Part shown: positions 1 to 64,000 of the stretch, piece after piece
How positions within the stretch are numbered: the first letter of the stretch is position 1
How the letters are laid out: each line of letters opens with the position of its first letter
Assembly: GCA_039630325.1 (NCBI GenBank)
Contig: JBCNVG010000029.1
Location: 17,094-81,093 of the forward strand
From: Bacteroidia bacterium
Lineage (GTDB): Bacteria > Bacteroidota > Bacteroidia > SpSt-205
Length of the DNA stretch: 64,000 nucleotides
Direction: 5' to 3'
The notes under the pieces: model-generated
Databases searched by the model: none
What the model was told of the DNA's origin: nothing
Seen by the model: only the letters and a program-made list of their open reading frames with translations
Position numbers and translations under genes: made by a program

Positions 1-137
1 AATCAACATTTTTTTGAGGCGAACAAAAGTATTAAATTTCATCGCAGGGAAAGTAAGTTTCGAGTCCCTGAGCCCTGAGGCAGTTTATAGAAATCATTGC
101 CCTGAGATGGGGTGCTTGTATTATATTTGCCGAGCCT

Positions 138-962
138 ATGAAACGTTTCAATCTCTGCATCACGATATTTATTCTGAGCATTTTGAGCTGGTTTTCTGGA
201 AGTAGCCTTCTAACTGCCCAAGTGACGGTTATGCGAATCTCTAAACAAAGGGCTTATCAGCTAGGAGCTCCGATGAGTAAGGTCCAGCTTATGCCTATTG
301 CTGGGCTTCAAGTGAGACGGTCGGTCGTTCAGAATGATATATACAATACCTGGGATACCTTGAAGACCTATGCATTTACTTTGGGTGGACAGAAAATAAT
401 TGTAGAAGAAAAAGACTTTGGGGAGCAGGCATATAGAGCCTCCCCAAAAGGGCAAACTTATTTAGGTAATCAACCTATTGTAGTTTTCAGCGTGGCTGGA
501 TGGGAGTGGGCAGGAACAGAGATATACTACAATCCTCGTAAAAAGCCTGTATCTTATAGACCAGGTTTGGAGCCCTACCTATACAGAATAGGGAATAGGA
601 TATATGGGGTAGCAGAGCTCCTTGACAGAGCCTTAAGTGTATTTGATCTCGGTCCTGATAATCAAGTGCGTCATTTCATCGTATCCCTATTTCCTGAAAG
701 GTACCACGACCCTTCTTTTAAGTCACCTTTTGACGAAGATGTATGGGTGGGGCCCTCTGCGTTCGGATCTAATATTTTAGGGAATGCTGACATATGGTAT
801 GTCAAGGATAACCCCAACTGCATAATCCTCCACATGAAGGAAAGGCCTCAAGACAGAGAAATTCGCCAATCCATGTCCAGCTACTCTGGCAGAACAACTT
901 CAATCCCCACCGAGTCTTTTTATCTCATCTGCTGGACCGCCCGAGATATGAAGATGGAGTAA
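138..962 (+). CDS. Hypothetical secreted protein (N-terminal signal peptide), 274 aa
   Basis: Long ORF with hydrophobic N-terminal signal-like segment (MKRFNLCITIFILSILSWFSGSSLLTAQ). No recognisable catalytic motif. Confidence 0.45.
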   Translation: MKRFNLCITIFILSILSWFSGSSLLTAQVTVMRISKQRAYQLGAPMSKVQLMPIAGLQVRRSVVQNDIYNTWDTLKTYAFTLGGQKIIVEEKDFGEQAYRASPKGQTYLGNQPIVVFSVAGWEWAGTEIYYNPRKKPVSYRPGLEPYLYRIGNRIYGVAELLDRALSVFDLGPDNQVRHFIVSLFPERYHDPSFKSPFDEDVWVGPSAFGSNILGNADIWYVKDNPNCIILHMKERPQDREIRQSMSSYSGRTTSIPTESFYLICWTARDMKME

Positions 963-1104
963 GGAGACAATGTTTCCCAACAATAATGATAGTTTGCCGA
1001 TGTGCTTGGGCGCAAAAGTAAGTCACTATTTAGAATAGCCCTCCAAGGAAAGAAGCGTTTTGAGCTATTTTGATTCCTTGGTCTACTTTTGTATGTAAAG
1101 TATT

Positions 1105-1842
1105 ATGCGAGTCCTTTTTCGGGGAATGAGGGCAGGAGAAGTAGCGATAATCTTCGTGGCTTTCTCTCTGCTAAGTGCTCAATCTGTTTCTAAAAGCCAC
1201 TATAGAGTGGAAGTTTATGGTCGCCATGAAATGTATCCTGGGCAGTTTCCGATGTCTTCCGCATTTCCGGCAGCAAGTTCGGGTACTATTGTACCTACTG
1301 GATGGGGATTTGGCGGCATGTATATCTATGAGATCCGAAACCATTTCCAGCTGGAAGGAGGGTTTAGCTTAGAGCGTTGGAAGAAGTTATATGCCAAAGC
1401 AGGGGAGGAGTTAGAGGGTTTTACTTATTTAGGCGCTTGGCGCTCACCGCCTGTACCATACGAGACTCACTATCAAGGTCAGGTTATCAAACTGCGGATA
1501 GGTGGAGCTGTGGAAGTGGGCACTAAGCTACGCTCGCGTCTGAGTGCAGGCTTGAATTTAGGCAGTTATGAGGCATATTTCGGTTCTGCCTCTGGTAGCC
1601 AGCGCTATTCTGATGCTGTCTTTGGTATTAGCACTGGTTATTATTTACGATTTGACTTAGGCTTGCCTATCAAGAGTCGGGATATAGTACTGATGACTCC
1701 TTCGCTATTTGCAGCTTTGGATCACTTGGCTGTTCTCAATACCACTTTTAAGGATTTCTTATGGGTAGGTGTGAATCATTCTGTTAGCGGACAGCTTTTC
1801 GGGGTGGGGGGATACCGCGTAGGAGTTGCTCTCACCTTTTGA
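1105..1842 (+). CDS. Putative outer-membrane beta-barrel protein, 245 aa
   Basis: Signal-like N-terminus, alternating aromatic/Gly-rich strands, C-terminal Phe (…GVALTF) typical of OM beta-barrels. Confidence 0.45.
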   Translation: MRVLFRGMRAGEVAIIFVAFSLLSAQSVSKSHYRVEVYGRHEMYPGQFPMSSAFPAASSGTIVPTGWGFGGMYIYEIRNHFQLEGGFSLERWKKLYAKAGEELEGFTYLGAWRSPPVPYETHYQGQVIKLRIGGAVEVGTKLRSRLSAGLNLGSYEAYFGSASGSQRYSDAVFGISTGYYLRFDLGLPIKSRDIVLMTPSLFAALDHLAVLNTTFKDFLWVGVNHSVSGQLFGVGGYRVGVALTF

Positions 1843-1900
1843 GACGCTACGATGGTATGGCTGATAACATATTCTGCAACTGGGCTTATCGCTGAGGTGC

Positions 1901-2452
1901 CTAAGGCGAAATTAGCCTATCAAGTGGAAGTTTAGTGGAAGTGCGCCGAAGCTCCCCCTGCATAGATATCCGTCCTTTTTGATTATCAGCGGTAATCTCT
2001 ATATCCCAAGAAAAGTCCATGGTTTCTGACCCTGAGAGCTTGCCCGTGATAGAAAATTCCGACAGTTCAGCTGCTTTGCCAGCCATTAGTCCAAGTAGGG
2101 TGAAAAGCGGAGAAAGCTTCTCTCTATTTTCTTCTCGTACGACAAACTTGTTTCCCCGAATGTCTGCTGTAAGTGGCATAGACTTATACAATACGATGAC
2201 GCTTTTTGCATTGTCTGGATCAGGCAGAATACCTATCTTAATTGACTTTTCGTACTCTTTGGCTTCCTTGCCGGGCTGCTTTTCCTGAACTTGGACAGTT
2301 CCTTCCCATTCGCCTGCGAAGTCGGCTGGCGTGGCTGTAGAGCAGCTTTGCAGGATGAAAACCAAGGTGGCGAAACCTAAGGTCCTCAGTACTCTTTTAT
2401 TGTATAGGCTGAGCATAGAAGCAAAGTTAGCTTTTATAACTTGATTACCCAC
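1901..2452 (-). CDS. Hypothetical lipoprotein, 183 aa
   Basis: ORF with signal peptide followed by Cys (…ILQSCSTA). Overlaps the upstream OMP gene by 1 nt, suggesting an operon. Confidence 0.4.
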   Translation of the reverse strand: MGNQVIKANFASMLSLYNKRVLRTLGFATLVFILQSCSTATPADFAGEWEGTVQVQEKQPGKEAKEYEKSIKIGILPDPDNAKSVIVLYKSMPLTADIRGNKFVVREENREKLSPLFTLLGLMAGKAAELSEFSITGKLSGSETMDFSWDIEITADNQKGRISMQGELRRTSTKLPLDRLISP

Positions 2453-3108
2453 TAATCCCGAAGGGAGTCGTCATACCAATAGGAGAGAGTCATGAGTAAG
2501 CCGTAGTTGTGCCAGCGCTGAAAGACTCCGCCGCCCAAGTTATTTATTCCATGCCAAAACCGTAATCCTGCGGTGAGATAGCCTGGGCCGGCGAGATAGC
2601 CTGCGGCTATGCCCAGATTGAAAGCAAGCTCACCCCTGCGAACGTCGCGGGCTTCTCCTTTCCCGAACTGGACTCGGCGGGTTTGCTCTTCTCCGGTGAG
2701 ATTATCTTTACGCCAGTATTTACCATAGATGAGAATGCTTGAAGAAGGCCCAGCCTCTAAAAATAGCGCTTCAAACTTCCGCATCCAGCGCCATACGCCC
2801 AAAACCGCAAGGTCTGCACTCCATAGATTGTACCTATAATCGTACAGCAGGTTTCGATCCGTAGAGCGGCGCTGAGTCATGCCGATTTCACCTTGGATAG
2901 CCCACTGTCCCCGAGAACTTAGAAGTTGCTGGATGCCTAAGGCCCCATGAAATCCACCGCCCCAGTATGAGCGAGAAACTACATCTTCTGCTCTCGTCCG
3001 ATATTGCCCCCAGTTAATACCTAGCCGAGGAGCATAGAGGATACTCTTACTCTTCTGAGCCTGCAAGAGACTTAGCAAGCAGGCCATCGTAAAAATGCGC
3101 ATATACAA
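2452..3108 (-). CDS. Putative porin-like outer-membrane beta-barrel protein, 218 aa
   Basis: Signal peptide (MYMRIFTMACLLSLLQAQ), Tyr/Trp/Gly-rich amphipathic strands, ends in aromatic-rich segment. Confidence 0.45.
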   Translation of the reverse strand: MYMRIFTMACLLSLLQAQKSKSILYAPRLGINWGQYRTRAEDVVSRSYWGGGFHGALGIQQLLSSRGQWAIQGEIGMTQRRSTDRNLLYDYRYNLWSADLAVLGVWRWMRKFEALFLEAGPSSSILIYGKYWRKDNLTGEEQTRRVQFGKGEARDVRRGELAFNLGIAAGYLAGPGYLTAGLRFWHGINNLGGGVFQRWHNYGLLMTLSYWYDDSLRD

Positions 3109-3578
3109 AAGTATGCCTTACTCCTTTTTTGTGAGCAACATAAAACGAGATTCTAAATCTGCTTCGACAAAAAGGGGGTTCTAAAACTTGACTTATTCAG
3201 AATCCAAGAACTTAGCATGCTATGCTTAGCCGTGAGAGAGTATGAGCCCATCCATAGACTTCTATTCATTGTAAGAGAAAGCAGGAGCCCCTCAGTTTCC
3301 AGAATATAAGTTCCAATGTGCCTCTCCTTATTAGCTTTCACCTCTCGCCACTACATCACTTGACCGAAATGATGCCCTAAGCCATAGGGGGCATGAGCGG
3401 AGGACCAAAAAAAAAATGACGATCTGAGATTGAAAAAAGGGCAACGAAATTGGGGCGCTCGAATAAAATGTAAAAGAAGCACTCCTACCTTCTTATTAGC
3501 TTATCATATGAAATACCCTTCAAAAGTAGGATCCACTTTTAGCTCACTAAGTCCCACAGAGAGCAAGGAGGGGAGAGA

Positions 3579-3911
3579 TTATTCCTTCTTCTTTTTCTTC
3601 GAGTCATCCTTGGAACTGGATGACTCAGCAGGGCATGTATTGATGCCAAAAAGGTAGTAAAGTCCGCATCGCCCTACTATCCCTGTTAGGAATAGGAGAC
3701 CGCCAGGGATGGCAAGCCACCACATCTTAGTAAGAACTGCTGCTCCGATTAAGCCTGCTCCTACTACTAACCGAATAATCCTGTCTACTGTGCCTACATT
3801 TCGGAAAAGCTTTATGGGAAGGAGCAGCCCATACAGAATTGTACCACCCGTAACTACAGCAGGAATCACCTTTTCCAGCAGGGAGAGTGTGCTGTTGTCA
3901 TGCAGTGCCAT
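3579..3911 (-). CDS. DUF2892/YgaP-like small membrane protein. The ORF extends to 4106 but the start is probably the internal Met.
   Basis: Two hydrophobic helices ending in the G-x-C-x-x-Y…CP motif (VGRCGLYYLFGINTCP) characteristic of DUF2892, followed by a Lys-rich tail. Confidence 0.5.
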   Translation of the reverse strand: MALHDNSTLSLLEKVIPAVVTGGTILYGLLLPIKLFRNVGTVDRIIRLVVGAGLIGAAVLTKMWWLAIPGGLLFLTGIVGRCGLYYLFGINTCPAESSSSKDDSKKKKKE

Positions 3912-4275
3912 ATTTTCATAAAAAACAAATACTCGTACCAAAAAGTTTCCAAACTTTCTGCCTGCTGATTGTACTTCGAGGGCTATTCTGCCAACACTGA
4001 GCGAAGTTTTGAATAGGTGGCGGCTATGCAGCCCCAGGAGAAATATGGAAATCGAGGAAGAGATAGCTGATTTGACGCTGACTGAGCTCTTTGGACTAAT
4101 GCACAAAAAACAAGGGATAGCGATAGCTTATATACCACTTAGGGCGGGGGGCAACTTGAAATACCATACTCTTTGCAGAAATGCAGTGTGTTCCTCAAAG
4201 CCTTCTTCTCCCTTACTAAGCGCCTGGAATGCAAACCAAGAAGGATAGGTTCGGAGACTTCAAGATGCCTTTTGA

Positions 4276-5850
4276 TCACAGAGCGAGTACCACTAAGAGC
4301 ACATCGTCTGTTTGCTCAATAGCTTCCGTTTTCCAAGAATGCCATCGCTGGAGAAGGAGACGAGTCTGGGCTCTGGGATCTGAGATCAGAGGGGCGCAGT
4401 CGGGCAGCCAAGACAGGAACGTTTTACGACTGAGCCGTTTCCCATTGGCGCCGAGTTGGTCGGTAATACCGTCAGTGAATAGGAAAAGAGAGCCTTCCTC
4501 AGGGTAGGGTATGGCTTCGGTGAAATAGATCTCAGGCGGTTGCCCAGGCACAGACCAACCAATACCTCGGCGCCCTTGCAGAAGTTCTTTTAGCGTTCCA
4601 TCTGAGTACAAGATATAAGCTGGACGTCCAGCCGTAGCTACATACAGGTGTCTCCTGCTCTTTGTAAGAGGTAGAGCTACTAGTGCCACTTCGGCACCCT
4701 CATTAGAGAGTTGACCCCCCAGTTGCACTTCCCAGATTTCCGCTGCTTCTTGTCGAGCAGCTTCTAAGGCTGTGTGTAGCTGTTCTGGGGATGAAAGCTG
4801 CATGAGATGCTGATGTAAGATGGACTGAATAGTTACCGCCAGGAGGGCTCCACTACTTCCATGTCCCGTGGCGTCTCCGATTCCCACATATAGCCAATCT
4901 CCCACCTGACGACAGAGTATAAAATCTCCCCCTACATACGCACAGGCCCGAGCCACGACAGAGACGCGGTCGTAGCCCCAAGTTTCATACAGGGCTTTGG
5001 TACGAAAAAGGATAGCGCGCTGGTATCTCTGAGCTGCTTTGAGAGACTCTTCCAACTCACTACGGCGAGTTTCTACCTCGCGAAGAGCCGCATTCAGAGC
5101 CTCATTGACTGAGGCCAGTTCTTCCTGGTTTTGCCTGAGTTCTTCCGCCTGTACCTGGAGCTCTTGGTAAGCTTCCATCAGACTTTTCTCCTGCTCCTTT
5201 TCGCGGGTAATATCAATGATCCCTATAATAATCCCCTCTATTGAGGGAGATTTGAATGGAAAGGCTCGCACAAGCCAATAGCTTGAAATGCCAGGACGAG
5301 GAATCTCAATAATCTCCTGAACCGCTTGACGAGAGTCTCGGGCAGATTCAATCAGAGTCTCAACTTGTGGAGTAGCATCACCAAAAATGTCCCTGATAGA
5401 AAGTCCCTCATATAGCCGCTTAAGAGGTAAGCGAGCTATCTCTAAAAGGAGGTTGTTGGCAAATGTGATTTGATTGATTCTCTCAGTATCAGTGGTGCTT
5501 ACAACGAAGAGAGGGAGGGGTACATTCTGAACGAAGGCGTGGAGCTGCTCCCGCAAGTATTTAGCTTCGGCTTGAGCTTTCTCTAACCGCTGAATAACAT
5601 CATAGTAAGCCTCAGCAGGTAGGAGAAAAAAAGTCTCGGTCTTTTCTGTCTCTTCTACAATATACTTTGCCCAAATTCTTTCCTCCTCATGGAGGAAGTC
5701 CCATGCGGGCATTTGTAAAGCCGCTTCCCGGATCGGAGCCGGCAGGGCATCCCACGCTTCGTTGCGCAAGAGCACTTTACCTTCGTGTTTGTCCCACTGG
5801 ACCCCTGGAAAGGGTACTTTTAGAGAAGAAGAGGCCTTGAATAAGAGCAT
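4276..5850 (-). CDS. PP2C/SpoIIE-family serine phosphatase (RsbU-like) with N-terminal sensor-like region and coiled coil, 524 aa
   Basis: C-terminal half carries SpoIIE/PP2C signatures (GDATGHG…, FLFTDGITD). Central heptad-rich coiled coil and a PAS-like N-terminal segment. Confidence 0.65.
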   Translation of the reverse strand: MLLFKASSSLKVPFPGVQWDKHEGKVLLRNEAWDALPAPIREAALQMPAWDFLHEEERIWAKYIVEETEKTETFFLLPAEAYYDVIQRLEKAQAEAKYLREQLHAFVQNVPLPLFVVSTTDTERINQITFANNLLLEIARLPLKRLYEGLSIRDIFGDATPQVETLIESARDSRQAVQEIIEIPRPGISSYWLVRAFPFKSPSIEGIIIGIIDITREKEQEKSLMEAYQELQVQAEELRQNQEELASVNEALNAALREVETRRSELEESLKAAQRYQRAILFRTKALYETWGYDRVSVVARACAYVGGDFILCRQVGDWLYVGIGDATGHGSSGALLAVTIQSILHQHLMQLSSPEQLHTALEAARQEAAEIWEVQLGGQLSNEGAEVALVALPLTKSRRHLYVATAGRPAYILYSDGTLKELLQGRRGIGWSVPGQPPEIYFTEAIPYPEEGSLFLFTDGITDQLGANGKRLSRKTFLSWLPDCAPLISDPRAQTRLLLQRWHSWKTEAIEQTDDVLLVVLAL

Positions 5851-5859
5851 ATGCCTATT

Positions 5860-6516
5860 CTATCCGCCCATTTGAGCGATGAGTTGTCGAAGGCCTTCCA
5901 AGCTTTTAGGGGTAGAGATTTCTGCGAGAATTTCCAGAGTCACCATATTATCCACCACGATACTGCCATCTTCCGTCTCGAGGCTCCAGGTAAGCCCCCA
6001 TTCTCGTCTGTCTATCTGGCCAGTAAGATGAAAGCTTGCCCGAGGCTCTCCTGCCATGTCTTTCAGCACCAACCCTTTGAGTTCCCCTTCTAACTGGATC
6101 CGCCGAGTGATACCTTTCATAGTCAGATCTCCTTCTAACACAAAGCGTTTGAGGGGACGCCATCGAATGGCGGTGCTGCGAAAGGTTATAGTAGGGTACT
6201 TCTCAACATCAAAGAAATCTGGACTGCGCAGGTAAGCATCGCGAGTAGGTATGTCGGTTTCTATGCTGGCTGCCTCTATTTCTACTTCTACTTGGAGGTC
6301 GGTAAAGGCAGGAGAACTCCCTTTCACCTTGGCTGTGTAGCGCTTGAAACGGCCCGCAACTTCTACGAGGCCCATATGCATGACTCGGAACCCAATAGTT
6401 GTGTGAAATGGGTCCAGCTCCCAGTGCGTTAGACGCGGGAAGGCATTAGCCTTCTGCTCAATCTGACGCAGCTTTCTGTTAGATAGCCCCAGCCAGTTGA
6501 GAATGCGACTTAGCAT
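5860..6516 (-). CDS. YceI-family periplasmic polyisoprenoid-binding protein
   Basis: WELDPFHTTIGFRVMHMGLVEVAGRFKRY matches the YceI signature (W.lD..HS.v.F.v.H.g.s.v.G.F). Confidence 0.7.
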   Translation of the reverse strand: MLSRILNWLGLSNRKLRQIEQKANAFPRLTHWELDPFHTTIGFRVMHMGLVEVAGRFKRYTAKVKGSSPAFTDLQVEVEIEAASIETDIPTRDAYLRSPDFFDVEKYPTITFRSTAIRWRPLKRFVLEGDLTMKGITRRIQLEGELKGLVLKDMAGEPRASFHLTGQIDRREWGLTWSLETEDGSIVVDNMVTLEILAEISTPKSLEGLRQLIAQMGG

Positions 6517-6622
6517 AGTAGTACGAGTTCGGTGAGAGTATTTGTTCTCGGTGAGATACTGGTCTCATATAGCAAAGGTACTATAAAGTGAGGGTTAAAG
6601 TAAGGAGAGGGAGCATATATCT

Positions 6623-8911
6623 TTGTCTTTGGTGCGAGTAATAGCCATATTGGGGGTGATTTGGGCGCAGGGTACCATCCGAGGCTCAGTAATAAATAGC
6701 GAAGGTGAGGCCGTGGTAGGGGCGCAGGTCGTAGTGTTTCCTCTACAAAAAGGGACTCTAACGAATGCCGACGGACTATTCTCCATCACTGGACTTCCAT
6801 ATGGCAAGTATCGTGTGCGAGTGTCGGCGATCGGCATAGATACGCTATGGCGAGAAGTGGAAGTCACCTCTCGTCGGCCTGTCGTCACTGTGAAACTCCA
6901 GCCCACCGTGAGTGCTATTGCTTTAGAGGCTGTGGAAATCGTAGAGAGCGTCGCCCCAGCTCGGATCGACCCTACTCGGGTGACAGTAGCGGTTACCCCC
7001 ATATCACCCAGGCAGGTACTGCAGCTGCCGAGTTTTGGCGTACCCGATGTAGCGCAGTATCTACAAGTCCTGCCAGGGGTAGTCTTTACAGGGGATCAAG
7101 GGGGACAGCTTTATATCCGCGGAGGTACGCCGATTCAAAATCTCACTCTACTGGATGGAGCGATTGTATACAGCCCCTTTCATACTCTGTCGCTTTTTAG
7201 CATTTTTGAGACGGATATTCTGCGTCAAGTGAATGTGTACTCGGCGGGCTTTGGGGCCGAATATGGGGGGCGAATCTCATCAGTGATAGACCTGCGTACG
7301 CGCTCAGGAGACTTCGAGCAGCTCGGAGGGCGTCTGTATTTGACTCCATTTGTAAGTGGTGGCGTGGTAGAAGGGCCTCTGCCCTTCCCGAGAAACGCCT
7401 CATGGCTGTTTTCGGCACGACAGGGATACATCCAGCAAGCGGTTCCTCGGCTCTACCCCTATGTGCGGGACTCTTTACCCTTTCAGTTTCAGGATTTGTA
7501 TGGCAAAGTCACCTTCGGGCGCGGGCCAGATCAGGTTAATGTCTGGAGCTTTCGGCAAACGGACCGGACTGACTTAGGAACAAACGGCATCAATCTCTGG
7601 GAACAGTGGGGCGCTGGCCTCAACTTTTCTACCTTGCCTGCCCATACCCGCGTGCGTATCACGGGGAACTTAGCCTACACCCGCTTCTCCAATACCTTTG
7701 AGGATCCACGGGAGCTGCGCCCACGCTATAGTGAGATTGGAGGGTTCAATGGCGGCTTTACATTCTCCTACCTTTTCGGACCTGATGAGGTAGCTTATAG
7801 CGTGGATGTGCGGGGATTTTCTACGGATTTCTTATTCACAAATGCCCTGGGTTTCATCACGCAGCAGCGCCAGAGCAATACAGAGGTGGCTGGATGGGTA
7901 AAGTATGTGAAGACTTTTCGCGAGGAGAGCATAGACGAGCGGGGAAATCTCCACTTTCGCACCCGTGCAGTGATCGAGCCCAGCCTCAGGCTCCACTTCT
8001 ACAATACTTACGGGTATCTTTCCATAGAGCCCCGTCTGCGTGCTAAATACAATGGTAGCCGATGGAGCCTTCAAGCGGCGGCTGGCCGATATGTGCAAAA
8101 CTGGGTAGCTGCGGTCTCTGATAGGGATGTAGTTATTCTCTTCCAGGGATTCCTAACGGCTCCAGAGCTCCCAGCGAATAAACAGCTTAGACACCCTCTC
8201 CAAGAAGCTTACCACTTCACCGCTGGGGGAGAATACCAGTTGGGTAACTGGCTCCTGAGTGTAGAGGGATGGTATAAGCGATTTACCCAGCTCACCATCA
8301 TCAATCGGGAGCGTCTTTTTCCAGAAGATCCTGCCTTCCTTACGGAGATTGGGTACGCTTATGGAGCTGATTGGACGGTTCGGTATCAGAGCTCGCGCTG
8401 GAGCATACATGGCACTTATAGCTACCAGTATAATCGGCGTAAGGATTTTCGCATAGAGTACTTTCCTCTATGGGATCGACGGCACACCGCTAATCTGCTT
8501 ATGAGCTACCGCTGGGGTGGGCGATTATTTACCCGTAGGCATACGGAAACCGTCTGGGAAGCTTCGCTGCGCTGGACCTTAGGTTCTGGGCTGCCTTTCA
8601 CTCAGACAATGGGCTTTTTTGAAAAGCTCCTGCTCCTTCAAGGCTCCCAAACGCCCTACATCACGCTACAAGGCCAACTGGCTATCTTACTCAGCCCTAA
8701 CTACAATGCCGCTCGTCTACCCGCTTACCATCGGTTAGACTTTACGGTGAAGCGGCGATGGCGCTTAGGTTCAGCCCTCCTCTTAGAAGCTAACTTTACC
8801 CTACTCAATGCCTACAATCGCCCCAATCTCTTTTACGTAGACCGCATCAGCGCCAAGCGCTACAATCAGCTGCCCATTCTGCCCACCCTTGGAGTGACGG
8901 CATGGTGGTGA
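6623..8911 (+). CDS. TonB-dependent outer-membrane receptor with N-terminal carboxypeptidase-regulatory-like domain, 762 aa (TTG start in ORF track)
   Basis: CarbopepD_reg-like N-terminus (GTIRGSVINSEGEAVVGAQVVV…ADGLFSITGLPYGKYRV). Plug-like region (…QVLPGVVFTGDQGGQLYIRGG). Long beta-barrel ending in aromatic residue (TAWW). No SusD gene follows. Confidence 0.8.
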   Translation: MSLVRVIAILGVIWAQGTIRGSVINSEGEAVVGAQVVVFPLQKGTLTNADGLFSITGLPYGKYRVRVSAIGIDTLWREVEVTSRRPVVTVKLQPTVSAIALEAVEIVESVAPARIDPTRVTVAVTPISPRQVLQLPSFGVPDVAQYLQVLPGVVFTGDQGGQLYIRGGTPIQNLTLLDGAIVYSPFHTLSLFSIFETDILRQVNVYSAGFGAEYGGRISSVIDLRTRSGDFEQLGGRLYLTPFVSGGVVEGPLPFPRNASWLFSARQGYIQQAVPRLYPYVRDSLPFQFQDLYGKVTFGRGPDQVNVWSFRQTDRTDLGTNGINLWEQWGAGLNFSTLPAHTRVRITGNLAYTRFSNTFEDPRELRPRYSEIGGFNGGFTFSYLFGPDEVAYSVDVRGFSTDFLFTNALGFITQQRQSNTEVAGWVKYVKTFREESIDERGNLHFRTRAVIEPSLRLHFYNTYGYLSIEPRLRAKYNGSRWSLQAAAGRYVQNWVAAVSDRDVVILFQGFLTAPELPANKQLRHPLQEAYHFTAGGEYQLGNWLLSVEGWYKRFTQLTIINRERLFPEDPAFLTEIGYAYGADWTVRYQSSRWSIHGTYSYQYNRRKDFRIEYFPLWDRRHTANLLMSYRWGGRLFTRRHTETVWEASLRWTLGSGLPFTQTMGFFEKLLLLQGSQTPYITLQGQLAILLSPNYNAARLPAYHRLDFTVKRRWRLGSALLLEANFTLLNAYNRPNLFYVDRISAKRYNQLPILPTLGVTAWW

Positions 8912-8969
8912 GTTTGTTGTATGGAGGAAGTTTCATTCCAAAGATACCTTCGGCGGTTACCTTTGTTGT

Positions 8970-9962
8970 GTGATACGCGTAGTCGTGCCGGTAGCGGGAG
9001 CAGGCCAGCACCTTCGCCCTCATACCTACACTCAACCCAAACCCCTCATCCCGATCGCTGGAAAACCGTTGATTGCCCACATTGTGGATGAGCTAATCCA
9101 AGCAGGTTTCACAGAGTTTGTGTTTGTCTTAGGCTATCTGAGTGAGAAAGTCCGCGGTTATCTTCTCCAAGCGTATGAGGAGAAAATAGAAATGGGGTTT
9201 GTGTACCAGGAGCCGCGTTTGGGGTTAGCTCATGCTATTTCTCTGACGCACTCCTATTTCGCTCAGGGGGAGTCTATGATGATTGTGCTAGGGGATACGA
9301 TCTTGCGCACCGACTGGACTCAGGTGCAACAAAGCCCCCAAAGCTTAATAGGAATCGCTTCGGTGGACCGGCCGTCTGATTTTGGGATCGCAGAAGTCTC
9401 CAAGGAGGGGGTGATCCTACGAGTGGTGGAGAAGCCACGCATCCCTCGCAGCAATCAAGCACTGGTAGGCCTCTACCTTATTCATGAGACGCCGCAGCTT
9501 TTTCAGGCTATCAGTTATCTCATGGAAAATCATCTCACCTCCCACGGTGAATATCAGCTCACTGACGCCCTCCAGAGGATGATAGAAATGGGTGTCTCTC
9601 TCCGAGCTTTGCCGGTGGAGTACTGGTTAGATTGTGAGAAGAAAGAGACCCTTTTAGCCGCTAATCGGCTTCTCTTAGATAGAATGCCATCGGAGCCTCT
9701 GCCAGAATATCCCCATACAGTGATTATACCGCCTGTGTACATTCCACCCTCCTGCAAGCTCTATAGAGCGATTGTAGGGCCCTATGTCAGCTTAGGAGAA
9801 GGGGTGGAGATTCAAAATACTCTGGTACAGGATAGCATTATCGGTTCGTATAGCCGAGTTCGAAACATGCTCTTGCGTGAATCCGTCATAGGGGGCGATG
9901 CACTACTGGTAGGGCGCGAAGGGGCCCTCAACCTTGGGGAAAATACCGTCATAGAGCTATAA
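8970..9962 (+). CDS. Sugar-phosphate nucleotidyltransferase with C-terminal left-handed beta-helix (GlmU/RmlA-like), 330 aa
   Basis: N-terminal nucleotidyltransferase motif (VVPVAGAGQHLRP…KPLIPIAGKPLI). C-terminal hexapeptide-like repeats. Confidence 0.6.
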   Translation: MIRVVVPVAGAGQHLRPHTYTQPKPLIPIAGKPLIAHIVDELIQAGFTEFVFVLGYLSEKVRGYLLQAYEEKIEMGFVYQEPRLGLAHAISLTHSYFAQGESMMIVLGDTILRTDWTQVQQSPQSLIGIASVDRPSDFGIAEVSKEGVILRVVEKPRIPRSNQALVGLYLIHETPQLFQAISYLMENHLTSHGEYQLTDALQRMIEMGVSLRALPVEYWLDCEKKETLLAANRLLLDRMPSEPLPEYPHTVIIPPVYIPPSCKLYRAIVGPYVSLGEGVEIQNTLVQDSIIGSYSRVRNMLLRESVIGGDALLVGREGALNLGENTVIEL

Positions 9963-9981
9963 GGGCGGTTACCTTTGTGCC

Positions 9982-12798
9982 GTGCGGCATATTCTGATTA
10001 TCGGTAGTGGGCCCATAGTGATTGGGCAAGCGGCGGAGTTTGATTATTCTGGCTCCCAGGCTGCCAGAGCCCTGCGAAAAGAAGGCTACGTCGTACACCT
10101 CCTCAACTCCAATCCCGCCACTATCATGACAGACCCTGTGACGGCAGATTTTGTGCATCTGCTGCCTTTGACCCCAGAGAGCGTGGAGCATATTCTTCGG
10201 ACCCATCCCATAGACGCGGTACTTCCGACCATGGGGGGGCAGACGGCCCTCAACTTAGCAATGGAGTGCCATAAGCTGGGAATATGGGAGCGATATGGGA
10301 TCCGGATCATTGGAGCTTCCCTTCAAGCCATAGAGGTAGCGGAAGACCGCGAGAAGTTTCGGTTATGGGGCGAGAAGTTAGGGCTGCCTATGCTGCCAGC
10401 GGGTATTGCTCGCTCCTACCTGGAAGCGAAGGATTTGGCTCAGAAACTGGGGTATCCAGTGGTCCTTAGGCCTTCATTTACGCTGGGAGGAGCAGGTGCT
10501 CAGCTGGTCTCGTCCAAAGCGGAGTTGGAGCGGGCAGTGGGGCGCGCCCTCGCTCTCAGCCCTGTGCATGAAGTATTGGTAGAAAAAAGCGTAGCAGGCT
10601 GGAAGGAGTTTGAGCTGGAGGTCATGCGCGATAAGGACGGGAACTTCGTCGTCGTCTGCACTATCGAGAACCTTGACCCCATGGGGATTCATACAGGAGA
10701 TTCTATTACGGTGGCCCCGGCGATGACGCTGCCTGACTCCGTTTTCCAGCGCATGCGAGACTATGCGAAGGCGCTTCTTCTGTCATTTCCAGACTTCGCA
10801 GGTGGATGTAACGTCCAATTTGCCCTAAGCCCTCACAGTGAGGAAATGTACATCATAGAAATCAATCCGCGGGTGTCGCGCTCCTCTGCGTTGGCTTCTA
10901 AGGCGACAGGGTATCCTATTGCCAAAATAGCGGCTTTGTTGGCAGTGGGCAAGCGGCTCGATGAAATCACTAACCCTGTGACAGGCACTACCTCTGCCTT
11001 TTTTGAGCCGAGTATAGACTACGTCGTAGTCAAAGTGCCTCGGTGGAACTTTGACAAATTTCCCGGAGCTAATCGGCAGCTGGGCATGCAGATGCGCAGC
11101 GTCGGCGAAGCCATGGGCATCGGACGCTCTTTCATTGAAGCCCTGCAAAAAGCAGTTCAATCCTTAGAACTGCGGCGAAATGGCCTCGGAGCTGATGGCC
11201 GAGAAGTTCAAGACCTTACCCAGCTTCTCCATGGCCTGGAAAAGCCCAGTTGGAATCGGATATTTTACATCCATGATGCGTTTTTAGCTGGGGTGCCCTT
11301 GCGCACTATTCACAAGCTTACGAACATAGATGAGTGGTTCCTCCACCAGATTCAAGAGCTGGTAGAAATAGAGCGGGAACTTATGGGGCATACCTTAGAG
11401 ACTTTGACCCCCGAGCTTCTATGGCGAGCCAAAGTCGCTGGGCTAGGGGATCGCCAAATAGCACACTTAGTGCAGACGGTGGAGAGCCAGATTTTTGCGC
11501 TTCGCCAGAAATGGGGCATTCATCGGGTCTATAAGCGGGTCGATACCTGCGCAGCGGAATTTGAAGCGCAGACTCCTTATTACTACTCTACTTTCGAGCC
11601 TCAAGGAGAGGATGAGGGAGTGACCTTCCAATCGGAGCACGAGGGCAAGTCGAGACTCCTAATCTTGGGTTCTGGGCCTAACCGCATTGGTCAAGGGGTG
11701 GAGTTTGATTACTGCTGCGTTCATGGAGTACTTGCTGCTCAGAGACTGGGCTACGAAGCTATCATGGTCAACTGCAATCCCGAAACTGTCTCCACTGACC
11801 CTGATATTTCCGATCGCCTATATTTTGAGCCTGTTTTCTGGGAGCATGTATATGAAATCATTCAGCGGGAGAAGCCAGTAGGGGTCGTAGTGCAGCTCGG
11901 AGGTCAAACGCCCCTTAAGCTGGCGGAAAAGCTACACCGGTACGGCATACCCCTCATAGGTACCGACTACGAGGCCATTGATATTTCTGAGGATCGGGGG
12001 AAGTTCTCTGGGCTATTAGAAGAGCTGGGCATTCCTTATCCGCCTTTTGGGGTGGCACGCACGCCTGACGAGGCCGTCGCCCTGGCAGAACGATTAGGGT
12101 ACCCAGTACTGGTGCGTCCCAGCTATGTGCTGGGGGGCCAGCGCATGCGTATCGTCGTAGATGAAGAAGAGCTGGTAGAACAGATAGTGGCGATCCTCCG
12201 AGATATGCCTGGAAATCGGATCCTTATAGACCGATTTCTTTCAGGGGCTGTGGAAGCCGAGATTGATGCGCTCTGCGATGGAGAAAACATAGGCATCATC
12301 GGCCTCATGGAGCATATAGAACCTGCGGGAGTGCATTCGGGTGACTCTACGGCGGTGCTGCCGGCATTTTCGCTGCCAGCCGAGGTTCAGGCAACTATGC
12401 GACTGTATGCCGAGAAGCTGGCGCGCCGCCTGCGCGTACGAGGGTTTATGAATGTGCAGTATGCCTATCACCAGGGCACTGTGTATGTGATAGAGGCAAA
12501 CCTACGTGCTTCGCGCACGGTACCATTTCTGTGTAAAGCCTACAATAAGCCTTTTGTCCAGTGGGCGATGGATATTTTAGTAGGGGGCAAACGGGTGCAA
12601 GATTTCAGCTTTCCTACGGAGCTGCCTGGATATGCCTTGAAGCTGCCGGTGTTTTCGTTTGATCGATTTCCTGAGGTAGAAAAGCATTTAGGCCCCGAGA
12701 TGCGTTCTACGGGGGAGGAGATTAGATTTGTGAAGTCGTTAGATGATCCTCTATTTCGCTCGCTTTACGCCATGCGCAGTGTATATCTGAGCCGGTGA
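9982..12798 (+). CDS. carB: Carbamoyl-phosphate synthase large subunit
   Basis: Duplicated ATP-grasp halves (IIGSGPIVIGQAAEFDYSG… and ILGSGPNRIGQGVEFDYC…), 938 aa. Canonical CarB architecture. Confidence 0.95.
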   Translation: MRHILIIGSGPIVIGQAAEFDYSGSQAARALRKEGYVVHLLNSNPATIMTDPVTADFVHLLPLTPESVEHILRTHPIDAVLPTMGGQTALNLAMECHKLGIWERYGIRIIGASLQAIEVAEDREKFRLWGEKLGLPMLPAGIARSYLEAKDLAQKLGYPVVLRPSFTLGGAGAQLVSSKAELERAVGRALALSPVHEVLVEKSVAGWKEFELEVMRDKDGNFVVVCTIENLDPMGIHTGDSITVAPAMTLPDSVFQRMRDYAKALLLSFPDFAGGCNVQFALSPHSEEMYIIEINPRVSRSSALASKATGYPIAKIAALLAVGKRLDEITNPVTGTTSAFFEPSIDYVVVKVPRWNFDKFPGANRQLGMQMRSVGEAMGIGRSFIEALQKAVQSLELRRNGLGADGREVQDLTQLLHGLEKPSWNRIFYIHDAFLAGVPLRTIHKLTNIDEWFLHQIQELVEIERELMGHTLETLTPELLWRAKVAGLGDRQIAHLVQTVESQIFALRQKWGIHRVYKRVDTCAAEFEAQTPYYYSTFEPQGEDEGVTFQSEHEGKSRLLILGSGPNRIGQGVEFDYCCVHGVLAAQRLGYEAIMVNCNPETVSTDPDISDRLYFEPVFWEHVYEIIQREKPVGVVVQLGGQTPLKLAEKLHRYGIPLIGTDYEAIDISEDRGKFSGLLEELGIPYPPFGVARTPDEAVALAERLGYPVLVRPSYVLGGQRMRIVVDEEELVEQIVAILRDMPGNRILIDRFLSGAVEAEIDALCDGENIGIIGLMEHIEPAGVHSGDSTAVLPAFSLPAEVQATMRLYAEKLARRLRVRGFMNVQYAYHQGTVYVIEANLRASRTVPFLCKAYNKPFVQWAMDILVGGKRVQDFSFPTELPGYALKLPVFSFDRFPEVEKHLGPEMRSTGEEIRFVKSLDDPLFRSLYAMRSVYLSR

Positions 12799-12875
12799 TA
12801 AGCTCCGTGAAGTTTTGAGAGAATCAGTACCAAAAGGCGAAGGGCTCATCTGGATTTTTTCTTTCTGCATCAAGC

Positions 12876-13778
12876 CTATTTGCGAAAAAGAAGCATGCCG
12901 CCTGTCGTTAAGCCAGCTGCCACGGCGAGCTGCCAGGTAAGCGGTTCCTGCCCTAATATAGCAGCTAAGGCTGCAGTACCCAGTGGCTGGAAACTGATAT
13001 ACAAGGCTGTCTGCGTGGGACTAAGATAACGAAGTCCTGCATTGAGGAGGAGATAGGCCGCAACGGACATACCCAAGATGAGGTATAGCAGACTGAACCA
13101 GGCTATTGGGCTGGTAGGTAAAGCCTTCTGGAGCAGAAGGCCCAGGAAGAGGGTAGGGGTGTGTAAGATACCGCCCAGGATCATCACCCCTGTGGTGACG
13201 CCAATAGCCCCAATGCGATTTATCACTGGCGGAGAGTAGTTCAGATACCAAGCCCAGAAGCCTACTGCGGACAGAATCAGCAGCCATCCCCATCCGTGCG
13301 CACTATGCAGGAGGTTATGCCACAGGGCTAAGATGACTCCCGCATACGCCACCAAGAGCGCGGCTACCTTGCGCCACTGAAAAGCCTCTTTGTGAAATAC
13401 CCAAATCCCCAGCCAAAAAACCACTGACGGCGTGAGAGCATAAATCAGCGCTGTGGTCGCAGCGGTGGTGTATCGCAGCCCCCAGTTGAATAGAAGCTGA
13501 TTGAATAAGACGCCTACAACTGCAAGTATCCACAAGCGATGACGCAAAGCGGGGGATAGCTGAGCCCAGCTATGGGTGACCCAACCTAAGCGCCGAAAAA
13601 TCGGTAGTAGAGCAAGGTACATTATAGCGCTTCCCCACGCTCGTAGTCCAGTCAAAAATAGCGGATCAAATGTCTGGGCTGCTTCTCGTCCGACGACATA
13701 TCCGCCGCATATGATGAGGGTTTGCCCTGTCAGGGCCAAGTGACCCTTCCAGGAAGTCGAGGAGGCAGTGGAAGTCAT
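12876..13778 (-). CDS. DMT/EamA-like permease (about 10 TM). The ORF extends to 13820; the start is probably the Met overlapping the upstream stop.
   Basis: Highly hydrophobic polytopic protein with duplicated EamA-like halves. ATG overlaps the stop of the upstream nuclease gene, suggesting translational coupling. Confidence 0.5.
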   Translation of the reverse strand: MTSTASSTSWKGHLALTGQTLIICGGYVVGREAAQTFDPLFLTGLRAWGSAIMYLALLPIFRRLGWVTHSWAQLSPALRHRLWILAVVGVLFNQLLFNWGLRYTTAATTALIYALTPSVVFWLGIWVFHKEAFQWRKVAALLVAYAGVILALWHNLLHSAHGWGWLLILSAVGFWAWYLNYSPPVINRIGAIGVTTGVMILGGILHTPTLFLGLLLQKALPTSPIAWFSLLYLILGMSVAAYLLLNAGLRYLSPTQTALYISFQPLGTAALAAILGQEPLTWQLAVAAGLTTGGMLLFRK

Positions 13779-16336
13779 GAGAGACGGTCGCATAAAAGGG
13801 CAAAGTCGCAGTGAGCGCAATAGCGCCGTTGAGTAGTCATAGGAAAGTCAGTAGCTGATTTAGCCCTACCGAGGTAGGCTCGGATCTTACTCAAAGCCCG
13901 GGTTAGCTCAGCACTTAGATGTATTATTTCATCGGGGTTGTAAAGCTCGTAGGGGAGACGTGATCTCGCTTCCTCATCCTTGTCAGTAGGACGCCACCAG
14001 AGAGAGACTAATGCGGCTTGATCTATGTGTTGGCCGATTCGGTGGAGCATCCACGCATAGATGAGCAGTTGGCAGACAGGCTCGCGGTAATCTTCAGGTG
14101 TGGTATATTCAGAGTTGCAGAGCTCTTTGACCGCTTCTTTTATTGCGGTTAGAGCTTCGGTGACTTTCTGACCTTTGGCTCGGGTGGAAGATTTGAGGTC
14201 TAAAAGAAAAGTTCGTCTCCATACTTCGCCTGTATTAGAATGGAGTCCCTCGGCTTTTACTAATAAGTCTATCTGTCCATGGAGTTTTTCCTCAGGTAGC
14301 CGTATAGGAAGCTCTGGTCTAAGTAGAAATCGGAGCTTCAGCGACCTTGGAATATGGCGCCATCGTAAGATTGGGGGAAAAGGGGGAATGCTCCCGCTGG
14401 CTTCCCCAGTGAGGTCTATGAGAGTTTTGAGAAAAGGATATCCGACGTAGGACAGAATAGGGCGTAAAAGGTGGTATTTCCGTTTCCAGCGTAGGAGGTT
14501 TCCTGGCGGGGTAGAGGAGGCAAATCGTCCGCGTCGAGAGGCAAGACGATAATATATGCGGCGTGGCCCAAGTAAGTGCAGTAAGCGGCGCAGAGATAGG
14601 AAGGAAGCCTTCTGAGCGAAGAGTCTGCTGAATAGGCTATGAAGCTGAATTCCCAGTTCTGCTGCTTCGGAGGGGGGGCGTTTTTCAAGCTGGCTATCCC
14701 AATACATTCGTCGAGGGCAGGTGAGCAACTGGCTGATACGGGAAGGACTGAGCCACTCGGGCGACGAAATAGACTCCGAAGGCGTCAAAGGTGCCGGAGA
14801 AGGTAGGAGAGGAGGCGCTGGAGTAGCGGGTGGTAGGAGAGTTATGTCGGACTCGGCCTTGAAGAGTGAGAGATGATTGAGAAACTCTTCAAGTGGAGTG
14901 ACATACTCCATACCAGCGCGCCGATAGAGATAAATGTCTCTGCTTCCCCACAGGAGGAGGCTCATGAGCCGCCATTCCATCTGGTGATGAAGGTGGGGGG
15001 GGGAGAACTGCTGACGAAGTGAAGCTACCCAGAAGCTGGGACGCATCCATTTCCCTAAGGGTTCACTGGACGGCTCTATAATGAATACTGCATCATACGC
15101 CCCACCCGCTAACTGCGGCAGCCTTCCAAGATATATCTGCGTATCAGCAGACCAAGTAGACGTCATGAGAGCCTCTCCTTGGAGAAGCCTAAATAGAAAT
15201 CGCCAGCTTTCCGCCGCATTCGGCGCACTATTTTGACGCACAGTGTCATACAATAGGAAGGTCCAGCGCTCTTCTGGGGCTTCGATTGAAAGCTCTATTG
15301 GAGGCCATTCAGCGAGCACTTCTTGTACCCCAGCAGAAAAATAGGGATATAAAGCTTGTCCAACTTGGGTTTTTTCCAGTAGAGTGGGGTTCTTAGGTGA
15401 CAGCTTTGAACTGATAGCGGGATTTTGCTCTAAAAAGAATCGTATGAGCTCTGCATACTCGCCTTCGCACCATACGGCGATGCGAGCCTCAGGATGGGCG
15501 TTCATGTACTGCGAGATAGCCCGAGCAGCTTCCTCGGCTACCTCTAAGAGGGTAGTGTAAGTGTGTATGCGGGCAGTGCGGGAATAGCTATCCCATTCAA
15601 ACTGCTGAGTAGCTAAGCCTTTTTCCCCCCAAATCGCTGGTAAAACGCGCTCTAATGGCAGGAGATCCCAACTCCATACCTCGGCTCCGTAGCGTATAGC
15701 GGCTGAAAGGGTTTTTTTCACCACAGGATATACGCTGTATAAATGCAAGAATACTACGCCTTCCCACTGATCTCGTAAGCTTGTAAGCTGATGCAGGGCC
15801 GATTCAGAAAAAGCGATCCGAGCCTTCTGGAGATGAGCTGTGTACGCAGCGAGAAACTGGGGGAACTGCTGCCAAAACTCCTTTACTGCCTTAGGTGGCT
15901 TCCGGGGAAAAGGGAGAACTTTGAGCCATTCTGGGGCTTCTCCATCTGCAAAAAGCTCGAAGGTGGCTTGGATACTGCGGTGCGCTTGTAGGTTTTTCCA
16001 GTAGCTTTTCCCTTCTTCTAACGAGGAGACGCCTCGAAGGAGCTCTTCCCAATCACGTCCCAGTCGCTGGGCTGCTTCCCAGGCTTCTGCCAGGTTGGCT
16101 TCTCGGGCGATTCCCACAGCTCGAAGAGCTGCCTCATATGCCTTAAAGAGGTCCAGCGGGTTAGGCTTTCGCTGAGAAAGTCTCTCTACCCCCCAAGTAT
16201 AAATGTCAGTTATCCTATCATATCTCGTATAGGCTTTTAGAGCCTCCGCAAAGAATGGATCTGCTACTATGAAAGTGGCTCCCTGAGCGGCATATGTGCT
16301 AAAACTCTTCTTCTGAGCCGCAGTCAGTAGGCTCAT
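13775..16336 (-). CDS. AddB-like PD-(D/E)XK nuclease-family protein with C-terminal Cys cluster (RecB-type nuclease plus Fe-S), 853 aa. No Walker motifs.
   Basis: C-terminal RecB-nuclease motifs (GQIDLLV…, LLDLKS, QLLIYAW) followed by CAHCDFALLC. Long degenerate helicase-like N-terminal region without P-loop. G9 tract at 14995..15003. Confidence 0.55.
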   Translation of the reverse strand: MSLLTAAQKKSFSTYAAQGATFIVADPFFAEALKAYTRYDRITDIYTWGVERLSQRKPNPLDLFKAYEAALRAVGIAREANLAEAWEAAQRLGRDWEELLRGVSSLEEGKSYWKNLQAHRSIQATFELFADGEAPEWLKVLPFPRKPPKAVKEFWQQFPQFLAAYTAHLQKARIAFSESALHQLTSLRDQWEGVVFLHLYSVYPVVKKTLSAAIRYGAEVWSWDLLPLERVLPAIWGEKGLATQQFEWDSYSRTARIHTYTTLLEVAEEAARAISQYMNAHPEARIAVWCEGEYAELIRFFLEQNPAISSKLSPKNPTLLEKTQVGQALYPYFSAGVQEVLAEWPPIELSIEAPEERWTFLLYDTVRQNSAPNAAESWRFLFRLLQGEALMTSTWSADTQIYLGRLPQLAGGAYDAVFIIEPSSEPLGKWMRPSFWVASLRQQFSPPHLHHQMEWRLMSLLLWGSRDIYLYRRAGMEYVTPLEEFLNHLSLFKAESDITLLPPATPAPPLLPSPAPLTPSESISSPEWLSPSRISQLLTCPRRMYWDSQLEKRPPSEAAELGIQLHSLFSRLFAQKASFLSLRRLLHLLGPRRIYYRLASRRGRFASSTPPGNLLRWKRKYHLLRPILSYVGYPFLKTLIDLTGEASGSIPPFPPILRWRHIPRSLKLRFLLRPELPIRLPEEKLHGQIDLLVKAEGLHSNTGEVWRRTFLLDLKSSTRAKGQKVTEALTAIKEAVKELCNSEYTTPEDYREPVCQLLIYAWMLHRIGQHIDQAALVSLWWRPTDKDEEARSRLPYELYNPDEIIHLSAELTRALSKIRAYLGRAKSATDFPMTTQRRYCAHCDFALLCDRLS

Positions 16337-17241
16337 TTGACGACGAACTGACCGCGTCCTATTTCCACCCCCTCACAGAATACCACGACTTGATAAGTCC
16401 CTTTGATGAGCTCTTGATCTTCTGGACGGTCGTATATGGCACATACCTCTTGGGCGGTATTATTGTAGGTGAAGTTGACCTTCGCTGAGAAAGGCTGCTC
16501 CGCGTCCATCAAAGTAAAGTATCCGCTGGATTGGGCAAAGTTGGTGATGACTTTGCCAGTAGGGTCTGAGATGACGACGTAGGCCGTCCGAGGACCTGGT
16601 TCGGCGACCTGATTTTCCAGTACAGTGAAGCAAATCTTGAGCCGCTGGATGCGCCGAGGCCTGAACTCCGTGTCCCAATCTTCTTTGCCATTCTCCTTGA
16701 TGGCGGCGAAACGAAAGTTGATAGCCTTGAGGTAAGAGGCAGCTTTGACTTTGACCGCTAAGCGCTCTTTTTCTTTCAAAACCTCCTGAGTTTCTGTGGC
16801 TTGTTTTTCTATTGTCTTTTCTAACTCTGCAGTGCGAGCGCGCAGTTGCTCATTTTCTTCTTCGAGTTGGCGAATGCGTTCCTGGTACTTTTGAATATAA
16901 TAGGCCATCTGCTCTGTTTTGTAGCGCATTTCTTCGGCTTGGCGAGCAGAAATACGTCCCTGTTCTTCATATCGGCGAATTTGCGCGCGGGTGCGTTCCA
17001 GTTCTCTAGAAAGCTCCTCCACCTTACGACTTTTCTCGGCTAAGTCCATGTCCTTACGCTCAAGCTCCTGCTGCAGAGCCAGGATACGCTGGTCTAACTC
17101 CTGAATGTTTTTTTCCAGTTCTATTTTTTCCTCTTTGAGGACTGTGGTTTGCTTTTGAGCCTTTCTTAGCTGCCAATAGAGCACACCTGCGGTGATCGAA
17201 AGTAGCACGATAATTACGCCGGCGATGATACCTTGTCGCAC
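16333..17241 (-). CDS. Membrane-anchored coiled-coil protein with a C-terminal globular domain of about 130 aa, 302 aa
   Basis: N-terminal TM helix (IIAGVIIVLLSITAGVLYW), about 150 aa of E/K/R/Q-rich heptads, then non-repetitive C-terminus. Overlaps the downstream nuclease gene by 4 nt. Confidence 0.45.
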   Translation of the reverse strand: MRQGIIAGVIIVLLSITAGVLYWQLRKAQKQTTVLKEEKIELEKNIQELDQRILALQQELERKDMDLAEKSRKVEELSRELERTRAQIRRYEEQGRISARQAEEMRYKTEQMAYYIQKYQERIRQLEEENEQLRARTAELEKTIEKQATETQEVLKEKERLAVKVKAASYLKAINFRFAAIKENGKEDWDTEFRPRRIQRLKICFTVLENQVAEPGPRTAYVVISDPTGKVITNFAQSSGYFTLMDAEQPFSAKVNFTYNNTAQEVCAIYDRPEDQELIKGTYQVVVFCEGVEIGRGQFVVK

Positions 17242-17297
17242 AACGCAAAGTTAGGCGATTGGTAGTCGTATGGGTTTTTGTTAGTAGCATAAAGCAT

Positions 17298-17831
17298 ATG
17301 TCTATCGCAATCATATCTGCCACGCATAGGCCGGACAGCTATACTCGGCGCGTGGCTCTCTACCTTGCTCGGGAGGTGGAGCAGGCTGGAAATATCTACC
17401 ATTTCATAGACTTTCTGACTTTCCCCAGAGATTTTCTATTCTCAGACTTATTTGGTGGGCGGTCCGAAGCCTTTCAGCAGGTCATTCAGACTTTACAGCG
17501 TTGCCCTGTGTGGATATGGGTCATTCCAGAGTATAACGGGAGCTTTCCTGGTATCGCCAAAGTTTTTATAGATGCGCTGCCACGCGATATTTTCCATAAA
17601 AGGCGTGCGGGCCTCGTAGGCGTATCCGATGGCCGGTTTGGAAATGTTCGCGGGCTTGACCACTTCGCAGCTATTCTGCATTATTGTGGGATGGAGGTCT
17701 CTCCTTTTCGGGCTCATCTCATGCATATTCGTTCGCATTGGGATGAGGAGAAAGGAAGTCTCACTCCCGCCTATCAACAAGAGTTAAACAGATTTATGAG
17801 CTTTCTATTTTCCGGGGCTTCAGTTTCCTAG
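17298..17831 (+). CDS. NAD(P)H-dependent FMN reductase / flavodoxin-like fold protein (ORF from 17259)
   Basis: MSIAIISATHRPDSYTRRVALYL… and VIPEYNGSFPGIAKVFIDAL match the FMN_red (SsuE/YieF-like) family. Confidence 0.6.
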   Translation: MSIAIISATHRPDSYTRRVALYLAREVEQAGNIYHFIDFLTFPRDFLFSDLFGGRSEAFQQVIQTLQRCPVWIWVIPEYNGSFPGIAKVFIDALPRDIFHKRRAGLVGVSDGRFGNVRGLDHFAAILHYCGMEVSPFRAHLMHIRSHWDEEKGSLTPAYQQELNRFMSFLFSGASVS

Positions 17832-17924
17832 GTTGTTTGCTCTGAAACTGAAAGTCGCGACATCATTTTAAGCTAAGCTGCCTTATTTTGGAGAGCCAAG
17901 TTAGGCTCTGTCTAACCCATAGTT

Positions 17925-18506
17925 TTGTGTGATATGCGCAGTTATCGTGTGCTCCTCCTGCGAAAGTTTCCTGAAAATCCGACCTTAGGCTTCTATCGTC
18001 ATCCAAAACTTCCTAGCTCGCTTTTAGGGCGGACCCTGGTCCGGTTTCTTCATGTGACCTCTCCGGCTGATGTAGTAGCGTTTTACTACCATGAGCGGTT
18101 ATTTCGGAGCTATGAGGTCCTTTTCACTGACACGCATGTATATGATAAACGGGCCTATTATCCCTTGGAAGATATTCGAGGAGTGGAGCGAAGGGGAGAG
18201 AAACTACTTTTAGAGGTTAGCCAGTTAGGTCGTTCGCTGGTACATGAGATGCCGCTTGGCGCAAGCTTGGCTGCGGAGCTCATGGAGCGGGTGTTTGAGC
18301 TGATTATTCGAGCACCTAAGGAAGATGCCATAGAGAAAGTCATTCAAATGCGCACAGGCCTGAATGCCGCCAGTGTGCAATGGCTCGAGCTGCGCGATGA
18401 GGTGATTCGCACCATAGACCTCCTTTATGAGAAATACCAAGAAGGCAAGCTTTCTCTATTAGAATACGAGATGCTGCGGGAGGACCTACTAAGACGACTT
18501 GTCTAA
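17925..18506 (+). CDS. Hypothetical protein, 193 aa; start overlaps nothing and stop overlaps kynA by 8 nt
   Basis: ORF only. No motif recognised. Overlap with kynA suggests co-transcription. Confidence 0.35.
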   Translation: MCDMRSYRVLLLRKFPENPTLGFYRHPKLPSSLLGRTLVRFLHVTSPADVVAFYYHERLFRSYEVLFTDTHVYDKRAYYPLEDIRGVERRGEKLLLEVSQLGRSLVHEMPLGASLAAELMERVFELIIRAPKEDAIEKVIQMRTGLNAASVQWLELRDEVIRTIDLLYEKYQEGKLSLLEYEMLREDLLRRLV

Positions 18507-19521
18507 GGTGGCGAGTAGGGAGTATAGACTTTATTCCTGTTATATTTGTCTGGTGGAGGACAAGCTTGAAGCCCTTCGTCGAAAATATCGGCTCTTGGGC
18601 CAAGATATGGAGGCATATTTAGAGGGGCTTTTGTATAGTCGCTCTCTTACATATTGGGACTACATAGAGCTGGATACTCTACTTACCCTCCAGAAGCCGC
18701 GCACGGACTTTCCAGATGAGATGATCTTTATCATTTACCACCAAATCACCGAGCTCTATTTCAAGCTGGTCAAAATAGAGCTGTCTCTCCTCCTACAGGA
18801 AAGCTGGCAGGAAGAGCCGCCCCTTCTCAAGCGCTTGAGTCGCATAGCGAGTTATTTTCGTCATCTCACGCATAGCTTTGAGATTATGCTTCATGGGATG
18901 GAGTCGCCTAACTTCCTTCGGTTTCGTACGGCGCTCCTCCCAGCGAGTGGATTTCAGTCAGTGCAGTTCCGTGAGATAGAGTTGTATATGACAGGTCTCC
19001 CTCAGCTTCTTGCCCCTCATAAGCGCAGCGTAGTGGGAGAAAGTATAGAGGAGCAGTATCAACATATTTACTGGAAATACGGCAACCTAGATGCCAGAAC
19101 AGGAGAAAAAACGCTAACCCTTAGGCTATTCGAACAAAAGTATGATGGATATTTGCTGGATTTGGCTAAAAGTCTGGTAAATAAAAATGCGAACTACCGC
19201 TTAGAGGAGCTGATTAGTCGGGGGCAAGCCTCAGAGAACCTGATAAATCTCTGCCGTGAGGTAGATGTTCAGATAAACATACACTGGCGAATGGTGCATT
19301 TGCGGACTGCAGCCTATTACCTCAAGCGAGACCCTCAGACCCTTCCTTCCACGGGAGGAACCAACTGGCCGAAGTATCTGCCGCCCTACGAGCAAAAGAT
19401 TCAGTTCTTCCCCAGCCTGTGGTCGGAAGTGGAAAAGGCAGAATGGGGGCGCGGGAGCTTCTTAGAGCGGTATCAAAAAGAAGTAGAGGCCTACTGGCGC
19501 ATGAAAAGCCCTACGAGTTAG
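18499..19521 (+). CDS. kynA: Tryptophan 2,3-dioxygenase
   Basis: YWDYIELDTLLTLQKP…DEMIFIIYHQITELYFKLV, GFQSVQFREIE and HWRMVHLRTAAYY correspond to conserved TDO blocks (YLxLDxLLxxQ, DEhLFIvxHQxxELWxKL, GFQSxQYR, WRxxH). Confidence 0.75.
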   Translation: MSKVASREYRLYSCYICLVEDKLEALRRKYRLLGQDMEAYLEGLLYSRSLTYWDYIELDTLLTLQKPRTDFPDEMIFIIYHQITELYFKLVKIELSLLLQESWQEEPPLLKRLSRIASYFRHLTHSFEIMLHGMESPNFLRFRTALLPASGFQSVQFREIELYMTGLPQLLAPHKRSVVGESIEEQYQHIYWKYGNLDARTGEKTLTLRLFEQKYDGYLLDLAKSLVNKNANYRLEELISRGQASENLINLCREVDVQINIHWRMVHLRTAAYYLKRDPQTLPSTGGTNWPKYLPPYEQKIQFFPSLWSEVEKAEWGRGSFLERYQKEVEAYWRMKSPTS

Positions 19522-20011
19522 GCGGCTCTTCATTGCCCTTGGCGATTAGGGCGACGGCGTAGGCTGCAATACCTTCTCGGCGTCCTAAGGCGCCCATGCC
19601 TTCCGGAGTAGTGGCTTTCACGCTGAGCTGGTCCGGGAAGAGGTTGAGCACTTCGGCTATGGCGTTTCGCATGCTTTGATAGTATGGACTGAGTCGCGGA
19701 GCCTCAGCAATAATTGTCGCATCAATATTGATGATAATCCATTGCTGAGCTGAGAGCATTCGTCCTACTTTTTGGAGAAGCAGACGGGAGTCTATGTTCT
19801 TATAAGCTGGATCAGAAGGCGGAAATAGCTGCCCAATATCTCCTAATCCAGCAGCTCCCAACAAGGCATCGCATATGGCGTGCAGGAGCACATCGGCGTC
19901 GGAGTGTCCCTCCAAACCTTTCTCATAGGGTATCGTAATGCCTCCTAATCGCAGGGGGCGTCCTTCGGTAAATTTGTGAGCGTCGTACCCTAACCCTATG
20001 CGCATCTTCAT
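19511..20011 (-). CDS. ispF: 2-C-methyl-D-erythritol 2,4-cyclodiphosphate synthase
   Basis: RIGLGYDAHKF…GHSDADVLLHAICDALLGAAGLGDIGQLFP is the canonical IspF signature. Confidence 0.9.
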   Translation of the reverse strand: MKMRIGLGYDAHKFTEGRPLRLGGITIPYEKGLEGHSDADVLLHAICDALLGAAGLGDIGQLFPPSDPAYKNIDSRLLLQKVGRMLSAQQWIIINIDATIIAEAPRLSPYYQSMRNAIAEVLNLFPDQLSVKATTPEGMGALGRREGIAAYAVALIAKGNEEPPNS

Positions 20012-21086
20012 ATGGCTTCAAATGTATGGGGTGGTATTTACGCAAGCCATACCTTCTCCTGTGGCCTACCTTCCGTCTGAAGCTATAGATAGGGGCTATA
20101 AAGTGATCAAAGAGCTCAGTCGAGGATGGATAGAAGGTCAGATTCCTTTTCTGAGCCCCTCTCCTTGGAAGCGTACTCAGGAAGTAGAAGTTTATGGGGA
20201 TTCTGTCGCTCTCTATTTAGAGGGTGTGGTGGGAAAGGTTTCAGTGTATCAGGAGCGTCGGCTTTTATGGCGAGGAGAGAGTCCGCAGATATGGGTTCCT
20301 TTGGTTGGTCGAGGAAAAGCCAAACTGACTATTGCAGGGGAAAAAGGTGGCATTATTGGAGGGGCATATTTAGTAGCCCGAGTCGACACACAAGTATGGC
20401 AGCGAGCAGCCTATCCTGAGATCGTGCCTTCGTGCAAGCAGCCTAATATCACCCTCTCGCTCGAAGAAGCGCTTCATGCCTCTGCCGTGTCGCAGGGAAG
20501 GCATCTCTGCGTGAGGTATCCATTTTTGCCTCCTGGACGGATTAGAGAAGTGCTCCTATATCATCAGCACTCACTAATGCTCTCCTCCTCCGAGTCCTCT
20601 GATATTGGATTTACGCCTTCTTTTTTTTCGGATGTCGTATTCGTCTTGATTTGGGTGATATTGGGCGGTATAGTTTCGGTTTTTCCTACGATCCGTACGG
20701 CTTTTTGGACAGGATGGCTTCGACCCTTTCCCACAGACCCTGTGGAAACTGGGGTAGGACTACTATGGTTGGGATCAGGTATGAGTTTCAGTCTGTGGAG
20801 AATCGGTCAAATATCTCTTCTATGGATACTCCTCCTATGCTTAGTAGCAGAACTCCTTATATTCGAATGGATAAATGAGAATGTAAACTGGATTTGGCAG
20901 AGTTGGCTTTTACCGACTGGCATACTCGCTATCGTAAGTCTTGTCTATCCTTCGTTTTGTATGTATGCTGCGCTTGGGCTGTGGGGCATAAGGAGCCTCA
21001 GGTTTATTCTCTATTCTCCAAAGTTTGCCTACCTTTGCCTTGCCGAAGTATTTATGTTTATCCTCCATATCCCATTGGACGCATGA
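19998..21086 (+). CDS. Hypothetical integral membrane protein, 362 aa (soluble N-terminal half, about 5 C-terminal TM helices)
   Basis: ORF with Trp-rich hydrophobic C-terminal half. Stop overlaps the next start (ATGA). Confidence 0.4.
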   Translation: MRIFIWLQMYGVVFTQAIPSPVAYLPSEAIDRGYKVIKELSRGWIEGQIPFLSPSPWKRTQEVEVYGDSVALYLEGVVGKVSVYQERRLLWRGESPQIWVPLVGRGKAKLTIAGEKGGIIGGAYLVARVDTQVWQRAAYPEIVPSCKQPNITLSLEEALHASAVSQGRHLCVRYPFLPPGRIREVLLYHQHSLMLSSSESSDIGFTPSFFSDVVFVLIWVILGGIVSVFPTIRTAFWTGWLRPFPTDPVETGVGLLWLGSGMSFSLWRIGQISLLWILLLCLVAELLIFEWINENVNWIWQSWLLPTGILAIVSLVYPSFCMYAALGLWGIRSLRFILYSPKFAYLCLAEVFMFILHIPLDA

Positions 21087-21859
21087 AGCGAGTTAAGAAT
21101 ATTCTCTTGCTATTTCCCCCTCCGCCACAAGATTCTCCATATTATGAGCTTGCACGCTCATGGAAGGTGGATATCTATTTCGCTAATCTTGTGGAAATCC
21201 AAGGGCTTCTACTAAGTGAGTTTAGAGAACAGGGGATTAGTCCATTGGATTACAATACCTACATATTTGCGGGCAAGCAGGCAATTGATCATTTTTTCCG
21301 GCTTATGCAAGAGATGCGGTTAGAGATTCCCCCTGACAGCCGTTTTTTATGTGTGGGAGAAGCTATAGCTCAACACCTTTTTCAATTCATCCCTGGGGCC
21401 ATGCGTCGTCGCACTTATGCCCAAGCTCAGACTCTGGCTGACCTAATCCCTTATATGCGGAAACATCCTCAGGCTAAGTACTTGTACGTCGGTGGGGGGG
21501 TGGCTCCTTTACAGTTTTTTGAGGAAGCGGCTCGCTACAATCTTTCTGTCGGGACGATTCGGGTGTACAATGTATCGTACGTTCCGCTACCCGATTCGCT
21601 AAAGCGAAAGCGATTTTCTGTGGTAGGCTTTCCTTCAGTGACTAGTGTCATAGCCTGGAAGCGATTATATCCGGATTACCGTCAGGAAGGCACTGATATA
21701 CTCGTATTTGGCCTGGATACCAAGCGAATGGCTGAATCCGAAGGGCTTCAGGTCACAGATTATGCGCCGAGGGAAGGGATTGGCTCTTTTTTAGGCTTAC
21801 TAACAGAATACCTTCGCAATCAAGCTACGCGTAGCAGAGGAGGGGTTTCCTCAGAATAA
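21083..21859 (+). CDS. Uroporphyrinogen-III synthase-like (HemD family), tentative. The ORF track begins at 20894; the likely start is the internal Met at 21083.
   Basis: Weak HemD-like pattern (…YIFAGKQAIDHFFRLM…). HemD is poorly conserved, so confidence is low. Confidence 0.35.
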   Translation: MKRVKNILLLFPPPPQDSPYYELARSWKVDIYFANLVEIQGLLLSEFREQGISPLDYNTYIFAGKQAIDHFFRLMQEMRLEIPPDSRFLCVGEAIAQHLFQFIPGAMRRRTYAQAQTLADLIPYMRKHPQAKYLYVGGGVAPLQFFEEAARYNLSVGTIRVYNVSYVPLPDSLKRKRFSVVGFPSVTSVIAWKRLYPDYRQEGTDILVFGLDTKRMAESEGLQVTDYAPREGIGSFLGLLTEYLRNQATRSRGGVSSE

Positions 21860-21870
21860 AAAAGTAACGC

Positions 21871-22836
21871 TTGCGATTTCGTAAAACTCCTTATGTTTGC
21901 ATCGTGCAGCTTCGGTGGCTACTCTACATTTTATTGGCTGGCTTAGTCTGGGCGCAGCAAGATCCACAGTTTACCCAGTACATGTATAATCGGTTTGGCC
22001 TGAATCCTGCTGCTGCCGGTTACGCTGGGGCCTGGCAGTTTGTGGGTTTGGGGCGGCTGCAGTGGATAGGGATTGACGGTCATCCTACCACTTTTGCAGT
22101 GAACGCCAACACACCTGTGACTTTTCTACGGGGCGGGGTAGGATTGCAGCTCATGGGTGATCAGATTGGCCCCTTCAGGACCACTGATATAAAGTTGGCT
22201 TATGCGTTTCGTTTGCCGATAGGCGCTAATGGAAGTGCTCTTCAGCTTGGTGTAGCAGGGGGGATTATGAGTAAATCTTTGGATGGGGCTTCTCTCCGTC
22301 CAGAGCAAATCCCTGATCCGACTTTATTCAATAGGGCTTCCAATCTCACGGTGCCTGATGTCGGGGCGGGGATATACTTCACCCTTCCCGAGGATAAGTT
22401 TTATGTGGGGGTATCTGCACTCCATCTTACAGAACCGCGATTACGAGATTTTACCTCTACTGGGCGTAGCAAAGTACCTAGGCATTTTTACGCTACGGCC
22501 GGTTATACCGCTCGCTTATCTGAGAATGTTCAGCTTATCCCTTCTGCCTTCTTCAAGCTTGCTCAATCTCAAATGATGGTAGAAGGAAACCTTTCTCTAC
22601 GGGTGCAGCCCGTGGTGATAGGGGCTTCTTACCGCCTGGGAGATGCGGTTTGTGCTCTATTAGGGCTGCAGGCTACAGAAGGTTTGTTTATAGGGTACTC
22701 TTATGATTATACCCTCTCTCGGTTAGGAGCGGTAACGACGGGTTCCCACGAGCTCGTGATTGTATACACGTTATCGCCTGCCTTTCGGCTTATACCTCCA
22801 GACCTCGGTGTAAGGGATAAAAAGGAATTCCGATAA
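21871..22836 (+). CDS. porP: PorP/SprF-family type IX secretion membrane protein
   Basis: AQQDPQFTQYMYNRFGLNPAAAGY is the diagnostic PorP/SprF N-terminal motif. The gene sits immediately upstream of gldK as in porPKLMN loci. Confidence 0.8.
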   Translation: MRFRKTPYVCIVQLRWLLYILLAGLVWAQQDPQFTQYMYNRFGLNPAAAGYAGAWQFVGLGRLQWIGIDGHPTTFAVNANTPVTFLRGGVGLQLMGDQIGPFRTTDIKLAYAFRLPIGANGSALQLGVAGGIMSKSLDGASLRPEQIPDPTLFNRASNLTVPDVGAGIYFTLPEDKFYVGVSALHLTEPRLRDFTSTGRSKVPRHFYATAGYTARLSENVQLIPSAFFKLAQSQMMVEGNLSLRVQPVVIGASYRLGDAVCALLGLQATEGLFIGYSYDYTLSRLGAVTTGSHELVIVYTLSPAFRLIPPDLGVRDKKEFR

Positions 22837-22854
22837 ACAAATTCACTTGCATTT

Positions 22855-23970
22855 ATGAAAACAGCCGTATATTTGCCCAAAACTAAAATGAAGGCCATGC
22901 AGATGGGCAGACTACTCTTACTCGGATTTACTTTGTTTGTACTCGCTGCATGTGGTGGCGGTCAAACAGGTGCCCGCGGTGAGCTCACGGGGGTGAAAAA
23001 TCGTCCGAAATGGGATAATCCCGTGCCTTACGGGATGGTGACAATACCTGCTGGTACATTTCACATGGGGAATAATGAGCAGGATGTCAACTATTCACAA
23101 AATGCACGGATTCGTCAGATTACGATGAGTTCTTTCCATATAGATGACACAGAGATTTCTAATAATGAGTATCGTCAGTTTCTGGACGAAGTGATAGCTG
23201 GCTCTGAGACGGCATATGCGGATAGTGTATTTGCCTTTATGGAGCGTTATTACAATAAAAAGATTGCAAATCAGGAAGAATACTTGAAGTTGGTGTATCC
23301 TGATACACAGGTATGGAATAGAGACTTTGGTAATTTTGTCTATAACGAGCCTCTGGTAGAGAATTATTATTGGCATCCTGCATTTGACGATTATCCAGTG
23401 GTAGGGGTCAACTGGTATGCGGCTCAGGCCTTCTGCTACTGGCGTACGCTCTTCTATAATGCATATCGAGCTTCTCGGGAGCTGCCTCCGATTCCGCGGA
23501 TGCGTTTGCCCACCGAAGCGGAATGGGAGTATGCTGCTCGGGGCGGGTATGAGCACAAGATATATCCGTGGCTCGGTCCTTATACAAGAAACTCCAAGGG
23601 TTGCCCTCTGGCGAATTTCAAGCCTGGTCGAGGAGATTATATCGCAGATGGATTTGAGTATACGGCGCCGGTAAAGTCTTACTTTCCTAATGACTACGGT
23701 CTATATCATACCGTGGGGAACGTGGCGGAATGGTGTGAGGATGATTTTGAGGAAACTGGCCCGATTGCGTACGCCCATGACATAAATCCTGTCTACCGTG
23801 ATCCTCGTAGGCAGAATAGGCGTAAAGTAGTACGGGGAGGTGGGTGGAATGATATCGCTTACTTCTTGTCGGTGGGGACCCGCGATTATGAATACGCGGA
23901 CACTACGAAGTCTCACATTGGTTTTCGATGTGCTTTGTCTGTGATTGGGCGGTCAGGTGCGATGAGATGA
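22855..23970 (+). CDS. gldK: Gliding motility / T9SS lipoprotein GldK (PorK), FGE-sulfatase fold
   Basis: Lipoprotein signal (LFVLAACGG). Formylglycine-generating-enzyme-like domain (…VVRGGGWND…). First gene of the K-L-M-N set. Confidence 0.85.
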   Translation: MKTAVYLPKTKMKAMQMGRLLLLGFTLFVLAACGGGQTGARGELTGVKNRPKWDNPVPYGMVTIPAGTFHMGNNEQDVNYSQNARIRQITMSSFHIDDTEISNNEYRQFLDEVIAGSETAYADSVFAFMERYYNKKIANQEEYLKLVYPDTQVWNRDFGNFVYNEPLVENYYWHPAFDDYPVVGVNWYAAQAFCYWRTLFYNAYRASRELPPIPRMRLPTEAEWEYAARGGYEHKIYPWLGPYTRNSKGCPLANFKPGRGDYIADGFEYTAPVKSYFPNDYGLYHTVGNVAEWCEDDFEETGPIAYAHDINPVYRDPRRQNRRKVVRGGGWNDIAYFLSVGTRDYEYADTTKSHIGFRCALSVIGRSGAMR

Positions 23971-24009
23971 TGAAAACTCTAAAAGTGGAACAAAATAACT
24001 TTTAATAGT

Positions 24010-24858
24010 ATGGCAGCAAAGAAGCAAGGTGCTTTTGATGCCCTTGTCCGCTCTAAGGGCTACAAGATTGCAATGAAGTACCTATATGCGTGGGGTGCTT
24101 CAGTGGTAATTATCGGGGCACTTTTCAAAATACTGCATCTCCCGGGCGCAAATGAAATGCTCATAGTGGGGCTTGGTACTGAGGCTGCAGTATTCTTTGT
24201 CTCGGGCTTAGAGCCTCTTCCAGAGGAAGAGCGGCATTGGGATTGGTCTCGCGTATTTCCGCAACTCAAAGAGGATACCGATGAGCCTATTGAGGCACCT
24301 CTGGGAGTGGGTGCTCCGGGTGGGCTAATGCCAGGATTGGCTCCGGGGATTAAGTCTTTGCAGGAGAGTAGCTTGACGCCTGACCTTCTTGAGCAGCTTG
24401 CCTCTTCTATTGAGGGATTGAGGGTGAGTGTAACCAATCTCACGGATATCACGGATGCTACTGTGGCGACAAACGAGTTTGCTGAAAAGGTGCGGGCCGC
24501 TTCTGCTAATGTTGAGCGTCTTTCCCAGAGTTATGCTGTCACGGCGGATGCTATGTCCAAAATAGCAACTTCTTTCGGAGACATACAAAACTATCAAGCT
24601 CAGATTAAGACGCTCTCCCACACTATTTCTCAACTTAATTCAGTCTATGAAAGTGAGCTTCAGGAGATGCAAAAGCATACGGCTGCGATTAGTCGCTTCT
24701 ATGGAAGCCTGGGCAAGGTTCTTTCCAGCATAGAGTCTACTACCGGAGATGCTGAGCAGCTCCATCGAGAGCTGGTAAGCTTGAATAATAACCTGCGTGC
24801 GCTGAACGCTGTATATGGTGGAATGCTCTCGGGCATATCCTCTGCCTTCCAACGGTAA
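24010..24858 (+). CDS. gldL: Gliding motility / T9SS protein GldL (PorL)
   Basis: Two N-terminal TM helices (YKIAMKYLYAWGASVVIIGALFKILHLPGANEMLIVGLGTEAAVFF) then a cytoplasmic coiled-coil domain. Position between gldK and gldM. Confidence 0.8.
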   Translation: MAAKKQGAFDALVRSKGYKIAMKYLYAWGASVVIIGALFKILHLPGANEMLIVGLGTEAAVFFVSGLEPLPEEERHWDWSRVFPQLKEDTDEPIEAPLGVGAPGGLMPGLAPGIKSLQESSLTPDLLEQLASSIEGLRVSVTNLTDITDATVATNEFAEKVRAASANVERLSQSYAVTADAMSKIATSFGDIQNYQAQIKTLSHTISQLNSVYESELQEMQKHTAAISRFYGSLGKVLSSIESTTGDAEQLHRELVSLNNNLRALNAVYGGMLSGISSAFQR

Positions 24859-24864
24859 TAGATT

Positions 24865-26574
24865 ATGGCATCTGGCAAGCTGACGCCCCGTCAGAAGATG
24901 ATTAACCTCATGTACCTCGTTCTCACAGCGCTTTTGGCGCTCAATGTGAGTGCTGAGGTACTCCAAGCTTTTCAGAATCTGGCGGACTCCCTTCAGAATA
25001 CAGCCGAGCAGTTTCAGAAAAATAACTTTGACTTAGGCGAGGCTATTAAAGCTGCCGTCAAAAAAGAAATGGAGCAAGGTAGTCGCAAAAATGAGCTCCT
25101 TATAGCCGAAGTAGATAGAGTGCGCAGTAAATCAGACAGCGTTGTAGGCGTCATACGTACCTACATAGAGGCTCTCTTTGATGAAAAAATCGCAGGAAAG
25201 GATCCTGAAACTGGACGCCTACGACGTCTAGATGAGCGGGAAAATAACTACCGCTTCTGGATGGGAAAAAATGATGCTGCTAATGGTGGGCGTGGCGAAG
25301 GTAAGGCACTAGAGATGCATCGCCTTCTTGATTCTTTTGTGGACTGGGCTAATAGGTTCTATGCTTATCACTCTAATGGGCGACTTCCCAATGGGGGTAA
25401 GGGTTTCTCTCGGTTAGTGATTGATCCGCGTGATAATCCTTATGTCAAAGAAAAAGAATCAAAAGAGAAAACATGGGAGTATTTTACCTTCCACATGACT
25501 CCTGCTGTGGCCAACCTTGCTGTTCTTTATAAGTACATCAACGATGTCTATGTGATAGAGGCAGAGCTTCTTGATCTTCTCAAATCCAAGCTTGGTCAGG
25601 TTACCTTCAAAATTGACTCTCTCGTGCTAGTGGATGCGCCTCGCTCTGAAATAGTTGTTGCGGGTATGAAGTTTGAGACTAAGGCATTTGTGGCTGCTAC
25701 TTCCTCCGATGCTAAGCCTACTTTTTCAGGAACGGGATCGATGAAGTTGGAACCAGGAGGGTATTCTGCTATATTCACGATACCGGCCTCTGCTGCGGTC
25801 ATTCCTGCTGGTCAGAGGAAAGGTAAGCAGAATTATACCATCACAGCTCGTGTTCCCAAAGCAGATGGTAGCTTCCAGGAGCTTCGTCTGCAAAAGAGCT
25901 TTGAGGTTGTGAAGCCTGAGATAGTCGTTACTTCTGCGGCCGTTCAGCTCCTATATGCTGAATGTGGTAATGACCTTAACATAGATGTGCCTGCGCTGGG
26001 TGAGCTTTATGATCCCCGTGTGACCGCCGATAATGCGCAGGTAATTCAGTCTAAACAGAGTAAGAAAAAGTTCCGGGTGGTTCCTCGTGGTGGTGCCAAG
26101 ACTTGTCGTCTAAATGTATCTACTAACACCGCTGGTCAGCTGGTGGAGTTGGGATACCTTGACTATAAGGTTGTTCCGCCTCCTCGCCCTTCTCTCCGTG
26201 TATTGGTCAATAATGAGCCCTATAATGGGGTTTCCCCTGTGCCGAGGACGGCTACGGTTCGGGTCCAGGTCCTTCCTGATGGAGACTTTGCTAAATCTCT
26301 CCCTGAGGATGCGAGGTATCTGATTGAAAAGCCTGAAATCAAGGTGGTTAAAGGTTTGGCTGGCGCATCCGTTATAGGTACGCTGCCGAATAGTAAGATT
26401 GCTACAAACCCATCGGTCGCTGTGGACCTTACTGACTATGCCAGAGGTTTGCAACCAGGCAATGTTCTCTACATTCAGTTTAGTGATATTTATAGAGTCA
26501 ACTTTCAGAATAAGCAAGTCAAGGAGAACTTCTCTATTACGGAACTTACTTTCCCCATAACTATTGGAAAATAA
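24865..26574 (+). CDS. gldM: Gliding motility / T9SS protein GldM (PorM)
   Basis: KLTPRQKMINLMYLVLTALLALNVSAEVL matches the GldM N-terminal signature. 569 aa. Confidence 0.9.
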   Translation: MASGKLTPRQKMINLMYLVLTALLALNVSAEVLQAFQNLADSLQNTAEQFQKNNFDLGEAIKAAVKKEMEQGSRKNELLIAEVDRVRSKSDSVVGVIRTYIEALFDEKIAGKDPETGRLRRLDERENNYRFWMGKNDAANGGRGEGKALEMHRLLDSFVDWANRFYAYHSNGRLPNGGKGFSRLVIDPRDNPYVKEKESKEKTWEYFTFHMTPAVANLAVLYKYINDVYVIEAELLDLLKSKLGQVTFKIDSLVLVDAPRSEIVVAGMKFETKAFVAATSSDAKPTFSGTGSMKLEPGGYSAIFTIPASAAVIPAGQRKGKQNYTITARVPKADGSFQELRLQKSFEVVKPEIVVTSAAVQLLYAECGNDLNIDVPALGELYDPRVTADNAQVIQSKQSKKKFRVVPRGGAKTCRLNVSTNTAGQLVELGYLDYKVVPPPRPSLRVLVNNEPYNGVSPVPRTATVRVQVLPDGDFAKSLPEDARYLIEKPEIKVVKGLAGASVIGTLPNSKIATNPSVAVDLTDYARGLQPGNVLYIQFSDIYRVNFQNKQVKENFSITELTFPITIGK

Positions 26575-27469
26575 CCTTATGTCTATGCTTCGTATAGTCA
26601 CTAATCTCAGCCTGTTGCTCGTCTGTGTGACGGGCATCCTGTATGCGCAGTTTCCGCCTCGAGTAGAGGATCACTTCTGGCGGAAGAAAGTCGTGCTTAC
26701 TATAGACCTGCGAGAAAAGCTAAATATGCCAATCGAGCGGGGCCAAGAAGGTTATCGCCTATATACCAACTACAGTACGGATCCTATCACCGATAAGTCT
26801 CCCTATTCTAACCGAGAAGGAGCAATAGTTGCTCTACTCAAAGGCTTCAAGGATGGGAAGTTTGTAGGCTATAGCCCGAAGAACCTCAGTCAACAGGTGT
26901 CATTTGAGGATTTTGATGCCCGCTCTCGGCGGATCGAAGCTGGTGAGCAAGTTCCCACTGAGGAGGGGGTGGGGGGTGAAGATGAGTTTGGGGGAGATGA
27001 GTTTGGGGGAGATGAGTTCGGGGGAGCGGATGAGTTGGGCGGTGGGATAGATGCAGCCCCTGCTTCTGAGGGTGCCGTTACCCCTTCTGCTGAAAAAGGG
27101 TTCCCTTATCTGAAATACTATCGTACTAAGATTCGTGTGATAGAGGATCGTATTTTTGATAAAAACCGCTCCGACATGTACTATGACATACAGTACATTT
27201 GCTTAGTGCAGGTTGATCCTAAGGGTGCGCTCGCTGATGAGGATGCTGTATGCTTCCGATATAAGGATGTGATGGATGTTATGGACGATACACAGTGGCG
27301 AAATCGTGCCAATGACGCGGAGGATCGTTCTATGCGCGAGATTATAGAATTGCGCCGTTTTTATGGTTATGTCACAGTCGTTTCTGGTGAGGAGTCTAGG
27401 ACGTTGGATGAAGCAGAGCTGCGTCGTCAGCAAATGATAGAGTTTGAGCACCACCTTTGGACTTTCTGA
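26564..27469 (+). CDS. gldN: Gliding motility / T9SS protein GldN (PorN), with an inserted acidic Gly-rich repeat
   Basis: Size and position after gldM (11-nt overlap). Signal peptide. Contains a (GDEFG)n insert at aa 130-160 or so. Confidence 0.7.
   Translation: MENNLMSMLRIVTNLSLLLVCVTGILYAQFPPRVEDHFWRKKVVLTIDLREKLNMPIERGQEGYRLYTNYSTDPITDKSPYSNREGAIVALLKGFKDGKFVGYSPKNLSQQVSFEDFDARSRRIEAGEQVPTEEGVGGEDEFGGDEFGGDEFGGADELGGGIDAAPASEGAVTPSAEKGFPYLKYYRTKIRVIEDRIFDKNRSDMYYDIQYICLVQVDPKGALADEDAVCFRYKDVMDVMDDTQWRNRANDAEDRSMREIIELRRFYGYVTVVSGEESRTLDEAELRRQQMIEFEHHLWTF
26981..27040 (+). repeat. In-frame 15-bp tandem repeat (gatgagtttggggga, 3 copies plus a degenerate fourth) encoding (DEFGG)n inside gldN
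   Basis: Direct reading: 26981-26995 and 26996-27010 are identical. 27011-27025 has 1 mismatch. 27026-27040 is degenerate. Confidence 0.85.
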
Positions 27470-27496
27470 AAATCCTTTTCATAAGTAAGTTGCCGT

Positions 27497-27529
27497 CACC
27501 TCGTGCAATATCGCACGAGGTGGCTTTTT
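27497..27529 (+). terminator. Rho-independent terminator after gldN
   Basis: 10-bp perfect stem cacctcgtgc/gcacgaggtg with 6-nt loop aatatc, followed by gcTTTTTc. Confidence 0.55.
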
Positions 27530-27544
27530 CTTTACATTTGCCTC

Positions 27545-28558
27545 GTGTCCGTAGTTTTCTGGCTTACATTAGGTGGGCTATTGCTGGTTTTCTTCACCTT
27601 GGCGGCCTATGCCACTCTGGCGGAGAGGAAAATATCTGCCTGGATTCAGGATAGAGTAGGGCCAAATAGGGTCGGTCCTTGGGGGCTTTTACAGCCTCTG
27701 GCGGATGTTATCAAGCTTGTTTTGAAAGAGACATTTCAGCCCTCCGCTTCATATACACTCCTTCAGGTCGCCGCTCCTGTATTGATGGTCACGTTAGCGA
27801 TGGGAGCTTTAGCCATACTTCCCCTTTCGCCTCATTTGCAAATATTCAGCGGAAGCGTGGGTATTCTTTATCTTTTGGGGGTTTTGTCCATGAGCGTCTA
27901 TGGATTATCTATGGCAGGATGGGCTACTGGTAGCAAGTATTCTCTCTTAGGGGGCTTGCGCAGCGGCGCGCAAGTTGTCTCATATGAGCTGTCTCTCGGA
28001 AGTGCTCTGCTAAGTGTCCTTCTTTTGACAGGCTTCCTTCTCCCTGATCAGAATCCTCTGCTGCCTCGTTCAATTGTAGAGGCGCAAAGACATGGCTGGT
28101 TCGTTCTGCTCAATCCTATCGGTTTCACTGTATATGTTATTGCAGCTTTTGCTGAGACCAATCGCGCTCCTTTTGACCTTGTAGAAGCGGAACAGGAGCT
28201 TGTAGGAGGGTATCATACCGAATACTCTGCTATCCGATTTGGTGCTTTTTTTGTCGCAGAGTATATGAATATGATTACGGCGTCTGCCCTTATATCTACT
28301 TTCTTTTTTGGGGGCTATCTTAGTCCTTTTGATGCTTTGATAGGAGTCCAAAGCTGGCAACCGTTGTGGCAGAATGTTTGGGGCATTAGTTGGCTCTTTA
28401 TCAAGACTGTCTTTTGGGTGTTTGTATTTATCTGGGTTCGTTGGACACTTCCGCGTTTCCGGTACGATCAGCTCATGCGGATAGGGTGGAAAGTGCTGCT
28501 TCCGCTGGGCGTGCTCAATATAGTTGCTTTGGCAGGAATATTGTTATTAATACGATAA
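27545..28558 (+). CDS. nuoH: NADH-quinone oxidoreductase subunit H (ORF track begins 27503; a GTG at 27545 downstream of the terminator is the more plausible start)
   Basis: LAERKISAWIQDRVGPNRVGPWGLLQPLADVIKLVLKE matches the NuoH/ND1 signature. 8 TM helices. No other nuo genes adjacent. Confidence 0.8.
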   Translation: MSVVFWLTLGGLLLVFFTLAAYATLAERKISAWIQDRVGPNRVGPWGLLQPLADVIKLVLKETFQPSASYTLLQVAAPVLMVTLAMGALAILPLSPHLQIFSGSVGILYLLGVLSMSVYGLSMAGWATGSKYSLLGGLRSGAQVVSYELSLGSALLSVLLLTGFLLPDQNPLLPRSIVEAQRHGWFVLLNPIGFTVYVIAAFAETNRAPFDLVEAEQELVGGYHTEYSAIRFGAFFVAEYMNMITASALISTFFFGGYLSPFDALIGVQSWQPLWQNVWGISWLFIKTVFWVFVFIWVRWTLPRFRYDQLMRIGWKVLLPLGVLNIVALAGILLLIR

Positions 28559-28562
28559 GGTT

Positions 28563-31067
28563 ATGGAATCCGAGTTCTCACCTAAAGCGCGCGAGATAGT
28601 CTCTCAGAGCCGAGAAGAGGCTATTCGTTTAGGGAATGATTATGTGGGTTTAGAGCACATTGCTCTGGCTCTTTTGAGGGAAGATGAAGATAATACTGTG
28701 CTCCAAATCCTGGTAGGTCTGGGGGTGCCGGTACGAGAGATGCGCCGCTCTTTAGAGGATTGGGTGCGCCCGTCACAGAGCCGTCCGGTGAGCGGTAGAA
28801 TAGCGCTTTCCAAACAGGTGGAGCGTGCGCTGCGGCAAGCGTCTCTTGAGGCTCATCGCATGCATTCAAGTCAGGTGCTTCCTGAACACATATTCTTGGC
28901 AATACTGCGGCAGACGGACTCGCCTGTTGCCCAGCTTTTTGAGAAATACAGTATTTCTTATGCGGTTGTTCAAGCTGAACTCGAGCAGAAACATGTGGTA
29001 GATATGGCATCCTCTGAACCGATGGATCCGGAGCCTCCCACTCGCGGTGGACGCTCTGGCTCTACCGTTGGAAAGTCGACTTCTCGGTCTCGTACTCCTA
29101 TTTTGGATAACTTTGGCCGTGACCTCACCCGCTTGGCTGAAGAAGGCAAGCTTGATCCGGTCATCGGCCGAGAGCGAGAAATAGAACGAGTGGCTCAGGT
29201 ACTTAGTCGGCGCAAGAAAAATAATCCCGTTCTCATAGGTGAGCCTGGAGTGGGTAAGACAGCGATTGTTGAGGGACTTGCTCTGCGGATTGTTCAGCGG
29301 AAAGTGAGCCGAGTACTTTTCGGTAAGCGAATAGTTGCTCTTGACCTGACTGCGCTGGTGGCTGGGACGAAATATCGCGGACAGTTCGAAGAGCGCATGA
29401 AGAGCGTCTTAGCGGAGTTAGAAAAAGCTCCTGAAGTCATACTGTTTATCGATGAGTTACATACCATCGTAGGGGCTGGAGGGGCTTCTGGTTCTTTAGA
29501 TGCCTCCAACATATTCAAGCCAGCATTGGCACGGGGAGAAATCCAATGTATCGGAGCTACGACGCTTGACGAATACCGGCAATACATAGAGAAAGATGGA
29601 GCTCTTGAGCGGCGCTTCCAGAAAATCATGGTAGATCCACCGACGGAAGAGGAGACTCTCAAAATCCTTATGCAGCTCAAGGACCGTTATGAGGAGCATC
29701 ACCATGTGTATTATACGGATGAAGCGATTCGGGCTTGTGTGCGTCTCAGTGGCCGTTATATCACGGATAGGCAGTTTCCCGACAAGGCCTTGGATGTTTT
29801 AGATGAAGCAGGGGCTCGTGTCTACATGGCCAATATCCAAGTGCCGCCACAAATCTCTGAGTTAGAAGCTAAAATAGAGGAGATTCGTGAGAAAAAGGCT
29901 CAAGTTGTGCGCAGCCAGCGTTATGAAGAGGCTGCCCAGCTTCGCGATACGGAAAAGCGTCTCTTAGAGCGGCTGGAGACGGAAAAGCTTAAGTGGGAAG
30001 AAGAGCTCAAGCATAAACGCTTCAAGGTAGATGAAGCTGATATAGCTGAGGTGGTCGCTTCTATGACGGGAATACCTGTCCAGAAAATCGGAGAAGGGGA
30101 TATCCAGCGCTTAGCTAACATGGAGCAGGCACTTAAAGAGCGTATTATAGGTCAGAATGAAGCCATTGAACGAGTCTCTCGGGCGGTGCGCCGCGCGCGA
30201 GCTGGACTCAAGAATCCGCGCAAGCCTATCGCCTCCTTTATTTTCCTTGGGCAAACTGGTGTAGGCAAGACAGAGCTTGCTCGCGCTCTCGCTGAGTATC
30301 TTTTTGATGGTCCGGATGCGCTGATTCGCATAGACATGTCTGAATATATGGAAAAATTCTCCGTATCTCGCCTCATCGGAGCACCGCCTGGCTATGTCGG
30401 ATATGAAGAGGGAGGACAGCTCACAGAAAAAGTGCGTCGAAAGCCCTACTCCGTCGTTCTTCTGGATGAAATAGAAAAAGCTCATCCTGATGTATTTAAT
30501 ATTCTCCTTCAAGTGTTAGATGACGGTTCTTTGACAGACGGGTTGGGGCGGCGGGTGGACTTCCGTAATACCATCATCATCATGACCTCAAATGTGGGTG
30601 CTCGTGAATTGCGGGAGTTTGGTACAGGGGTAGGCTTTATGACCGCTGCCCGCAAGGAGCGCAGTCAAGATGCTGTTCGCCAGGTTTTAGAAGGGGCTCT
30701 TCGTAAGGTCTTCCGTCCAGAGTTTCTCAATCGGATTGATGATATCATTATCTTCAACCCGCTTACCAAGGATGATGCGCGTCAGATTTTAGAGATTCAG
30801 TTGCGAGAGCTTGCCAAACAAATTCAAGAGAATCAGTGGGAACTACATGTTACAGAGGCAGCGAAGGATTTTCTTTTAGAACGCGGCTTTGATGAACAGT
30901 TTGGGGCGCGTCCTCTTCAGAGGGCGATACAGCGGTTTTTAGCGGACAAGTTGGCTGATGCTGTCATCGCTTACGGGATTCAAGGGGCAGCTCGTTTTAT
31001 CGCCGATCTTTCTGAGGATAAAACCACTATTGAGGTGAAGTTATCTGAGCTAACTCCCTCTGTGTGA
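28563..31067 (+). CDS. clpC: ATP-dependent Clp protease ATP-binding subunit, ClpC-type (two AAA+ modules, Clp_N repeats, UVR-like motif)
   Basis: Walker A motifs GEPGVGKT and GQTGVGKT. N-terminal duplicated Clp_N. Short middle domain with UVR-like YEEAAQLRD. 834 aa. Confidence 0.85.
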
Positions 31068-31747
31068 GACATTTTCTTTGGTTTTCTCCTTGTTTTCTGT
31101 TCGCTCAGCCTGCACTTCCGGATTCTTTGCGTTCGTTGTTTGAAAAGGATTTTACTTTTGATCTTATCATTAGCCGTAGCTTTCCTTTCATTCCTACGCT
31201 CAGTGACACTTATCCCATATCTCCCTTTCTTTCGGGGCATTGGCGATTCGGAGTAGCTTGGCATACTCGGCTATACAAAAAGGTGGGTCTCTCTCTTCAG
31301 ACGGGGTACGCGTCCTATCGCCATGTTTTGCGAGCAACCAGTGCGAGTAATGCTCCCTACGCTGAAAAAATGCCAGAAGGATACCGATGGCTCAAGTATC
31401 GTCAAGGTAATATTTTTTTACAAGGGGGATTGCACTGGCGCACCTTTTTACAAGGAGAGTTTTTCCCACGCTACTGGATAGAGATAGGGGGATGGGTCCA
31501 GCGCCAAATAGGCAGTAGTATAAAATATATCGCTGTGCGAGAAGGCCGCACCGAGAAAGTGCGCTGGGAAGGATATAATGTATTTTTCCCATGGCAGGCG
31601 GGTCTTTACCTCCAGATTGGACGGCAGTGGTTGGGAGTCAATGCTTTTTATCACCTTTTGCCCATATTTGCCCAGCGAGGTGTCGAATCAAACTCTAAAC
31701 AACCATCGTTTTCCCGCTGGGAAGTGGGGTTCTTAGTTTCACTATGA
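31064..31747 (+). CDS. Hypothetical outer-membrane protein, 227 aa
   Basis: Signal-like N-terminus, aromatic-rich beta-strand pattern. Overlaps the clpC stop and the ubiX start. Confidence 0.35.
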   Translation: MRHFLWFSPCFLFAQPALPDSLRSLFEKDFTFDLIISRSFPFIPTLSDTYPISPFLSGHWRFGVAWHTRLYKKVGLSLQTGYASYRHVLRATSASNAPYAEKMPEGYRWLKYRQGNIFLQGGLHWRTFLQGEFFPRYWIEIGGWVQRQIGSSIKYIAVREGRTEKVRWEGYNVFFPWQAGLYLQIGRQWLGVNAFYHLLPIFAQRGVESNSKQPSFSRWEVGFLVSL

Positions 31748-32319
31748 GAAAAATCGCTGTGGCGATCACTGGGGCGAGTGGTAGTATTTACGCGGCCCGT
31801 TTGCTGGAGTACCTAAGGCGCTTGCGTGAGCAGTTACCTATGGAGGTGGCGCTGGTATTTTCCGAAAACGCTCCTACAGTCTGGAACTGGGAACTTCAGT
31901 TGCCTCTCCCCACGGATTTTCCTACCTACCAAGTGAAAGATTACTTTGCACCCTTTGCCTCGGGCTCTGCTCGATACGAGGCGTTGGTAATCATTCCATG
32001 TTCTATGGGCACAGTAGGGCGAATCGCCAGCGGGATATCGGACGATCTCATAACACGAGCGGCAGATGTCATGCTGAAAGAGCGGCGCCGACTCATTCTC
32101 GTGCCTCGTGAAACTCCCCTACATATAGGCCACTTAGAAAATCTACTACGTGTGGCCCAGCTTGGAGCTATTATTGTGCCTGCTGCACCCTCCTTCTACA
32201 CCCGTCCTACAAGTATAGAGGGACTGGTGGATACAGTCGTACTACGGGTATTAGACCTTTTATCCCTGCCTGTGGACTATCCACGCTGGGGCTCAGAGTC
32301 CCCAAGTCGCTCGGTCTAA
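31744..32319 (+). CDS. ubiX: Flavin prenyltransferase UbiX
   Basis: MRKIAVAITGASGSIYAARLLEYL… and …LILVPRETPLH are typical of UbiX/Pad1. Confidence 0.8.
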   Translation: MRKIAVAITGASGSIYAARLLEYLRRLREQLPMEVALVFSENAPTVWNWELQLPLPTDFPTYQVKDYFAPFASGSARYEALVIIPCSMGTVGRIASGISDDLITRAADVMLKERRRLILVPRETPLHIGHLENLLRVAQLGAIIVPAAPSFYTRPTSIEGLVDTVVLRVLDLLSLPVDYPRWGSESPSRSV

Positions 32320-33831
32320 AGTGCGATAGCTGATAGCCTCGCTTATGTGTTCGGGACGGATATCATTCCATCCTTCTAAATCTGCGATGGTCCGAGCCAC
32401 TTTGAGAATGCGATCATATGCCCGGGCTGAAAGTTGAAGTCGGTTGATAGCGCTCTCTAATAGCTTCCTTCCCTTCTCATCTAACTGACAAAACTCCTCC
32501 ACCATCTTCGGTGGCATTTGTGCATTGGTGTATATATTAGGGATCTCACCAAATCTCTGCTGTTGTCTCTCTCGAGCTTGCCGGACCCGTGAGCGAATCT
32601 CCTGGCTACTTTCCTGAGAGACATTCCCACTTAGAGCATGCGTATCTACGGGAGTTACTGATATGTGCAAATCTATCCGGTCTAACAGAGGCCCCGAAAT
32701 GCGAGCCAAATATCGTTGCACGGCCCCAGGAGTACAAGTACAGGCCCGAGTGGGATGAGTATAATATCCGCAAGGGCATGGATTCATTGCTGCTACCAGC
32801 ATAAAGCGAGCCGGATATTCTACCCGAAATCGGGCTCGGGCAATCACAATGCGACCTTCCTCCAACGGCTGACGCATGACCTCCAAGACTTGCCGCTTGA
32901 ACTCTGGCAATTCGTCCAGGAATAGAACGCCATTGTGAGCCAAGCTGATTTCTCCCGGCATCGGGTAATTTCCACCTCCTACCAGAGCGATATCACTGAT
33001 TGTGTGATGGGGAGCCCGGAATGGTCGTCTGGTGACTAAACCTGTATGTTCCTGCAAGAGCCCTGCAACCGAGTGGATTCGGGTAGTTTCCAGGGCTTCT
33101 TCCAAGGTGAGCTGCGGCAAAATCGTAGGCAATCGCCGAGCTAACATAGTCTTGCCTGCGCCAGGGGGGCCTACTAACAAGATATTATGCCCCCCCGCTG
33201 CCGCAATCTCTAATGCCCGCTTAACCTGAAGCTGCCCTTTGACTTCACTCATGTCTACATCATAAGTCTCTGCTTGGTTTTGAAAGAGGGCTCGTGCATC
33301 CACATACGATCGCTCTAAGTGCAGCTTACCTTCTAAAAAGGCTACCACCTCTCGTAGGGTAGAGGGAGCGTATACTGATACGTCCTTGACGATACCAGCT
33401 TCTCCTGCATTAGCCGGGGGAAGGATCAGAGTAGAGATTCCCCGCTTGCGCGCTGTGATAGAGATGGGCAAAGCACCGCGTATCGGCATCAGGGTGCCAT
33501 CCAGGGAGAGCTCCCCCATGATTAGAATATCATGCCAACTCTCTCGCTGAATTTGTCCGGAAGCTGCCAAGATGCCTACAGCAATAGGGAGGTCGTAGGC
33601 TGTCCCCTCTTTTCTCAGGTCAGCAGGTGAAAGATTGATGATAATTTTGCCTCTGGGGAAGGCGAATCCACTATTCCGAATAGCGGTTTCCACACGTTCT
33701 CGGCTCTCTTTTACAGCGCTGTCTGGTAAACCTACTATGGCATACCCAAGGCCCGGCGATAAATTTACCTCCACGCTCACCGGGTACGCATGAATGCCGT
33801 ATAAAGCCGCCGCTGGTATCTTGATAAGCAT
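32293..33831 (-). CDS. comM: Mg-chelatase-like AAA+ ATPase YifB/ComM
   Basis: Lon-like N-terminal domain, Walker A LLVGPPGAGKTMLARRL, ChlI-type C-terminal region with CPCG motif. 512 aa. Confidence 0.85.
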   Translation of the reverse strand: MLIKIPAAALYGIHAYPVSVEVNLSPGLGYAIVGLPDSAVKESRERVETAIRNSGFAFPRGKIIINLSPADLRKEGTAYDLPIAVGILAASGQIQRESWHDILIMGELSLDGTLMPIRGALPISITARKRGISTLILPPANAGEAGIVKDVSVYAPSTLREVVAFLEGKLHLERSYVDARALFQNQAETYDVDMSEVKGQLQVKRALEIAAAGGHNILLVGPPGAGKTMLARRLPTILPQLTLEEALETTRIHSVAGLLQEHTGLVTRRPFRAPHHTISDIALVGGGNYPMPGEISLAHNGVLFLDELPEFKRQVLEVMRQPLEEGRIVIARARFRVEYPARFMLVAAMNPCPCGYYTHPTRACTCTPGAVQRYLARISGPLLDRIDLHISVTPVDTHALSGNVSQESSQEIRSRVRQARERQQQRFGEIPNIYTNAQMPPKMVEEFCQLDEKGRKLLESAINRLQLSARAYDRILKVARTIADLEGWNDIRPEHISEAISYRTLDRATWGL

Positions 33832-33877
33832 ACCCGTAAAATACGCACTCCGATGTAGATATGCTTATCTTTGAGCC

Positions 33878-35656
33878 ATGCTGGAAGTCAAAGGATTATC
33901 GGTGAGCTTCCGCACTCGGGGAGGGAAGGTTTCGGCGATACAGCATGTGTCTTTCTCCTTACCTCGCGGTCAAACTTTGGGGATTGTGGGCGAATCGGGT
34001 TCTGGCAAAAGTGTCACCTCACTGGCGATTATGCGACTCATTCCCTCACCGCCAGGCGAGATAGAAGCAGGAGAAATCTGGTTTGACTCCCCTTCGCTGG
34101 GGCGAGTCAATCTCCTCTCCCTCTCCGAAAAGCAAATGCGCCACCTGCGCGGCAATGAAATCGCAATGATCTTTCAAGAACCGATGACTTCTCTCAACCC
34201 AGTGTTCACTTGTGGAGATCAAGTGGTAGAGGCTATTCGTCTGCATCAAAAAGTGTCTGCCAAGGAGGCCAAGGAGCGAGCTTTGGCGCTATTTGAAGAG
34301 GTCAAGCTTCCTAATCCCCCTCGCATTTTCTCCGCCTATCCTCATCAGCTTTCAGGCGGGCAAAAGCAGCGAGTCATGATTGCTATGGCGATTAGTTGTG
34401 AGCCAGCCCTTCTCATCGCCGATGAACCAACGACAGCCCTCGATGTTACGGTGCAAAAGACTATCCTCGATCTTCTCCAGGAGCTTCAAGCGCGACACGG
34501 AATGAGTTTGATATTTATTTCTCACGACCTGGGAGTGATAGGAGAAATATGTGATGAGGTTCTCGTGATGTATAAGGGGAAAGTAGTAGAGCAAGGTTCA
34601 GTGCGGGATATTTTCAGCAGTCCGCGTGATCCTTATACGCGTGGCCTCATAGCTTGTCGTCCGCCTTTGGATCGGCGATTGAAGCGCTTACCTACTCTGG
34701 CCGATTTTCTGAAAGCGCCTGAAAAATTGACGGTAGAAGAAGCCCTCAAGGCAGAGACTATAACCTTAGAAGCTTACCAGGCGCGCCAGCAGGAGCTTTC
34801 TAAACAATCGCCCCTTCTCGTAGTGGAGAATCTGCAAGTGTATTTTCCTGTGACGAAGGGGATTTTTGGGCGGGTGGTAGATTATGTGCGTGCGGTGGAT
34901 GGGGTAAGCTTCACCGTGTTTCCAGGCGAAACTGTGGGGCTGGTGGGAGAATCCGGCTCTGGAAAAACCACAACCGGACGAGCCATCTTGCGGCTTATAG
35001 AGCCCACTGGTGGACGAATCACCTTTATGGGAGAGGATGTACTAAGCCTCTCCAAAGAGCGGCTACGCAGTCTTAGAAAGCATATGCAGATTATCTTTCA
35101 AGACCCTTACAGCTCTCTCAATCCCCGCCTCACAGTGGGAAGCGCTCTCACGGAACCGCTCCTTTTCCATAAGCTTGTACGAAATCCCAAAGAAGCCAAA
35201 GAAAAAGCTGTAAGTCTTCTAGAGCAGGTCGGCTTAGAGGCAGATCATTTTTACCGTTATCCTCATGAGTTTTCTGGGGGGCAGCGGCAACGCATCGCTA
35301 TTGCTCGCGCTTTGGCTGTCCAGCCTAAGTTCATTATATGCGATGAGAGCGTCTCCGCCTTAGACGTGTCTGTGCAAGCTCAGGTACTCAATCTCCTTTT
35401 AGACTTGCAGGAGAGATACGGGCTATCCTACATTTTCATCTCGCATGATCTGAGTGTAGTCAAGTTTATGAGCGATCGGCTTTTAGTTATGCACCAAGGA
35501 CAAGTAGTAGAGAGCGGCTATTCTGAGGATATTTATCGCTCGCCTCAGCATCCTTATACCCAGAGGCTTATAGAGGCGATTCCTAAAGGTCGTATGGAAG
35601 ATATTGAAGCCGCTCTTACACGGCGACGGCAAGGGCGTTCTGTGTCGGTTGCGTAA
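33878..35656 (+). CDS. ABC transporter, fused duplicated ATP-binding protein (oligopeptide/YejF-like)
   Basis: Two complete ABC cassettes (GESGSGKS…LSGGQKQRV…; GESGSGKTT…FSGGQRQRI…) with Dpp/Opp-type C-terminal extensions. Confidence 0.85.
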
Positions 35657-35661
35657 GCTGA

Positions 35662-36567
35662 TTAGAGGCCCCAGAGAGCCGTAAGTCCTCCTGCCATGGC
35701 TAGCTTGAGTAAAAGGCTCATAAAGCGGTAATCGCCCCACTCGGTGAGGCCCCATAGAAGGGGAAGTATCACCGTAGGAAGGCACATAGTGAGATAAAAT
35801 AGAGGCAGCGTTTTCCAGAGGAAGACATGTCCCATGGCAGGCATCAGCGTAAGTCCTATGAGAGCTATCCACAATCCCTGTAAAAACCGCTGCCAAGTGG
35901 TGTGAGATAGTCTGGCTGGCAGAGACCGCACTCCATAGGTTTGGTCGCCGCGTAGGTCTTCCGCGTCTTTGACTATTTCCCGTACGAAATTGAAACCAGC
36001 CGCTAAAGGTATCATCCAGGCTACGCTATAAGTTGTATTCCCCGAGAGCAAGATCACTTCCCAAGGTACTATACCTGTAAGCAAAGCGATAACGGTATTG
36101 CCTAGAAGGCCTGTGCGTTTGCCAAAGCGGGCATACCAGCCCAAAGTAACCATGGCAGCCACATGCAGAAGGGCTATTTTTAAAGGGAGTAGAAGGCTCA
36201 GGCCGGCAGCTATCAGCCAGCTTAGGAAAGTAGCTGTAAATAATAGCCGCTGTCCCGCTCGTGCTGTCCATAAGGCTCGGGTGGGCCGGTTGATTCGGTC
36301 GATGGGCTGATCATATAGATCATTGAGCCAGTAGCCTCCTGCTGCTGTCAAGAGCGTACTTAGAACCATTACAAACCATAGGTTCCAGTTGAGGGAAAGC
36401 CCTGGGTTTCCTTTCCAGAGCAGAAGTTGAGCATTTAGGCTGGTCATTCCTATCAGCAGGAGATTGATGGGGCGAGCCAGCCGAGCCAGCGCCTCGACGC
36501 GTCTGAGGGTGCGCCTTAAGGGCGAAACACGCACCGAATAAGCCCTGTAGGATGGCGCAGAATCCAT
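35662..36567 (-). CDS. UbiA-family aromatic prenyltransferase (ORF extends to 36627)
   Basis: Polytopic protein with two Asp-rich motifs typical of the UbiA superfamily (NDLYDQPIDRIN, …DAEDLRGD). About 9 TM helices. Confidence 0.6.
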   Translation of the reverse strand: MDSAPSYRAYSVRVSPLRRTLRRVEALARLARPINLLLIGMTSLNAQLLLWKGNPGLSLNWNLWFVMVLSTLLTAAGGYWLNDLYDQPIDRINRPTRALWTARAGQRLLFTATFLSWLIAAGLSLLLPLKIALLHVAAMVTLGWYARFGKRTGLLGNTVIALLTGIVPWEVILLSGNTTYSVAWMIPLAAGFNFVREIVKDAEDLRGDQTYGVRSLPARLSHTTWQRFLQGLWIALIGLTLMPAMGHVFLWKTLPLFYLTMCLPTVILPLLWGLTEWGDYRFMSLLLKLAMAGGLTALWGL

Positions 36568-37634
36568 ATGCCCGAAGGCAGTTGGTCCAAAGGCACATGT
36601 CCGTAATAGCGGCCCTCCATGCCCCACACTTCATATTCAGAGGGGAAGGCCTGGATGAGCGTAGAAGCTCTCTCAAGGCTGACTGCAAAGCGACTATTCC
36701 ACTGATAAAAGTGAAATCGTAAAAACTCCTCCACATCTCGCATATAGGTGGGATTGACTGAGGTCTGCGTGCCATAAGGCACATGTCCACCACCCTGCCA
36801 TGTGAATAGAGCGTGATAAAGCCCACGGAGGGCAGCCACAGAATCTATGTTGTAGCCACCCTCTACCGATAATCCTACAAATGGGACAGCACCGCTTTTG
36901 TATGGTACAGTGGCATCGCCAGTGCCATGCATGGCTATCACAGCAGGGGTCTTGTGAAGGGCAATCCAGCTCGTACGCAGCATACCGCCAGATAGAGAAA
37001 AAACTCCCGTGAAACGGGAGCTATAACCTGGATTACCAGAGTTTCCCTCTATACCACCTTGGCTATTTAGGAAGGTAGTGTCAGCTTCAAGCACCTCCGC
37101 GAGCTCCGTAGCAGAGGAAATAAAAGCCGCATGAAGGGAAGTCATCGCCCCAGCCGACGAGCCGCCCACGTAAATCTTAGCCGTGTCTATCCCATACGGA
37201 TTTCCATCTGCTATCACACTTTTTTTGAGATAACGAATGAACGCTTTCAGATCATGTATAGCTCGGATACCGGCCTTGATCCACTCAGCAGTAGTAGGAT
37301 TAGTGATTCCGATTCGGTAGTCAATCGTAGCCGTGACATATCCGCGCGCAGCGAAATATTTGGCGATATGGGTTATGTCGGCGTCATTTCGAGAGCCAGA
37401 TATGTATGCTCCCCCAAAAAGCAAAACTATAACTGGACGAGAACTCTCATTGTCAGGCTCAGGTAAGTAAAAGGTGGCTCGAAGCGTCTGCTGGCTTCCA
37501 AATGCATTCGTAGCCGAGCCATATATCACGGTTTCTGTTCGCCAGGAGAAAAGGCTGTCCCAATATCGTCCAGATTGAGCCAAAGCCAGCCCTATGTTGA
37601 TAATAGTTAGACGTAGCACTTCACAAATATACAT
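36516..37634 (-). CDS. Alpha/beta-hydrolase fold esterase/lipase, secreted
   Basis: HGG-like oxyanion region (VIVLLFGGAYISG) and GxSxG nucleophile elbow (VGGSSAGAM). N-terminal signal peptide. Confidence 0.6.
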   Translation of the reverse strand: MYICEVLRLTIINIGLALAQSGRYWDSLFSWRTETVIYGSATNAFGSQQTLRATFYLPEPDNESSRPVIVLLFGGAYISGSRNDADITHIAKYFAARGYVTATIDYRIGITNPTTAEWIKAGIRAIHDLKAFIRYLKKSVIADGNPYGIDTAKIYVGGSSAGAMTSLHAAFISSATELAEVLEADTTFLNSQGGIEGNSGNPGYSSRFTGVFSLSGGMLRTSWIALHKTPAVIAMHGTGDATVPYKSGAVPFVGLSVEGGYNIDSVAALRGLYHALFTWQGGGHVPYGTQTSVNPTYMRDVEEFLRFHFYQWNSRFAVSLERASTLIQAFPSEYEVWGMEGRYYGHVPLDQLPSGIWILRHPTGLIRCVFRP

Positions 37635-37729
37635 TTAGCCAGCATACAGACATTGTGATGTGAGTCTCGATACACGGTGCACTTAGGAGGTACGATGAAG
37701 GTGATTTTTTCAAAAAAGAACGGGTGTTT

Positions 37730-38380
37730 CTATCTCAGGTCAGAAGCCGCAGGGGGTATAGCTGCCAGGAGCTCGCGGGCTACTTTCACTGGGTCGTCTG
37801 CTTGACAGAAGGCAGAAATCACAGCAACTCCGTACAAGTTAGGTACTGCTTCAAAAAGAAGCTTAGCTCTTTCGGCCGTGATCCCGCCGATGGCTATGAT
37901 AGGATGGTGAATGGTCTCGGCAAACTTTCTTAGACCTTCTATGCCTAAGGGGGGATTGGTGAGCGACTTCGTATGAGTGGCAAATACTGGCCCTACGCCC
38001 ACATACGCTAACGGGAAGTGCTTGATTTGGGCATATCTCTCCAGCGAATGGACCGTAGCGCCGATTATCATAGAGGGTGAGATGCGTCTGAAAGCTTCTT
38101 CTAATGGCATATCATCCTCGCCTAAATGCACGCCATCCGCTTGCACCTCTACTGCTACCTCTACGAAGTCATTTATGATAAGCTGTCCTTTATGAGCGCG
38201 AATGAGGCGGGCTATGTGGCGTAGCTCGGGCCCGTCGCGTTCTGGTTGGAAAGTTTTATGCCGATACTGAATAGTCTTGATGCCAGCTCGGAGGGCTAAG
38301 CTGGCCAGTTCAAGGTGGGAGTAGCGACGCTGGGTCTCAGTATCAGTGATTATATGAATGCGTCCAATCTGCGGGCTCAA
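37730..38380 (-). CDS. thiE: Thiamine-phosphate synthase
   Basis: TIM-barrel ThiE pattern (…IQYRHK…, …GVHLGEDDMP…, …GVGPVFATHTK…, IAIGGI). Confidence 0.8.
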   Translation of the reverse strand: MSPQIGRIHIITDTETQRRYSHLELASLALRAGIKTIQYRHKTFQPERDGPELRHIARLIRAHKGQLIINDFVEVAVEVQADGVHLGEDDMPLEEAFRRISPSMIIGATVHSLERYAQIKHFPLAYVGVGPVFATHTKSLTNPPLGIEGLRKFAETIHHPIIAIGGITAERAKLLFEAVPNLYGVAVISAFCQADDPVKVARELLAAIPPAASDLR

Positions 38381-39057
38381 ATACTCAGGTATCTTAAGAG
38401 GGCAGAAAGTTGCTCTTGAGCTTGCCTTTCCATCAGTTCATCACCGTGAATAGCAATGGGAGTGTAGCCTTTGCGCTCGAGAAGGTTTATACTTCGGCTA
38501 AGGTAAATGCTATTCACTTTGAGTACGATGTAAGTGCGTTGGAGGTCCGTATTGTGAGCTAAGAGGTAAGCAGAGAGAATCCGGATATCGTCGCTTTCTA
38601 AGATTTGAGCGATTTCAGCAAGACTGTAATCCCGCAAGGTAGTTTCTAAAATGATCACAGCGCCTGGTTCTTGAACAGCTCCCAGCTGGCTCCACCACCG
38701 TACCAAAGATTTAGTCGTAATTAGCCCCAGATACTCTCCCTCTTTAGAAACGATGGGTACTTCGGTGAGTTTGTGCTTTTCCATTTGCTGTAGAGCCTCA
38801 TATACGGTAGCGCTTGGGAGAAGAGGGTCTACGGAGAGCCAAGAGAGATTTTCAATGGTAGTGTCAGGGGAGGAGCGTTTGAGAGATTTTCGGGGGAAAA
38901 GAGCTAAGTACTGATGGCCAGCGGATACTACCGGGATATGCTCCAGGTAAGCGTATCGACGGAAAAGACGGCGAGCTTCCCGAGAAGTAGCCTCAGGGCG
39001 TAAAAAGACCTTCCCATGACGCACTATGGCAGACAAAGTGAGGGTAGGCGCCGTCAT
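38377..39057 (-). CDS. CBS-domain protein with C-terminal regulatory (ACT-like) domain
   Basis: CBS-like segments (…EVPIVSKEGEYLGLITTKSLV…). Overlaps thiE by 4 nt. Confidence 0.45.
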   Translation of the reverse strand: MTAPTLTLSAIVRHGKVFLRPEATSREARRLFRRYAYLEHIPVVSAGHQYLALFPRKSLKRSSPDTTIENLSWLSVDPLLPSATVYEALQQMEKHKLTEVPIVSKEGEYLGLITTKSLVRWWSQLGAVQEPGAVIILETTLRDYSLAEIAQILESDDIRILSAYLLAHNTDLQRTYIVLKVNSIYLSRSINLLERKGYTPIAIHGDELMERQAQEQLSALLRYLSI

Positions 39058-40001
39058 ACAGGTAACCTTTGCAAAAATTGGCCCAGAAGCTCTTGAAAGT
39101 GGTCAGGGTGCTCCATCATTGGCGCATGTCCACATTCATCTATGAAGTGCAGCTCGGCATTGGGCATGAGGTGATAGAATCCGTAAGCGGTAGGGATAGG
39201 CGTTATAGTATCGTTAAGACCCCAGATCAGGCAAGTAGGAGCAGTTATTTGGGGTAAAAGAGGGCCGATAAAGTGCCGTTGGGCATCGCGCGCTACTTTC
39301 AGGATACGCAAAGCTTTGTAGCTATCGTTTACTATGGCGAAGACTTCATCTATAAGTTCAGGCGTGGCATGCCGTGGGTCATAGAATGTATAGCGGACGC
39401 GTTCTGCTACATACTCTCGGCTACTGCGTCGAGGAAATGAGCTGCCCATGCTATCCTCAAAAAGTCCAGAACTGCCTGTAAGAACTAAAGCTTTGACGGC
39501 GGACGGGTATTGATGAGCAACGAGGAGGGCTAAATGCCCACCGAGGGAGTTTCCAATCCAAACCGCTGGGGGGAGCTGTTCGCCAGTATAAAATCTCCAT
39601 AAATACTCTGTCAGGCCAGATAGCGAAGGCTCCACCGAGCTGTTTTCATATATGGGCAAAAGGGGAACATAAATAGAGTACTCCTCTGTGAGAGGACCTA
39701 AGAAGCTATCCCAGTTGCTGAGTGCCCCAAATAACCCGTGAACTAAAACAAGGGGGGGAGCTCCTATTTTTCCAGCGTAGGCAAACTTATAGTCCTCTCG
39801 GTGTCTCAGCGTCCATGAGCGGTGAGTCTTTACAGCCACTGTGGGCGGCGGCATATACTTAGCTAAACATTTTTCGTCAAATGGGGCGTCAGAGTATGTA
39901 CCCAAGCCTCTATAAGGCGACCGCCGTGGGGAGTGAGGATGGAGTCGGGATGAAACTGCACCCCCCATACAGGCTGTGAAGGATGCATGATGGCCATGCA
40001 A
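39054..40001 (-). CDS. Alpha/beta hydrolase (the real start is probably an internal Met, near the pabA stop)
   Basis: LVLVHGLFGALSNW…, GNSLGGHLA (GxSxG) and a C-terminal His motif (ECGHAPMMEHP). The ORF as drawn overlaps the upstream gene by about 140 nt. Confidence 0.6.
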   Translation of the reverse strand: MHGHHASFTACMGGAVSSRLHPHSPRRSPYRGLGTYSDAPFDEKCLAKYMPPPTVAVKTHRSWTLRHREDYKFAYAGKIGAPPLVLVHGLFGALSNWDSFLGPLTEEYSIYVPLLPIYENSSVEPSLSGLTEYLWRFYTGEQLPPAVWIGNSLGGHLALLVAHQYPSAVKALVLTGSSGLFEDSMGSSFPRRSSREYVAERVRYTFYDPRHATPELIDEVFAIVNDSYKALRILKVARDAQRHFIGPLLPQITAPTCLIWGLNDTITPIPTAYGFYHLMPNAELHFIDECGHAPMMEHPDHFQELLGQFLQRLPV

Positions 40002-40468
40002 TGTCCCTCTTCATCTTGAGCCACTGGAATCAGTGGAGCTGGTACGACACTCGCATGTAAAGCATGATATAATCCTACCAGCATAGGGTTAGGTAGTCCA
40101 GCAAATATGCCTTCATTGGTGTGATAAATGGGGCGCTGCACGCCGAAAAGGGGACGCTTCATCGGTTCTACTTTTCCGCCAAAGATGTGGACTAAGTACT
40201 GATGTCCGAGACAAATGCCCAGTAGGGGCGCCACTGGCTCAGGACGAAAAAGCATCGGCAGAATCTCTGCCAACTGGGCGGGGTGACCTGGGCCAGGACC
40301 GATGATAATTCCCGTCCAGGGGTAATGATATATCTCAGCAGGAGCAATGTCGTCTGCTGGACGCACCGTGACTTCTGCTCCCGCTAATCGAAGAAGACTT
40401 ACGATGTTGTAGGTGAAAGAGTCATAGTTGTCTATCAGCAGAATATGTAGCCGTCCTTCATGGCTCAT
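39863..40468 (-). CDS. Class-I glutamine amidotransferase, anthranilate/aminodeoxychorismate synthase component II
   Basis: ILLIDNYDSFTYNIV…GICLGHQ…GVQFHPDSILT is the TrpG/PabA signature. No trpE/pabB adjacent. Confidence 0.8.
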   Translation of the reverse strand: MSHEGRLHILLIDNYDSFTYNIVSLLRLAGAEVTVRPADDIAPAEIYHYPWTGIIIGPGPGHPAQLAEILPMLFRPEPVAPLLGICLGHQYLVHIFGGKVEPMKRPLFGVQRPIYHTNEGIFAGLPNPMLVGLYHALHASVVPAPLIPVAQDEEGHCMAIMHPSQPVWGVQFHPDSILTPHGGRLIEAWVHTLTPHLTKNV

Positions 40469-40935
40469 AAGCCTTGCAGCAGGCGGCTAACGGGTACTTC
40501 CTCTCTATATACGGAGCGCAATTTCCCTGCACGATCATACACATATATCGTGGGCGCTACGCTATAGCCGAAAAATCCGTCAAACTTGAAGTCTTTATCT
40601 CTGAGCACGAAAATGTTGGGGAGCCCTTTGAGATAAGTGTCTTGGAACTTGCGTATGGATTCAGCGGTTTCTGTGGAGACCCATATGAGCTGAAAATCCT
40701 TCAGAGCTGCGGCGTTTTCCCGCAAGAATGTCGCTTGTTTCTGACAGTGGTCGCAATAAGGATCAAAGAAGAATACTATCCTTCCACGCTGGGCCGGAGG
40801 CAAGTCTTTGTCTGTGAAAGGCTTGCCATCTAAGGTATAAAGCAAAAACTTGGGAAACTCTTGGGCTGGAGGATATTTCTCTGGCTGAGCGTAGAGCCCT
40901 GCCCATAAGAGAGCTCCTATTAGACCGCCTCGCAT
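40465..40935 (-). CDS. Thioredoxin-fold protein (TlpA/AhpC-TSA-like), secreted
   Basis: Signal peptide, CxxC motif (FDPYCDHCQ) in a thioredoxin-like context. Confidence 0.6.
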   Translation of the reverse strand: MRGGLIGALLWAGLYAQPEKYPPAQEFPKFLLYTLDGKPFTDKDLPPAQRGRIVFFFDPYCDHCQKQATFLRENAAALKDFQLIWVSTETAESIRKFQDTYLKGLPNIFVLRDKDFKFDGFFGYSVAPTIYVYDRAGKLRSVYREEVPVSRLLQGL

Positions 40936-40979
40936 ACTTCAAATGTAAAGCAAAAAAGTGTATCCCCTAACTTCGCAGG

Positions 40980-42488
40980 ATGGAGCGATGGGGTAGCCGT
41001 CTGGGAGCGATTTTAGCCCTGATTGGGGGGGCTGTGGGGTTAGGCAACTTTTTGCGGTTTCCTTTTCAGGCTGCCAAGTGGGGTGGCGGAGCGTTTTTGG
41101 TTCCCTACCTCATAGCCCTGGTGGGAGTAGGCTTACCGTTGGTTTGGATGGAAATGATATTGGGACGGGCTGGCGCTCGTCATAAAGGATACAGTGCGCC
41201 CGAACTGCTCCATGCCCTTTTGGGGCCAAAAGGATGGTACATCGGACTACTCGGTGTATATGTCAGCGTAGCGGTGGGGGCTTATTATGCTTACTTGACA
41301 GGTTGGACATTAGGATACACCTGGCACGCTTTGATCGGGAGCTTCGGGAACCTGAGCTTGTCTCAGGTTGTAGCTTTTCATGAGGAGTTTGTTGGAAAGG
41401 AGGCAATCATATTTTGGCTACTCACATGGGCAATCACAGGCTTCATTCTCCATCGCGGTCTGCGTAGGGGACTGGAAGTGGTAAATCTTTGGGGAATGCC
41501 GCTCCTCTTCTTACTTGGACTGCTGATTGCCATAGGAGTAGTTCTAATAGGTGAGACGGGAAGATGCCCTACATGCAGCTCGTTGACTGGGATTGAATAT
41601 TTGTATACGCCGCGTTGGACAGAGTTAAAATCTCCCGCCGTTTGGCTTGCCGCAGTGGGTCAAGTATTTTTTTCTATTGGAGTAGGGTTTGCGATGTATC
41701 CAGTCTATGCGGCTTCGGCAGAGGGGCTGCGTCCGCTTCGGGCTGGCACCCAGACTGTGATAGCAAACACAGTGGCCGAAGTGGTATTAGGTGGGCTGAT
41801 AGTGATTCCGCTTGTGACAGCTTTTTTGGGACTTGAGTATGTGCGGGATAAGGCCGGATTTGGATTAGGCTTTGCTGTCATGCCCTATGTACTAAATGAA
41901 TGGGGAGGGCGAGTGCTTGTTGCAGCTTGGTATGTGCTCTTATTTCTGGCTGCGGTGAGTTCTCTATTGGCGATGGGTTGGGTAGGATTGACGTGGCTCA
42001 GCGCTACTTTGGGCGGAGAACCTCGTCGATGGGCGCCTACACTTGTCATAGGTATGCTTCTCCTTGGTCTCCCTCCCATCTTGGGATATCATGAAGGAAC
42101 TCTCAACCTCTATGACCAAGTTGTAGGCACGCTTATTTTAGTCATAGCGGCTTTGGGGCACTGGTGGGCTTTTCACCGACCAGCAGCGCAACCTCATGTG
42201 CAGGAGGAGGCCCTTCTTCTCTCTAAGCCTATCTGGAAGGTGATCCTGAGATGGATGCCTCCCCTGTTCTTAGGGGGGCTGCTGATAGGCACGCTCTTCC
42301 AGCCAGAGGGTAATGACTGGGTCGCAGCGACAAAAGTCCTTCTGGAAGAGGGGCGATGGCCGTGGAGTTCCGATGGATTTTTTATGCAGATCCTTCAGAC
42401 TCTCAGGGGGTCTGTGTGGAATATCATAGGCCTTATAGAGCTTAGCTTACTCGGGCTCATCCTCATAGCTTTGCGGCGGCGCCCATGA
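40980..42488 (+). CDS. Sodium-dependent transporter, SNF (neurotransmitter:sodium symporter) family
   Basis: GLGNFLRFPFQAAKWGGGAFLVPYLIALVGVGLPLVWMEMILGR is the NSS-family N-terminal signature. 12-TM profile. Confidence 0.8.
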   Translation: MERWGSRLGAILALIGGAVGLGNFLRFPFQAAKWGGGAFLVPYLIALVGVGLPLVWMEMILGRAGARHKGYSAPELLHALLGPKGWYIGLLGVYVSVAVGAYYAYLTGWTLGYTWHALIGSFGNLSLSQVVAFHEEFVGKEAIIFWLLTWAITGFILHRGLRRGLEVVNLWGMPLLFLLGLLIAIGVVLIGETGRCPTCSSLTGIEYLYTPRWTELKSPAVWLAAVGQVFFSIGVGFAMYPVYAASAEGLRPLRAGTQTVIANTVAEVVLGGLIVIPLVTAFLGLEYVRDKAGFGLGFAVMPYVLNEWGGRVLVAAWYVLLFLAAVSSLLAMGWVGLTWLSATLGGEPRRWAPTLVIGMLLLGLPPILGYHEGTLNLYDQVVGTLILVIAALGHWWAFHRPAAQPHVQEEALLLSKPIWKVILRWMPPLFLGGLLIGTLFQPEGNDWVAATKVLLEEGRWPWSSDGFFMQILQTLRGSVWNIIGLIELSLLGLILIALRRRP

Positions 42489-45307
42489 ATCAGGAATGGA
42501 ACTGGCGAGGACTGTGGCTCGGACTACCTCGAGTAGAAAAAGCTTACTTACGAGGCCTTCTCCTGGTTACTGGGGCTGCGCTGATTTGGGGATTGCTGGG
42601 ATGGATTCATCGTCATGATTTTTCAGAAGCATTACTGCCATTCACCTTTCAGGAGGAGAGCATAGAGCCGATTCAAGAGGTAGAGGTGAACTATCGCACC
42701 TACCTCATAGAGGCGCCGATTCGTTGGGCCTATGAGCTTCGAGCGGCGGATATCCTACTACCGCGCGGTTGGAGCTATGGGATCGGTTGGCTAATCAGCA
42801 TACTTGGATGGGCTGCGCTCCTCTCTGCGGTCAGTCGGGCAGAGGGGATAGCTCCATATGCGGTGTATTTCGCATGGGTTGCCTGGGTAGCCCTTAGTGG
42901 TATAGCGAAAGCATGGGCCAAGGTAGATCCATTTTATGTAGTCTCATTAGGTGTGGCCTTGATCGGCCTTCTGCCGAGCTATCTCGCCAAAATAGGAATA
43001 TGGTATCCCAAGCTGGGCCCCTTGGCGATTCTGACAGTAGGCGTAGTTAGCGCTATTTTGGGTATACCGGCTCTCTGGCATGGACCGGTAACCCTGTATA
43101 ACTCCATCTCCAACACCAGCATAGTCAGCTACGCTATGGCTGGGGTAGTAGCTCTCCAAGTGCCCATCGCCCTCTTTACTCTCCTTATTTATCCGCCCAA
43201 GCTTCGGGCTCGCCGGATGGTAGGCGTATGGCTCCTGTCGGTAATGGGGGGCTCTCTGATAGGAGCGCTTATCTGGCTGCCTGATGATTGGGGATATACC
43301 TTGGCGGTGGGGCTTTTCAGCTTAGGCGCCCTAATAGGGTATGCGGGTTTGCAGCCTTATTATCCCGTGCTTGGTGAGACTTTGCGTCAGCCAGCAGCAT
43401 TTTTCTGGGGATGGGGAGGAGTAGTGCTTATTGGTACCAGTGCTTTTGGTTTTCATGGGTGGAATCATCAAGACGTCTATACCTACCGTCTCGCTGAGCT
43501 TTGGCGCTCTATGTTTATGGGAGGCATAGGAGGTATCGTGCTGTATCTCATTTGGAACTTCCTCCCCCTGTGGCGAGCAGGTAAAATGACCTACTGGGAA
43601 CTTGCCCGCAGTACCCGTATCCCTCTGGCTCTGGTATACTTCTTAGCCATAGGGAGCTTTGTTTGGGGCGAAGCTCGCAATGACTGGCCTACGACGCGAT
43701 TACCTACACGCTTGTATGCAATCTCGCAAGCTGAGGCCGCCCTACTTGTGGGCAACTGGGAGGCGGCTGAGACCCTTTACAAGGAGGCCCTCTATGTTTT
43801 GCCTTATGAGCCTAAGCTAAACTACAACTTTGCTCGCCTGCGAGCCCAGCATAACGAGCTTGTCAATGAAGCCGTAGAAAGCTATGAGCGTGCCCTCCTC
43901 AGCAAGCCTATGGAACCCGCAGCTTTACAGGCCTCCTTGGTATGGCTGGCCCTCGATCGACCTGTCAGGGCTATACAACTTTTACAGCGTTATGTCCAGC
44001 GCTTCGGAGGCAACGCCAACTTGTACAATCAGTTAGGGTATGGTTTCTACAAGATAGGGCAGTTGGACTCTGCAGCTTACTACTGGAAAGCAGCGATCCG
44101 CGAATCGCCTGGACGAGCGGAGGCCTATGGGCATTTAGCCATTCTCTATGCCCGCTATAATAAGCCGGACTGGGCGGCAACAGTAGCAGCGCATATCGCT
44201 GGCTGGAAGGAACTTTCTCCGGCCGTCCAGGAAAACTTGGCCTACTTGCGGCTGAGAGGTATTTTGAAGGAAGGCACTTTCAGTGGGTGGAATGCCCAAT
44301 GGCTAGGGGCAGCGGCCGATACGTCGGCAGTAGGACGGTTTGTGGCCTCTATCCGAAGAGGGGCTCTCCGAGAAGCGATGAGCTACCTGCCTTACTTTGA
44401 GCAAAATGATCCAGAGTTAGCACCGAAACTGACTCGTCAGCTTGGGGTGGCTCTTTTGCAAGTAGGCAGCCCCAGAAAAGCCGCCGAGGTCTTTTTGCGA
44501 GCCAAAACGCCCGTAGATTCTCTCTATGCTGGATATGCCCTGGCAGAAGGGGAATGTTGGGATTCAGCGTATGCCTTGATAAGCCGGCTTTGGGGCACTT
44601 ATCCAGAGGTGGAAGCTTCTGCTCGCCGAGAGGTGGCTATTTTACTTACAGTGGCGGGACGCGGTCAGGAAGCAGCGCTCATAGAGCCCCCTACGACTTG
44701 GGAAGATACAGACTTTTTGCGCTTTGGATACTATGCCTACCTACGAAAAGACATTCAAACATTCGTATTGGTACTGCGTCCGTGGATAGATCAAGGAGCA
44801 GCTTACGATGTGCCTTACGAATGGGTGGCTCGGTTATTTTTGATGCAGGGGGACACCAGCGGCGCTGAGGAAAACATTCAAGCTGGCCTGCAGCGTGTGC
44901 CAACTTCTGTGCGATTGAGGCTCCTCAGAGCTGAGGTGGCTCTGGCGCGCAGCAATGCCTCTATAGCCCGAAGCTGGGTGGATTCTGCAGCGGCTTTCAT
45001 AAAAAGTCCTCAGGACTCCCTGCTGAGAGAGCGTTTTATGCTTGCTCTTGACTCAACTCCTTCGCGCATAGAGCAGTTTCTGGCTCGTTTCCCCAATCTT
45101 GCCTTTGCACAAGGGATTTGGGCTCGATATCTCCTTCGGCAGGGGCTCGCCGACTCAGCGTATCGGTTTCTTAGCGAAGCTCTCGAGGTTCATTCCTACT
45201 CTGCTGAGCTTTGGAGAACCTACGCCCAAGTAGCTGAAAGTCTCGGCATGCGCGAAGAAGCTGATTTCGCTAAAAAGAAGCCTGAGCCATGTATAGCTGC
45301 GCCATAG
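42485..45307 (+). CDS. Large polytopic membrane protein with C-terminal TPR repeats, 940 aa
   Basis: About 430 aa of Trp/Gly-rich TM helices followed by about 500 aa of TPR-like Ala/Leu/Tyr-rich repeats. Start overlaps the SNF transporter stop (ATGA). Confidence 0.55.
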   Translation: MNQEWNWRGLWLGLPRVEKAYLRGLLLVTGAALIWGLLGWIHRHDFSEALLPFTFQEESIEPIQEVEVNYRTYLIEAPIRWAYELRAADILLPRGWSYGIGWLISILGWAALLSAVSRAEGIAPYAVYFAWVAWVALSGIAKAWAKVDPFYVVSLGVALIGLLPSYLAKIGIWYPKLGPLAILTVGVVSAILGIPALWHGPVTLYNSISNTSIVSYAMAGVVALQVPIALFTLLIYPPKLRARRMVGVWLLSVMGGSLIGALIWLPDDWGYTLAVGLFSLGALIGYAGLQPYYPVLGETLRQPAAFFWGWGGVVLIGTSAFGFHGWNHQDVYTYRLAELWRSMFMGGIGGIVLYLIWNFLPLWRAGKMTYWELARSTRIPLALVYFLAIGSFVWGEARNDWPTTRLPTRLYAISQAEAALLVGNWEAAETLYKEALYVLPYEPKLNYNFARLRAQHNELVNEAVESYERALLSKPMEPAALQASLVWLALDRPVRAIQLLQRYVQRFGGNANLYNQLGYGFYKIGQLDSAAYYWKAAIRESPGRAEAYGHLAILYARYNKPDWAATVAAHIAGWKELSPAVQENLAYLRLRGILKEGTFSGWNAQWLGAAADTSAVGRFVASIRRGALREAMSYLPYFEQNDPELAPKLTRQLGVALLQVGSPRKAAEVFLRAKTPVDSLYAGYALAEGECWDSAYALISRLWGTYPEVEASARREVAILLTVAGRGQEAALIEPPTTWEDTDFLRFGYYAYLRKDIQTFVLVLRPWIDQGAAYDVPYEWVARLFLMQGDTSGAEENIQAGLQRVPTSVRLRLLRAEVALARSNASIARSWVDSAAAFIKSPQDSLLRERFMLALDSTPSRIEQFLARFPNLAFAQGIWARYLLRQGLADSAYRFLSEALEVHSYSAELWRTYAQVAESLGMREEADFAKKKPEPCIAAP

Positions 45308-45846
45308 CGTATTCGGGTCGCGGGCGATTAGCTGCAGCTGTCGCAGAATATCTCTTGAACCAAGGGATTCGGGTGTTGGGTATAGTAGACCGAAAATCAG
45401 CTTCCGTTGAATCCTTAGAGCGACTGGGGGTGGAGGTATATCGTATCCGTAACGCGGCTGAGGCGTGGCTCAGAGTGTGTGATGAGCAAAAGGTCAAGCT
45501 GGTTGCTTTGGCTGGTTATCTTTCCCTTGTGCCTGAGGCCGTCATTCGGGCATATGAAGGACGAATTCTGAATAGTCACCCGGCCCTCCTGCCGGCTTTT
45601 GGGGGCAAGGGAATGTATGGGCGACGGGTGCATGAAGCGGTGGCTGCTGCGGGAGCGTATGAAAGCGGGTTTACCATTCATCTCGTTTCAGAGCAGTATG
45701 ATGAGGGTCCTATACTTTATCAAGTTCGCTTGCCTGTATGGGGGCTTACCGCCGAGCAAATAGAAGCCTTCGTTCAGGCGGCTGAGAGGGAGGTGTACCC
45801 AGCCTTTATTTATCGGTTCTGGTGCGCATTAGACGCAGGCCGCTGA
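45289..45846 (+). CDS. purN: Phosphoribosylglycinamide formyltransferase
   Basis: …LAGYLSLVPEAVIRAYEGRILNSHPALLPAFGGKG… matches the PurN formyltransferase core. Confidence 0.75.
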   Translation: MYSCAIAYSGRGRLAAAVAEYLLNQGIRVLGIVDRKSASVESLERLGVEVYRIRNAAEAWLRVCDEQKVKLVALAGYLSLVPEAVIRAYEGRILNSHPALLPAFGGKGMYGRRVHEAVAAAGAYESGFTIHLVSEQYDEGPILYQVRLPVWGLTAEQIEAFVQAAEREVYPAFIYRFWCALDAGR

Positions 45847-46933
45847 TTGCAAGCAGAATCGTAATCCCACCCCAGAAGATGCCCGAAGCTATGGTCCAGC
45901 CCCAGGCTATAGGCGGGATGTCTCGTCTCTTCGGAATCCCTCGCACCAAGGGGCTTGTATAAGCTTCTACTTCGGGTGTAAACGCCTCAATGCGTAAGTA
46001 AGTGTCATCTCGAGCGACTGCATATTTCCCCCTGCTGGTTTGGTAGGCTGTATATCGGATCTGGCCATTCTGTCCGATTATACGCAGACTGTCTACAACC
46101 TGAGAGAGCTCAATATAGAGAGTATCGCCTTTGAGCCGTATAAATCGGAAAGTAGGATAGGCTTTTATCGGAAATGGAGTACGATTTCTGTAGCCAACTG
46201 TACGTCCTTTTTGAAGGGCTGGCAGTAAGCTGTCAATCGGTGCTCGCGAAGAAAGAGCAACTTCAGTCCAACGGCTCATTACTTGGTGAGGGTTATAGAC
46301 ATTATGGGCGTTGTCACTAGCAATGATAGGGGCAAAGTGGCCAGAGGATAAGGCGCTATCCCATTCTGCTACGGAGTCTCCGTAACGATTGAGCACTTCT
46401 ATGGCGTCATATCCACCAAGCTTAGCTAACTCAGGGCCTGTGTAGCTGTGTAGAAAGCGCGGATGCGCCACTACCAGGAAGGCGGTTGTGGGTCGTAAGA
46501 GTCGTAGTACATGTTGTTTCGCCGATAGGGTTTGCAGCAGGGGATAATCCCACCAGCGTGTAGAGGTCGTCCAAAAGCACAGTTGATGGACTTTCCCGAC
46601 ATTCCATCCATGTTCATACACTGGAATTGGACTTTGCGGATTTATACGCTGGTAGTCTGAAATGCCTATCCAGCTATAACCCAAGCTGTCATAGGCCCGC
46701 AGAATTTCTGGCGGGGTCTGATAGCCTTCAGAGATGCCCCCCCAAGTGCGACTATGAATGTGGAAATTAGCTCGGCTCCATCGTAGGGTATCGTCAGGGA
46801 AAGGGTTGTACCAGGTCTCTCCTGAAAAAGGGTTAGACTGCTCAAAGTGATAAATAGGGGTAAGAGCTTGGATGCCAGCTACGGGAGCAAGCAAAAGGGA
46901 TAAGAAGGCAAGTAGGCGCTTAGTCCAAAGCAC
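45806..46933 (-). CDS. Secreted PHP-domain metal-dependent phosphoesterase with C-terminal TM anchor
   Basis: Signal peptide. PHP motifs (ANFHIHSRTWGGISEG…, IGISDY, …VVAHP…). C-terminal hydrophobic helix plus basic tail. Confidence 0.45.
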   Translation of the reverse strand: MLWTKRLLAFLSLLLAPVAGIQALTPIYHFEQSNPFSGETWYNPFPDDTLRWSRANFHIHSRTWGGISEGYQTPPEILRAYDSLGYSWIGISDYQRINPQSPIPVYEHGWNVGKVHQLCFWTTSTRWWDYPLLQTLSAKQHVLRLLRPTTAFLVVAHPRFLHSYTGPELAKLGGYDAIEVLNRYGDSVAEWDSALSSGHFAPIIASDNAHNVYNPHQVMSRWTEVALSSRAPIDSLLPALQKGRTVGYRNRTPFPIKAYPTFRFIRLKGDTLYIELSQVVDSLRIIGQNGQIRYTAYQTSRGKYAVARDDTYLRIEAFTPEVEAYTSPLVRGIPKRRDIPPIAWGWTIASGIFWGGITILLAISGLRLMRTRTDK

Positions 46934-48131
46934 GCAGCGCTTCTACGAGGTGAGATAATCCTGCCTGTATTTCTGATAGCGCTACGGCATAGCTGATACG
47001 GATATGTTTGTCTGATCCGAAGCCAGTACCTGGGACGACAGCTACGCCATAGTCCAGTAAGAAGTCTGCCAGCTCATCAGCGTTTCTGATGAGAATCCCG
47101 CTTGGAGACTTTTTACCTAAAAAGGCGGTCATATCTAAGAAGAAGTAAAAGGCTCCTTCGGGCAGATAAGGTTTGGTCTCGGGAAGGTGGCGCTGGATAT
47201 AGTCATAAATGTAGTCTCGCCTGTCTCGGAAAGCTTGAATCATTGGGGATAAGAGAGTCTGAAGGTCGCTACGCAGGCCGACAGTAGCGGCCTTCTGAGC
47301 AATGACATTGGCGCCGGCGGTGGTCTGCCCTTGGACTTTGGTAGCTGCCTCAGCAATATGTCGAGGCGCTATCAAGTAGCCCAGGCGCCAGCCAGGCATT
47401 GCAAACGCCTTAGAAAAACCGTTGCAGATAATAGTGCGCTCAAAGAGAACTGGAAATTGAGCAGGAGAGACATGTTTCCCACTGTATCGGATAAGCTCGT
47501 AAATCTCATCTGAAATGACCCATACCTGGGGATAATCGGCGAGGACTTCTGCCACAGCCCGAAGTTCGTCCAATGAGTAAGCAGTACCTGTGGGATTAGA
47601 GGGTGAGCAGAGGATTATAGCGCGAGTGCGAGGGGTGAGGGCTTCACGGAGCGTTTCAGGAGTGATTTTGTAGTGGGTTTCAGGGGAGGTGGAGATAATC
47701 ACTGGCTTGCCTTCAGCCAGCTGGATCAGAGGCAGATAAGAAACCCAGTATGGAGCGGGAAGGATTACCTCGTCGCCAGGCTCTACAATGGTGAGGAGCG
47801 CATTGAAGATGGCTTGTTTAGAGCCATTAGAGACGACAACATTAGCCGCACTATAAGGCAGCGCATAAGTTTGATAGTAATATTCTGCAATCGCTTCTCG
47901 AAGGGGTAGGAGTCCAGCTACAGGAGGATAAGGTGCATGCCCTTCGCGGATGGCGGCTATCGCTGCCTCTTGTAGCAGAGGCGGAACGGGAAAATCAGGC
48001 TCTCCTAAAAGGAGAGAAAGCACGGACTTTCCCGCCGCTCGCAGTTCACGGACACGCTGAGCCATTCCCAGCGTCTGCGCCTCGCTAAGGGAGGCCACGC
48101 GCTGGGCGACTCCACCAGTGGTCTTAATCAA
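46920..48131 (-). CDS. PLP-dependent aminotransferase class I (aspartate/aromatic aminotransferase-like)
   Basis: Fold-type I signature with …SNGSKQA…, …ISDEIYE…, …CNGFSKAFAMPGWRLGY… (PLP Lys in SKAF). Confidence 0.85.
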   Translation of the reverse strand: MIKTTGGVAQRVASLSEAQTLGMAQRVRELRAAGKSVLSLLLGEPDFPVPPLLQEAAIAAIREGHAPYPPVAGLLPLREAIAEYYYQTYALPYSAANVVVSNGSKQAIFNALLTIVEPGDEVILPAPYWVSYLPLIQLAEGKPVIISTSPETHYKITPETLREALTPRTRAIILCSPSNPTGTAYSLDELRAVAEVLADYPQVWVISDEIYELIRYSGKHVSPAQFPVLFERTIICNGFSKAFAMPGWRLGYLIAPRHIAEAATKVQGQTTAGANVIAQKAATVGLRSDLQTLLSPMIQAFRDRRDYIYDYIQRHLPETKPYLPEGAFYFFLDMTAFLGKKSPSGILIRNADELADFLLDYGVAVVPGTGFGSDKHIRISYAVALSEIQAGLSHLVEALRALD

Positions 48132-48781
48132 GAGAGTATTTTGATCTTCGGTAGTCTCAAGCGATTGAGGGTGAATTTGAGCGCTTCATAAGCGCTGTCT
48201 AACACGTTTTGCCCCATCAGTTCTAAGGGGATGCGGAGATAGGTTTCTATGGCTTTTTCAGTGTCTTCAAATCCTTCGGACTCGTCGTTTAGCCAGAATT
48301 GAATCAGCCCCCAATGAATGCCCCACAGCACATCCAAATACAGATTTTCTAAATGGCGGGACATAATCTCTTCTGAGATTACTCCTTCTTGGATAACCTC
48401 TGCCATGTGAGCTCTGAACTTTCTCTGATAACCGCGCAGCAGAGAGAAATTGGTGTAAGTCTGAGCAATAAAGCTACGATCTTTTACCGCATTTTCAAAG
48501 AAGGTGAAGAAGTAGGCCAGAATCTTTTCGCGAGAGGAGTAGCTTTGATACGTTTCCGAGCCTTTGAGGGTGGATATTACTTCCTCAGCGTAAGTGGTCC
48601 ATATTTTTCGTCCTATGGCATCCAAGGAGGCAAAGTGCTTGTAAAACTCAGCTTCAGAGATATCCAGCGCTTTGCAGAAAGAAAAGACGGACATTTTTTT
48701 GATTTTACCCTCAACTACCAACTGTTTGTACAAATCAACAATACGGGTCTCTACAGGCGCTTCTTTTGTTTTGGTGGCCAT
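48128..48781 (-). CDS. TetR/AcrR-family transcriptional regulator (ORF extends to 48808)
   Basis: N-terminal HTH (…MSVFSFCKALDISEAEFYKHF…), helical C-terminal ligand domain. Overlaps the aminotransferase gene start by 4 nt. Confidence 0.6.
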   Translation of the reverse strand: MATKTKEAPVETRIVDLYKQLVVEGKIKKMSVFSFCKALDISEAEFYKHFASLDAIGRKIWTTYAEEVISTLKGSETYQSYSSREKILAYFFTFFENAVKDRSFIAQTYTNFSLLRGYQRKFRAHMAEVIQEGVISEEIMSRHLENLYLDVLWGIHWGLIQFWLNDESEGFEDTEKAIETYLRIPLELMGQNVLDSAYEALKFTLNRLRLPKIKILS

Positions 48782-48819
48782 AGAGCAAAGGTACAGAGAA
48801 TAACTCATTTATTTGTAGA

Positions 48820-49668
48820 GTGGTGTGGGTAGCGGATGCAGGCGCCACTAAGACTGACTGGGCAGAGGTGGAGACACTTTGGCACTTCTCTGGGGAAGGG
48901 CTGAATGTGGAGGTAGAAGGGTGGCCGGCTGCCAGAGAAAAGTTACTCACGAGCATTCAAGCCCTTCGGGCAGCAGGTAAACAGATTGATGTTCTGCACT
49001 ACTATGGCCCTGCCCTTCATCGGGAAGAGATGAGAGAAAAAATGCGTAGGTTGCTGGCGGAGCTATTGGAGGTTGGGGTGGAGCAAGTGTGGGTATACCA
49101 TGATCTTCTGGGGGCTGCCCGAGCCGCGTGGGGGGCGCAAGCGGGCATCGTAGCCATTTTAGGCACGGGGTCTAACTGCGCATTATGGGATGGTCGTCAG
49201 ATCCTGCGACAAGCAGGAGGACATGGCTATCTCCTTGGCGATGAAGGAAGTGGAGCCGATATAGGCAAAACTTTCCTTAGCGCCCTTCTACATCAAGAAG
49301 TGCCGACCGAAGTGGAGGAGGCTTTTTGGAAATGGAACCCTTTCACCGAAGCCGATACCGCATTAGCCTGGCGAACCCTGGTTTATGCCAGTAAGCAGCC
49401 CTCGGCTTTATTAGGGAGCATAGTGCCTTTTCTCGCCCAAAATCAGTATCACCCTTGGGTAAAGGCATTAGTGAGAAATAGAGTAGAGGTCTTTATACAG
49501 CGGACATGGGGGCCTTGGGCTTCTAAGTTTGGTGTTCGTTATATTGGGGGGGTGGCCTGTGCCTTTGAGTCGCTGGTTCGAGAGGTCACGCAAGACTATG
49601 GGGGGCAGTGGGGAGGAGTAATTCCGCAGGTCTGGAAAGCACTTGCAGCTTACCATGCTGGACGGTGA
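48820..49668 (+). CDS. BadF/BadG/BcrA/BcrD-type ATPase (N-acetylglucosamine kinase-like)
   Basis: VWVADAGATKTDWAEV… and ILGTGSNCALWDG… and GHGYLLGDEGSGADIG match the ASKHA-fold GlcNAc-kinase family. Confidence 0.6.
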   Translation: MVWVADAGATKTDWAEVETLWHFSGEGLNVEVEGWPAAREKLLTSIQALRAAGKQIDVLHYYGPALHREEMREKMRRLLAELLEVGVEQVWVYHDLLGAARAAWGAQAGIVAILGTGSNCALWDGRQILRQAGGHGYLLGDEGSGADIGKTFLSALLHQEVPTEVEEAFWKWNPFTEADTALAWRTLVYASKQPSALLGSIVPFLAQNQYHPWVKALVRNRVEVFIQRTWGPWASKFGVRYIGGVACAFESLVREVTQDYGGQWGGVIPQVWKALAAYHAGR

Positions 49669-50401
49669 GTGGGTGTGGATTCCGCGTCTCCCTTGTGTAC
49701 CTCTACGGGCCGAGCCCAGCCATCGTAGTGAACAGGTTTCCGAACTCCTCTGGGGCGAGCCCCAGCAAATCCTTGACACGCACAAAAGTTGGGTGCAGGT
49801 TCGCGGCCGCATAGATGGATATATCGGCTGGGTGGAAGCAGGTAGCCTACAGTATGCACTTTATGACAATTCTGGCTGGGCTATTGTAAAGGTGCGTCGC
49901 ACAGGCCTTCTACATGAAGGGCAGCGATGGGGATGGGTAACTTTTGGAGCTCTATTTCCTCGGTCGGGATGCTGGTATACCGCGATGGGGCGATATACTG
50001 TCAGGCTGGCTGCCTTGGCGCCCTGGGAGCGGCGTCCTTTATCTTTGCTGTACAGAATATTTGCAGGGACTCCGTATAAGTGGGGAGGAAAGTCTCCATT
50101 CGGAATAGACTGTTCGGGGCTGACTCAACTAATTTACAGATGGGCAGGCTGGCTTATTCCTCGCGACGCTTATCAGCAGGCCGAAGCGGCCCTTCCGATA
50201 GAGGTACCTAAAAAGGGTGATTTGGTCTTCTTTACTTCACGCGAGGCAGAGCGCATCTCGCATGTCGGGGTATACGCAGGTCATGGACGAGTCCTACATG
50301 CCACCCCCGCACAGGGGGTACATATTAGTTCTCTTCAGGTGCTTTTCATGCACACTTTCCACAGCTTTCGCACACTTTTGACGCAGGATTTCGTTATTTA
50401 G
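49643..50401 (+). CDS. SH3-like plus NlpC/P60 (C40) cell-wall peptidase
   Basis: C-terminal half has …YKWGGKSPFGIDCSGLTQLIY… (catalytic Cys) and …HVGVYAG… (His). Confidence 0.7.
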   Translation: MQLTMLDGEWVWIPRLPCVPLRAEPSHRSEQVSELLWGEPQQILDTHKSWVQVRGRIDGYIGWVEAGSLQYALYDNSGWAIVKVRRTGLLHEGQRWGWVTFGALFPRSGCWYTAMGRYTVRLAALAPWERRPLSLLYRIFAGTPYKWGGKSPFGIDCSGLTQLIYRWAGWLIPRDAYQQAEAALPIEVPKKGDLVFFTSREAERISHVGVYAGHGRVLHATPAQGVHISSLQVLFMHTFHSFRTLLTQDFVI

Positions 50402-50416
50402 CCTAAAAGAAAGGGC

Positions 50417-50920
50417 GTGGCGGTCCTCGTGCTTAACTACGACTATCAGCCTATTCACATCACTACTTGGCGCCGAGCGATCGTCCTTGTGTTGAAGCAA
50501 AAAGCGGAAATTATAGAGGCCCGCCCTGACCGCTGCTTACGCACGGTTCGAGCTGAATATGCTTACCCCAGCATCATACGGCTAATGCGCTATGTGCCTG
50601 TGCCCCATAAACATATTCCCCTCACGCGTCAGAATATCTTTCGGCGAGATGGATATCGCTGTGCTTACTGCGGAACTTCCCACCACCTGACGATTGATCA
50701 CGTTATCCCTCGGAGTCAAGGTGGAGAAAGTACATGGGAGAATCTGGTTACCGCCTGTGAGCCTTGCAATCGACGCAAGGGTAATCGAACCCCTCAACAA
50801 GCGGGAATGCCTCTGCTTATTCGTCCACGCAGGCCTCATCACCTCCTTTTCTGGCTGCGGGGGGCCGAGGAGATAGATACCTCCTGGCGACCTTATTTGA
50901 TGTTGGAAGTACGACCATGA
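50417..50920 (+). CDS. HNH endonuclease-family protein, 167 aa
   Basis: CAYCG…HHLTIDHVIPRSQGG…WENLVTACEPCNRRKGN is a complete HNH/zinc-finger motif. Stop overlaps the next start (ATGA). Confidence 0.8.
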   Translation: MAVLVLNYDYQPIHITTWRRAIVLVLKQKAEIIEARPDRCLRTVRAEYAYPSIIRLMRYVPVPHKHIPLTRQNIFRRDGYRCAYCGTSHHLTIDHVIPRSQGGESTWENLVTACEPCNRRKGNRTPQQAGMPLLIRPRRPHHLLFWLRGAEEIDTSWRPYLMLEVRP

Positions 50921-51996
50921 AAGGGCCCTCGGGGCGCTTCGTCCCCCAGTGGCTGTACTACAATGGTCGCTTATGGCGATATCCAACTATTGAGCTGCAT
51001 GAGGGGAAGGTCATCTCTTTTTCTCCAGAGGGGGATCCAGCAGCTCAGAGGGTATACGGCCTTCTCTCCCCTTGCTGGGTCAATGTGCATACCCACCTCG
51101 AGCTGTCTCATCTGCGCGGCGCGATTCCGAGGGGGATAGGCATGATAGACTTTTTGGCTCGCATGGGTCCGGCTCGTGGACAAGCCTCAGCGGCTGATAT
51201 CTATGCTGCCCTGACAGAGGCCATGCGAGAGGGTACCTGTGCATTCGTCTCTCATCAGAACGTTCCTCTCCCTCTTAGCGCTATACCCGAAGGAGTCGTT
51301 GTCCAACCTTTGGGCGAATTTTTCGGGCTGCGAAAAGGCGGTATTCGCCGCTGGCGGGCCGCTAAGCGATTGGGGTATCCTCTTACGCCCCATAGCTTTT
51401 ATGCGCTCAGTCGGACCTTGGCGCATCGAGGACGACGCTATGCCGACTTTCCCCTTAGTCTACACTTCTACGAGAGCTGGGAAGAGCGACTATGGTTAGA
51501 GGCTAAAAGAGGACCTTTCCTAAGCTTTTTTCGGCAATTTGTTCGGAGACCTTTGCGACTGCGTTGGCAGAGCTACCTTAGGCAATATCACCGTCGAGCC
51601 CCCGCTATATGGTTAGTTCATGTGGGTGAAGTACCCCTATCCCTTATGGAAGGGCTTCTGCAGCGGTTTGCGCGCCTGTATGTAGTGTTGTGTCCCGAAG
51701 CGAACTATTACCTCTTTCGGCGCCTGCCCCCTCTACACTTTTGGTGCCGATATGCTGATCGGGTCATGTTAGGTACAGATAGTTTAGCCAATACCCCCTC
51801 TCTCTCTTTGTGGCCTACGGTGCAGCGTTTATGGGCGGCTGGATGGACTTGGGAGGCTATTCTAAAAGCCTGTGTGGATACCCCTCGTCAATGGGTCACT
51901 ACTCCTCCTTTTTGGACCTTGGTTACGCCTTTGGGTGCTCAAGGGGAAATCCTTCCAGAGACTTATTCTCGACTATTTGAGCCTCTGTCCGAGTGA
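50917..51996 (+). CDS. Amidohydrolase-superfamily protein (short; metal-binding HxH and Asp motifs present)
   Basis: …LLSPCWVNVHTHLELSHLRG… (HxH), …LVHVGE…, …VMLGTDSLA… (catalytic Asp) resemble amidohydrolase/deaminase TIM barrels. At 359 aa it is shorter than typical family members. Confidence 0.45.
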   Translation: MKGPSGRFVPQWLYYNGRLWRYPTIELHEGKVISFSPEGDPAAQRVYGLLSPCWVNVHTHLELSHLRGAIPRGIGMIDFLARMGPARGQASAADIYAALTEAMREGTCAFVSHQNVPLPLSAIPEGVVVQPLGEFFGLRKGGIRRWRAAKRLGYPLTPHSFYALSRTLAHRGRRYADFPLSLHFYESWEERLWLEAKRGPFLSFFRQFVRRPLRLRWQSYLRQYHRRAPAIWLVHVGEVPLSLMEGLLQRFARLYVVLCPEANYYLFRRLPPLHFWCRYADRVMLGTDSLANTPSLSLWPTVQRLWAAGWTWEAILKACVDTPRQWVTTPPFWTLVTPLGAQGEILPETYSRLFEPLSE

Positions 51997-52018
51997 ACTC
52001 GGAAAATAGGATAGCCCT

Positions 52019-54124
52019 TTACGCTGTGAAGAGTTCTAAACTGTGCTTCTGGGCATAAGCGGTGAGATATTCTCGGAGTACGGGATATAAGGCTAAGGAG
52101 GGATCTTGAGCCACGAGGTCCTCAGCGGCTTGGCGAGCCTGACGAAGGATGGTTTGGTCTTGGATGATATCAGCCACTTTGAATTCGGGTAGGCCGCTCT
52201 GCTTCGTGCCTAAAAAGTCTCCGGGCCCGCGCAGTTGGAGGTCTATTTCGGCAATCCGAAATCCGTCGCTGTACTGGGCCAGGGCGCGCAGCCGTTCCAT
52301 GGCGGTCTCGGAGAGGTCATTAGGGGCCATAAAAATGGCATATGACGCATGCTCGCCTCGTCCCACGCGCCCCCGAAGCTGGTGAAGCTGAGAAAGGCCA
52401 AATCGATCGGCATGTTCCACAATCAGCACCGTAGCGTTGGGCACATCCACGCCTACTTCCACGACGGTAGTACCGACCAGGATGCGAGTTTGACCCGACT
52501 TAAAGAGCTGCATTTCTCGCTCTTTTCTCTCACTATTCATTCGGCCGTGGATGATCCCCACAGCGTATTCTGGAAACTCTCGACGAACTGTTTCATATCC
52601 CTCTTCCACGGCTTTGAGGTCTACTTTTTCAGACTCTTCTACGAGGGGGTAAATGATATAAGCTTGCCGTCCTTTTTGAAGCTCGGCTCGGAGGAGGCTC
52701 CACACTTCTCGGCGATGAGCTTCCGTGCGAATCAGCGTCTTAACGGGCTTGCGTCCAGGCGGAAGCTCGTCAATCACCGATACATCGACGTCTCCATACA
52801 CCGATAGGGCTAAGGTTCGGGGTATCGGTGTCGCGGTAAGGAGTAGGTTATGGGGGCGATAAGGATGGGCTTTTTCCCAAAGGGCTGCTCGCTGTTTGAC
52901 GCCAAACTTGTGCTGCTCATCGATGATAGTGAGGCCTAATCGGTGGTACTGAACATTTTTCTGGAAGAGAGCATGAGTCCCGATTATGCAAGCTAATTCA
53001 CCGCTGGCCAGCTTATCTAAGATTCGGCGTTTCTGACCCGGCGGGGTGCTACCTAAGAGCAGCCCTACACCAACTCCCAGAGGCGCAAGCCACTTTCGAA
53101 AGCTGCGAGCGTGCTGCTCGGCTAAGACCTCTGTCGGGGCCATAAGGGCCACTTGGTATCCATTCCCGATGGATATGAGCGAGGCAAATAGCGCCACGAT
53201 GGTTTTACCGCTTCCTACATCGCCTTGGATCAGCCTGTTCATAGGTGTGCTAAGCGCCATGTCCCGCCGAATCTCTTTGATGACTCGCTTTTGCGCTTCG
53301 GTAAGGGGGAAGGGCAAATACTTTTCATAAAACTCATTGACCAAAGGGCCTACTTGGGTAAAGGCAGGAGCCGTGTATTGGGACTTGAGGAAGTATTTCC
53401 GACGAATGAGAAGGACTTGCAAGAGAAAGAACTCCTGAAACTTGAAGCGGTACATCGCTCTCTCAGCCTCTTCGATGGAAGTGGGAAGGTGTAAGGCATG
53501 AAGGGCTTCAGAGAGGGGGAGAAGATTATACTTGTCCCGAATGCTTTCAGGTATAGGGTCGTCTTGTTTGAACTGCGTGAGGCGATATAGCTCCTCAAAA
53601 AGCATGTGAAATCGCTTGTTGTCTAATCCTACTTGACGAAGTTTCTCTGTGAGCGGATAAACTGGATAAACTCGTAAGAAATGCTCGGGCGCCTTCCCTG
53701 CCGTGAGGGGAATAATGTCTGGGTGCGCCATTTGTAGAATGCGCTTTTTGTAGGTAGGGCGGCCGATAGCCAGGACCTCCTGCCCGGGGAGCAGTTTTTG
53801 GCGGAGCCACTCCCATCCCTGATACCAAACTAATTCCATCCACGCCTGGCCGTCGTATAAAGTGCTGGTGAGAATGGCGCGTTTGCCCCCCCCCACTGCC
53901 TTTATCTGGAGAGGACCTAACTTTCCTCGGAATACGGCTTCTTGATCTGGGCGGGCTTGCGCGATGGGAGTGATTTGGGCATAGTCTAAGTAGCGGCGAG
54001 GAAAATAATATAAAAGGTCCTCAAACGTGTACAGTCCCAGGTCAGATCGAAGGACCTCAGCACGCCGAGGACCTACGCCTTTCAAGTAAGCCAGACTACT
54101 TTTCCATACTTCTGTCTGGGTCAT
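52019..54124 (-). CDS. recG: ATP-dependent DNA helicase RecG
   Basis: Wedge/OB N-terminal domain, DEAD-box motifs (GDVGSGKT, DEQH, …SAT…), RecG-typical length of 701 aa. Confidence 0.9.
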   Translation of the reverse strand: MTQTEVWKSSLAYLKGVGPRRAEVLRSDLGLYTFEDLLYYFPRRYLDYAQITPIAQARPDQEAVFRGKLGPLQIKAVGGGKRAILTSTLYDGQAWMELVWYQGWEWLRQKLLPGQEVLAIGRPTYKKRILQMAHPDIIPLTAGKAPEHFLRVYPVYPLTEKLRQVGLDNKRFHMLFEELYRLTQFKQDDPIPESIRDKYNLLPLSEALHALHLPTSIEEAERAMYRFKFQEFFLLQVLLIRRKYFLKSQYTAPAFTQVGPLVNEFYEKYLPFPLTEAQKRVIKEIRRDMALSTPMNRLIQGDVGSGKTIVALFASLISIGNGYQVALMAPTEVLAEQHARSFRKWLAPLGVGVGLLLGSTPPGQKRRILDKLASGELACIIGTHALFQKNVQYHRLGLTIIDEQHKFGVKQRAALWEKAHPYRPHNLLLTATPIPRTLALSVYGDVDVSVIDELPPGRKPVKTLIRTEAHRREVWSLLRAELQKGRQAYIIYPLVEESEKVDLKAVEEGYETVRREFPEYAVGIIHGRMNSERKEREMQLFKSGQTRILVGTTVVEVGVDVPNATVLIVEHADRFGLSQLHQLRGRVGRGEHASYAIFMAPNDLSETAMERLRALAQYSDGFRIAEIDLQLRGPGDFLGTKQSGLPEFKVADIIQDQTILRQARQAAEDLVAQDPSLALYPVLREYLTAYAQKHSLELFTA

Positions 54125-54126
54125 TC

Positions 54127-57100
54127 TTAGTGCTTCAGCAAACGAGCCCTAACCTCTCCCACCGATGGAGACACTGCCACCAGCGTATAAAATCCTGCTG
54201 AAACTCCCTGTAAAGACAATTGGTACAAGCCTCCTTGAGAAAAGGTCCACTCTCGCACCAGTCGTCCTGTGGCTTCGTACAGATAAAGGCGCCAGTGGCC
54301 TTCTGGAAGGTTCAAATAAAGAGCATCATGGGCAGGATTAGGATAGAGTCCAATAGGAGAGTGGGCATTGTAGAGGGCTGTGGGCGTTTGCGGTTCAGTC
54401 CGAAGGACAGTAATAGAACGGCTAAGGCTGTCTCGGCAGTTGAAATTAATAGCTACGAGCGTGACGGTATAAGTGCCAGGTTGAGTATAAGCATACGAAG
54501 GGGAAATACTCGTGCTAGTATCTCCTGTACCGAATCGCCAGATGTACTGGGTGGCACCAACGGAGGTATTAGTGAAGTATACGGTGCCACCGCCTGCATT
54601 GAGGTCTACTGGATTGGGAGCGGCGGTGAAGTTCGCTTGGAGGCCTAATGTAGCGCAGTTCCAGTGGACTTCTATTTCCTGAACGGCGGTATCACTACAC
54701 AGGCCATTGCTTACGGCGAGGACGATCGGGAATCGACCAGCTCGGGTGTAGGTATGGGTGGGATTAGCTGTGCCGCTAACGGGGGCCGATCCATCGCCAA
54801 AATTCCACCATCGCTGAGTCGGTACAGGGGTGCTCTGGTCTGTAAAAGTAACGGGCTGTCCTACCTGCGCAGTAGCTGGTGCCGAAAACTGGGCATTTAT
54901 AGGAGAGCCTAAAGTTATTGTCACGCTATCAGCAGCCGTACATCCTGCGGAGTTTTGAGCGATTACTTTGTAGGTGCCAGAAGTTGTAGCATTGAGCTGG
55001 CATCCTGTACTCGGGAGAGGATTATTATTCAAAAACCACTGACAGGTTGCTGCTTGAGGACCTGCATCCAGAGTGACAGAGGGGGCGCACAGAGCCTGGT
55101 CAGGACCGAGGTTCACGCTAAATCTGCTATAGCTTACCCGAATGCTATCTATACCAGTGCAGCCCGATGAGTTACTTACCAGCACGGTATAAAGGCCATC
55201 TTGCGTCGCCAAGATAGTTTGGGTAGTAGCTATGGCTACACCATTGAGAGTCCAGAGATACTGATTGCCAGGAAAGCCTGCGTCTAATAGAGGAGGAGAG
55301 GCTCCTGCGCACAGAGTCAGGTCAGGGCCGAGGTTTACAGGGATACTGGGAAGCACTTGGAGATTGAAAGTATCTCGTCCGTTACACCCACCAGGATAAG
55401 ACACCTCTACGACATACTGCCCTGCTGTACTGGCAGGATGAGAGGTGGTATTAGTAGCTATGATGTTGCCATTATAGTACCAGGTAATGGTCGCGCCGGG
55501 AAAGGTATTGATAGAGAGGGTTACGGGAGGGTCATTTTGGCAGCGGAAAGTATCGGGAGGTAGGGCAGGCTGAGGAGTGCTTACGACATAGACGAGGAGG
55601 CTATCCCAAGGGGAGGTTCCGCAGCAATTAGTAGAGACGCGGAGCTTCACCCAGTAGGCGCCAGGGGCGGAAAATGTCACAGGAGGGGGATTTTGCGCTA
55701 AGGACGAAGCGGGTGTGCCCCCAGGGAAGATCCATTCATAGCCATCAGCGGCCACAGGTGTGGAGAATGAGATGGGTGTACCTATGCAGGTAGTTAGATT
55801 AGAGGCTTGAATCTGAGGTATAGGGGTTCGACGAGTGATAAGAATGAAATCGGCGTAGGAATAAGGCAGACCATCGACCAGAAGGGTCGGGGTTTTGGCT
55901 CCATCGGATGGATAGAGTACGCTACCTGAGGAGGAGGTAAGGGCGACTGGGTCACCTCCTGTATTCCAGACGAAGTAAGAGCCTGAGGCACTGGTAGAGA
56001 GGGAGACAGGCTGATAAGTACACGAGGTTACATTATCCACGAGTATGGGCGGTTCAAGAGGATTGTACCCATTCTGGACAATAACGGGATAGACTCCTGG
56101 GGCGGGGTGCTCATAGAGGGTATAAGCTACGCCTGGCGAGCCATTTCCACCACGTCCACCATTGCCGCCGCGTCCGCCATTGCCGCCGCGTCCGCCAGCG
56201 CCGCCTTCGCAGCCAGCTGCATTGCCGCCATTGAGCAATCGATCGTTTCCTGGGGCTCCGCCGAGACCGCCCGCTCCGCCGAGGCCGCCCGCTCCGCCAA
56301 GTCCAGCGGCCCCCGGCCCCCCAGTGGAGAGCCGACAATCTTTGATTAGACCGTTTGGTCCATTAGCCCAGATGAAAATGGCGAAGCTACCTCCCCCTGC
56401 CGTCCCGCGCGTGCCTTTGGTACCGCGCTGTCCGCCTTCGCCCCCTCCGCCTCCGCCGCCTCCTGGACTATTCCAGTCGTAGGTGACTCCATTGAAGCCA
56501 GGGATACAACCGACGCTTCCCCCCCCGCCTCCGCCGCCACCGCCACTCCCATCTGTCCCATCTGTCCCGTCCGTCCCGTCCTGCGGTACGAAATACCCCC
56601 CTGTGAACTGAGCTATCCCATCCTGTCCATTTTGCCCGTCTTGTCCATCGGCACCAGGTTGGCCGTCTGTACCCGTATGATCAGGTTGGCTGAAATGCGT
56701 AGGGCAGTTATTGAAAAAGTTGATAATGTCGGTGGCATTGAGCCCATTTGAGCAGTAGCAGAGGCCAGGCTTGCCTATGCCGCCTGCTCCGCCCCCAGGT
56801 CCATTTCCAGAGGTGCCATTTTGCCCTCCTGGGGCTGAGATTACGCTTGGGTCACAAAGACTACAAAACAAGCAGTTCGTGCCAGTGCCGCGGGCTCCCC
56901 CATTGCCCCCGGCTCCTCCCGCTCGCGCTCCTCCTGACCAGCTACTCCCGCCTGCTCCGCCGAGGTTGGTATAAGGAGGAGTCGTCGGATCACATCGTCG
57001 GCAGCCTAAACCGCCTGGTTGACCAGGAGCGCCGGCTGCCCCATTCACACCCGGCGTGCCATTAAGGCCATCTCCCCCCTTTCCTGCATGGACCTTACAC

Positions 57101-57579
57101 CGAGCTATGGTATAATCCCGACAGCCATTTAGATATATGCCATAAGTAGAGATACCAGGCCCTGGGGCATCAGCCACTTCTATCTCCAAATCTTGTAATC
57201 GGAACCCGCGTCGACCCACCGCTACAATAGCCGTCAAGCGAGGTGGCGCTGGCTCAATCCCCACCGCGCTCCGTACCAGTTTCGTAATCGCTGTATTTGA
57301 CTTCTTCCAGCCCTGGGCTGGGAGGTAGCCCCCTTCAATAATCACGCTGTCTATGGGCAAAACAATCGGAGCAGTCAAAGTGTAGGTTCCAGCGGCTAAC
57401 CGCAAATACCGCGCCGAGGGCGATATGAGAGATAAGCCATAAGTAAGATTGGCCGGATTGGCGCGGGTGCCAGCAGTACCGCTGCTGGCACCAGAGGGAG
57501 AGACATAGATGATACCGCATTCCTGAGCCGATGCTATTACTACATACAAGCCCAGAGCAAGCCATCGAGATAACGCCAT
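54127..57579 (-). CDS. Giant secreted T9SS cargo protein: N-terminal beta-helix-like region, collagen-like Gly-rich tracts, multiple PKD/Ig-like domains, type-A C-terminal sorting domain. 1150 aa.
   Basis: Signal peptide. GGxGGxGG tracts. Repeated Ig-like modules of about 90 aa with conserved Cys/Trp spacing. C-terminus …LYPNPAHDALYLNL…YTLVAV…RLLKH matches the T9SS CTD. Confidence 0.75.
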   Translation of the reverse strand: MALSRWLALGLYVVIASAQECGIIYVSPSGASSGTAGTRANPANLTYGLSLISPSARYLRLAAGTYTLTAPIVLPIDSVIIEGGYLPAQGWKKSNTAITKLVRSAVGIEPAPPRLTAIVAVGRRGFRLQDLEIEVADAPGPGISTYGIYLNGCRDYTIARCKVHAGKGGDGLNGTPGVNGAAGAPGQPGGLGCRRCDPTTPPYTNLGGAGGSSWSGGARAGGAGGNGGARGTGTNCLFCSLCDPSVISAPGGQNGTSGNGPGGGAGGIGKPGLCYCSNGLNATDIINFFNNCPTHFSQPDHTGTDGQPGADGQDGQNGQDGIAQFTGGYFVPQDGTDGTDGTDGSGGGGGGGGGSVGCIPGFNGVTYDWNSPGGGGGGGGEGGQRGTKGTRGTAGGGSFAIFIWANGPNGLIKDCRLSTGGPGAAGLGGAGGLGGAGGLGGAPGNDRLLNGGNAAGCEGGAGGRGGNGGRGGNGGRGGNGSPGVAYTLYEHPAPGVYPVIVQNGYNPLEPPILVDNVTSCTYQPVSLSTSASGSYFVWNTGGDPVALTSSSGSVLYPSDGAKTPTLLVDGLPYSYADFILITRRTPIPQIQASNLTTCIGTPISFSTPVAADGYEWIFPGGTPASSLAQNPPPVTFSAPGAYWVKLRVSTNCCGTSPWDSLLVYVVSTPQPALPPDTFRCQNDPPVTLSINTFPGATITWYYNGNIIATNTTSHPASTAGQYVVEVSYPGGCNGRDTFNLQVLPSIPVNLGPDLTLCAGASPPLLDAGFPGNQYLWTLNGVAIATTQTILATQDGLYTVLVSNSSGCTGIDSIRVSYSRFSVNLGPDQALCAPSVTLDAGPQAATCQWFLNNNPLPSTGCQLNATTSGTYKVIAQNSAGCTAADSVTITLGSPINAQFSAPATAQVGQPVTFTDQSTPVPTQRWWNFGDGSAPVSGTANPTHTYTRAGRFPIVLAVSNGLCSDTAVQEIEVHWNCATLGLQANFTAAPNPVDLNAGGGTVYFTNTSVGATQYIWRFGTGDTSTSISPSYAYTQPGTYTVTLVAINFNCRDSLSRSITVLRTEPQTPTALYNAHSPIGLYPNPAHDALYLNLPEGHWRLYLYEATGRLVREWTFSQGGLYQLSLQGVSAGFYTLVAVSPSVGEVRARLLKH
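56151..56313 (-). repeat. In-frame 18-bp tandem repeats in the Gly-codon region of the giant gene. Three copies encode GGNGGR and three encode (LGGAGG)-like units. A 9-bp (DGT)n repeat lies near 56548..56585.
   Basis: Direct reading: 56151-56168, 56169-56186 and 56187-56204 form one set. 56260-56277, 56278-56295 and 56296-56313 form the other. ccatctgtc/ccgtccgtc 9-mers occur at about 56548-56585. Confidence 0.8.
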
Positions 57580-57673
57580 GTTGGCAAATATAGGGATTTC
57601 ATATGTCCAGCTCTGGCCTACTTCCCTGGTAGACGAGGTTTAATCGGGATAAAAATTGTTTCTTTGCTGCGAT

Positions 57674-58534
57674 ATGAAACGGATAAGCACACTCGGTTTA
57701 GCAGCGCTTTCATTTGCGCTCATTATCGTAGGATGTAAGAAGAAAGACGACGACCATAGCCATGGCGATGGAGGTGGTAGCCCTATTCAAATGCGCTGGG
57801 TTAGCTTAGGTCATGGGCATGACGCTCAGGATAGGTATCATGTGGATTTAGAGGCTGAGCTTCCCGTAGGACAGGATACCCTTACGGAGGGGTATTATCG
57901 GTTTAGAGCGAAAATAATGCGAAATGGTAGTCTGTATGGAGGGAGTGATGTGAGGTTTTTGCCCATGATGTACATGACTGATCACAGTCACTCCTGCCCA
58001 ACTGAGCAGCCTATGGGTCCGAGCCAAGATGGCTATTACTATGGGGCGGCCTTCTTCATGATGCCAACGATGATGGGTCAGCCCTGGAAGATGCATGTAA
58101 AAATAGGTGCAACAGATAGTGTATCCTTTACCATTCAAGTCAATCCCCATCCTCGAGGCTGGGTGAGACGAGGTCGTCAGTTCGGTAATCCGAATAATCC
58201 GCGTTACCTGTACGAAATGAAACTTCCACGGGCGGGGGTCGGTGCTCAGGACGTCAGCTTCTATGTGTATAAGAGAGATATGGCCCAGCCAGCCACGGAT
58301 CCAGCAGCCTTCCCAGCGGCTACGAACATTACTCAGATAGATTTAGAAACGTGGATGCCCAGCATGAGTCATGGAGGCGGTCCTGGTACGCGAAGTGCCA
58401 TGCCTGTGCAAGGGAAACCCGGACGACTTGATGGAAAGGTAGACTTCAACATGAGTGGGGATTGGTGGGTGATTGCCACCTTCAAGGAGGGGAATAATGT
58501 GATTGGGAAAGATACGTTTGCGCTCGAATTCTAA
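57674..58534 (+). CDS. His/Met-rich lipoprotein, paralog A (ORF track starts 57656; likely start MKRIS…)
   Basis: Lipobox (LIIVGCKK). Conserved HxH…HSCP and Met-rich segments (MMYMTDHSHSCP…FFMMPTMMGQPWKMHV). About 45% identical to the next ORF. Confidence 0.5.
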   Translation: MKRISTLGLAALSFALIIVGCKKKDDDHSHGDGGGSPIQMRWVSLGHGHDAQDRYHVDLEAELPVGQDTLTEGYYRFRAKIMRNGSLYGGSDVRFLPMMYMTDHSHSCPTEQPMGPSQDGYYYGAAFFMMPTMMGQPWKMHVKIGATDSVSFTIQVNPHPRGWVRRGRQFGNPNNPRYLYEMKLPRAGVGAQDVSFYVYKRDMAQPATDPAAFPAATNITQIDLETWMPSMSHGGGPGTRSAMPVQGKPGRLDGKVDFNMSGDWWVIATFKEGNNVIGKDTFALEF

Positions 58535-58555
58535 GCATTAGATTTCTTAGACCTT

Positions 58556-58592
58556 GGAGCAGTCACCTCTGAGTGACTGCTCCCATTTTTTT
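58556..58592 (+). terminator. Strong rho-independent terminator between the two lipoprotein paralogs
   Basis: Perfect 11-bp stem GGAGCAGTCAC/GTGACTGCTCC, 6-nt loop, then caTTTTTTT. Confidence 0.7.
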
Positions 58593-58864
58593 ATGCTTCT
58601 ACGCTTCGTGGTTCGCAACTACAATCTCTCTTGGAAAAAATTTGAGCAAATAAATCTTTGCATACAGCTTTTCCACAAATGAATGTTTGAGGAGGCTAAC
58701 AGTGTCACTGGCTACCAACTCAGCTTTTAGAGCTTAGTCAATAGAGATAATGGCGTTTTGAAGTGTTTCTCTTACTCAGGTATAGAGGATGTAAGTTCAG
58801 CTATAGCACAGAGGCTGGAATGAGAAAGGCACATTTCTGAAAATTTTCTGTTATTTGTCGAACT

Positions 58865-59743
58865 ATGAGAAGAATACACTTATTTATATCGGTCCTCTGG
58901 GTCCTGACTGTCGCAGGATGTGAAGAGAAAGAACAGGCTTCCAATCAAGAAAACCAGGGAGGAGGGGCAGCTCAGACTTACTGGACCTCATCAGGTGTAG
59001 TGTTAGCGGGTAGTAATGGTAGTGCCTCGGGCGCGTATGTGGAAAGATTAGAAGTTGAGGTTGTGGCTGGGGTAAGTATGCCTACCGAGGGATATCACCG
59101 GGTTAGGGCTAAAATAAAGCGAGGTTATGACCTCTATGCAGGAAGAGATGTGAAATTTTTACCAATGATGTATGGGCATGATCATCCTGTACACAGCTGT
59201 CCGGTTGAGCAGCCTAATGGGCCAAGCGAAGATGGATATTATTATGGGGCAGTGTTTTTTATGAGACCAAATATGCCTAATCATCACTGGAAAATACACG
59301 TAATCATAGGCGAAAGAGACACTACGACCTTTGTCCTTGATGTTGCGCAGCATCCATGGAATGGTGTTAGGCCTGGGGATGATTTCACACCCATAGATAG
59401 CTTCTCGTACTTCTATGAGGTGGTGCCACTTAAATCTACGGATGGATTTAAAGATGCTGTTTTTCTCATTTATAGGCGCGATAGAAATCAGCCAGTAGTA
59501 CAGCCTTCTGCTTTTTTGCCAGCGAATAATATTACACAGATAGATCTCCAAGCTCGGATCCCTAATACAGGGCACAGCGTCGGTTCGGGTATTCACACTG
59601 CTACTCCTACCTCGGGCAGGCCTGGACGCTTTACCGCTAAGAAGGTATTTGACAAAGCGGGTTTTTGGGAGCTAATACTTACCTGCAAGGAGGGAGAAAC
59701 GGTGGTGTTAAGGGATACTTTGCACCTTATTATTGGAAGTTAA
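58865..59743 (+). CDS. His-rich lipoprotein, paralog B (lower GC than paralog A)
   Basis: Lipobox (LTVAGCEE). Shares blocks EGYHRVRAKI, FLPMMYGHDHPVHSCPVEQPNGPSEDGYYYGAVFFM, WKIHVIIG, NITQIDL, GRPGRF with paralog A. Confidence 0.5.
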   Translation: MRRIHLFISVLWVLTVAGCEEKEQASNQENQGGGAAQTYWTSSGVVLAGSNGSASGAYVERLEVEVVAGVSMPTEGYHRVRAKIKRGYDLYAGRDVKFLPMMYGHDHPVHSCPVEQPNGPSEDGYYYGAVFFMRPNMPNHHWKIHVIIGERDTTTFVLDVAQHPWNGVRPGDDFTPIDSFSYFYEVVPLKSTDGFKDAVFLIYRRDRNQPVVQPSAFLPANNITQIDLQARIPNTGHSVGSGIHTATPTSGRPGRFTAKKVFDKAGFWELILTCKEGETVVLRDTLHLIIGS

Positions 59744-59780
59744 GTTTCTCGAGCAGAGAAGAAGCCTCCATAAGTCATGA

Positions 59781-60962
59781 TTATGGGGATTTGTCTTCTG
59801 TTTGCATAGAGGTACTTGCTTCGGAGGAAGGTTGATAGTTTCTCTTGTCATACCACCTCCCTCGCCAATGTACGGGGCGATCAGTCATAGAGAGCCATAA
59901 AAGCCACACTCCCTGGATGAAGCGGTAAACGAGGAGCAAGGGAAGGTAGCGCAGGATTTTCTGCGTGCTTACCACTTCTCTAAATCGCCAGAGAGGCAGG
60001 AGTTCTGAGATTGTCCACATTATACTAATCCAGCCCACTGCCAGCCAACTTCCACTGGTGATTGCCATCCATGGGGTAAGGCTTTGAAGAACCCAATATC
60101 CTGCATGTAGCGGAGGTACCTTTTGTACGGCCCAGCGCCAGCGAAGGCGCTGATGGAACCATCGCTTCATGGAGGGTTCAGCTCTTGTCTCCCCTAATGC
60201 CTTCGGATGAAACACCCATCTAAACTTCCATCCCTGCTTTTCGAGCGCTTCCATCAGCTCGTAGTCTTCCACGAGAGTTGGGGGGAGAGATTTCCAGCCA
60301 CCTATACTGGCCCAAGCTACTCGTTTGAGAGCCAGGCTATTGCCGATGGCTGTAGGAATCCATCCCATGGACTGACTGGCGGCAATCAGGTACAATACCG
60401 AGGCCCATTCTATGCGTTGGAAGCCATCCCAGGCCGTTCTCACGATGGGTAGGCTAGGGCCGCATACGCCTCCCATGTCAGGGGCTCGTACTAAGGCCCG
60501 GTATAAAGCCTCTGCCCATGTGGGCGGGAAACGCATGTCCGCATCCGCTACGAAGAATACTTCGCTTTCTACCTCCTCTTCTAAACACACGAGTACGGCC
60601 TGTTTGCCTGGATATTTCTCATGGATAGAGGGGGGGATGAGTTTGACTGGCGCGTCAGGACCCATCATTTTCTGTATCACAGCCGTACTATCGTCCTCGG
60701 AGCTGTCATTTCCGAAGAGGAGACGAAGCTTGAGCGTTTGGGCTTGGAGAGTAGGAATCAAGCCTTCGAGATAAGCGGCCTCATTTCTGAATGGAATAAG
60801 CACCTGGGGAGAAGACTCAGGGAGCGAGACCGGGGGGAGCTTCGTGCGATGAATCAAGGCGGCTATAAATATCTGGGCCAGGAGGTAAGAGACAGCCATA
60901 GCTAAGGCTATACGTGACCAAGTAGTAGGGAAGAGCCCCTCTATTATCTCTACGGGAAGCAT
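59781..60962 (-). CDS. Family-2 glycosyltransferase, membrane-integrated (processive GT2-like)
   Basis: GT-A motifs (…FGNDSSEDDST…, …FVADADM…, QxxRW-like …FHQRLRWRW…), N- and C-terminal TM helices. Confidence 0.7.
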   Translation of the reverse strand: MLPVEIIEGLFPTTWSRIALAMAVSYLLAQIFIAALIHRTKLPPVSLPESSPQVLIPFRNEAAYLEGLIPTLQAQTLKLRLLFGNDSSEDDSTAVIQKMMGPDAPVKLIPPSIHEKYPGKQAVLVCLEEEVESEVFFVADADMRFPPTWAEALYRALVRAPDMGGVCGPSLPIVRTAWDGFQRIEWASVLYLIAASQSMGWIPTAIGNSLALKRVAWASIGGWKSLPPTLVEDYELMEALEKQGWKFRWVFHPKALGETRAEPSMKRWFHQRLRWRWAVQKVPPLHAGYWVLQSLTPWMAITSGSWLAVGWISIMWTISELLPLWRFREVVSTQKILRYLPLLLVYRFIQGVWLLWLSMTDRPVHWRGRWYDKRNYQPSSEASTSMQTEDKSP

Positions 60963-60977
60963 CGGTAATAGCCTTAT

Positions 60978-62009
60978 TTAGGAGGCGAGGGAAGAAGGCG
61001 TTTTGTGCGTCCCTCGATAATATTCCACGGTGCTGCGCAGGACATTGAGAAGTTCAGTCAGGCCCTCATGCGTCGCTCCAGAGACGAATAGCTGCGGAAC
61101 GGGCACATCAGGGAAGCGGTAAGAGTCTCGAGCCTCTGGGGGTATGAGATCGCATTTGGTGAAGGCAATCAGGTAAGGTTTTTCTATAAGAGCGGGATGA
61201 TATTTTTGGAGTTCTAAGCGTAGGCTATGGAAGAGGTGCCGAGGGTCTGGATGGTCCAAAGGAAGGGTGAAAAGAAGGATAGCCCCTCGTTCCACATGGC
61301 GCAAAAATCGCAAGCCGAGTCCTTTGCCCTCAGAGGCGCCCTCTATAAGGCCTGGTAGGTCGGCTATTACGAAGCTTCGCATGCGTTCATCTTGGACGAC
61401 GCCGAGGTGGGGTACGAGGGTAGTGAAAGGATAGGGTGCTATTTTGGGGCGTGCTCGAGTGAGCACGCTTAGAAGGGTAGATTTGCCAGCGTTGGGGGGA
61501 CCGACCAGACAGACATCTGCTAAGAGTTTGAGTTCTAATCGGACGAATCGCTTCTCGCCCGGTTCGCCTGGCTCAGCGAAGTCTGGGGCTCGCAAAGTAG
61601 GCGAACGAAATGCATAGTTGCCGCGGCCTCCCCGTCCCCCGCGAGCCAAGAGTACTCTCTGTGCTGGTTTCACCACTTCTCCTAGAAACTCTCCTGTATC
61701 GTCATCCCAGGCGACGGTTCCCAGAGGTACGCGCAGGATAATATCCTCTCCGGAGGCACCCCGTTGACATTGCCCACGCCCGCTCTCTCCAGAAGGAGCT
61801 CGTATGATTCGGCGGTATTTCACATCCAGGAGGGTCCATTTCTGAGGATCTCCTTCTATCCAAATACTCCCCCCATCGCCGCCGTCTCCCCCATCTGGTC
61901 CTCCTCTTGGAACGAACTTTTCTCTTCGCCAATGGATCACCCCATTTCCCCCGTCCCCCGCTTCTACACGCAGTTTTACATAATCCACGAAATCACTTTC
62001 CCCTTGCAT
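60978..62009 (-). CDS. obg: GTPase Obg/CgtA
   Basis: Obg fold (FVDYVKLRVEAGDGGNGVIHWRREKFVPRGGPDGGDGGDGGSIW) plus G-domain (GPPNAGKSTLL). Confidence 0.9.
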   Translation of the reverse strand: MQGESDFVDYVKLRVEAGDGGNGVIHWRREKFVPRGGPDGGDGGDGGSIWIEGDPQKWTLLDVKYRRIIRAPSGESGRGQCQRGASGEDIILRVPLGTVAWDDDTGEFLGEVVKPAQRVLLARGGRGGRGNYAFRSPTLRAPDFAEPGEPGEKRFVRLELKLLADVCLVGPPNAGKSTLLSVLTRARPKIAPYPFTTLVPHLGVVQDERMRSFVIADLPGLIEGASEGKGLGLRFLRHVERGAILLFTLPLDHPDPRHLFHSLRLELQKYHPALIEKPYLIAFTKCDLIPPEARDSYRFPDVPVPQLFVSGATHEGLTELLNVLRSTVEYYRGTHKTPSSLAS

Positions 62010-63153
62010 GGCCAGCTACCAAGAAATGCTTTCTGATTTTGAGCCGAAACTCTGACTCTATCTCTTCTAATACTTGGGGCGATTCTGGACGGATATGAGC
62101 CTCAGGCTGAGAAAGGGTCCATTCCAGCCACTGGAAAATATCCAGAAAAGCAATTTGTCCACTTAAGAAAGCTTCTACGGCGACTTCGTCGGCGGCATTT
62201 AGAAGAGCTGGGGCCGCTCCTCCGATACGCAGGGCCTCTCGGGCGAAGCGAAGCGTTGGGAAAGTCGTTTCATCCACTACCTCGAAGGTGAGGTTAGCCG
62301 TGGACACAAAAGGCTGCCACTTGGCTTCTGAGAATGGTAGCCTTTCAGGATAGGAAAGCGCATAAAGAATGGGTACGCGCATATCGGGTAGGCTAAGCTG
62401 GGCTTTGAGCGTACCATCTTGAAATAGCACCAGCGAATGCACGATACACTGGGGATGTACCCATACCTCTATCTGATCTGGCGCAAGACCGAAAAGCCAG
62501 TGTGCTTCTATAAGCTCTAAGGCTTTATTCATCAGAGTAGCCGAATCCACAGTAATCCGAGCACCCATCCGCCATACCGGATGGGCCAGCGCATGCTCAG
62601 GCCGCACTGCCCGTAGGTCCTCGGTTTTCTTTCCACGGAAAGGCCCGCCGGAAGCTGTGAGAATGAGCTTTTCCACCTCTTCTACCCGTTCCCCAATCAA
62701 ACACTGAAATAGGGCGCTATGTTCGCTATCTACGGGTATGATTCGCTCGCGGTAGGGGGTGAGCCATTCTCCACCGAAAACTAAGGTCTCCTTATTAGCA
62801 AGGGCTAACTTAGTCGTGGGGGCGCTCAGTGTATACCAACTGGCCCAGAATCCCACCGCTCCTACGATTCCATTTAAGACAATGTCTATGGGTTCGGTTT
62901 GAAGTTTTTCATAAAGCTCCGATACCCCTACAATCGGGACAGACAGATCTATCGAGGTTGCTGAGCGGTAGCTTTCGGTATCGGTAATGGCGACCCAGTC
63001 GGGAGTTATCTTGGGGAGCCAGGGCAGAATTTTGTCAATCTGCCGATGAACCGATAAACCTACGACCCTGAACTTGTCTGGATAGGCGGCGAGTAAGGAC
63101 AAAGCCTGCTGTCCGATGCTTCCACTTGCACCTAATACAACGACTCGCCGCAA
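61993..63153 (-). CDS. dxr: 1-deoxy-D-xylulose 5-phosphate reductoisomerase
   Basis: MRRVVVLGASGSIGQQAL… N-terminus and conserved DXR core (…LANKETLV…, …DSEHSA…). Confidence 0.9.
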   Translation of the reverse strand: MRRVVVLGASGSIGQQALSLLAAYPDKFRVVGLSVHRQIDKILPWLPKITPDWVAITDTESYRSATSIDLSVPIVGVSELYEKLQTEPIDIVLNGIVGAVGFWASWYTLSAPTTKLALANKETLVFGGEWLTPYRERIIPVDSEHSALFQCLIGERVEEVEKLILTASGGPFRGKKTEDLRAVRPEHALAHPVWRMGARITVDSATLMNKALELIEAHWLFGLAPDQIEVWVHPQCIVHSLVLFQDGTLKAQLSLPDMRVPILYALSYPERLPFSEAKWQPFVSTANLTFEVVDETTFPTLRFAREALRIGGAAPALLNAADEVAVEAFLSGQIAFLDIFQWLEWTLSQPEAHIRPESPQVLEEIESEFRLKIRKHFLVAGHARGK

Positions 63154-63154
63154 G

Positions 63155-63228
63155 TGGGGCGTGATGGATTCGAACCACCGACCTCCTGCGTGTGAAGCAG
63201 GCGCTCTAAACCCCTGAGCTAACGCCCC
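63155..63228 (-). tRNA. tRNA-Val (anticodon CAC)
   Basis: Minus-strand sequence folds as a cloverleaf: acceptor GGGGCGU/ACGCCCC, D-stem GCUC/GAGC, anticodon stem CCUGC/GCAGG with loop UUCACAC, T-stem GGUGG/CCAUC with loop UUCGAAU, discriminator A. No encoded CCA. Confidence 0.85.
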
Positions 63229-63980
63229 GCCTGAGCAAAGGTAATACTATCACCAGAAAGCCGATAGCTGGCCTCTACATAGGCGTGGTCTTGTCCAGGT
63301 AGCCAGCGAATCTTATGGGACCGAGCGGGCAGGGAAGACCAGATGTAATCTATCCGCAAGAGGTGGAGCCATGTCGGACCTGTACCCCATTCGGCTGCTC
63401 TGTGGCTATCATACAGCAGTTGATTAAGCTTGAAGTAAGTAGGATGAAATGGCAGAATGTTGAAGTCGCCGCACACCCAGGTTATATCTTCTCGCTTGGA
63501 AAGGACTTGGCGCAGCTTTAGGTGAAACTGCCCTTGATAGCCCCATACGCGATTGAGCCATTTCCACTGCCAAGATTCTTCGCGCCAGAGCCTGTACGAA
63601 GGAAAATGAATGTTCAAAATGCGAGCATACTTGCCCGAGGGTAGCTTGAGGAGGACTTCATGAAGGCCGTTGGTAGTCCCTGGCAGGAGCTTATGGGGTA
63701 TGCTTTTTTCAATCGCATAATCGCTCAGAATGAGCATGCCCATATGCATTTTCGCATCTAATAGAGCATAGTATTTGTATCCTATCCTTTGGGCAAAGGC
63801 TGCAGGGGTATAATCACCCAAATATACCTCTTGAAGGCACAGGACGTGAGGGTGCCAGTTCCGCAGGCTTTCAGCGAGCTGCTCCATCTGCGCTCGTTTA
63901 TAGTGGGCGGCATCCATGTTGAAAGAGGCTATGCGGATCGTTCCAGGGGGCTTTTGTATAGGAGGAAGTAGCTGCCACAC
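63219..63980 (-). CDS. xth: Exodeoxyribonuclease III / EEP-family nuclease (C-terminal end as drawn overlaps the tRNA 5' end by about 10 nt)
   Basis: IRIASFNMDAAHYKRAQMEQLAESLRNWHPHVLCLQEV… and the C-terminal …IDYIW… pattern of the endonuclease/exonuclease/phosphatase fold. Confidence 0.7.
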   Translation of the reverse strand: MWQLLPPIQKPPGTIRIASFNMDAAHYKRAQMEQLAESLRNWHPHVLCLQEVYLGDYTPAAFAQRIGYKYYALLDAKMHMGMLILSDYAIEKSIPHKLLPGTTNGLHEVLLKLPSGKYARILNIHFPSYRLWREESWQWKWLNRVWGYQGQFHLKLRQVLSKREDITWVCGDFNILPFHPTYFKLNQLLYDSHRAAEWGTGPTWLHLLRIDYIWSSLPARSHKIRWLPGQDHAYVEASYRLSGDSITFAQAGR

Positions 63981-64000
63981 TAGCTGAAGGCTTCCTATCC

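Follow-up and report, generated by a model that had tools for sequence, protein, structure and literature searches.

A divergent AddB-type nuclease encoded in a conserved operon with coiled-coil and EamA membrane protein genes in a clade of Bacteroidia

The analyzed locus is located on the minus strand of a 64-kb stretch of Bacteroidia DNA, herein referred to as the window, and contains three genes. Gene 1 (16333-17241) encodes a coiled-coil membrane protein of 302 aa and begins with a GTG codon at position 17241. Gene 2 (13775-16336) encodes an AddB-type nuclease of 853 aa, and gene 3 (12876-13778) encodes an EamA/DMT permease of 300 aa. For gene 3, the ATG at position 13778 was taken as the start because it gives a 4-nt overlap with the stop codon of the nuclease gene (ATGA); the longest open reading frame (12876-13820) opens at a TTG codon at position 13820. 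ATGA overlaps were seen at both junctions, between genes 1 and 2 and between genes 2 and 3, in agreement with an earlier note on this DNA, in which the trio was described as lying on the minus strand with both ends of the nuclease gene overlapping its neighbors by 4 nt. Overlaps of this length are frequent in the genome, at least 10 of them being present in the window.

The genes around the trio, including carB, ispF, gld genes, and recG, indicate a housekeeping part of the chromosome. The G+C content is even across the region, and no signs of mobile elements or of deviating composition were seen around the trio. A gene for an NADPH-dependent FMN reductase (17298-17831, plus strand; Pfam FMN_red, E 6.3e-23) is divergent from the operon and is mentioned here for context only. 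This gene adjoins the operon in the lineages L001, L002, and L004, with SecA, DUF2480, or OsmC genes found instead in L018, L099, and L100. Scans of the 12.5-17.6 kb region for Rfam families, repeats, sigma-70 promoters, and terminators gave nothing above chance. Directly upstream of the operon, a -7 box (TAACTTTG; 17246-17253, minus strand) is located 4 nt before the GTG start of gene 1. In 13 of 13 homologous loci, some of which have different upstream genes, a TAnnTTTG box occupies positions -12 to -5 relative to the start codon. We take this box to be the -7 element of Bacteroides promoters. From its position 4 nt before the start codon, we infer where transcription starts, and the mRNA of the operon would thus be leaderless or nearly leaderless.

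The product of gene 1 is bitopic, with one N-terminal transmembrane segment (aa 4-22). Its structural model contains long helices at residues 2-169, with the coiled coil extending to approximately aa 169, and a confidently modeled C-terminal Ig-like β-sandwich (aa 173-301). Hydropathy and the model thus agree with the previous description of this product as a membrane-anchored coiled-coil protein. The charges flanking the transmembrane segment are ambiguous with respect to the membrane side, and the Ig-like domain with its conserved cysteines would also suit a periplasmic protein. The best fold match of this domain, although a weak one, is to the DNA-contacting Ig domain of AlkC (E 4.7e-5). 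The protein belongs to the DUF8428/DUF8429 family (PF28532/PF28533): the protein P0017, which is 100% identical, carries the PF28532 tag, and its homologues carry both tags. Across the clade, the products of gene 1 are 60-89% identical. The literature on DUF8428/DUF8429 and on the KatS3mg MAGs was searched with no useful result. The product of gene 3 has two EamA repeats above the cut-off (Pfam PF00892, E 1.2e-26) and 8-10 hydrophobic segments by hydropathy, and the assignment of an EamA-like permease downstream of the nuclease is therefore retained. An EamA gene follows the nuclease gene at every locus that reaches far enough.

The 853-aa nuclease contains two parts. The N-terminal ~500 aa (14837-16336, minus strand) correspond to an inactivated helicase scaffold of superfamily 1 (UvrD/Rep-like) without a Walker A motif, similar to that of AddB and RecC. 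The C-terminal domain (aa 529-853; 13775-14752, minus strand) is a RecB-family PD-(D/E)XK domain with four cysteines (C540; C840-x2-C843-x5-C849), of the Fe-S type known for AddB, Cas4, and Dna2, with a Pfam PDDEXK_1 match over residues 529-850 (E 4.8e-13). The nuclease motifs are GQIDLL (D690), LLDLKS (D713 and K715), and QLLIYAW (Q756 and Y760). The cysteines form the pattern C…CxxCx5C, a putative binding site for a 4Fe-4S cluster. In an alignment of 15 homologues, the catalytic D, D, K, Q, and Y residues and all four cysteines are invariant, as are more than 50 positions in the N-terminal part, many of them Trp, Pro, or Gly. The RecB-nuclease motifs and the terminal CxxC…C cluster noticed earlier are thus features of the whole alignment, and a motif check of the 853-aa protein confirmed the reported absence of Walker A. 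The AlphaFold model of the nuclease is confident; the fold of its N-terminal part matches AddB, AdnAB, RecC, Rep, and UvrD, and the fold of its nuclease part matches Dna2 and Cas4.

The relation of this protein to AddB was traced by comparison of profiles. The nuclease family was aligned by hhalign with a Bacteroidota AddB-like family of ~940 aa with a probability of 99.6%, E 7.6e-25, and 775 colinear columns, spanning residues 22-852 of the nuclease and 23-945 of the AddB-like family. The profile of the latter family matches AddB of Bacillus subtilis (3u44_B, E 1.2e-10). In its alignment, D815 and K817 are invariant and Y816 is near-invariant, together forming a DYK motif. Both this motif and the cysteine spacing of the family agree with those of Bacteroides fragilis AddB (BF2191), a subunit of the experimentally characterized AddAB, in which the cysteines are C674 and C946/C949/C955 (PMC2887965). 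The spacing of the cysteines in the analyzed nuclease is identical to that in the B. fragilis protein. The nuclease and the Bacteroidota AddB-like family (~920-980 aa) have in common the D…D-x-K and Q…Y residues, the upstream Cys with the C-terminal CxxCx5C, and the lack of Walker A. They differ in that the identity is only ~14% over the profile alignment and in that the nuclease is ~90 aa shorter, chiefly because a central portion of the helicase-like part is deleted. None of the NCBIfam AddB models (addB_Gpos, addB_alphas, rexB, and TIGR03623) matched the nuclease at E ≤ 1, a PDB search with the profile of the nuclease family gave nothing significant (Dna2, E 0.5; Cas4, E 0.7), and no similarity was found between the nuclease family and the AddA profile. 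B. subtilis AddB (PDB 3U44/3U4Q/4CEH, chain B) has 1166 aa, compared with 853 aa here, and it retains an ATP-binding Walker A site that is used in Chi recognition. The nuclease resembles RecC and AdnA/AdnB by fold alone. RecC, a subunit of RecBCD, lacks both an active nuclease and an Fe-S cluster, and both AdnA and AdnB of the mycobacterial AdnAB carry ATPase motifs.

The homology over the whole length and the fold bear out the AddB-like nature of the protein suggested previously, and the 853-aa nuclease is a very divergent, shortened, and clade-specific AddB-type member. Its divergence and its place in a conserved operon beside membrane genes that are probably unrelated make it unusual within a known family, but it does not constitute a new system. 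With this assignment, a small family whose public annotation is merely "PD-(D/E)XK nuclease family protein" receives a name and a likely role. The result further indicates that an AddB subunit can drift to ~14% identity and become 90 aa shorter, yet keep its fold and catalytic residues.

In total, 16 cluster representatives of the nuclease subfamily were found among 1.84 billion proteins. All named members are annotated as proteins of Bacteroidia MAGs, several of them from hot springs. A scan of contigs with patterns of the nuclease family too specific to reach distant contexts detected 10 loci, all belonging to the same clade. The gene order is coiled-coil protein, nuclease, and EamA permease, usually followed by a gene for a TadA-like deaminase. 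This operon core with ATGA-type junctions was observed across 14 lineages. In 13 of the 14, the genes retain this order and their overlapping stop and start codons while the flanks change, and they do so even where the nuclease is recognizable only at E 5e-11. Such strict retention of gene order exceeds what simple synteny usually gives and counts against the explanation favored below. This comparison of neighborhoods extends the three-gene operon of the earlier note to the whole subfamily, over which the trio is co-conserved. Canonical AddB genes, in contrast, never occur in an operon of the coiled-coil/EamA/TadA-like type: among 80 canonical AddB loci, none has an EamA, TadA-like, or DUF8428 neighbor. 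Since such neighbors are missing at the canonical loci, positional orthology to canonical AddB is not supported.

An AddA HMM detected no UvrD/AddA-like ORF in the 64-kb window, as had been stated for the surroundings of the nuclease gene. The window contains 11 other ORFs of at least 500 aa; RecG was the sole helicase among the 10 of these scanned with Pfam, and the eleventh encodes CarB (9982-12798). Likewise, no AddA/UvrD-like ORF was found in ~302 kb around 14 subfamily lineages, and no helicase was found within 10 kb in any of them. When a profile built from 20 AddA proteins was run against the database, the matches listed, the best 120 of 7999, were saturated by Flavobacteriaceae and thus bear in neither direction on AddA in this clade. 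The missing Walker motif and the missing neighboring helicase had been considered special marks of this nuclease. However, canonical Bacteroidota AddB has no Walker A motif either. Among the 41 canonical AddB loci for which the upstream flank covers the full 6 kb, addA is linked in 26 and absent within 6 kb in 15. Thus, an "orphan" and "helicase-dead" state is not unusual, and neither feature sets this protein apart. A difference remains in that the nuclease subfamily was never found near addA, whereas addA is nearby in those 26 canonical loci.

Cas4 was considered as an alternative identity and was rejected. The scores are below the cut-offs for both TIGR00372 (21.4 bits, cut-off 65) and PF01930 (20.3, cut-off 22.7), and the protein has 853 aa. 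Cas4 proteins have ~200 aa and are encoded beside cas1 and cas2; no cas genes were found among the scanned ORFs of at least 500 aa or among the genes flanking the trio. In distinction from Cas4, Dna2, and Exo5, the nuclease domain here is the C-terminal third of an AddB-like protein. In a PADLOC analysis, the nuclease gave only Cas4-domain similarity, gene 1 gave coiled-coil noise (JetC, LmuB, and PbeC, E > 1e-6), and the EamA permease gave no match. With scores below the cut-offs, a protein of this size, and a housekeeping neighborhood, assignment to a defense system was also rejected.

Overall, the best explanation, which we consider to be probable by a modest measure, is that the nuclease is an AddB-type housekeeping repair subunit with an unlinked motor and that its operon partners are merely co-expressed. 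Of the options raised earlier, the best fit is given by the second one, that of a housekeeping AddB homologue whose helicase is encoded at another site. The nuclease would join a superfamily 1 motor from another part of the genome (either AddA or a UvrD-like helicase) at a DNA end, as AddB does in AddAB, and would cut one unwound strand during the resection of double-strand breaks. The operon would be transcribed from the conserved TAnnTTTG promoter abutting the first start codon, and the partners would be co-expressed housekeeping genes and not components of one machine; functionally, they are probably unrelated to the nuclease. This explanation is favored by the homology to Bacteroidota AddB, the invariant residues, the lack of linked addA at 15 of 41 canonical loci, the conserved operon core and promoter box, the housekeeping surroundings with even G+C, and the lack of defense-system matches. 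Against it stand the negative search for AddA/UvrD-like ORFs in the ~302 kb around the 14 lineages, the fast evolution and the disrupted alleles of the nuclease gene described below, the missing NCBIfam AddB matches, and the different neighbors of canonical AddB genes. Should AddA truly be missing from the genomes of this clade, the nuclease would be the first AddB-type protein to work without its motor subunit, and the conserved operon would point to new partners.

The rate of evolution of the nuclease gene, the fastest in the neighborhood, bears on the alternatives. When the window is compared with L001, the nuclease is 61% identical, the coiled-coil protein, the EamA permease, and CarB are 84-92% identical, and the FMN reductase and IspF are 74-81% identical; at canonical loci, AddA and AddB diverge at similar rates. 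This fast change, together with the length reduced relative to canonical AddB and the lack of AddA close by, would be expected if the gene is a relic, that is, if AddA was lost in the clade and its AddB homologue is now decaying under relaxed constraint, or is a minor nuclease, kept by operon neighbors that are needed. Two disrupted alleles, unlike the expectation for a core repair subunit, point in the same direction: the L102 nuclease, from a strain 99.7% identical, has a Q117* nonsense codon (window position 15988) and a W113S substitution (15999) at an otherwise invariant Trp, and the L018 nuclease gene is split by a frame change. Nevertheless, we regard this relic scenario as unlikely. 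Each of the two disruptions was seen in a single metagenome assembly and could reflect an error or a rare variant, and in the other lineages the nuclease frames are open and full-length (815-887 aa) across deep divergence. The invariance of the catalytic residues, the four cysteines, and many N-terminal Trp, Pro, and Gly residues, as well as the confident folding of the model, also argue against it. Fast evolution is, in addition, typical of arms-race proteins, and the coiled-coil protein, the nuclease, and the EamA permease could form one helicase-independent membrane module for DNA processing, uptake, export, or defense, the joint action of the products holding the operon together, which we consider unlikely. 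The conserved overlapping order amid reshuffled flanks, the lack of helicases near the operon in any lineage, and the AlkC-like match of the Ig-like domain are consistent with this reading. However, DUF8428/8429 proteins are encoded in other Bacteroidota beside genes for PFK and surface proteins, at places where neither a nuclease nor an EamA gene is present, and in L011 the coiled-coil gene is missing at the locus, with the promoter, nuclease, EamA, and TadA-like genes kept. The operon includes the TadA-like deaminase, with its unrelated housekeeping function, and the coiled-coil and EamA proteins are conserved at a housekeeping level. Moreover, the ambiguous membrane side of gene 1, 4-nt overlaps being the norm in this genome, the absence of mobile-element signs, and the PADLOC result limited to a Cas4-type domain and coiled-coil noise all weaken the case, and the membrane-associated DNA-processing or defense module envisaged in the earlier note is accordingly not retained. 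A related and quite doubtful scenario is that the clade lost AddA and that AddB became a helicase-independent Fe-S nuclease working with the coiled-coil Ig protein and the DMT permease in membrane DNA processing or a new type of defense. Such a change of partners would explain why translational coupling was kept while the surroundings moved and the nuclease diverged.

The nuclease gene also contains a G9 homopolymer (14995-15003, plus strand; C9 on the coding strand), which had been proposed to be a slipped-strand switch. The tract is real; its role as an on/off switch making the nuclease and the downstream EamA permease phase-variable is highly improbable. The window has three runs of at least 9 nt, namely this tract, an intergenic A10 at 3407, and a C9 at 53886, compared with ~0.8 expected per 64 kb, and some nuclease homologues have runs of 8-9 nt at other positions, both of which would fit a switch. 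However, one of the three runs, the equal C9, is located inside the housekeeping gene recG, and the tract in the nuclease gene merely encodes Ser-Pro-Pro-His (TCC-CCC-CCC-CAC, aa 445-448). The closest homologue encodes the same SPPH peptide by TCCCCTCCACAC, so the tract is not conserved, and it is absent at this site in every other homologue examined. The window and two independent Logan assemblies (runs SRR28200751 and SRR28200752) all show a tract of exactly 9 nt, so that three assemblies from two runs agree in its length. The sole inactivated allele seen is due to the nonsense substitution elsewhere in the gene, and the frame change in L018 (approximately aa 336-352) is located away from the tract.

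The promoter box of the operon is not restricted to this locus. The pattern TAnnTTTG-N4-RTG was seen 12 times in the window versus 0.82 expected, mostly at ORF starts. This lineage seems to begin many mRNAs right at the start codon, with a TAnnTTTG box 4 nt upstream, and the pattern may help the annotation of gene starts in this group more widely.

The region 12876-17241 contains three ORFs, all on the minus strand. The gene for the AddB-like nuclease (13775-16336, 853 aa) is preceded by a coiled-coil gene with a GTG start (16333-17241) and followed by the gene for an EamA-like permease. Both junctions are ATGA overlaps, the second provided that ATG 13778 is the start codon of the permease; the TTG at 13820, which opens the longest permease ORF, is probably an over-extended start. 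Overlaps of this type are ordinary in the window, 4-nt overlaps being found at at least 10 same-strand junctions. The G+C content is even over the trio region, and the surrounding genes are chromosomal housekeeping ones: carB, genes for an NTP transferase, a Clp ATPase, and a Mg-chelatase-like ATPase, ispF, recG, and gldM with neighboring gliding/T9SS genes.

The sole Pfam match of the nuclease above threshold is PDDEXK_1 (residues 529-850, E 4.8e-13). The Cas4 match is sub-threshold, and no NCBIfam AddB model was reached. In an alignment of 15 nuclease homologs, residues D690, D713, K715, Q756, and Y760 are invariant, as are four cysteines (C540, C840, C843, and C849, arranged as C…CxxCx5C) and over 50 positions within the first 500 residues. 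A Walker A motif was looked for in the nuclease and is absent. Thus, the trio described in the earlier note was confirmed, including the minus-strand ORFs, ATGA overlaps, RecB motifs, cysteine pattern, lack of Walker A, and G9 tract.

When 1.84 billion representative proteins were searched exhaustively by HMM, no more than 16 relatives of full length appeared at E < 1e-30. Below them, at E 1e-11 to 1e-4, come proteins about 920-980 aa long that weakly match TIGR03623 and addB_alphas. Twenty of these canonical Bacteroidota AddB-like proteins were aligned (alignment A2) and compared with the nuclease family profile by hhalign, giving a probability of 99.6%, E 7.6e-25, and 775 colinear columns (residues 22-852 of the family vs. 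23-945 of A2). The A2 profile matches AddB of Bacillus subtilis (3u44_B, E 1.2e-10), and an AddA profile showed no similarity to the nuclease family. The AlphaFold model of the nuclease (mean pLDDT 82.5) has Foldseek matches to AdnA (1.3e-10) and AddB (4.6e-10), as well as to AddA, RecC, Rep, and UvrD. Because of the homology to A2, the cysteines and motifs, the lack of similarity to AddA, and the fold matches, the nuclease is predicted to be an AddB-type subunit, that is, an inactivated SF1 helicase scaffold with an Fe-S RecB nuclease, which bears out the AddB-like assignment made earlier. Its sequence is strongly diverged, and it falls about 90 aa short of the canonical Bacteroidota AddB.

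As the earlier note had stated for the vicinity of the trio, no AddA/UvrD-like ORF was found: the AddA HMM gave none in the window or in the approximately 302 kb around 14 subfamily lineages. The missing Walker motif and helicase neighbor had been taken as special. However, Walker A is likewise found in 0 of 20 canonical Bacteroidota AddB sequences. In 80 canonical AddB loci taken from metagenomes, where addA was sought with a home-built AddA HMM, an upstream same-strand AddA-type protein (UvrD helicase domains, length about 1050 aa) was found in 32; a PD-(D/E)XK match was present in one of the six such proteins scanned against Pfam. Where the 6-kb upstream flank is complete (41 loci), an AddA-type protein is present in 26 and absent from 15, in contrast to the subfamily, whose surveyed loci have none. 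Since canonical AddB proteins lack Walker A and 15/41 loci lack AddA, the "orphan and helicase-dead" state of the nuclease is not unusual for Bacteroidota AddB. In Bacteroides fragilis, AddB has 16% identity to its B. subtilis counterpart, its gene adjoins addA, and both proteins are needed for repair (PMC2887965); A2 matches this protein in its cysteine spacing and DYK nuclease motif (in the A2 alignment, D815 and K817 are invariant and Y816 is nearly so). Many canonical Bacteroidota loci have one or two unrelated genes between addA and addB, such as those for an OmpA/TSP3 protein (locus L047) or an APH/RapZ-C protein (locus L024).

Neighborhood conservation, proposed earlier as a check, is extensive. 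The EamA gene directly follows the nuclease gene in every subfamily locus reaching far enough, and the DUF8428/DUF8429 coiled-coil gene directly precedes it in 13 of 14 lineages. In seven lineages (L002, L004, L011, L014, L018, L099, and L100), EamA is followed, usually with a 4-nt overlap, by a gene for a 145-aa dCMP/TadA-type deaminase (11440-11877 in L002, 13311-13748 in L099, and 13386-13820 in L100). This gene has been lost from the position after EamA in the sub-lineage of the window and was found nowhere in the 64 kb. The flanks vary, with FMN reductase, SecA, DUF2480, or OsmC upstream and carB or other genes downstream. The box TAnnTTTG, which we take to be the -7 promoter element of Bacteroidota, precedes the first start codon of the operon by exactly 4 nt in 13/13 loci, and none occurs inside the nuclease or EamA genes; therefore, the three genes are most likely transcribed as a single unit, the mRNA being leaderless or nearly so.

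The persistence of this gene order is notable, being kept even in L099, whose nuclease (P0074) reaches no better than E 5e-11 against the family profile, and it favors a functional module of the coiled-coil protein, nuclease, and EamA. Nevertheless, the evidence leans against a functional link, and we consider such a module decidedly unlikely. Across the clade, the coiled-coil protein shows housekeeping-like conservation, with 60-89% identity; the values are 58-84% for EamA and 25-61% for the nuclease. Between the window and its homologous locus L001, identity is 92.5% for CarB, 89% for the coiled-coil protein, 88% for the NTP transferase, 84% for EamA, 81% for IspF, 74% for FMN reductase, and 61% for the nuclease. 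Distant members of the coiled-coil family adjoin PFK and surface-protein genes, without the nuclease or EamA. Locus L011 (MAG SKYG92) lacks the coiled-coil gene but keeps those for the nuclease, EamA, and the TadA-like protein; at 9880-10000, its nuclease gene is preceded by a TATCTTTG box, 6 nt, and ATG, and by an A-rich element (aagaacaaaaa) found elsewhere upstream of the coiled-coil gene, which looks as if the first gene was deleted and its promoter kept. At its C terminus, the coiled-coil protein is modeled with a generic Ig-like sandwich domain (fold matches to the AlkC Ig domain, 4.7e-5, PA1606, macroglobulin MG domains, and ApaG), and the charges flanking its membrane segment are ambiguous as to orientation. 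The operon mixes unrelated functions, because the TadA-like gene lies in it, and none of the canonical AddB loci has coiled-coil, EamA, or TadA-like neighbors. The defense role suggested earlier fares no better: PADLOC gave only Cas4-domain similarity and coiled-coil noise, and the surroundings are housekeeping genes.

It is also unlikely that the nuclease is a relic left after loss of AddA, although its rate of change is high and two disrupted genes were found, which hint that it may be dispensable. In L102 (a contig of run SRR28200751, 99.7% identical to the window without indels), the gene has two substitutions, W113S, which replaces a Trp that is otherwise invariant, and the nonsense change Q117* (positions 1425 and 1436, corresponding to 15999 and 15988 of the window); it is intact in L101, the assembly of SRR28200752. 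In the more distant L018 (4444-7018), the homolog is called as two genes (394 and 458 aa), the frame changing around residue 336-352 in window protein numbering, away from the G9 site. Either disruption may reflect an assembly error or a rare variant. Against decay, the catalytic and cluster residues are invariant across the family, which argues that function is retained.

The conservative reading of the earlier note, a housekeeping AddB homolog whose helicase partner would lie elsewhere, fits best: the nuclease is a divergent member of AddB, in an operon that is clade-specific, conserved, and probably functionally mixed.

The G9 tract, proposed as an on/off switch, is real; its codons, TCC-CCC-CCC-CAC, specify Ser-Pro-Pro-His. 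In the closest homolog (61% identity, same SPPH peptide), the site reads TCCCCTCCACAC, and no homopolymer run was found there among the homologs examined. Runs of at least 9 nt occur at two further places in the window: C9 (53886-53894) inside recG (52019-54124, minus strand) and A10 (3407-3416), intergenic between 3108 and 3579. In Logan assemblies of this organism from two runs (SRR28200752 and SRR28200751), the tract is again exactly nine long, and the switch finds no support at the assembly level.

The pattern TAnnTTTG-N4-(A/G)TG occurs 12 times in the window (0.82 expected; 0/100 shuffles reach 12), at 6566-6580, 8958-8972, 9970-9984, 17239-17253, 18541-18555, 21892-21906, 27194-27208, 27533-27547, 33866-33880, 37617-37631, 40933-40947, and 48779-48793. 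Leaderless or near-leaderless mRNAs, often with GTG starts, seem to be in wide use. Most matches end at an ORF start or an in-frame internal start, and therefore the start of the longest ORF is probably over-extended in several cases in the window; the start at 18553, for example, gives a 322-aa Trp dioxygenase, the length called in L001. A 193-aa ORF (17925-18506, plus strand) flanked by the genes for FMN reductase and Trp dioxygenase has no match in a Pfam search; at the equivalent position, L001 and L101 each have a gene call of 190 aa, likewise lacking Pfam matches. The gliding-motility/type IX secretion cluster at 21871-27469, which assigns the organism to Bacteroidota, has the same gene order in L001 and L101: PorP/SprF, an FGE-sulfatase-domain (GldK-like) gene, GldL, GldM, and a next ORF that is probably GldN.

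What the first reader, a model, noticed from the sequence alone, without database searches (positions are those of the whole stretch)
54127..57579. Giant collagen-like/PKD T9SS cargo gene with perfect in-frame 18-bp and 9-bp tandem repeats
The 1150-aa protein combines an N-terminal beta-helix-like module, long GGxGGxGG tracts, Ig/PKD-like repeats and a T9SS C-terminal domain, so it is an adhesin- or S-layer-like surface protein. The Gly-codon region contains exact tandem units, all in frame: three 18-mers at 56151..56204, three more at 56260..56313, and 9-mers around 56548..56585. Such repeats can expand or contract by replication slippage, giving length variation of a surface protein. The gene is also only 2 bp downstream of recG on the same strand, which is an unusual neighbour for a surface protein.
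Basis: seen in the sequence. Interest (0 to 1): 0.5.

Follow-up and report, generated by a model that had tools for sequence, protein, structure and literature searches.

The report
Glycine-rich surface protein; fixed-length repeats
This is an intact gene for a secreted cell-surface protein of an uncultured Bacteroidia bacterium whose short DNA repeats simply encode a conserved glycine-rich structural module of fixed length, not a slippage-prone variable region.

Summary
The gene is real: window 54127..57579 on the minus strand, 1150 aa, uninterrupted. It has a signal peptide, a short right-handed beta-helix, a 320-aa glycine-rich module, Ig-like and PKD domains, and a C-terminal T9SS sorting domain.

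The "perfect" tandem repeats are not perfect. No array has more than about 2.2 exact copies, and the units differ at synonymous sites.

- The tracts carrying the repeats have the same length in 160-171 of about 170 homologs, down to about 35% identity. The loops between them vary from 0 to 61 aa.
- A near-identical strain has no indel.
- An 83%-identical ortholog has the same copy numbers.
- Only one 69%-identical ortholog lacks a single 18-nt unit.

The repeats are the coding footprint of (G-G-x)n and (G-x-x)n tracts. AlphaFold models these with high confidence as neither helix nor strand. The only structural match above noise is the polyglycine-II sandwich of phage S16 gp38, and it is weak.

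The module defines a large family of T9SS cargo proteins with no Pfam, NCBIfam or PDB counterpart.

recG lies 2 nt downstream of the gene, not upstream. This tight junction is kept only in the closest relatives.

The parts
54127..57579 (-). Complete gene, 1150 codons plus TAA stop.
   Evidence: ORF list. The identical protein is called on an independent assembly, L009. Full-length orthologs are L003 (1149 aa) and L004 (1148 aa).
57526..57579 (-). Signal peptide, residues 1-18 (MALSRWLALGLYVVIASA), followed by Gln19.
   Evidence: Read from the sequence. Gln19 is at least 90% conserved in alignment A2. AF2 gives a low-confidence N-terminal helix at residues 2-16. The cleavage site is inferred; no signal-peptide predictor was available.
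57085..57525 (-). Short right-handed parallel beta-helix, residues 19-165.
56131..57084 (-). Glycine-rich module, residues 166-483 (36% Gly). It has eight tracts (T1 166-192, T2 207-234, T3 251-272, T4 303-321, T5 334-355, T6 373-397, T7 420-444, T8 459-483) separated by Cys-containing loops and short beta elements.
56131..56205 (-). Tract T8, GGAGGRGGNGGRGGNGGRGGNGSPG.
   Evidence: TRF: 85% match, 3.7 copies. The units are not identical. The tract is 25 aa in 167/168 homologs. One unit is missing in L004. Codon identity between units exceeds chance, P about 0.002.
56248..56322 (-). Tract T7, GGPGAAGLGGAGGLGGAGGLGGAPG. It holds the second 18-mer array (TRF 56255..56298).
   Evidence: TRF: 2.4 copies, 96%. 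The tract is 25 aa in 160/169 homologs. The SNP at 56284 in L009 makes two units identical.
56515..56580 (-). Tract T5, DGTDGTDGTDGS plus G9 and S. It holds the 9-mer array (TRF 56547..56581).
   Evidence: The tract is 22 aa in 171/173 homologs. The poly-Gly codons are mixed and no more repetitive than random synonymous choice.
56323..56388 (-). Inserted beta-helix-like rung, residues 398-419 (SFAIFIWANGPNGLIKDCRLST). It resembles the rung at residues 144-165.
   Evidence: AF2 strands at 398-404, 411-413 and 416-419. The length is 22 aa in 89% of homologs. The similarity to residues 144-165 was seen by eye.
54895..56130 (-). Ig-like domains, residues 484-895. There is one domain after the Gly module, one PKD-like domain, then three Ig_7/SprB-type repeats.
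   Evidence: AF2 beta strands at 485-581. Weak Pfam Ig_2, Ig_3 and BiPBP_C hits. The family profile matches the Ig-like stem repeats of the Aureispira grappling-hook protein GhpA, 9flp_A, E 9e-125. Domain boundaries are approximate.
54400..54894 (-). Two PKD domains, residues about 896-1060.
   Evidence: PF18911 76.7 bits and PF00801 72.7 bits; best stretch 898-969.
54130..54360 (-). T9SS type A C-terminal sorting domain, residues about 1074-1150.
   Evidence: PF18962 scores 21.8 bits here, below the cut-off of 27. It scores 32.6 bits in L003 and 31.1 in L005 at the same position. The family profile matches solved CTD chains 8glk_D and 8glj_D, E 7e-7 and 2e-5.
52019..54124 (-). recG, 701 aa, starting 2 nt after the stop codon of the surface-protein gene. 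It is probably co-transcribed.
   Evidence: RecG_wedge, DEAD, Helicase_C and RecG_dom3_C domains. The junction reads TAA-GA-ATG. No terminator-like site lies on the minus strand between the genes. The same tight junction is found in L003 and L004.
57585..57592 (-). TATATTTG, a match to the Bacteroidetes -7 promoter consensus TAnnTTTG, ending 5 nt before the ATG.
   Evidence: Sequence and pattern search. The consensus is from my own knowledge. No -33 TTTG was seen. This is only a candidate promoter.

Best explanation
The gene encodes a secreted cell-surface protein of an uncultured Bacteroidia bacterium. Sec exports it, with a signal peptide probably cut after ASA. The type IX secretion system then recognises its C-terminal sorting domain, carries it across the outer membrane and leaves it on the cell surface.

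The two PKD domains and the Ig-like domains before them form a stalk. The N-terminal end is the working tip. It consists of a short right-handed beta-helix and a 320-aa glycine-rich module.

The module has eight tracts of fixed length (19-28 aa) built from G-x-x, G-G-x or pure Gly triplets. I infer that each tract is a long left-handed polyglycine-II helix. The tracts would run up and down in antiparallel pairs and pack into a hydrogen-bonded lattice rooted in the last coils of the beta-helix. Gly would face inward, with small or polar residues (N, D, A, T, R) on one face.

The connectors at the far end are Cys-rich and highly variable in length among homologs. The glycine lattice is therefore a rigid scaffold that displays variable loops, the same logic as the receptor-binding tip of phage tail-fibre adhesins. 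The likely role is binding a surface or ligand.

The 18-nt and 9-nt DNA repeats are the coding footprint of the (GGx)n helices. Units occasionally homogenise or slip, but the fold fixes their number, so they do not produce population-level length variation.

Shown: gene integrity, domain order, beta-helix fold, conserved tract lengths and Gly periodicity, imperfect DNA repeats. Inferred: polyglycine-II geometry, up-down topology, adhesive function, surface anchoring.
For: Gene and domains:
- The ORF and its domains are established.
- AF2 of residues 1-590 gives pLDDT 89.1 and pTM 0.79. The Gly tracts have no DSSP helix or strand, yet block pLDDT is 92-98. The isolated module (160-490) gives pLDDT 85.7 and pTM 0.80.
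- The two non-significant Foldseek hits are a phage tail-tip protein and a phage tail fibre. The fibre is Pam3 gp24, whose glycine-rich lattice resembles gp38.

Family-wide conservation:
- In 168 homologs Gly is at least 90% conserved at two of every three positions in T7 and T8, and at every third position in T1 and T4. T5 and T6 contain near-pure Gly runs.
- These three patterns match outer, two-layer and core positions of PPII lattices as described in bioRxiv 10.1101/2023.11.25.568672.
- Tract lengths are fixed (T5 99%, T6 94-95%, T7 94-95%, T8 99%). Alternate connectors are either fixed (hairpin 322-333, rung 398-419, strand 484-492; sd 0.5-1.0) or variable and Cys-bearing (193-206, 273-302, 356-372, 445-458; sd 4-13).

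Repeats:
- Unit numbers are identical in L009, L003, L005 and P0003/4/6/7/9, with synonymous sites diverged. L004 lacks one unit.

Family context:
- All 150 best representatives score E<=5e-134. Most of them match across the beta-helix plus Gly-rich module.
- Five of the six checked carry a Por_Secre_tail or CHU_C T9SS signal; SprB, Ig_7 or PKD repeats occur among them.
Against: - No coordinates were available, so PPII backbone angles and the lattice were not measured.
- Tract lengths of 22-27 aa are close to the 22-aa coil of the beta-helix rung, so a glycine-rich solenoid is not excluded.
- The CTD is below Pfam's threshold in this copy.
- No T9SS machinery gene lies in the examined neighbourhood.
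- The top structural neighbours of the beta-helix are mostly polysaccharide lyases and hydrolases, so an enzymatic role is possible.
- Alignments of low-complexity Gly tracts can shift indels into neighbouring loops. This would overstate length conservation.
Confidence: 0.6

Rival explanations
1. One reading: the in-frame tandem repeats are a slippage-prone tract. It makes the length of this surface protein vary between cells or strains, in the manner of a contingency locus.
For: - The units are in frame and partly identical.
- One ortholog (L004) lacks exactly one 18-nt unit.
- Unit pairs of the GGRGGN array are identical codon for codon more often than chance in three lineages, P about 0.002 each.
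- The SNP at 56284 in L009 homogenises two units.
- Several database homologs (P0001, P0002, P0005) are cut at contig ends inside the Gly tracts.
Against: - There are at most about 2.2 perfect copies.
- There is no indel in the near-identical strain L009.
- Unit numbers are the same in L003 despite saturated synonymous divergence.
- Tract length is identical in 160-171 of about 170 homologs, while adjacent loops vary widely.
- AF2 models the tracts as ordered.
- Contig breaks in Gly-codon repeats are expected from short-read assembly and do not show biological variation.
Confidence: 0.07
2. The glycine-rich tracts are not polyglycine-II helices. They are glycine-rich coils that continue the beta-helix as a solenoid, one tract per turn.
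For: - Tract lengths of 22-27 aa match the 22-aa rung at 398-419, and that rung is interleaved with the tracts.
- The N-terminal part is a genuine beta-helix.
- The structural match to a PGII sandwich is weak.
Against: - DSSP assigns no strand or bridge to any tract despite pLDDT above 90.
- The strict 3-residue Gly periodicity, G-G-x, fits a 3-residue-per-turn helix and does not fit the 2-residue in/out alternation of beta strands.
Confidence: 0.2
3. The N-terminal module is a secreted polysaccharide lyase or hydrolase rather than an adhesin. The glycine-rich part would be an accessory.
For: - T9SS commonly exports glycan-degrading enzymes (general knowledge).
Against: - No Pfam or NCBIfam catalytic family matches residues 1-590, even at E<=1.
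- No PDB sequence relative exists for profile positions 1-430.
- The beta-helix is short, about 145 aa.
- The adhesin PfbA scores equally well.
- The conserved positions are mostly Gly, Cys and aromatic residues.
Confidence: 0.15
4. The region is a collagen-like triple helix that trimerises the protein.
For: G-x-x tracts with some Pro and charged residues are present, for example GTDGQPGADGQDGQNGQDG.
Against: - There is no Collagen (PF01391) hit at E<=1.
- The longest Gly-every-third run is 10 triplets.
- Most tracts are G-G-x or pure Gly. Only 6% of the region is Pro.
- The monomer model is compact and confident.
Confidence: 0.03

Closest known systems
Type A T9SS cargo proteins of Bacteroidota (Por_Secre_tail / TIGR04183 C-terminal domain), such as multi-domain adhesins with Ig-like or PKD stalks
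   Same: It has a signal peptide, an N-terminal functional module, an Ig-like/PKD spacer region and a sorting domain of about 75 aa at the extreme C-terminus. The Ig-like repeats are sequence-related to the stem repeats of the T9SS substrate GhpA of Aureispira (bioRxiv 10.1101/2024.01.29.577165).
   Different: The CTD of this copy scores below Pfam's threshold. The N-terminal beta-helix plus glycine-rich module has no model in Pfam or NCBIfam. The protein is far shorter than GhpA or SprB, and nothing suggests a heptameric hook.
Polyglycine-II (glycine-rich PPII) helix assemblies: the PGII sandwich of phage S16 gp38, the Pam3 gp24 glycine-rich domain, snow-flea and springtail antifreeze proteins, the ALK/LTK glycine-rich domain, and the predicted PGRS domains of mycobacterial PE_PGRS proteins
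   Same: Conserved G-x-x, G-G-x and poly-Gly triplet tracts. Small or polar residues at the non-Gly position. Tracts predicted with high confidence as neither helix nor strand. Best structural hit is gp38. Like gp38 and gp24, a conserved glycine scaffold carries variable loops.
   Different: The tracts are 19-28 residues, longer than the 3-4 triplets cited for small PGII sandwiches (PMC9436101). They are interleaved with beta-helix rungs. Tract number and length are fixed across the family, whereas PGRS domains are described as polymorphic and tolerant of large indels. There is no detectable sequence homology, and membership by geometry could not be tested.
Right-handed parallel beta-helix (pectate-lyase-like) proteins, including polysaccharide lyases, phage tailspikes and the adhesin PfbA
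   Different: There are only a few coils, no recognisable catalytic family, and the helix is continued by glycine tracts instead of further beta coils.
Simple-sequence contingency loci and variable-number tandem repeats in bacterial surface-protein genes
   Same: In-frame short tandem units lie inside a surface-protein gene. One unit-sized indel separates distant relatives.
   Different: The units are imperfect, copy number is conserved at strain, species and family level, and the repeats encode an ordered structural element.

Membership tests
T9SS type A cargo (Por_Secre_tail, PF18962) | A domain of about 75 aa at the extreme C-terminus that matches the CTD model above threshold. | tested here: inconclusive
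   The window copy scores 21.8 bits against a cut-off of 27, at residues 1078-1134. Orthologs L003 and L005 score 32.6 and 31.1 bits at the same position. The family profile matches solved CTD chains 8glk_D and 8glj_D. The domain is very probably a true CTD, but this copy alone does not pass.
T9SS type A cargo (Por_Secre_tail, PF18962) | An N-terminal Sec signal peptide. | tested here: met
   The hydrophobic N-terminus MALSRWLALGLYVVIASA is followed by a conserved Gln. This was judged from the sequence; no dedicated predictor was available.
T9SS type A cargo (Por_Secre_tail, PF18962) | The host encodes the T9SS machinery (SprA/Sov, PorV, PorU, GldKLMN), and the CTD is cleaved on export. | not testable with these tools
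   Only 64 kb of the genome is available. The neighbours examined are housekeeping genes. Many relatives of the protein carry T9SS signals.
PKD domain (PF00801 / PF18911) | A match above the gathering threshold. | tested here: met
   PF18911 scores 76.7 bits (cut-off 27) and PF00801 72.7 bits (cut-off 23.5), each with three matched stretches.
Right-handed parallel beta-helix fold | Structural superposition on solved beta-helix proteins. | tested here: met
Glycine-rich polyglycine-II helix assembly | Tracts with Gly conserved at every third residue, or at two of every three. | tested here: met
   Gly frequency is at least 0.9 at two of three positions in T7 and T8, and 0.8-0.9 at every third position in T1 and T4, across 168 homologs.
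Glycine-rich polyglycine-II helix assembly | Backbone in the PPII region (phi about -75, psi about +145, 3 residues per turn) with a lattice of inter-helix hydrogen bonds. | not testable with these tools
   Model coordinates are not exposed. The only indirect evidence is that DSSP assigns no helix or strand while pLDDT exceeds 90.
Glycine-rich polyglycine-II helix assembly | Significant structural similarity to a solved PGII domain. | tested here: inconclusive
Collagen-like protein (PF01391) | A long uninterrupted (G-X-Y)n run matching the collagen model. | tested here: not met
   There is no PF01391 hit at E<=1. The longest run is 10 triplets, and Pro makes up 6% of the region.
RTX-type calcium-binding beta-roll | GGxGxDxUx nonapeptide repeats. 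| tested here: not met
   No matching Pfam family appears at E<=1. The conserved periodicity is 3, not 9, and there is no hydrophobic position.
Slippage-driven variable repeat (contingency locus) | Several perfect tandem copies. | tested here: not met
   The longest exact self-match is 21 nt at lag 18, about 2.2 copies. The other arrays are shorter.
Slippage-driven variable repeat (contingency locus) | Copy-number differences between close relatives. | tested here: not met
   There is no indel in L009, which differs at 3 of 9453 nt. L003 has the same numbers. Tract length is invariant in 160-171 of about 170 homologs. The single exception is L004, which lacks one unit.

The most novel reading that the evidence does not exclude
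The beta-helix plus glycine-rich module may define a large, unannotated family of Bacteroidota T9SS surface proteins. In this family eight unusually long (19-28 residue) antiparallel polyglycine-II helices would sprout from the coils of a beta-helix and display hypervariable, disulfide-stapled loops. That would be a cellular counterpart of the receptor-binding tip of phage tail fibres, and the largest family of PGII-lattice proteins outside mycobacterial PE_PGRS.
Probability: 0.45. Interest if true: 0.55.

Novelty: new variant of a known kind. Interest (0 to 1): 0.33.

Why it matters
For the finding as written, the result is deflationary. The repeats are imperfect, their number is fixed by protein structure, and there is no sign of a length-variable surface antigen. 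It is a useful caution: in-frame Gly-codon repeats can be the footprint of an ordered fold rather than a mutational hotspot.

The by-product is more interesting. A module of about 470 aa recurs in the best-scoring T9SS cargo representatives, yet it has no Pfam, NCBIfam or PDB counterpart. It is predicted with high confidence to contain long ordered glycine tracts. If these are polyglycine-II helices, the family would add many bacterial examples to a rare fold class that interests protein designers. It would also point to the variable loops, not the repeats, as the place where binding specificity evolves.

Tried and rejected
- Collagen-like protein: rejected. No Pfam hit, short tracts, low Pro.
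- RTX beta-roll: rejected because the periodicity is wrong.
- Disordered low-complexity linker: rejected because of high pLDDT and family-wide fixed tract lengths.
- Lipoprotein: rejected. The residues before Cys21 (A-Q-E) do not form a lipobox (sequence).
- Functional link to recG: not supported. The tight junction is kept in L003 and L004. The more distant homologs in L001 and L005 have other downstream genes, and the upstream neighbours differ in L002.
- Single-sequence PDB search of residues 1-590: only low-complexity noise.
- Self-BLAST of residues 485-1150: the Ig-like domains are too diverged to show internal repeats at E<=0.01.
- Foldseek of the Gly module against the PDB: nothing significant.
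- The afdb50 fold library was unavailable.
- Literature searches linking T9SS cargo to polyglycine-II or PPII domains found nothing relevant in the held library.
- I did not run the metagenome DNA scan for strain-level repeat variants. The exact-protein look-up found this protein on only one other contig, and the best hits in the protein search were partial at 79-86% identity, so exact flanking patterns were unlikely to match anything else.

Full report
**1. What is at the coordinates**

The window holds one uninterrupted ORF of 1150 codons at 54127..57579, on the minus strand. However, both this gene and recG (52019..54124) are on the minus strand, so recG follows the gene rather than preceding it. 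The junction reads TAA-GA-ATG.

Pfam finds PKD domains: PF18911 at 76.7 bits and PF00801 at 72.7 bits, with the best stretch at residues 898-969. It also finds weak Ig-like matches. A C-terminal Por_Secre_tail match at residues 1078-1134 scores 21.8 bits, below the cut-off of 27. NCBIfam adds only a match of the same C-terminal stretch to the tail of TapA-type T9SS proteins. Nothing in either library covers residues 1-590.

**2. The repeats**

Tandem Repeats Finder reports three arrays:
- 56140-56205: period 18, 3.7 copies, 85% matches.
- 56255-56298: period 18, 2.4 copies, 96% matches.
- 56547-56581: period 9, 3.9 copies, 92% matches.

Read in the gene's frame, they encode GGRGGN x3, G(L)GGAG x3 and DGT x3-4. 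The amino-acid repeats are perfect, but the DNA repeats are not:
- At 56260..56313 the first unit differs from the second at 6 of 18 positions, and the second from the third at 1.
- Only the last two 9-mers are identical.

I resampled synonymous codons for the same peptide using the gene's own codon usage. Only the GGRGGN array has more unit-to-unit DNA identity than the protein repeat imposes: a 21-nt exact self-match at lag 18 against a mean of 8.0, P=0.002. The other 18-mer array gives P=0.03 and the 9-mers give P=0.06. The poly-Gly runs are no more repetitive than random.

**3. Do the repeats vary?**

I compared relatives at four levels.

(a) Near-identical strain. The exact protein is encoded on an independently assembled contig from run SRR28200752 (L009). 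Over 9453 nt it differs from the window at three positions and has no indel.

(b) Closest ortholog. L003 is a MAG labelled Bacteroidia bacterium SKYG57, 83% identical in protein. It has the same number of units in every tract, although synonymous sites have diverged freely.

(c) Next ortholog. L004 (69% identical) lacks exactly one 18-nt GGRGGN unit and is otherwise collinear.

(d) The wider family. Seven more distant homologs at 36-52% identity align through the tracts without gaps. A profile search of 1.84 billion representative proteins returned 150 best hits, all at E<=5e-134. Most of them match across the N-terminal beta-helix plus Gly-rich module.

I re-aligned these hits and the earlier ones to the profile, which gave 168 sequences that cover the module. 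The tract lengths are:
- Residues 459-483 (first 18-mer array): 25 aa in 167 of 168.
- Residues 420-444 (second array): 25 aa in 160 of 169.
- Residues 334-355 (9-mers plus G9): 22 aa in 171 of 173.

The loops between the tracts range from 0 to 61 aa.

Three details show that units do interact occasionally:
- L004 has lost exactly one unit.
- In the window, L003 and L004, different pairs of GGRGGN units are identical codon for codon.
- The only SNP inside the gene in L009, at 56284, falls on the single base that separates two units of the second array and makes them identical.

I read this as rare slippage or conversion under strong selection for a fixed unit number. An assembly artefact at that SNP cannot be excluded.

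**4. What the glycine region is**

AlphaFold2 was run on residues 1-590 with a 42-sequence alignment. It gives mean pLDDT 89.1 and pTM 0.79. Strands fill residues 23-165. Short beta elements lie at 324-331, 398-419 and 485-490. The glycine tracts receive no helix or strand assignment, yet block pLDDT is mostly 92-98.

The sequence pattern is conserved across 168 homologs:
- T7 and T8 are (G-G-x)8 with Gly at least 90% conserved at two of three positions. The x position is mostly N, A, D or T.
- T1 and T4 are (G-x-x)n.
- T5 and T6 contain near-pure Gly runs.

A review of such domains describes exactly these three compositions as the outer, two-layer and fully buried positions of PPII-helix lattices (bioRxiv 10.1101/2023.11.25.568672).

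The connectors alternate. The hairpin at 322-333, the rung at 398-419 and the strand at 484-492 have nearly fixed length (sd 0.5-1.0). The connectors at 193-206, 273-302, 356-372 and 445-458 vary (sd 4-13) and carry most of the cysteines.

This fits an up-and-down arrangement. Each tract would be one long helix, the fixed connectors would stack onto the beta-helix, and the variable loops would sit at the far end. I could not obtain coordinates, so the PPII geometry itself is inferred and not measured.

**5. The rest of the protein and the family**

The family profile matches the Ig-like stem repeats of GhpA, the T9SS-secreted grappling-hook protein of Aureispira (9flp_A, E 9e-125, profile positions 432-766 only). 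It also matches solved T9SS C-terminal domains (8glk_D and 8glj_D, E 7e-7 and 2e-5). It matches nothing for profile positions 1-430.

The CTD passes Pfam's threshold in orthologs L003 (32.6 bits) and L005 (31.1 bits) at the same position.

I scanned six representatives of the wider family. Five carry a Por_Secre_tail or CHU_C T9SS signal; SprB, Ig_7 and PKD repeats occur among them, and one has RCC1 repeats. None has a Pfam model on the module itself. In many large proteins the module lies internally, at about residues 550-1330.

The N-terminus MALSRWLALGLYVVIASA|QEC looks like a Sec signal peptide followed by a conserved Gln. In Bacteroidota a Gln after the cleavage site is typical of signal peptidase I substrates. 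That point is from my own knowledge.

**6. Most likely function**

The protein is a T9SS-exported surface protein. The PKD and Ig-like domains act as a stalk. The tip is a beta-helix carrying a rigid glycine lattice that presents variable, disulfide-stapled loops. By analogy with gp38 and gp24, the loops rather than the repeats are where specificity would evolve, and the likely activity is binding.

An enzymatic role for the beta-helix is possible, because many structural neighbours are lyases. However, no catalytic family matches by sequence.

**7. recG**

The 2-nt gap (window), a 2-nt gap (L003, TGA-GG-ATG) and a 1-nt overlap (L004, TGATG) show a conserved tight junction in the three closest genomes. 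No terminator-like site lies between the genes on the minus strand, so co-transcription is likely.

More distant homologs have other downstream genes (L001 and L005). The surrounding genes are housekeeping: Obg, Dxr, a GT2 glycosyltransferase, NlpC/P60 and an HNH protein. I see compact gene packing and no functional link.

**8. Verdict**

- Observation: partly confirmed.
- Interpretation: partly supported. The surface-protein reading holds; the slippage reading does not.
- The gene is an ordinary member of a large family of T9SS cargo proteins.
- The family's N-terminal module is unannotated and probably contains an unusual polyglycine-II lattice. That is a modestly interesting by-product and remains unproven here.

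Noticed in passing
window 56284 (minus-strand codon 432), compared with L009: A near-identical strain (3 differences in 9453 nt) carries GGT instead of GGC. This is exactly the one base that separates two adjacent 18-nt units, so the units become identical there. It could be conversion between units or an assembly artefact.
   Followed up: partly
window 57585..57592 (-): TATATTTG matches the Bacteroidetes -7 promoter consensus TAnnTTTG and ends 5 nt before the gene's ATG. That would imply a leaderless or near-leaderless mRNA. No -33 TTTG element was seen.
   Followed up: partly
window 57656..58534 (+) and 58865..59743 (+): Two adjacent 292-aa ORFs are clearly paralogous by eye, sharing motifs such as FLPMMY, CP.EQP.GPS.DGYYYGA.FFM and WK.HV.IG. 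Both have lipoprotein-like N-termini. Only the first reaches the YtkA-like Pfam threshold (26.9 bits). They are transcribed divergently from the surface-protein gene.
   Followed up: partly
window 60978..62009 (-): An Obg GTPase gene (GTP1_OBG, 194.5 bits) lies 3.4 kb away. Its N-terminal domain is one of the known glycine-rich PPII-helix folds. The proximity is a coincidence and there is no sequence relation to the module studied.
   Followed up: no
P0001, P0002 and P0005 (alignment A1): Three database homologs are partial proteins that end inside the glycine tracts, and two of them (P0002, P0005) are labelled partial by NCBI. P0002's gene runs to the end of its contig. Short-read assemblies probably break in these Gly-codon repeats, so family members are likely under-represented or truncated in MAGs.
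   Followed up: no
L001 6001..9578: The homolog P0003 is called as a 990-aa protein, followed 35 nt later by a 189-aa ORF that carries a PKD domain and the T9SS tail. This looks like one gene split by a frameshift or an assembly error.
   Followed up: no
L005 5944..12795: The 42%-identical homolog is followed directly by a second 1110-aa PKD/T9SS-tail protein instead of recG. This is a tandem pair of surface-protein genes.
   Followed up: no
window 50417..50920 (+): A 167-aa HNH endonuclease-domain ORF sits between an NlpC/P60-SH3 peptidase gene and an amidohydrolase-like gene. The same arrangement seems to be kept next to recG in L003, judging by ORF sizes only.
   Followed up: no
one search hit list (P0125, P0138, P0176, P0244 and others): The same beta-helix plus glycine-rich module occurs inside giant proteins of 3000-6600 aa, often starting near residue 550. 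One case follows RCC1 repeats (P0205). The module is thus a mobile building block of very large Bacteroidota surface proteins.
   Followed up: partly

Follow-up and report, generated by a model that had tools for sequence, protein, structure and literature searches.

The DNA analysed here, a 64,000-nucleotide (64-kb) stretch that we call the window, carries two neighbouring lipoprotein genes on the forward strand, A and B. The A protein is identical to the NCBI MAG protein ABDH66_06140. BLASTP aligns the two proteins at 43% identity over 290 aa (E 3e-79), and every block quoted earlier as shared between them was found. Each sequence reads as that of a lipoprotein, with the lipobox IVG before C21 in A and VAG before C19 in B, which bears out the original prediction of two paralogous lipoproteins. 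The features of the locus are as follows.

57650..57673, + strand: promoter-like element 5' of A, TAAAAATTGTTTCTTTGCTGCGAT; TTTG at 57663-57666, 7 nt before the ATG
57674..58534, + strand (open reading frame 57656/57674..58534): paralog A, a lipoprotein of 286 aa; two YtkA-like domains, each with its predicted Met-Met-His...Met site intact
57674..57736, + strand: signal peptide and lipobox of A as read from the sequence, MKRISTLGLAALSFALIIVG followed by C21, then a K/D/H-rich tether (CKKKDDDHSHG)
57785..58168, + strand: N-terminal YtkA-like domain of A (aa 38-165), with predicted N-site M99, M101, H106 and M130 and invariant W138; pLDDT above 90
58181..58531, + strand: C-terminal domain of A, with a PF13115 match on aa 221-267
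58535..58864, no strand: AT-rich spacer of 330 bp, GC 0.394
58556..58593, + strand: predicted intrinsic terminator after A (hairpin 58556..58583), with a perfect stem of 11 bp, a loop of 6 nt and a following C-A-T7 tract
58840..58864, + strand: promoter-like element 5' of B, AAAATTTTCTGTTATTTGTCGAACT; TTTG at 58854-58857; aligned with other upstream regions
58865..59743, + strand: paralog B, a 292-aa lipoprotein with an A-type fold; C-site lost, N-site remodelled

Organisation, composition and age of the pair

A conserved promoter-like element precedes each of the two genes, and a predicted terminator separates A from B. When the regions upstream of A, B, their orthologs at locus L008 and two single-copy relatives were aligned, TTTG and its spacing to the ATG were invariant. 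The element upstream of A appears to resemble TAnnTTTG, the Bacteroidota -7 box; a sigma-70 promoter scan was uninformative (3 sites vs 4.0 expected). If A is translated from the ATG at 57674, it begins with a canonical signal peptide. The hairpin and T7 tract originally predicted between the genes were located by a scan, with a folding energy of -20.7 kcal/mol (z -4.7) that none of 200 shuffles matched. No equivalent strong terminator was found at the L008 ortholog locus, and the spacer of the ortholog pair is 489 bp long.

The shift of B and the spacer toward AT, also part of the original prediction, is real. A has a GC content of 0.502, which is average for the window, and B one of 0.458 (5.8th percentile of same-length windows); the spacer lies below the mean of 0.439 for the intergenic DNA of the window, and spacer plus B together fall at the 0.5th percentile for GC. 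The GC3 of B, at 0.399, is the lowest of the 54 window genes (z -2.6), and its drop in total GC is modest, with three more window genes lying lower. This composition had been read as a sign of different ages or separate acquisition. Such an origin now looks unlikely: the A and B tandem is syntenic, in identical gene order and with the same GC3 contrast, in another species (loci L008 and L009), where the ortholog of B has a similarly low GC3 of 0.368, and B falls within the shallow clade of A. The suggestion that the locus looks accessory fares no better, as A and B lie in conserved synteny among RecG, Obg and Dxr.

In a neighbour-joining tree, B and its ortholog P0019 were monophyletic in 100% of bootstraps and formed a long branch inside the A clade, sister to P0008 in 53% of bootstraps and to A in 22%. 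P0008 is also the closest intact relative of B by BLAST (48.5%, vs 43% for A). The B open reading frame is intact in two species (three assemblies/MAGs plus sequencing runs). Between B and its ortholog, pN was 0.189 and pS 0.605 (pN/pS about 0.3), which is a rough guide to dN/dS only, given the saturation of synonymous sites between the two species; at non-synonymous sites, B has not diverged more than the adjacent GT2 gene has. Judged by these substitutions, B is under purifying selection. Because the pair and its low GC3 are conserved in synteny, B sits within the A clade and B is under such selection, we regard it as an old duplicate instead of a recent foreign gene, most simply the product of a tandem duplication. 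Since the placement of B is split, a tandem duplication of A and an inserted copy from a close relative both fit.

Domain architecture and copper-type ligand sites

The fold had initially gone unrecognised; A and B can now be assigned as tandems of two YtkA/CrdA-type Ig-like domains. PF13115 matches A at 26.7 bits, barely over the gathering score of 25.9, and B at 13.0 bits, under the cutoff; most homologs bear a precomputed PF13115 match. The N-terminal domain of A is too diverged for Pfam detection, and the two halves of A are homologous (hhalign probability 95.9%, E 5e-9, aa 93-144 with 222-270). The AF2 model of A has a pLDDT of 88 and a pTM of 0.80, and B models with the same fold. Whole-chain Foldseek searches returned only filamin, FN3 and antibody-like tandems. 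The best structural match, and the only sequence-level match in the PDB, was CrdA (family profile vs 9ll2, E 8e-5), and A has the beta-sandwich fold with an aligned Met cluster by which we recognise a CrdA/CopC-like protein.

A profile search matched 349 cluster representatives (E below 1e-10); among those listed, the top-scoring matches were mostly full-length. C21 of A is kept in 93% of the family alignment (A1). Within the narrow clade around A, 52 of 61 members have at least two acidic residues at positions +2 to +7, and the tether contains 2.5 His on average. We found no NCBIfam model for A, B or the lipoproteins of the wider family, no match in A or B to PF05751 (FixH/CcoH) or PF04314 (PCuAC) at E up to 1, and no characterised member of the two-domain family. 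NCBI labels the relatives 'FixH family protein,' a name that misleads. FixH itself binds the cbb3 oxidase and is held by transmembrane helices, whereas A and B have a lipobox in place of a transmembrane anchor. Copper sites of the Met/His type are not known from FixH.

Conservation across the family singles out two sets of candidate ligands. M99, M101, H106, M130, M228, M231, H233 and M260 are each at least 90% conserved among 148 sequences, whose identity to A reaches down to about 21-25%, and all eight are present in 142 of the 148. They and two Trp are the only near-invariant side chains in the alignment. M228, M231 and M260 align with Met54, Met57 and Met84 of the CrdA chain; at an inferred offset of 15, these correspond to Met69, Met72 and Met99 of CrdA, which are part of a proposed sulfur cluster (PMC9182242). 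A would bind Cu(I) at these predicted Met/His sites, and the ligands of each site are expected to cluster in space, given the homology to CrdA and the internal repeat.

B departs from this pattern, with signatures MGHR and ITHK in place of the MMHM and MMHM that A shares with the family. Its C-site positions are I232, T235, H237 and K264, and its N-site positions M102, G104, H110 and R134. Five of the eight ligands are lost in both B and P0019, and the distal Met of both sites has become Arg or Lys; these substitutions and a B-specific His-His (new H140 and H141) before the invariant Trp are conserved between the orthologs. As the N-site retains M102, H107 and H110 and gains the two His, B may still bind metal. 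The original prediction of shared Cu(I)-type motifs therefore divides between the paralogs. MMxxxMM is present in A (FFMMPTMMG) and missing from B (FFMRPNMPN). The Met/His copper idea is upheld for A by the PF13115 match, the structural match to CrdA, the family-invariant ligands and the copper-related neighbours of relatives, but a site common to both proteins fails on B, where five of the eight near-invariant ligands are gone.

Gene neighbourhoods and comparison with known copper proteins

No oxidase, SCO1 or TonB receptor gene adjoins A or B in the window. A locus search with the family alignment gave 12 genome loci. In relatives, a single-copy family gene adjoins a ba3 oxidase-SCO1-cytochrome c cluster: the order IIa-COX2-COX1-SCO1-cyt c-GT4-family gene occurs at L001-3/L017, L019, L021 and L023, where the family proteins are 41-61% identical to A, and L004 holds a remnant. 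The oxidase in this cluster is ba3-type with an intact CuA motif. The GT4 gene, on the opposite strand, separates the family gene from the oxidase cluster. The linkage is confined to one family-level clade, and it could be inherited synteny rather than functional coupling. The organism of the window very probably has its own ba3 oxidase-SCO1 cluster on another contig (locus L109), an assignment made because this contig comes from the same sequencing run and has an NCBI accession near those of the window proteins. A second candidate, L108, was rejected as belonging to a different MAG (ABDH91).

More distant relatives have a different and very regular neighbour. Of the wider-family loci, 59 had enough DNA downstream, and in each of the 59 the next gene, on the same strand, encodes a TonB-dependent receptor. 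The best NCBIfam match of this receptor is the TonB-dependent copper receptor TIGR01778, at 154 bits against an equivalog cutoff of 472, and CxxxM and HxM are invariant in 47 of 47 full-length receptors. CxxxM-HxM is the copper site of OprC (PMC8610252). One wider-family locus adjoins nosLDFY. Pontibacter and Olivibacter are among the carriers of the wider family; for the Pontibacter member P0223, a search for its gene context returned nothing. Neither the 64-kb window nor the 8 kb around any narrow-clade homolog contained an OprC-like receptor, and the gene for the small Cys-rich partner seen in the wider family had no homolog in the A-B spacer, the window or the narrow-clade loci. Efflux and resistance genes were likewise absent from the window and from homolog loci with listed gene content. 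Our literature searches found no paper on the pairing of a YtkA-like lipoprotein with a TonB receptor and none on PDB 9LL2 by its code. CrtA of Bordetella was set aside as a member of a different receptor family, and its report leaves lipoproteins unmentioned (PMC12914433).

One of the closest known systems is YtkA, also called CtaK, which together with Sco assembles the CuA centre of a haem-copper oxidase (PMC9145763, PMC13344008). Both CtaK of B. subtilis and the YtkA domain of YcnJ share PF13115 with A, with conserved His and Met in both cases. CtaK and A are both lipoproteins, and where CtaK acts with Sco, relatives of A adjoin COX2-COX1-SCO1-cyt c. They differ in that A has two YtkA-like domains in tandem, its His-rich tail is N-terminal instead of C-terminal, the oxidase beside its relatives is ba3-type instead of caa3, and its host is a diderm Bacteroidota, in which an outer-membrane anchor is possible. 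B differs further from CtaK in missing most of the ligands. PCuAC (DUF461), which has the motif H(M)X10MX21HXM, would share the job proposed for A, handing Cu(I) to Sco/CuA from a Met/His site, but it is an analogue only, with no sequence relationship to A; PCuAC and CtaK themselves are unrelated proteins with one role (review, PMC9145763).

CrdA of H. pylori (PDB 9LL2/9LL4/9LL5) is a single-domain, His-free protein with an extended MMxEMPGMxxMxEM loop, whereas the predicted sites of A include His; it is encoded in a copper-resistance locus with efflux genes, of which there are none near A. As for OprC/NosA (TIGR01778), the distant relatives of A are always encoded directly upstream of a receptor, and the 47 full-length receptors have CxxxM-HxM and conserved Met pairs. 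The gene arrangement resembles the BtuB-BtuG and SusC-SusD pairs and has been lost in the narrow clade of A. For Pseudomonas OprC, PMC8610252 describes no such lipoprotein partner.

Proposed roles of A and B

This analysis shows the paralogy directly, along with the domain architecture, which ligands are conserved and which lost, the synteny, the selection and the gene neighbourhoods; copper binding, the direction of transfer, cellular localisation and the new role of B are what we infer. With moderate confidence, we propose that A shuttles Cu(I) in the envelope and that B is a remodelled derivative of A. A would be lipid-anchored in the cell envelope, with two homologous YtkA/CrdA-type beta-sandwich domains behind a flexible His-rich tether that follows the lipid-modified Cys. 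Each domain would hold one thioether/imidazole Cu(I) site, M99/M101/H106/M130 and M228/M231/H233/M260. Most likely, A takes up Cu(I) in the envelope and hands it on by ligand exchange, and the probable recipient in the thermophilic Bacteroidia clade is the CuA-containing ba3-type oxidase, reached via SCO1. A would then be a functional counterpart of B. subtilis CtaK, and its family appears to descend from, or be sister to, lipoproteins whose genes always share an operon with a TonB-dependent copper transporter of the OprC type.

B presumably arose by an old duplication within the clade and, with its own promoter-like element, would be insulated from A by the terminator. It seems to have kept the fold under purifying selection while losing the predicted C-site entirely and two of the four N-site ligands, exchanging both distal Met for Arg or Lys and gaining a conserved His-His pair. 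B would no longer perform the ancestral two-site Cu(I) chemistry and may serve a derived role, either acting without metal as a partner or adaptor or having a changed specificity that relies on His.

Of the other accounts weighed, the most serious gives A a role in copper uptake. A might be a surface-exposed, copper-capturing lipoprotein of the outer membrane that feeds an unlinked OprC-type transporter, acting in uptake and not as an oxidase-assembly chaperone. A keeps the eight ligands of the wider family, with its constant receptor neighbour and OprC-type motif, and 83 of 122 wider-family members have acidic residues after the lipid-modified Cys, as does the narrow-clade majority given above. 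These acidic tethers resemble C-X-K-(D/E)2, the lipoprotein export signal of Bacteroidota, yet the K-K-K-D-D-D of A has Lys at +4, where K is wholly absent in the experimental alignment from C. canimorsus (PMC5080379). Given also that neither the receptor nor the Cys-rich partner of the wider operon turned up in the window or at the narrow-clade loci, we consider an uptake role rather doubtful. That A, and possibly B, is a resistance or sequestration protein that buffers excess periplasmic Cu(I) as CrdA does finds some backing in the rank of CrdA among the matches and in sites as Met-rich as those of CopC/PcoC-type resistance proteins (PMC9182242). It is nevertheless improbable: at the loci with listed content, no efflux pump, CopA/CusCBA, multicopper oxidase or copper-sensing regulator adjoins the gene, and the recurring neighbours are systems that consume or import copper.

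The remaining accounts concern B above all. Acquisition of B by horizontal transfer from an AT-richer donor, with insertion beside A, would explain its low GC3, the GC percentile of spacer plus B and its nearness to P0008. We judge it quite unlikely: the same-order tandem at L008/L009 implies that any acquisition predates a split with saturated synonymous sites, since which foreign composition would be expected to have ameliorated; the position of B inside the thermophilic Bacteroidia clade excludes a distant donor; and long-branch effects can account for the P0008 placement. We give very little credence to a last account, in which B is a duplicate in decay, without function, or neither A nor B handles metal and both belong to the Ig-like surface or adhesion proteins. 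The lost ligands and sub-threshold Pfam score of B, and the generic Ig-like sandwich with its filamin, FN3 and antibody-like Foldseek matches, are what it would predict. Against decay stand the intact reading frame of B in two species, its pN well below pS, a divergence not above that of the GT2 gene and the retention of its His-His and Lys/Arg substitutions between orthologs; the restriction of near-invariant side chains in A to Met/His ligands and two Trp would be unexpected for an adhesin.

A broader scenario is conceivable, which we offer tentatively as possible but short of probable. The double-YtkA lipoproteins may be an undescribed class of Bacteroidota Cu(I)-catching proteins that ancestrally fed an OprC-type transporter, in a three-gene module with a small Cys-rich membrane protein, and that was re-purposed for the ba3 oxidase in the thermophilic clade. 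B would then be a conserved 'pseudo-chaperone' with Lys or Arg in both former Cu(I) sites. It would act without metal, as a partner or regulator of A or of the protein that A serves, or else have a new His-based metal specificity.

The YtkA-like assignment corrects the name under which these proteins are now filed. The passage of copper over the outer membrane and its routing to respiratory oxidases are poorly known beyond a few Proteobacteria, and the double-YtkA family, widespread and with two conserved Cu(I)-type sites, offers a concrete, testable handle on copper import and routing in Gram-negative bacteria. Within it, A and B amount to a natural experiment: the predicted sites are intact in A and dismantled in B on a fold that selection has maintained, a contrast that would separate the metal-dependent from the metal-independent functions of the scaffold.

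Architecture and ligand sites of the two lipoproteins

The window, which originates from the MAG ABDH66, carries two adjacent lipoprotein genes separated by a terminator:

57674..58534, plus strand: paralog A, 286 aa counted from ATG (the mechanical ORF begins at TTG 57656); NCBI protein ABDH66_06140
58556..58583: terminator between A and B; perfect 11-bp stem, 6-nt loop, then CA and seven T
58865..59743, plus strand: paralog B, 292 aa; NCBI protein ABDH66_06145

As the original prediction held, the two are paralogs (BLASTP, 43% identity across the full length, E 3e-79), and the signal peptide of each has the basic n-region, hydrophobic core, and lipobox of a lipoprotein (IVG before C21 in A, VAG before C19 in B). 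The terminator is strong, with a folding energy of -20.7 kcal/mol (z -4.7 versus shuffles). The proposed AT-richness of B and the spacer was also recovered by windowed GC: A is average (GC 0.502, GC3 0.498), B has a GC of 0.458 and the lowest GC3 among 54 tabulated genes (0.399, z -2.6), and the spacer has a GC of 0.394. Compared with windows of equal length, spacer plus B ranks at the 0.5th percentile for GC and B alone at the 5.8th. The mechanical ORF list also places antisense ORFs inside A (57848..58150, minus strand, 100 aa) and B (59159..59596, minus strand, 145 aa), neither with any sign of being a gene.

The fold, initially described as unrecognized, could be assigned by Pfam and structure searches. 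Residues 221-267 of A match PF13115 (YtkA-like) at 26.7 bits, just over the 25.9 cutoff, while B scores 13 bits; a search of NCBIfam gave no model for either protein. The N and C halves of the family alignment are homologous by hhalign (probability 95.9%, E 5e-9; aa 93-144 on 222-270), so A consists of two YtkA-like domains in tandem, the N-terminal one too diverged for Pfam detection. AlphaFold produced confident models of A (pLDDT 88, pTM 0.80) and B (pLDDT 79.5, pTM 0.75) with two domains and identical beta-strand order. The family profile retrieves CrdA from sequence alone (E 8e-5), and PmoD and FixH appear lower down in the structural match lists for A and B, respectively.

A search of 5.8 billion proteins turned up 71 close relatives, every one of them from a Bacteroidia MAG or metagenome; where NCBI names them, it calls them “FixH family protein,” but A has no PF05751 match and is not FixH. 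An exhaustive profile search yielded 615 cluster representatives, 349 of them with E below 1e-10, and the best-scoring among the matches listed, Olivibacter being one example, are for the most part full-length lipoproteins, 260-290 aa long and ~25% identical to A. By sequence A belongs to the YtkA-like family, but in architecture it is not an ortholog of YtkA itself (CtaK), the B. subtilis lipoprotein needed with Sco for CuA assembly. Nor is it a PCuAC protein. It has its fold and Met cluster in common with CrdA but lacks CrdA's resistance context.

Ligand conservation was assessed in a 148-sequence alignment reaching down to about 21-25% identity to A. Few positions are at least 90% conserved, and those whose side chains have obvious chemistry are M99, M101, H106, and M130 in domain 1 and M228, M231, H233, and M260 in domain 2; W138 and W264 are invariant. 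Both ligand sets occupy equivalent positions of the internal repeat (hhalign), and all eight ligands are present in 142 of the 148 sequences. In the HMM alignment, M228, M231, and M260 fall on CrdA chain residues Met54, Met57, and Met84, which would be Met69, Met72, and Met99 by an offset of 15 read from the printed alignment. The latter three are among the five methionines that have been proposed to make up the Cu(I) sulfur cluster of CrdA (PMC9182242).

Other residues singled out originally are more restricted. The Cys of the “HSCP” block is not conserved across the wider family of distant double-YtkA lipoproteins, and the “HxH” cluster (H47, H49, H56) is confined to a narrow clade of close relatives from thermophilic Bacteroidia. 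A His-rich tether right after the lipid-modified Cys likewise averages 2.5 His in the narrow clade versus 0.2 in the wider family.

Ligand loss and origin of paralog B

The suggested copper-type site stands for A, with its eight conserved Met/His ligands, and falls for B, where five of the eight are gone; the “MMxxxMM” cluster is similarly found in A and not in B. The two sites of B are, in order, M-G-H-R and I-T-H-K, and those of its ortholog P0019 (B', 66% identical) are M-A-H-K and P-A-H-K, so that in both proteins five ligands are absent and the distal Met of each site has become Arg or Lys. B is also without H47, H49, H56, W163, D263, and the His-rich tether, and immediately ahead of the invariant Trp, B and B' share a newly acquired His-His pair (PNHHW). 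B is not a decaying gene: the comparison with B' gives a pN of 0.189 and a pS of 0.605. This pN is lower than that of the neighboring GT2 gene (0.229), though 1.7 times that of A. B appears to have preserved the scaffold and given up the chemistry; it may bind no metal, Lys/Arg side chains occupying both sites, or may have a new His-based specificity.

Elsewhere, P0018 and the locus L020 read MMHM and NTQA, and P0073 has lost the N-site. The MAG SKYB95 has two unlinked copies, one with the C-terminal site lost (L020:3732-4544) and one with both sites intact (L013:6805-7677). Site loss after duplication has therefore occurred more than once in the family.

The AT-richness of B had suggested separate acquisition, which the synteny does not bear out. 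The order RecG, 1150-aa T9SS cargo, A, B, GT2, Obg, Dxr is kept in two other assemblies (L008 and L009), with A' 79% identical to A, and B' is also AT-rich (GC 0.435, GC3 0.368; neighbors' GC3 0.44-0.53). Since synonymous sites are saturated between the window genome and L008 (pS 0.7-0.8), the AT-rich third positions of B have been maintained and are not the fading trace of a recent import. By neighbor joining, B and B' group together with 100% bootstrap support on a long branch that falls within the shallow clade holding A, which excludes a distant donor; P0008 is placed as sister to the pair in 53% of bootstraps, and A + P0002 in 22%. The simplest reading is that the gene was duplicated long ago and the copy then changed rapidly for a time; an inserted copy from a very close relative is possible. 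The syntenic cargo gene (54127..57579, minus strand; also in L010) encodes PKD domains and a weak T9SS C-terminal sorting domain, and its long Gly-rich GGxGG repeat block lifts GC to 0.62-0.67 at 56.0-56.8 kb.

In an alignment of the regions upstream of A, B, A', B', and two single-copy genes, all six close with a common A/T-rich ...TTTG... element lying 7-10 nt ahead of the ATG, a putative Bacteroidota -7 promoter box. A and B thus carry one such element each. The 489-bp A'-B' spacer of L008 holds no strong terminator, so the one described here is specific to the window's genome.

Oxidase and receptor neighborhoods

In the narrow clade, single-copy homologs with 41-61% identity to A stand at the end of a block ordered small TM protein, COX2, COX1, SCO1, cytochrome c, GT4 gene on the opposite strand, homolog (L001-3/L017, L019, L021, L023). 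The oxidase is ba3-type, with 7DEG and the Thermus ba3 oxidase (1EHK/1XME) as best PDB matches and a subunit II CuA motif of C-H-E-Y-C-G-S-A-H-Q-N-M. On a 2.37-Mb contig (L004:5837-6675), COX1 beside homolog P0032 is cut to a ~106-aa fragment, with cytochrome c and GT4 intact, possibly the remains of an oxidase operon that has decayed.

No oxidase genes lie within the 64-kb window. A contig from the same run (SRR28200752) encodes COX1 MEN3040478.1, near in accession to the window proteins MEN3041096-MEN3041100, and on that contig (SRR28200752_8706; L109:7542-12051) the order is COX2-COX1-SCO1-cytochrome c-GT4 (opposite strand), with phosphoglucomutase in the slot after GT4. The window's organism therefore very probably has the ba3 oxidase on another contig, the lipoprotein gene having moved away in this lineage. 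In the same cluster of the SRR28200759 assembly (L110:5242-5846), SCO1 is broken into two ORFs of 58 and 137 aa, through either a frameshift or an assembly error.

In the wider family, all 59 metagenome loci that extend 1 kb or more downstream have a TonB-dependent receptor gene directly after the lipoprotein gene, on the same strand. The best NCBIfam model for the receptor is TIGR01778 (TonB-dependent copper receptor; E 9e-45 full-length, score under the equivalog cutoff). Across the 47 full-length receptors, the plug residues C106-x3-M110 and the barrel residues H289-x-M291 are invariant, as are three Met-x-Met pairs. This CxxxM and HxM pattern is that of the copper site of P. aeruginosa OprC (Cys143, Met147, His323, Met325; PMC8610252), and the Met pairs may be a counterpart of the methionine track that OprC also has (PMC8610252). 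Many of these operons open with a small ~125-aa protein matching no Pfam family, with a TM helix, CxNKxxPxLxCxGKC, and a C-terminal FHPP. Small protein, double-YtkA lipoprotein, and receptor look like a three-gene module conserved across many Bacteroidota metagenome contigs (loci L024-L105, e.g. L024:6461-9849 and L025:7001-9827); one wider-family locus adjoins nosL, nosD, nosF, and nosY.

Putative role in copper handling

The main rival to a role in supplying the oxidase is that A takes part in outer-membrane uptake with an unlinked OprC-like receptor. The acidic residues that follow its lipid-modified Cys are reminiscent of the signal for surface export in Bacteroidota (PMC5080379), though A matches it imperfectly, and neither a receptor of this type nor the small Cys-rich partner occurs in the window or the narrow-clade loci.

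Our literature search found no description of the three-gene module, and no paper on lipoproteins with two such domains, on their obligate pairing with OprC-like receptors, or on paralogs with degenerate sites.

Combining sites, fold, and neighborhoods, we read A as a putative shuttle of the cell envelope that would bind Cu(I) at two Met2-His-Met sites; Cu(I) binding, transfer direction, localization, and the role of B are what we infer from these. A role for A in copper handling in general is likely. More tentatively, and with somewhat less than even confidence, A would supply the ba3 oxidase via SCO1 in this clade.
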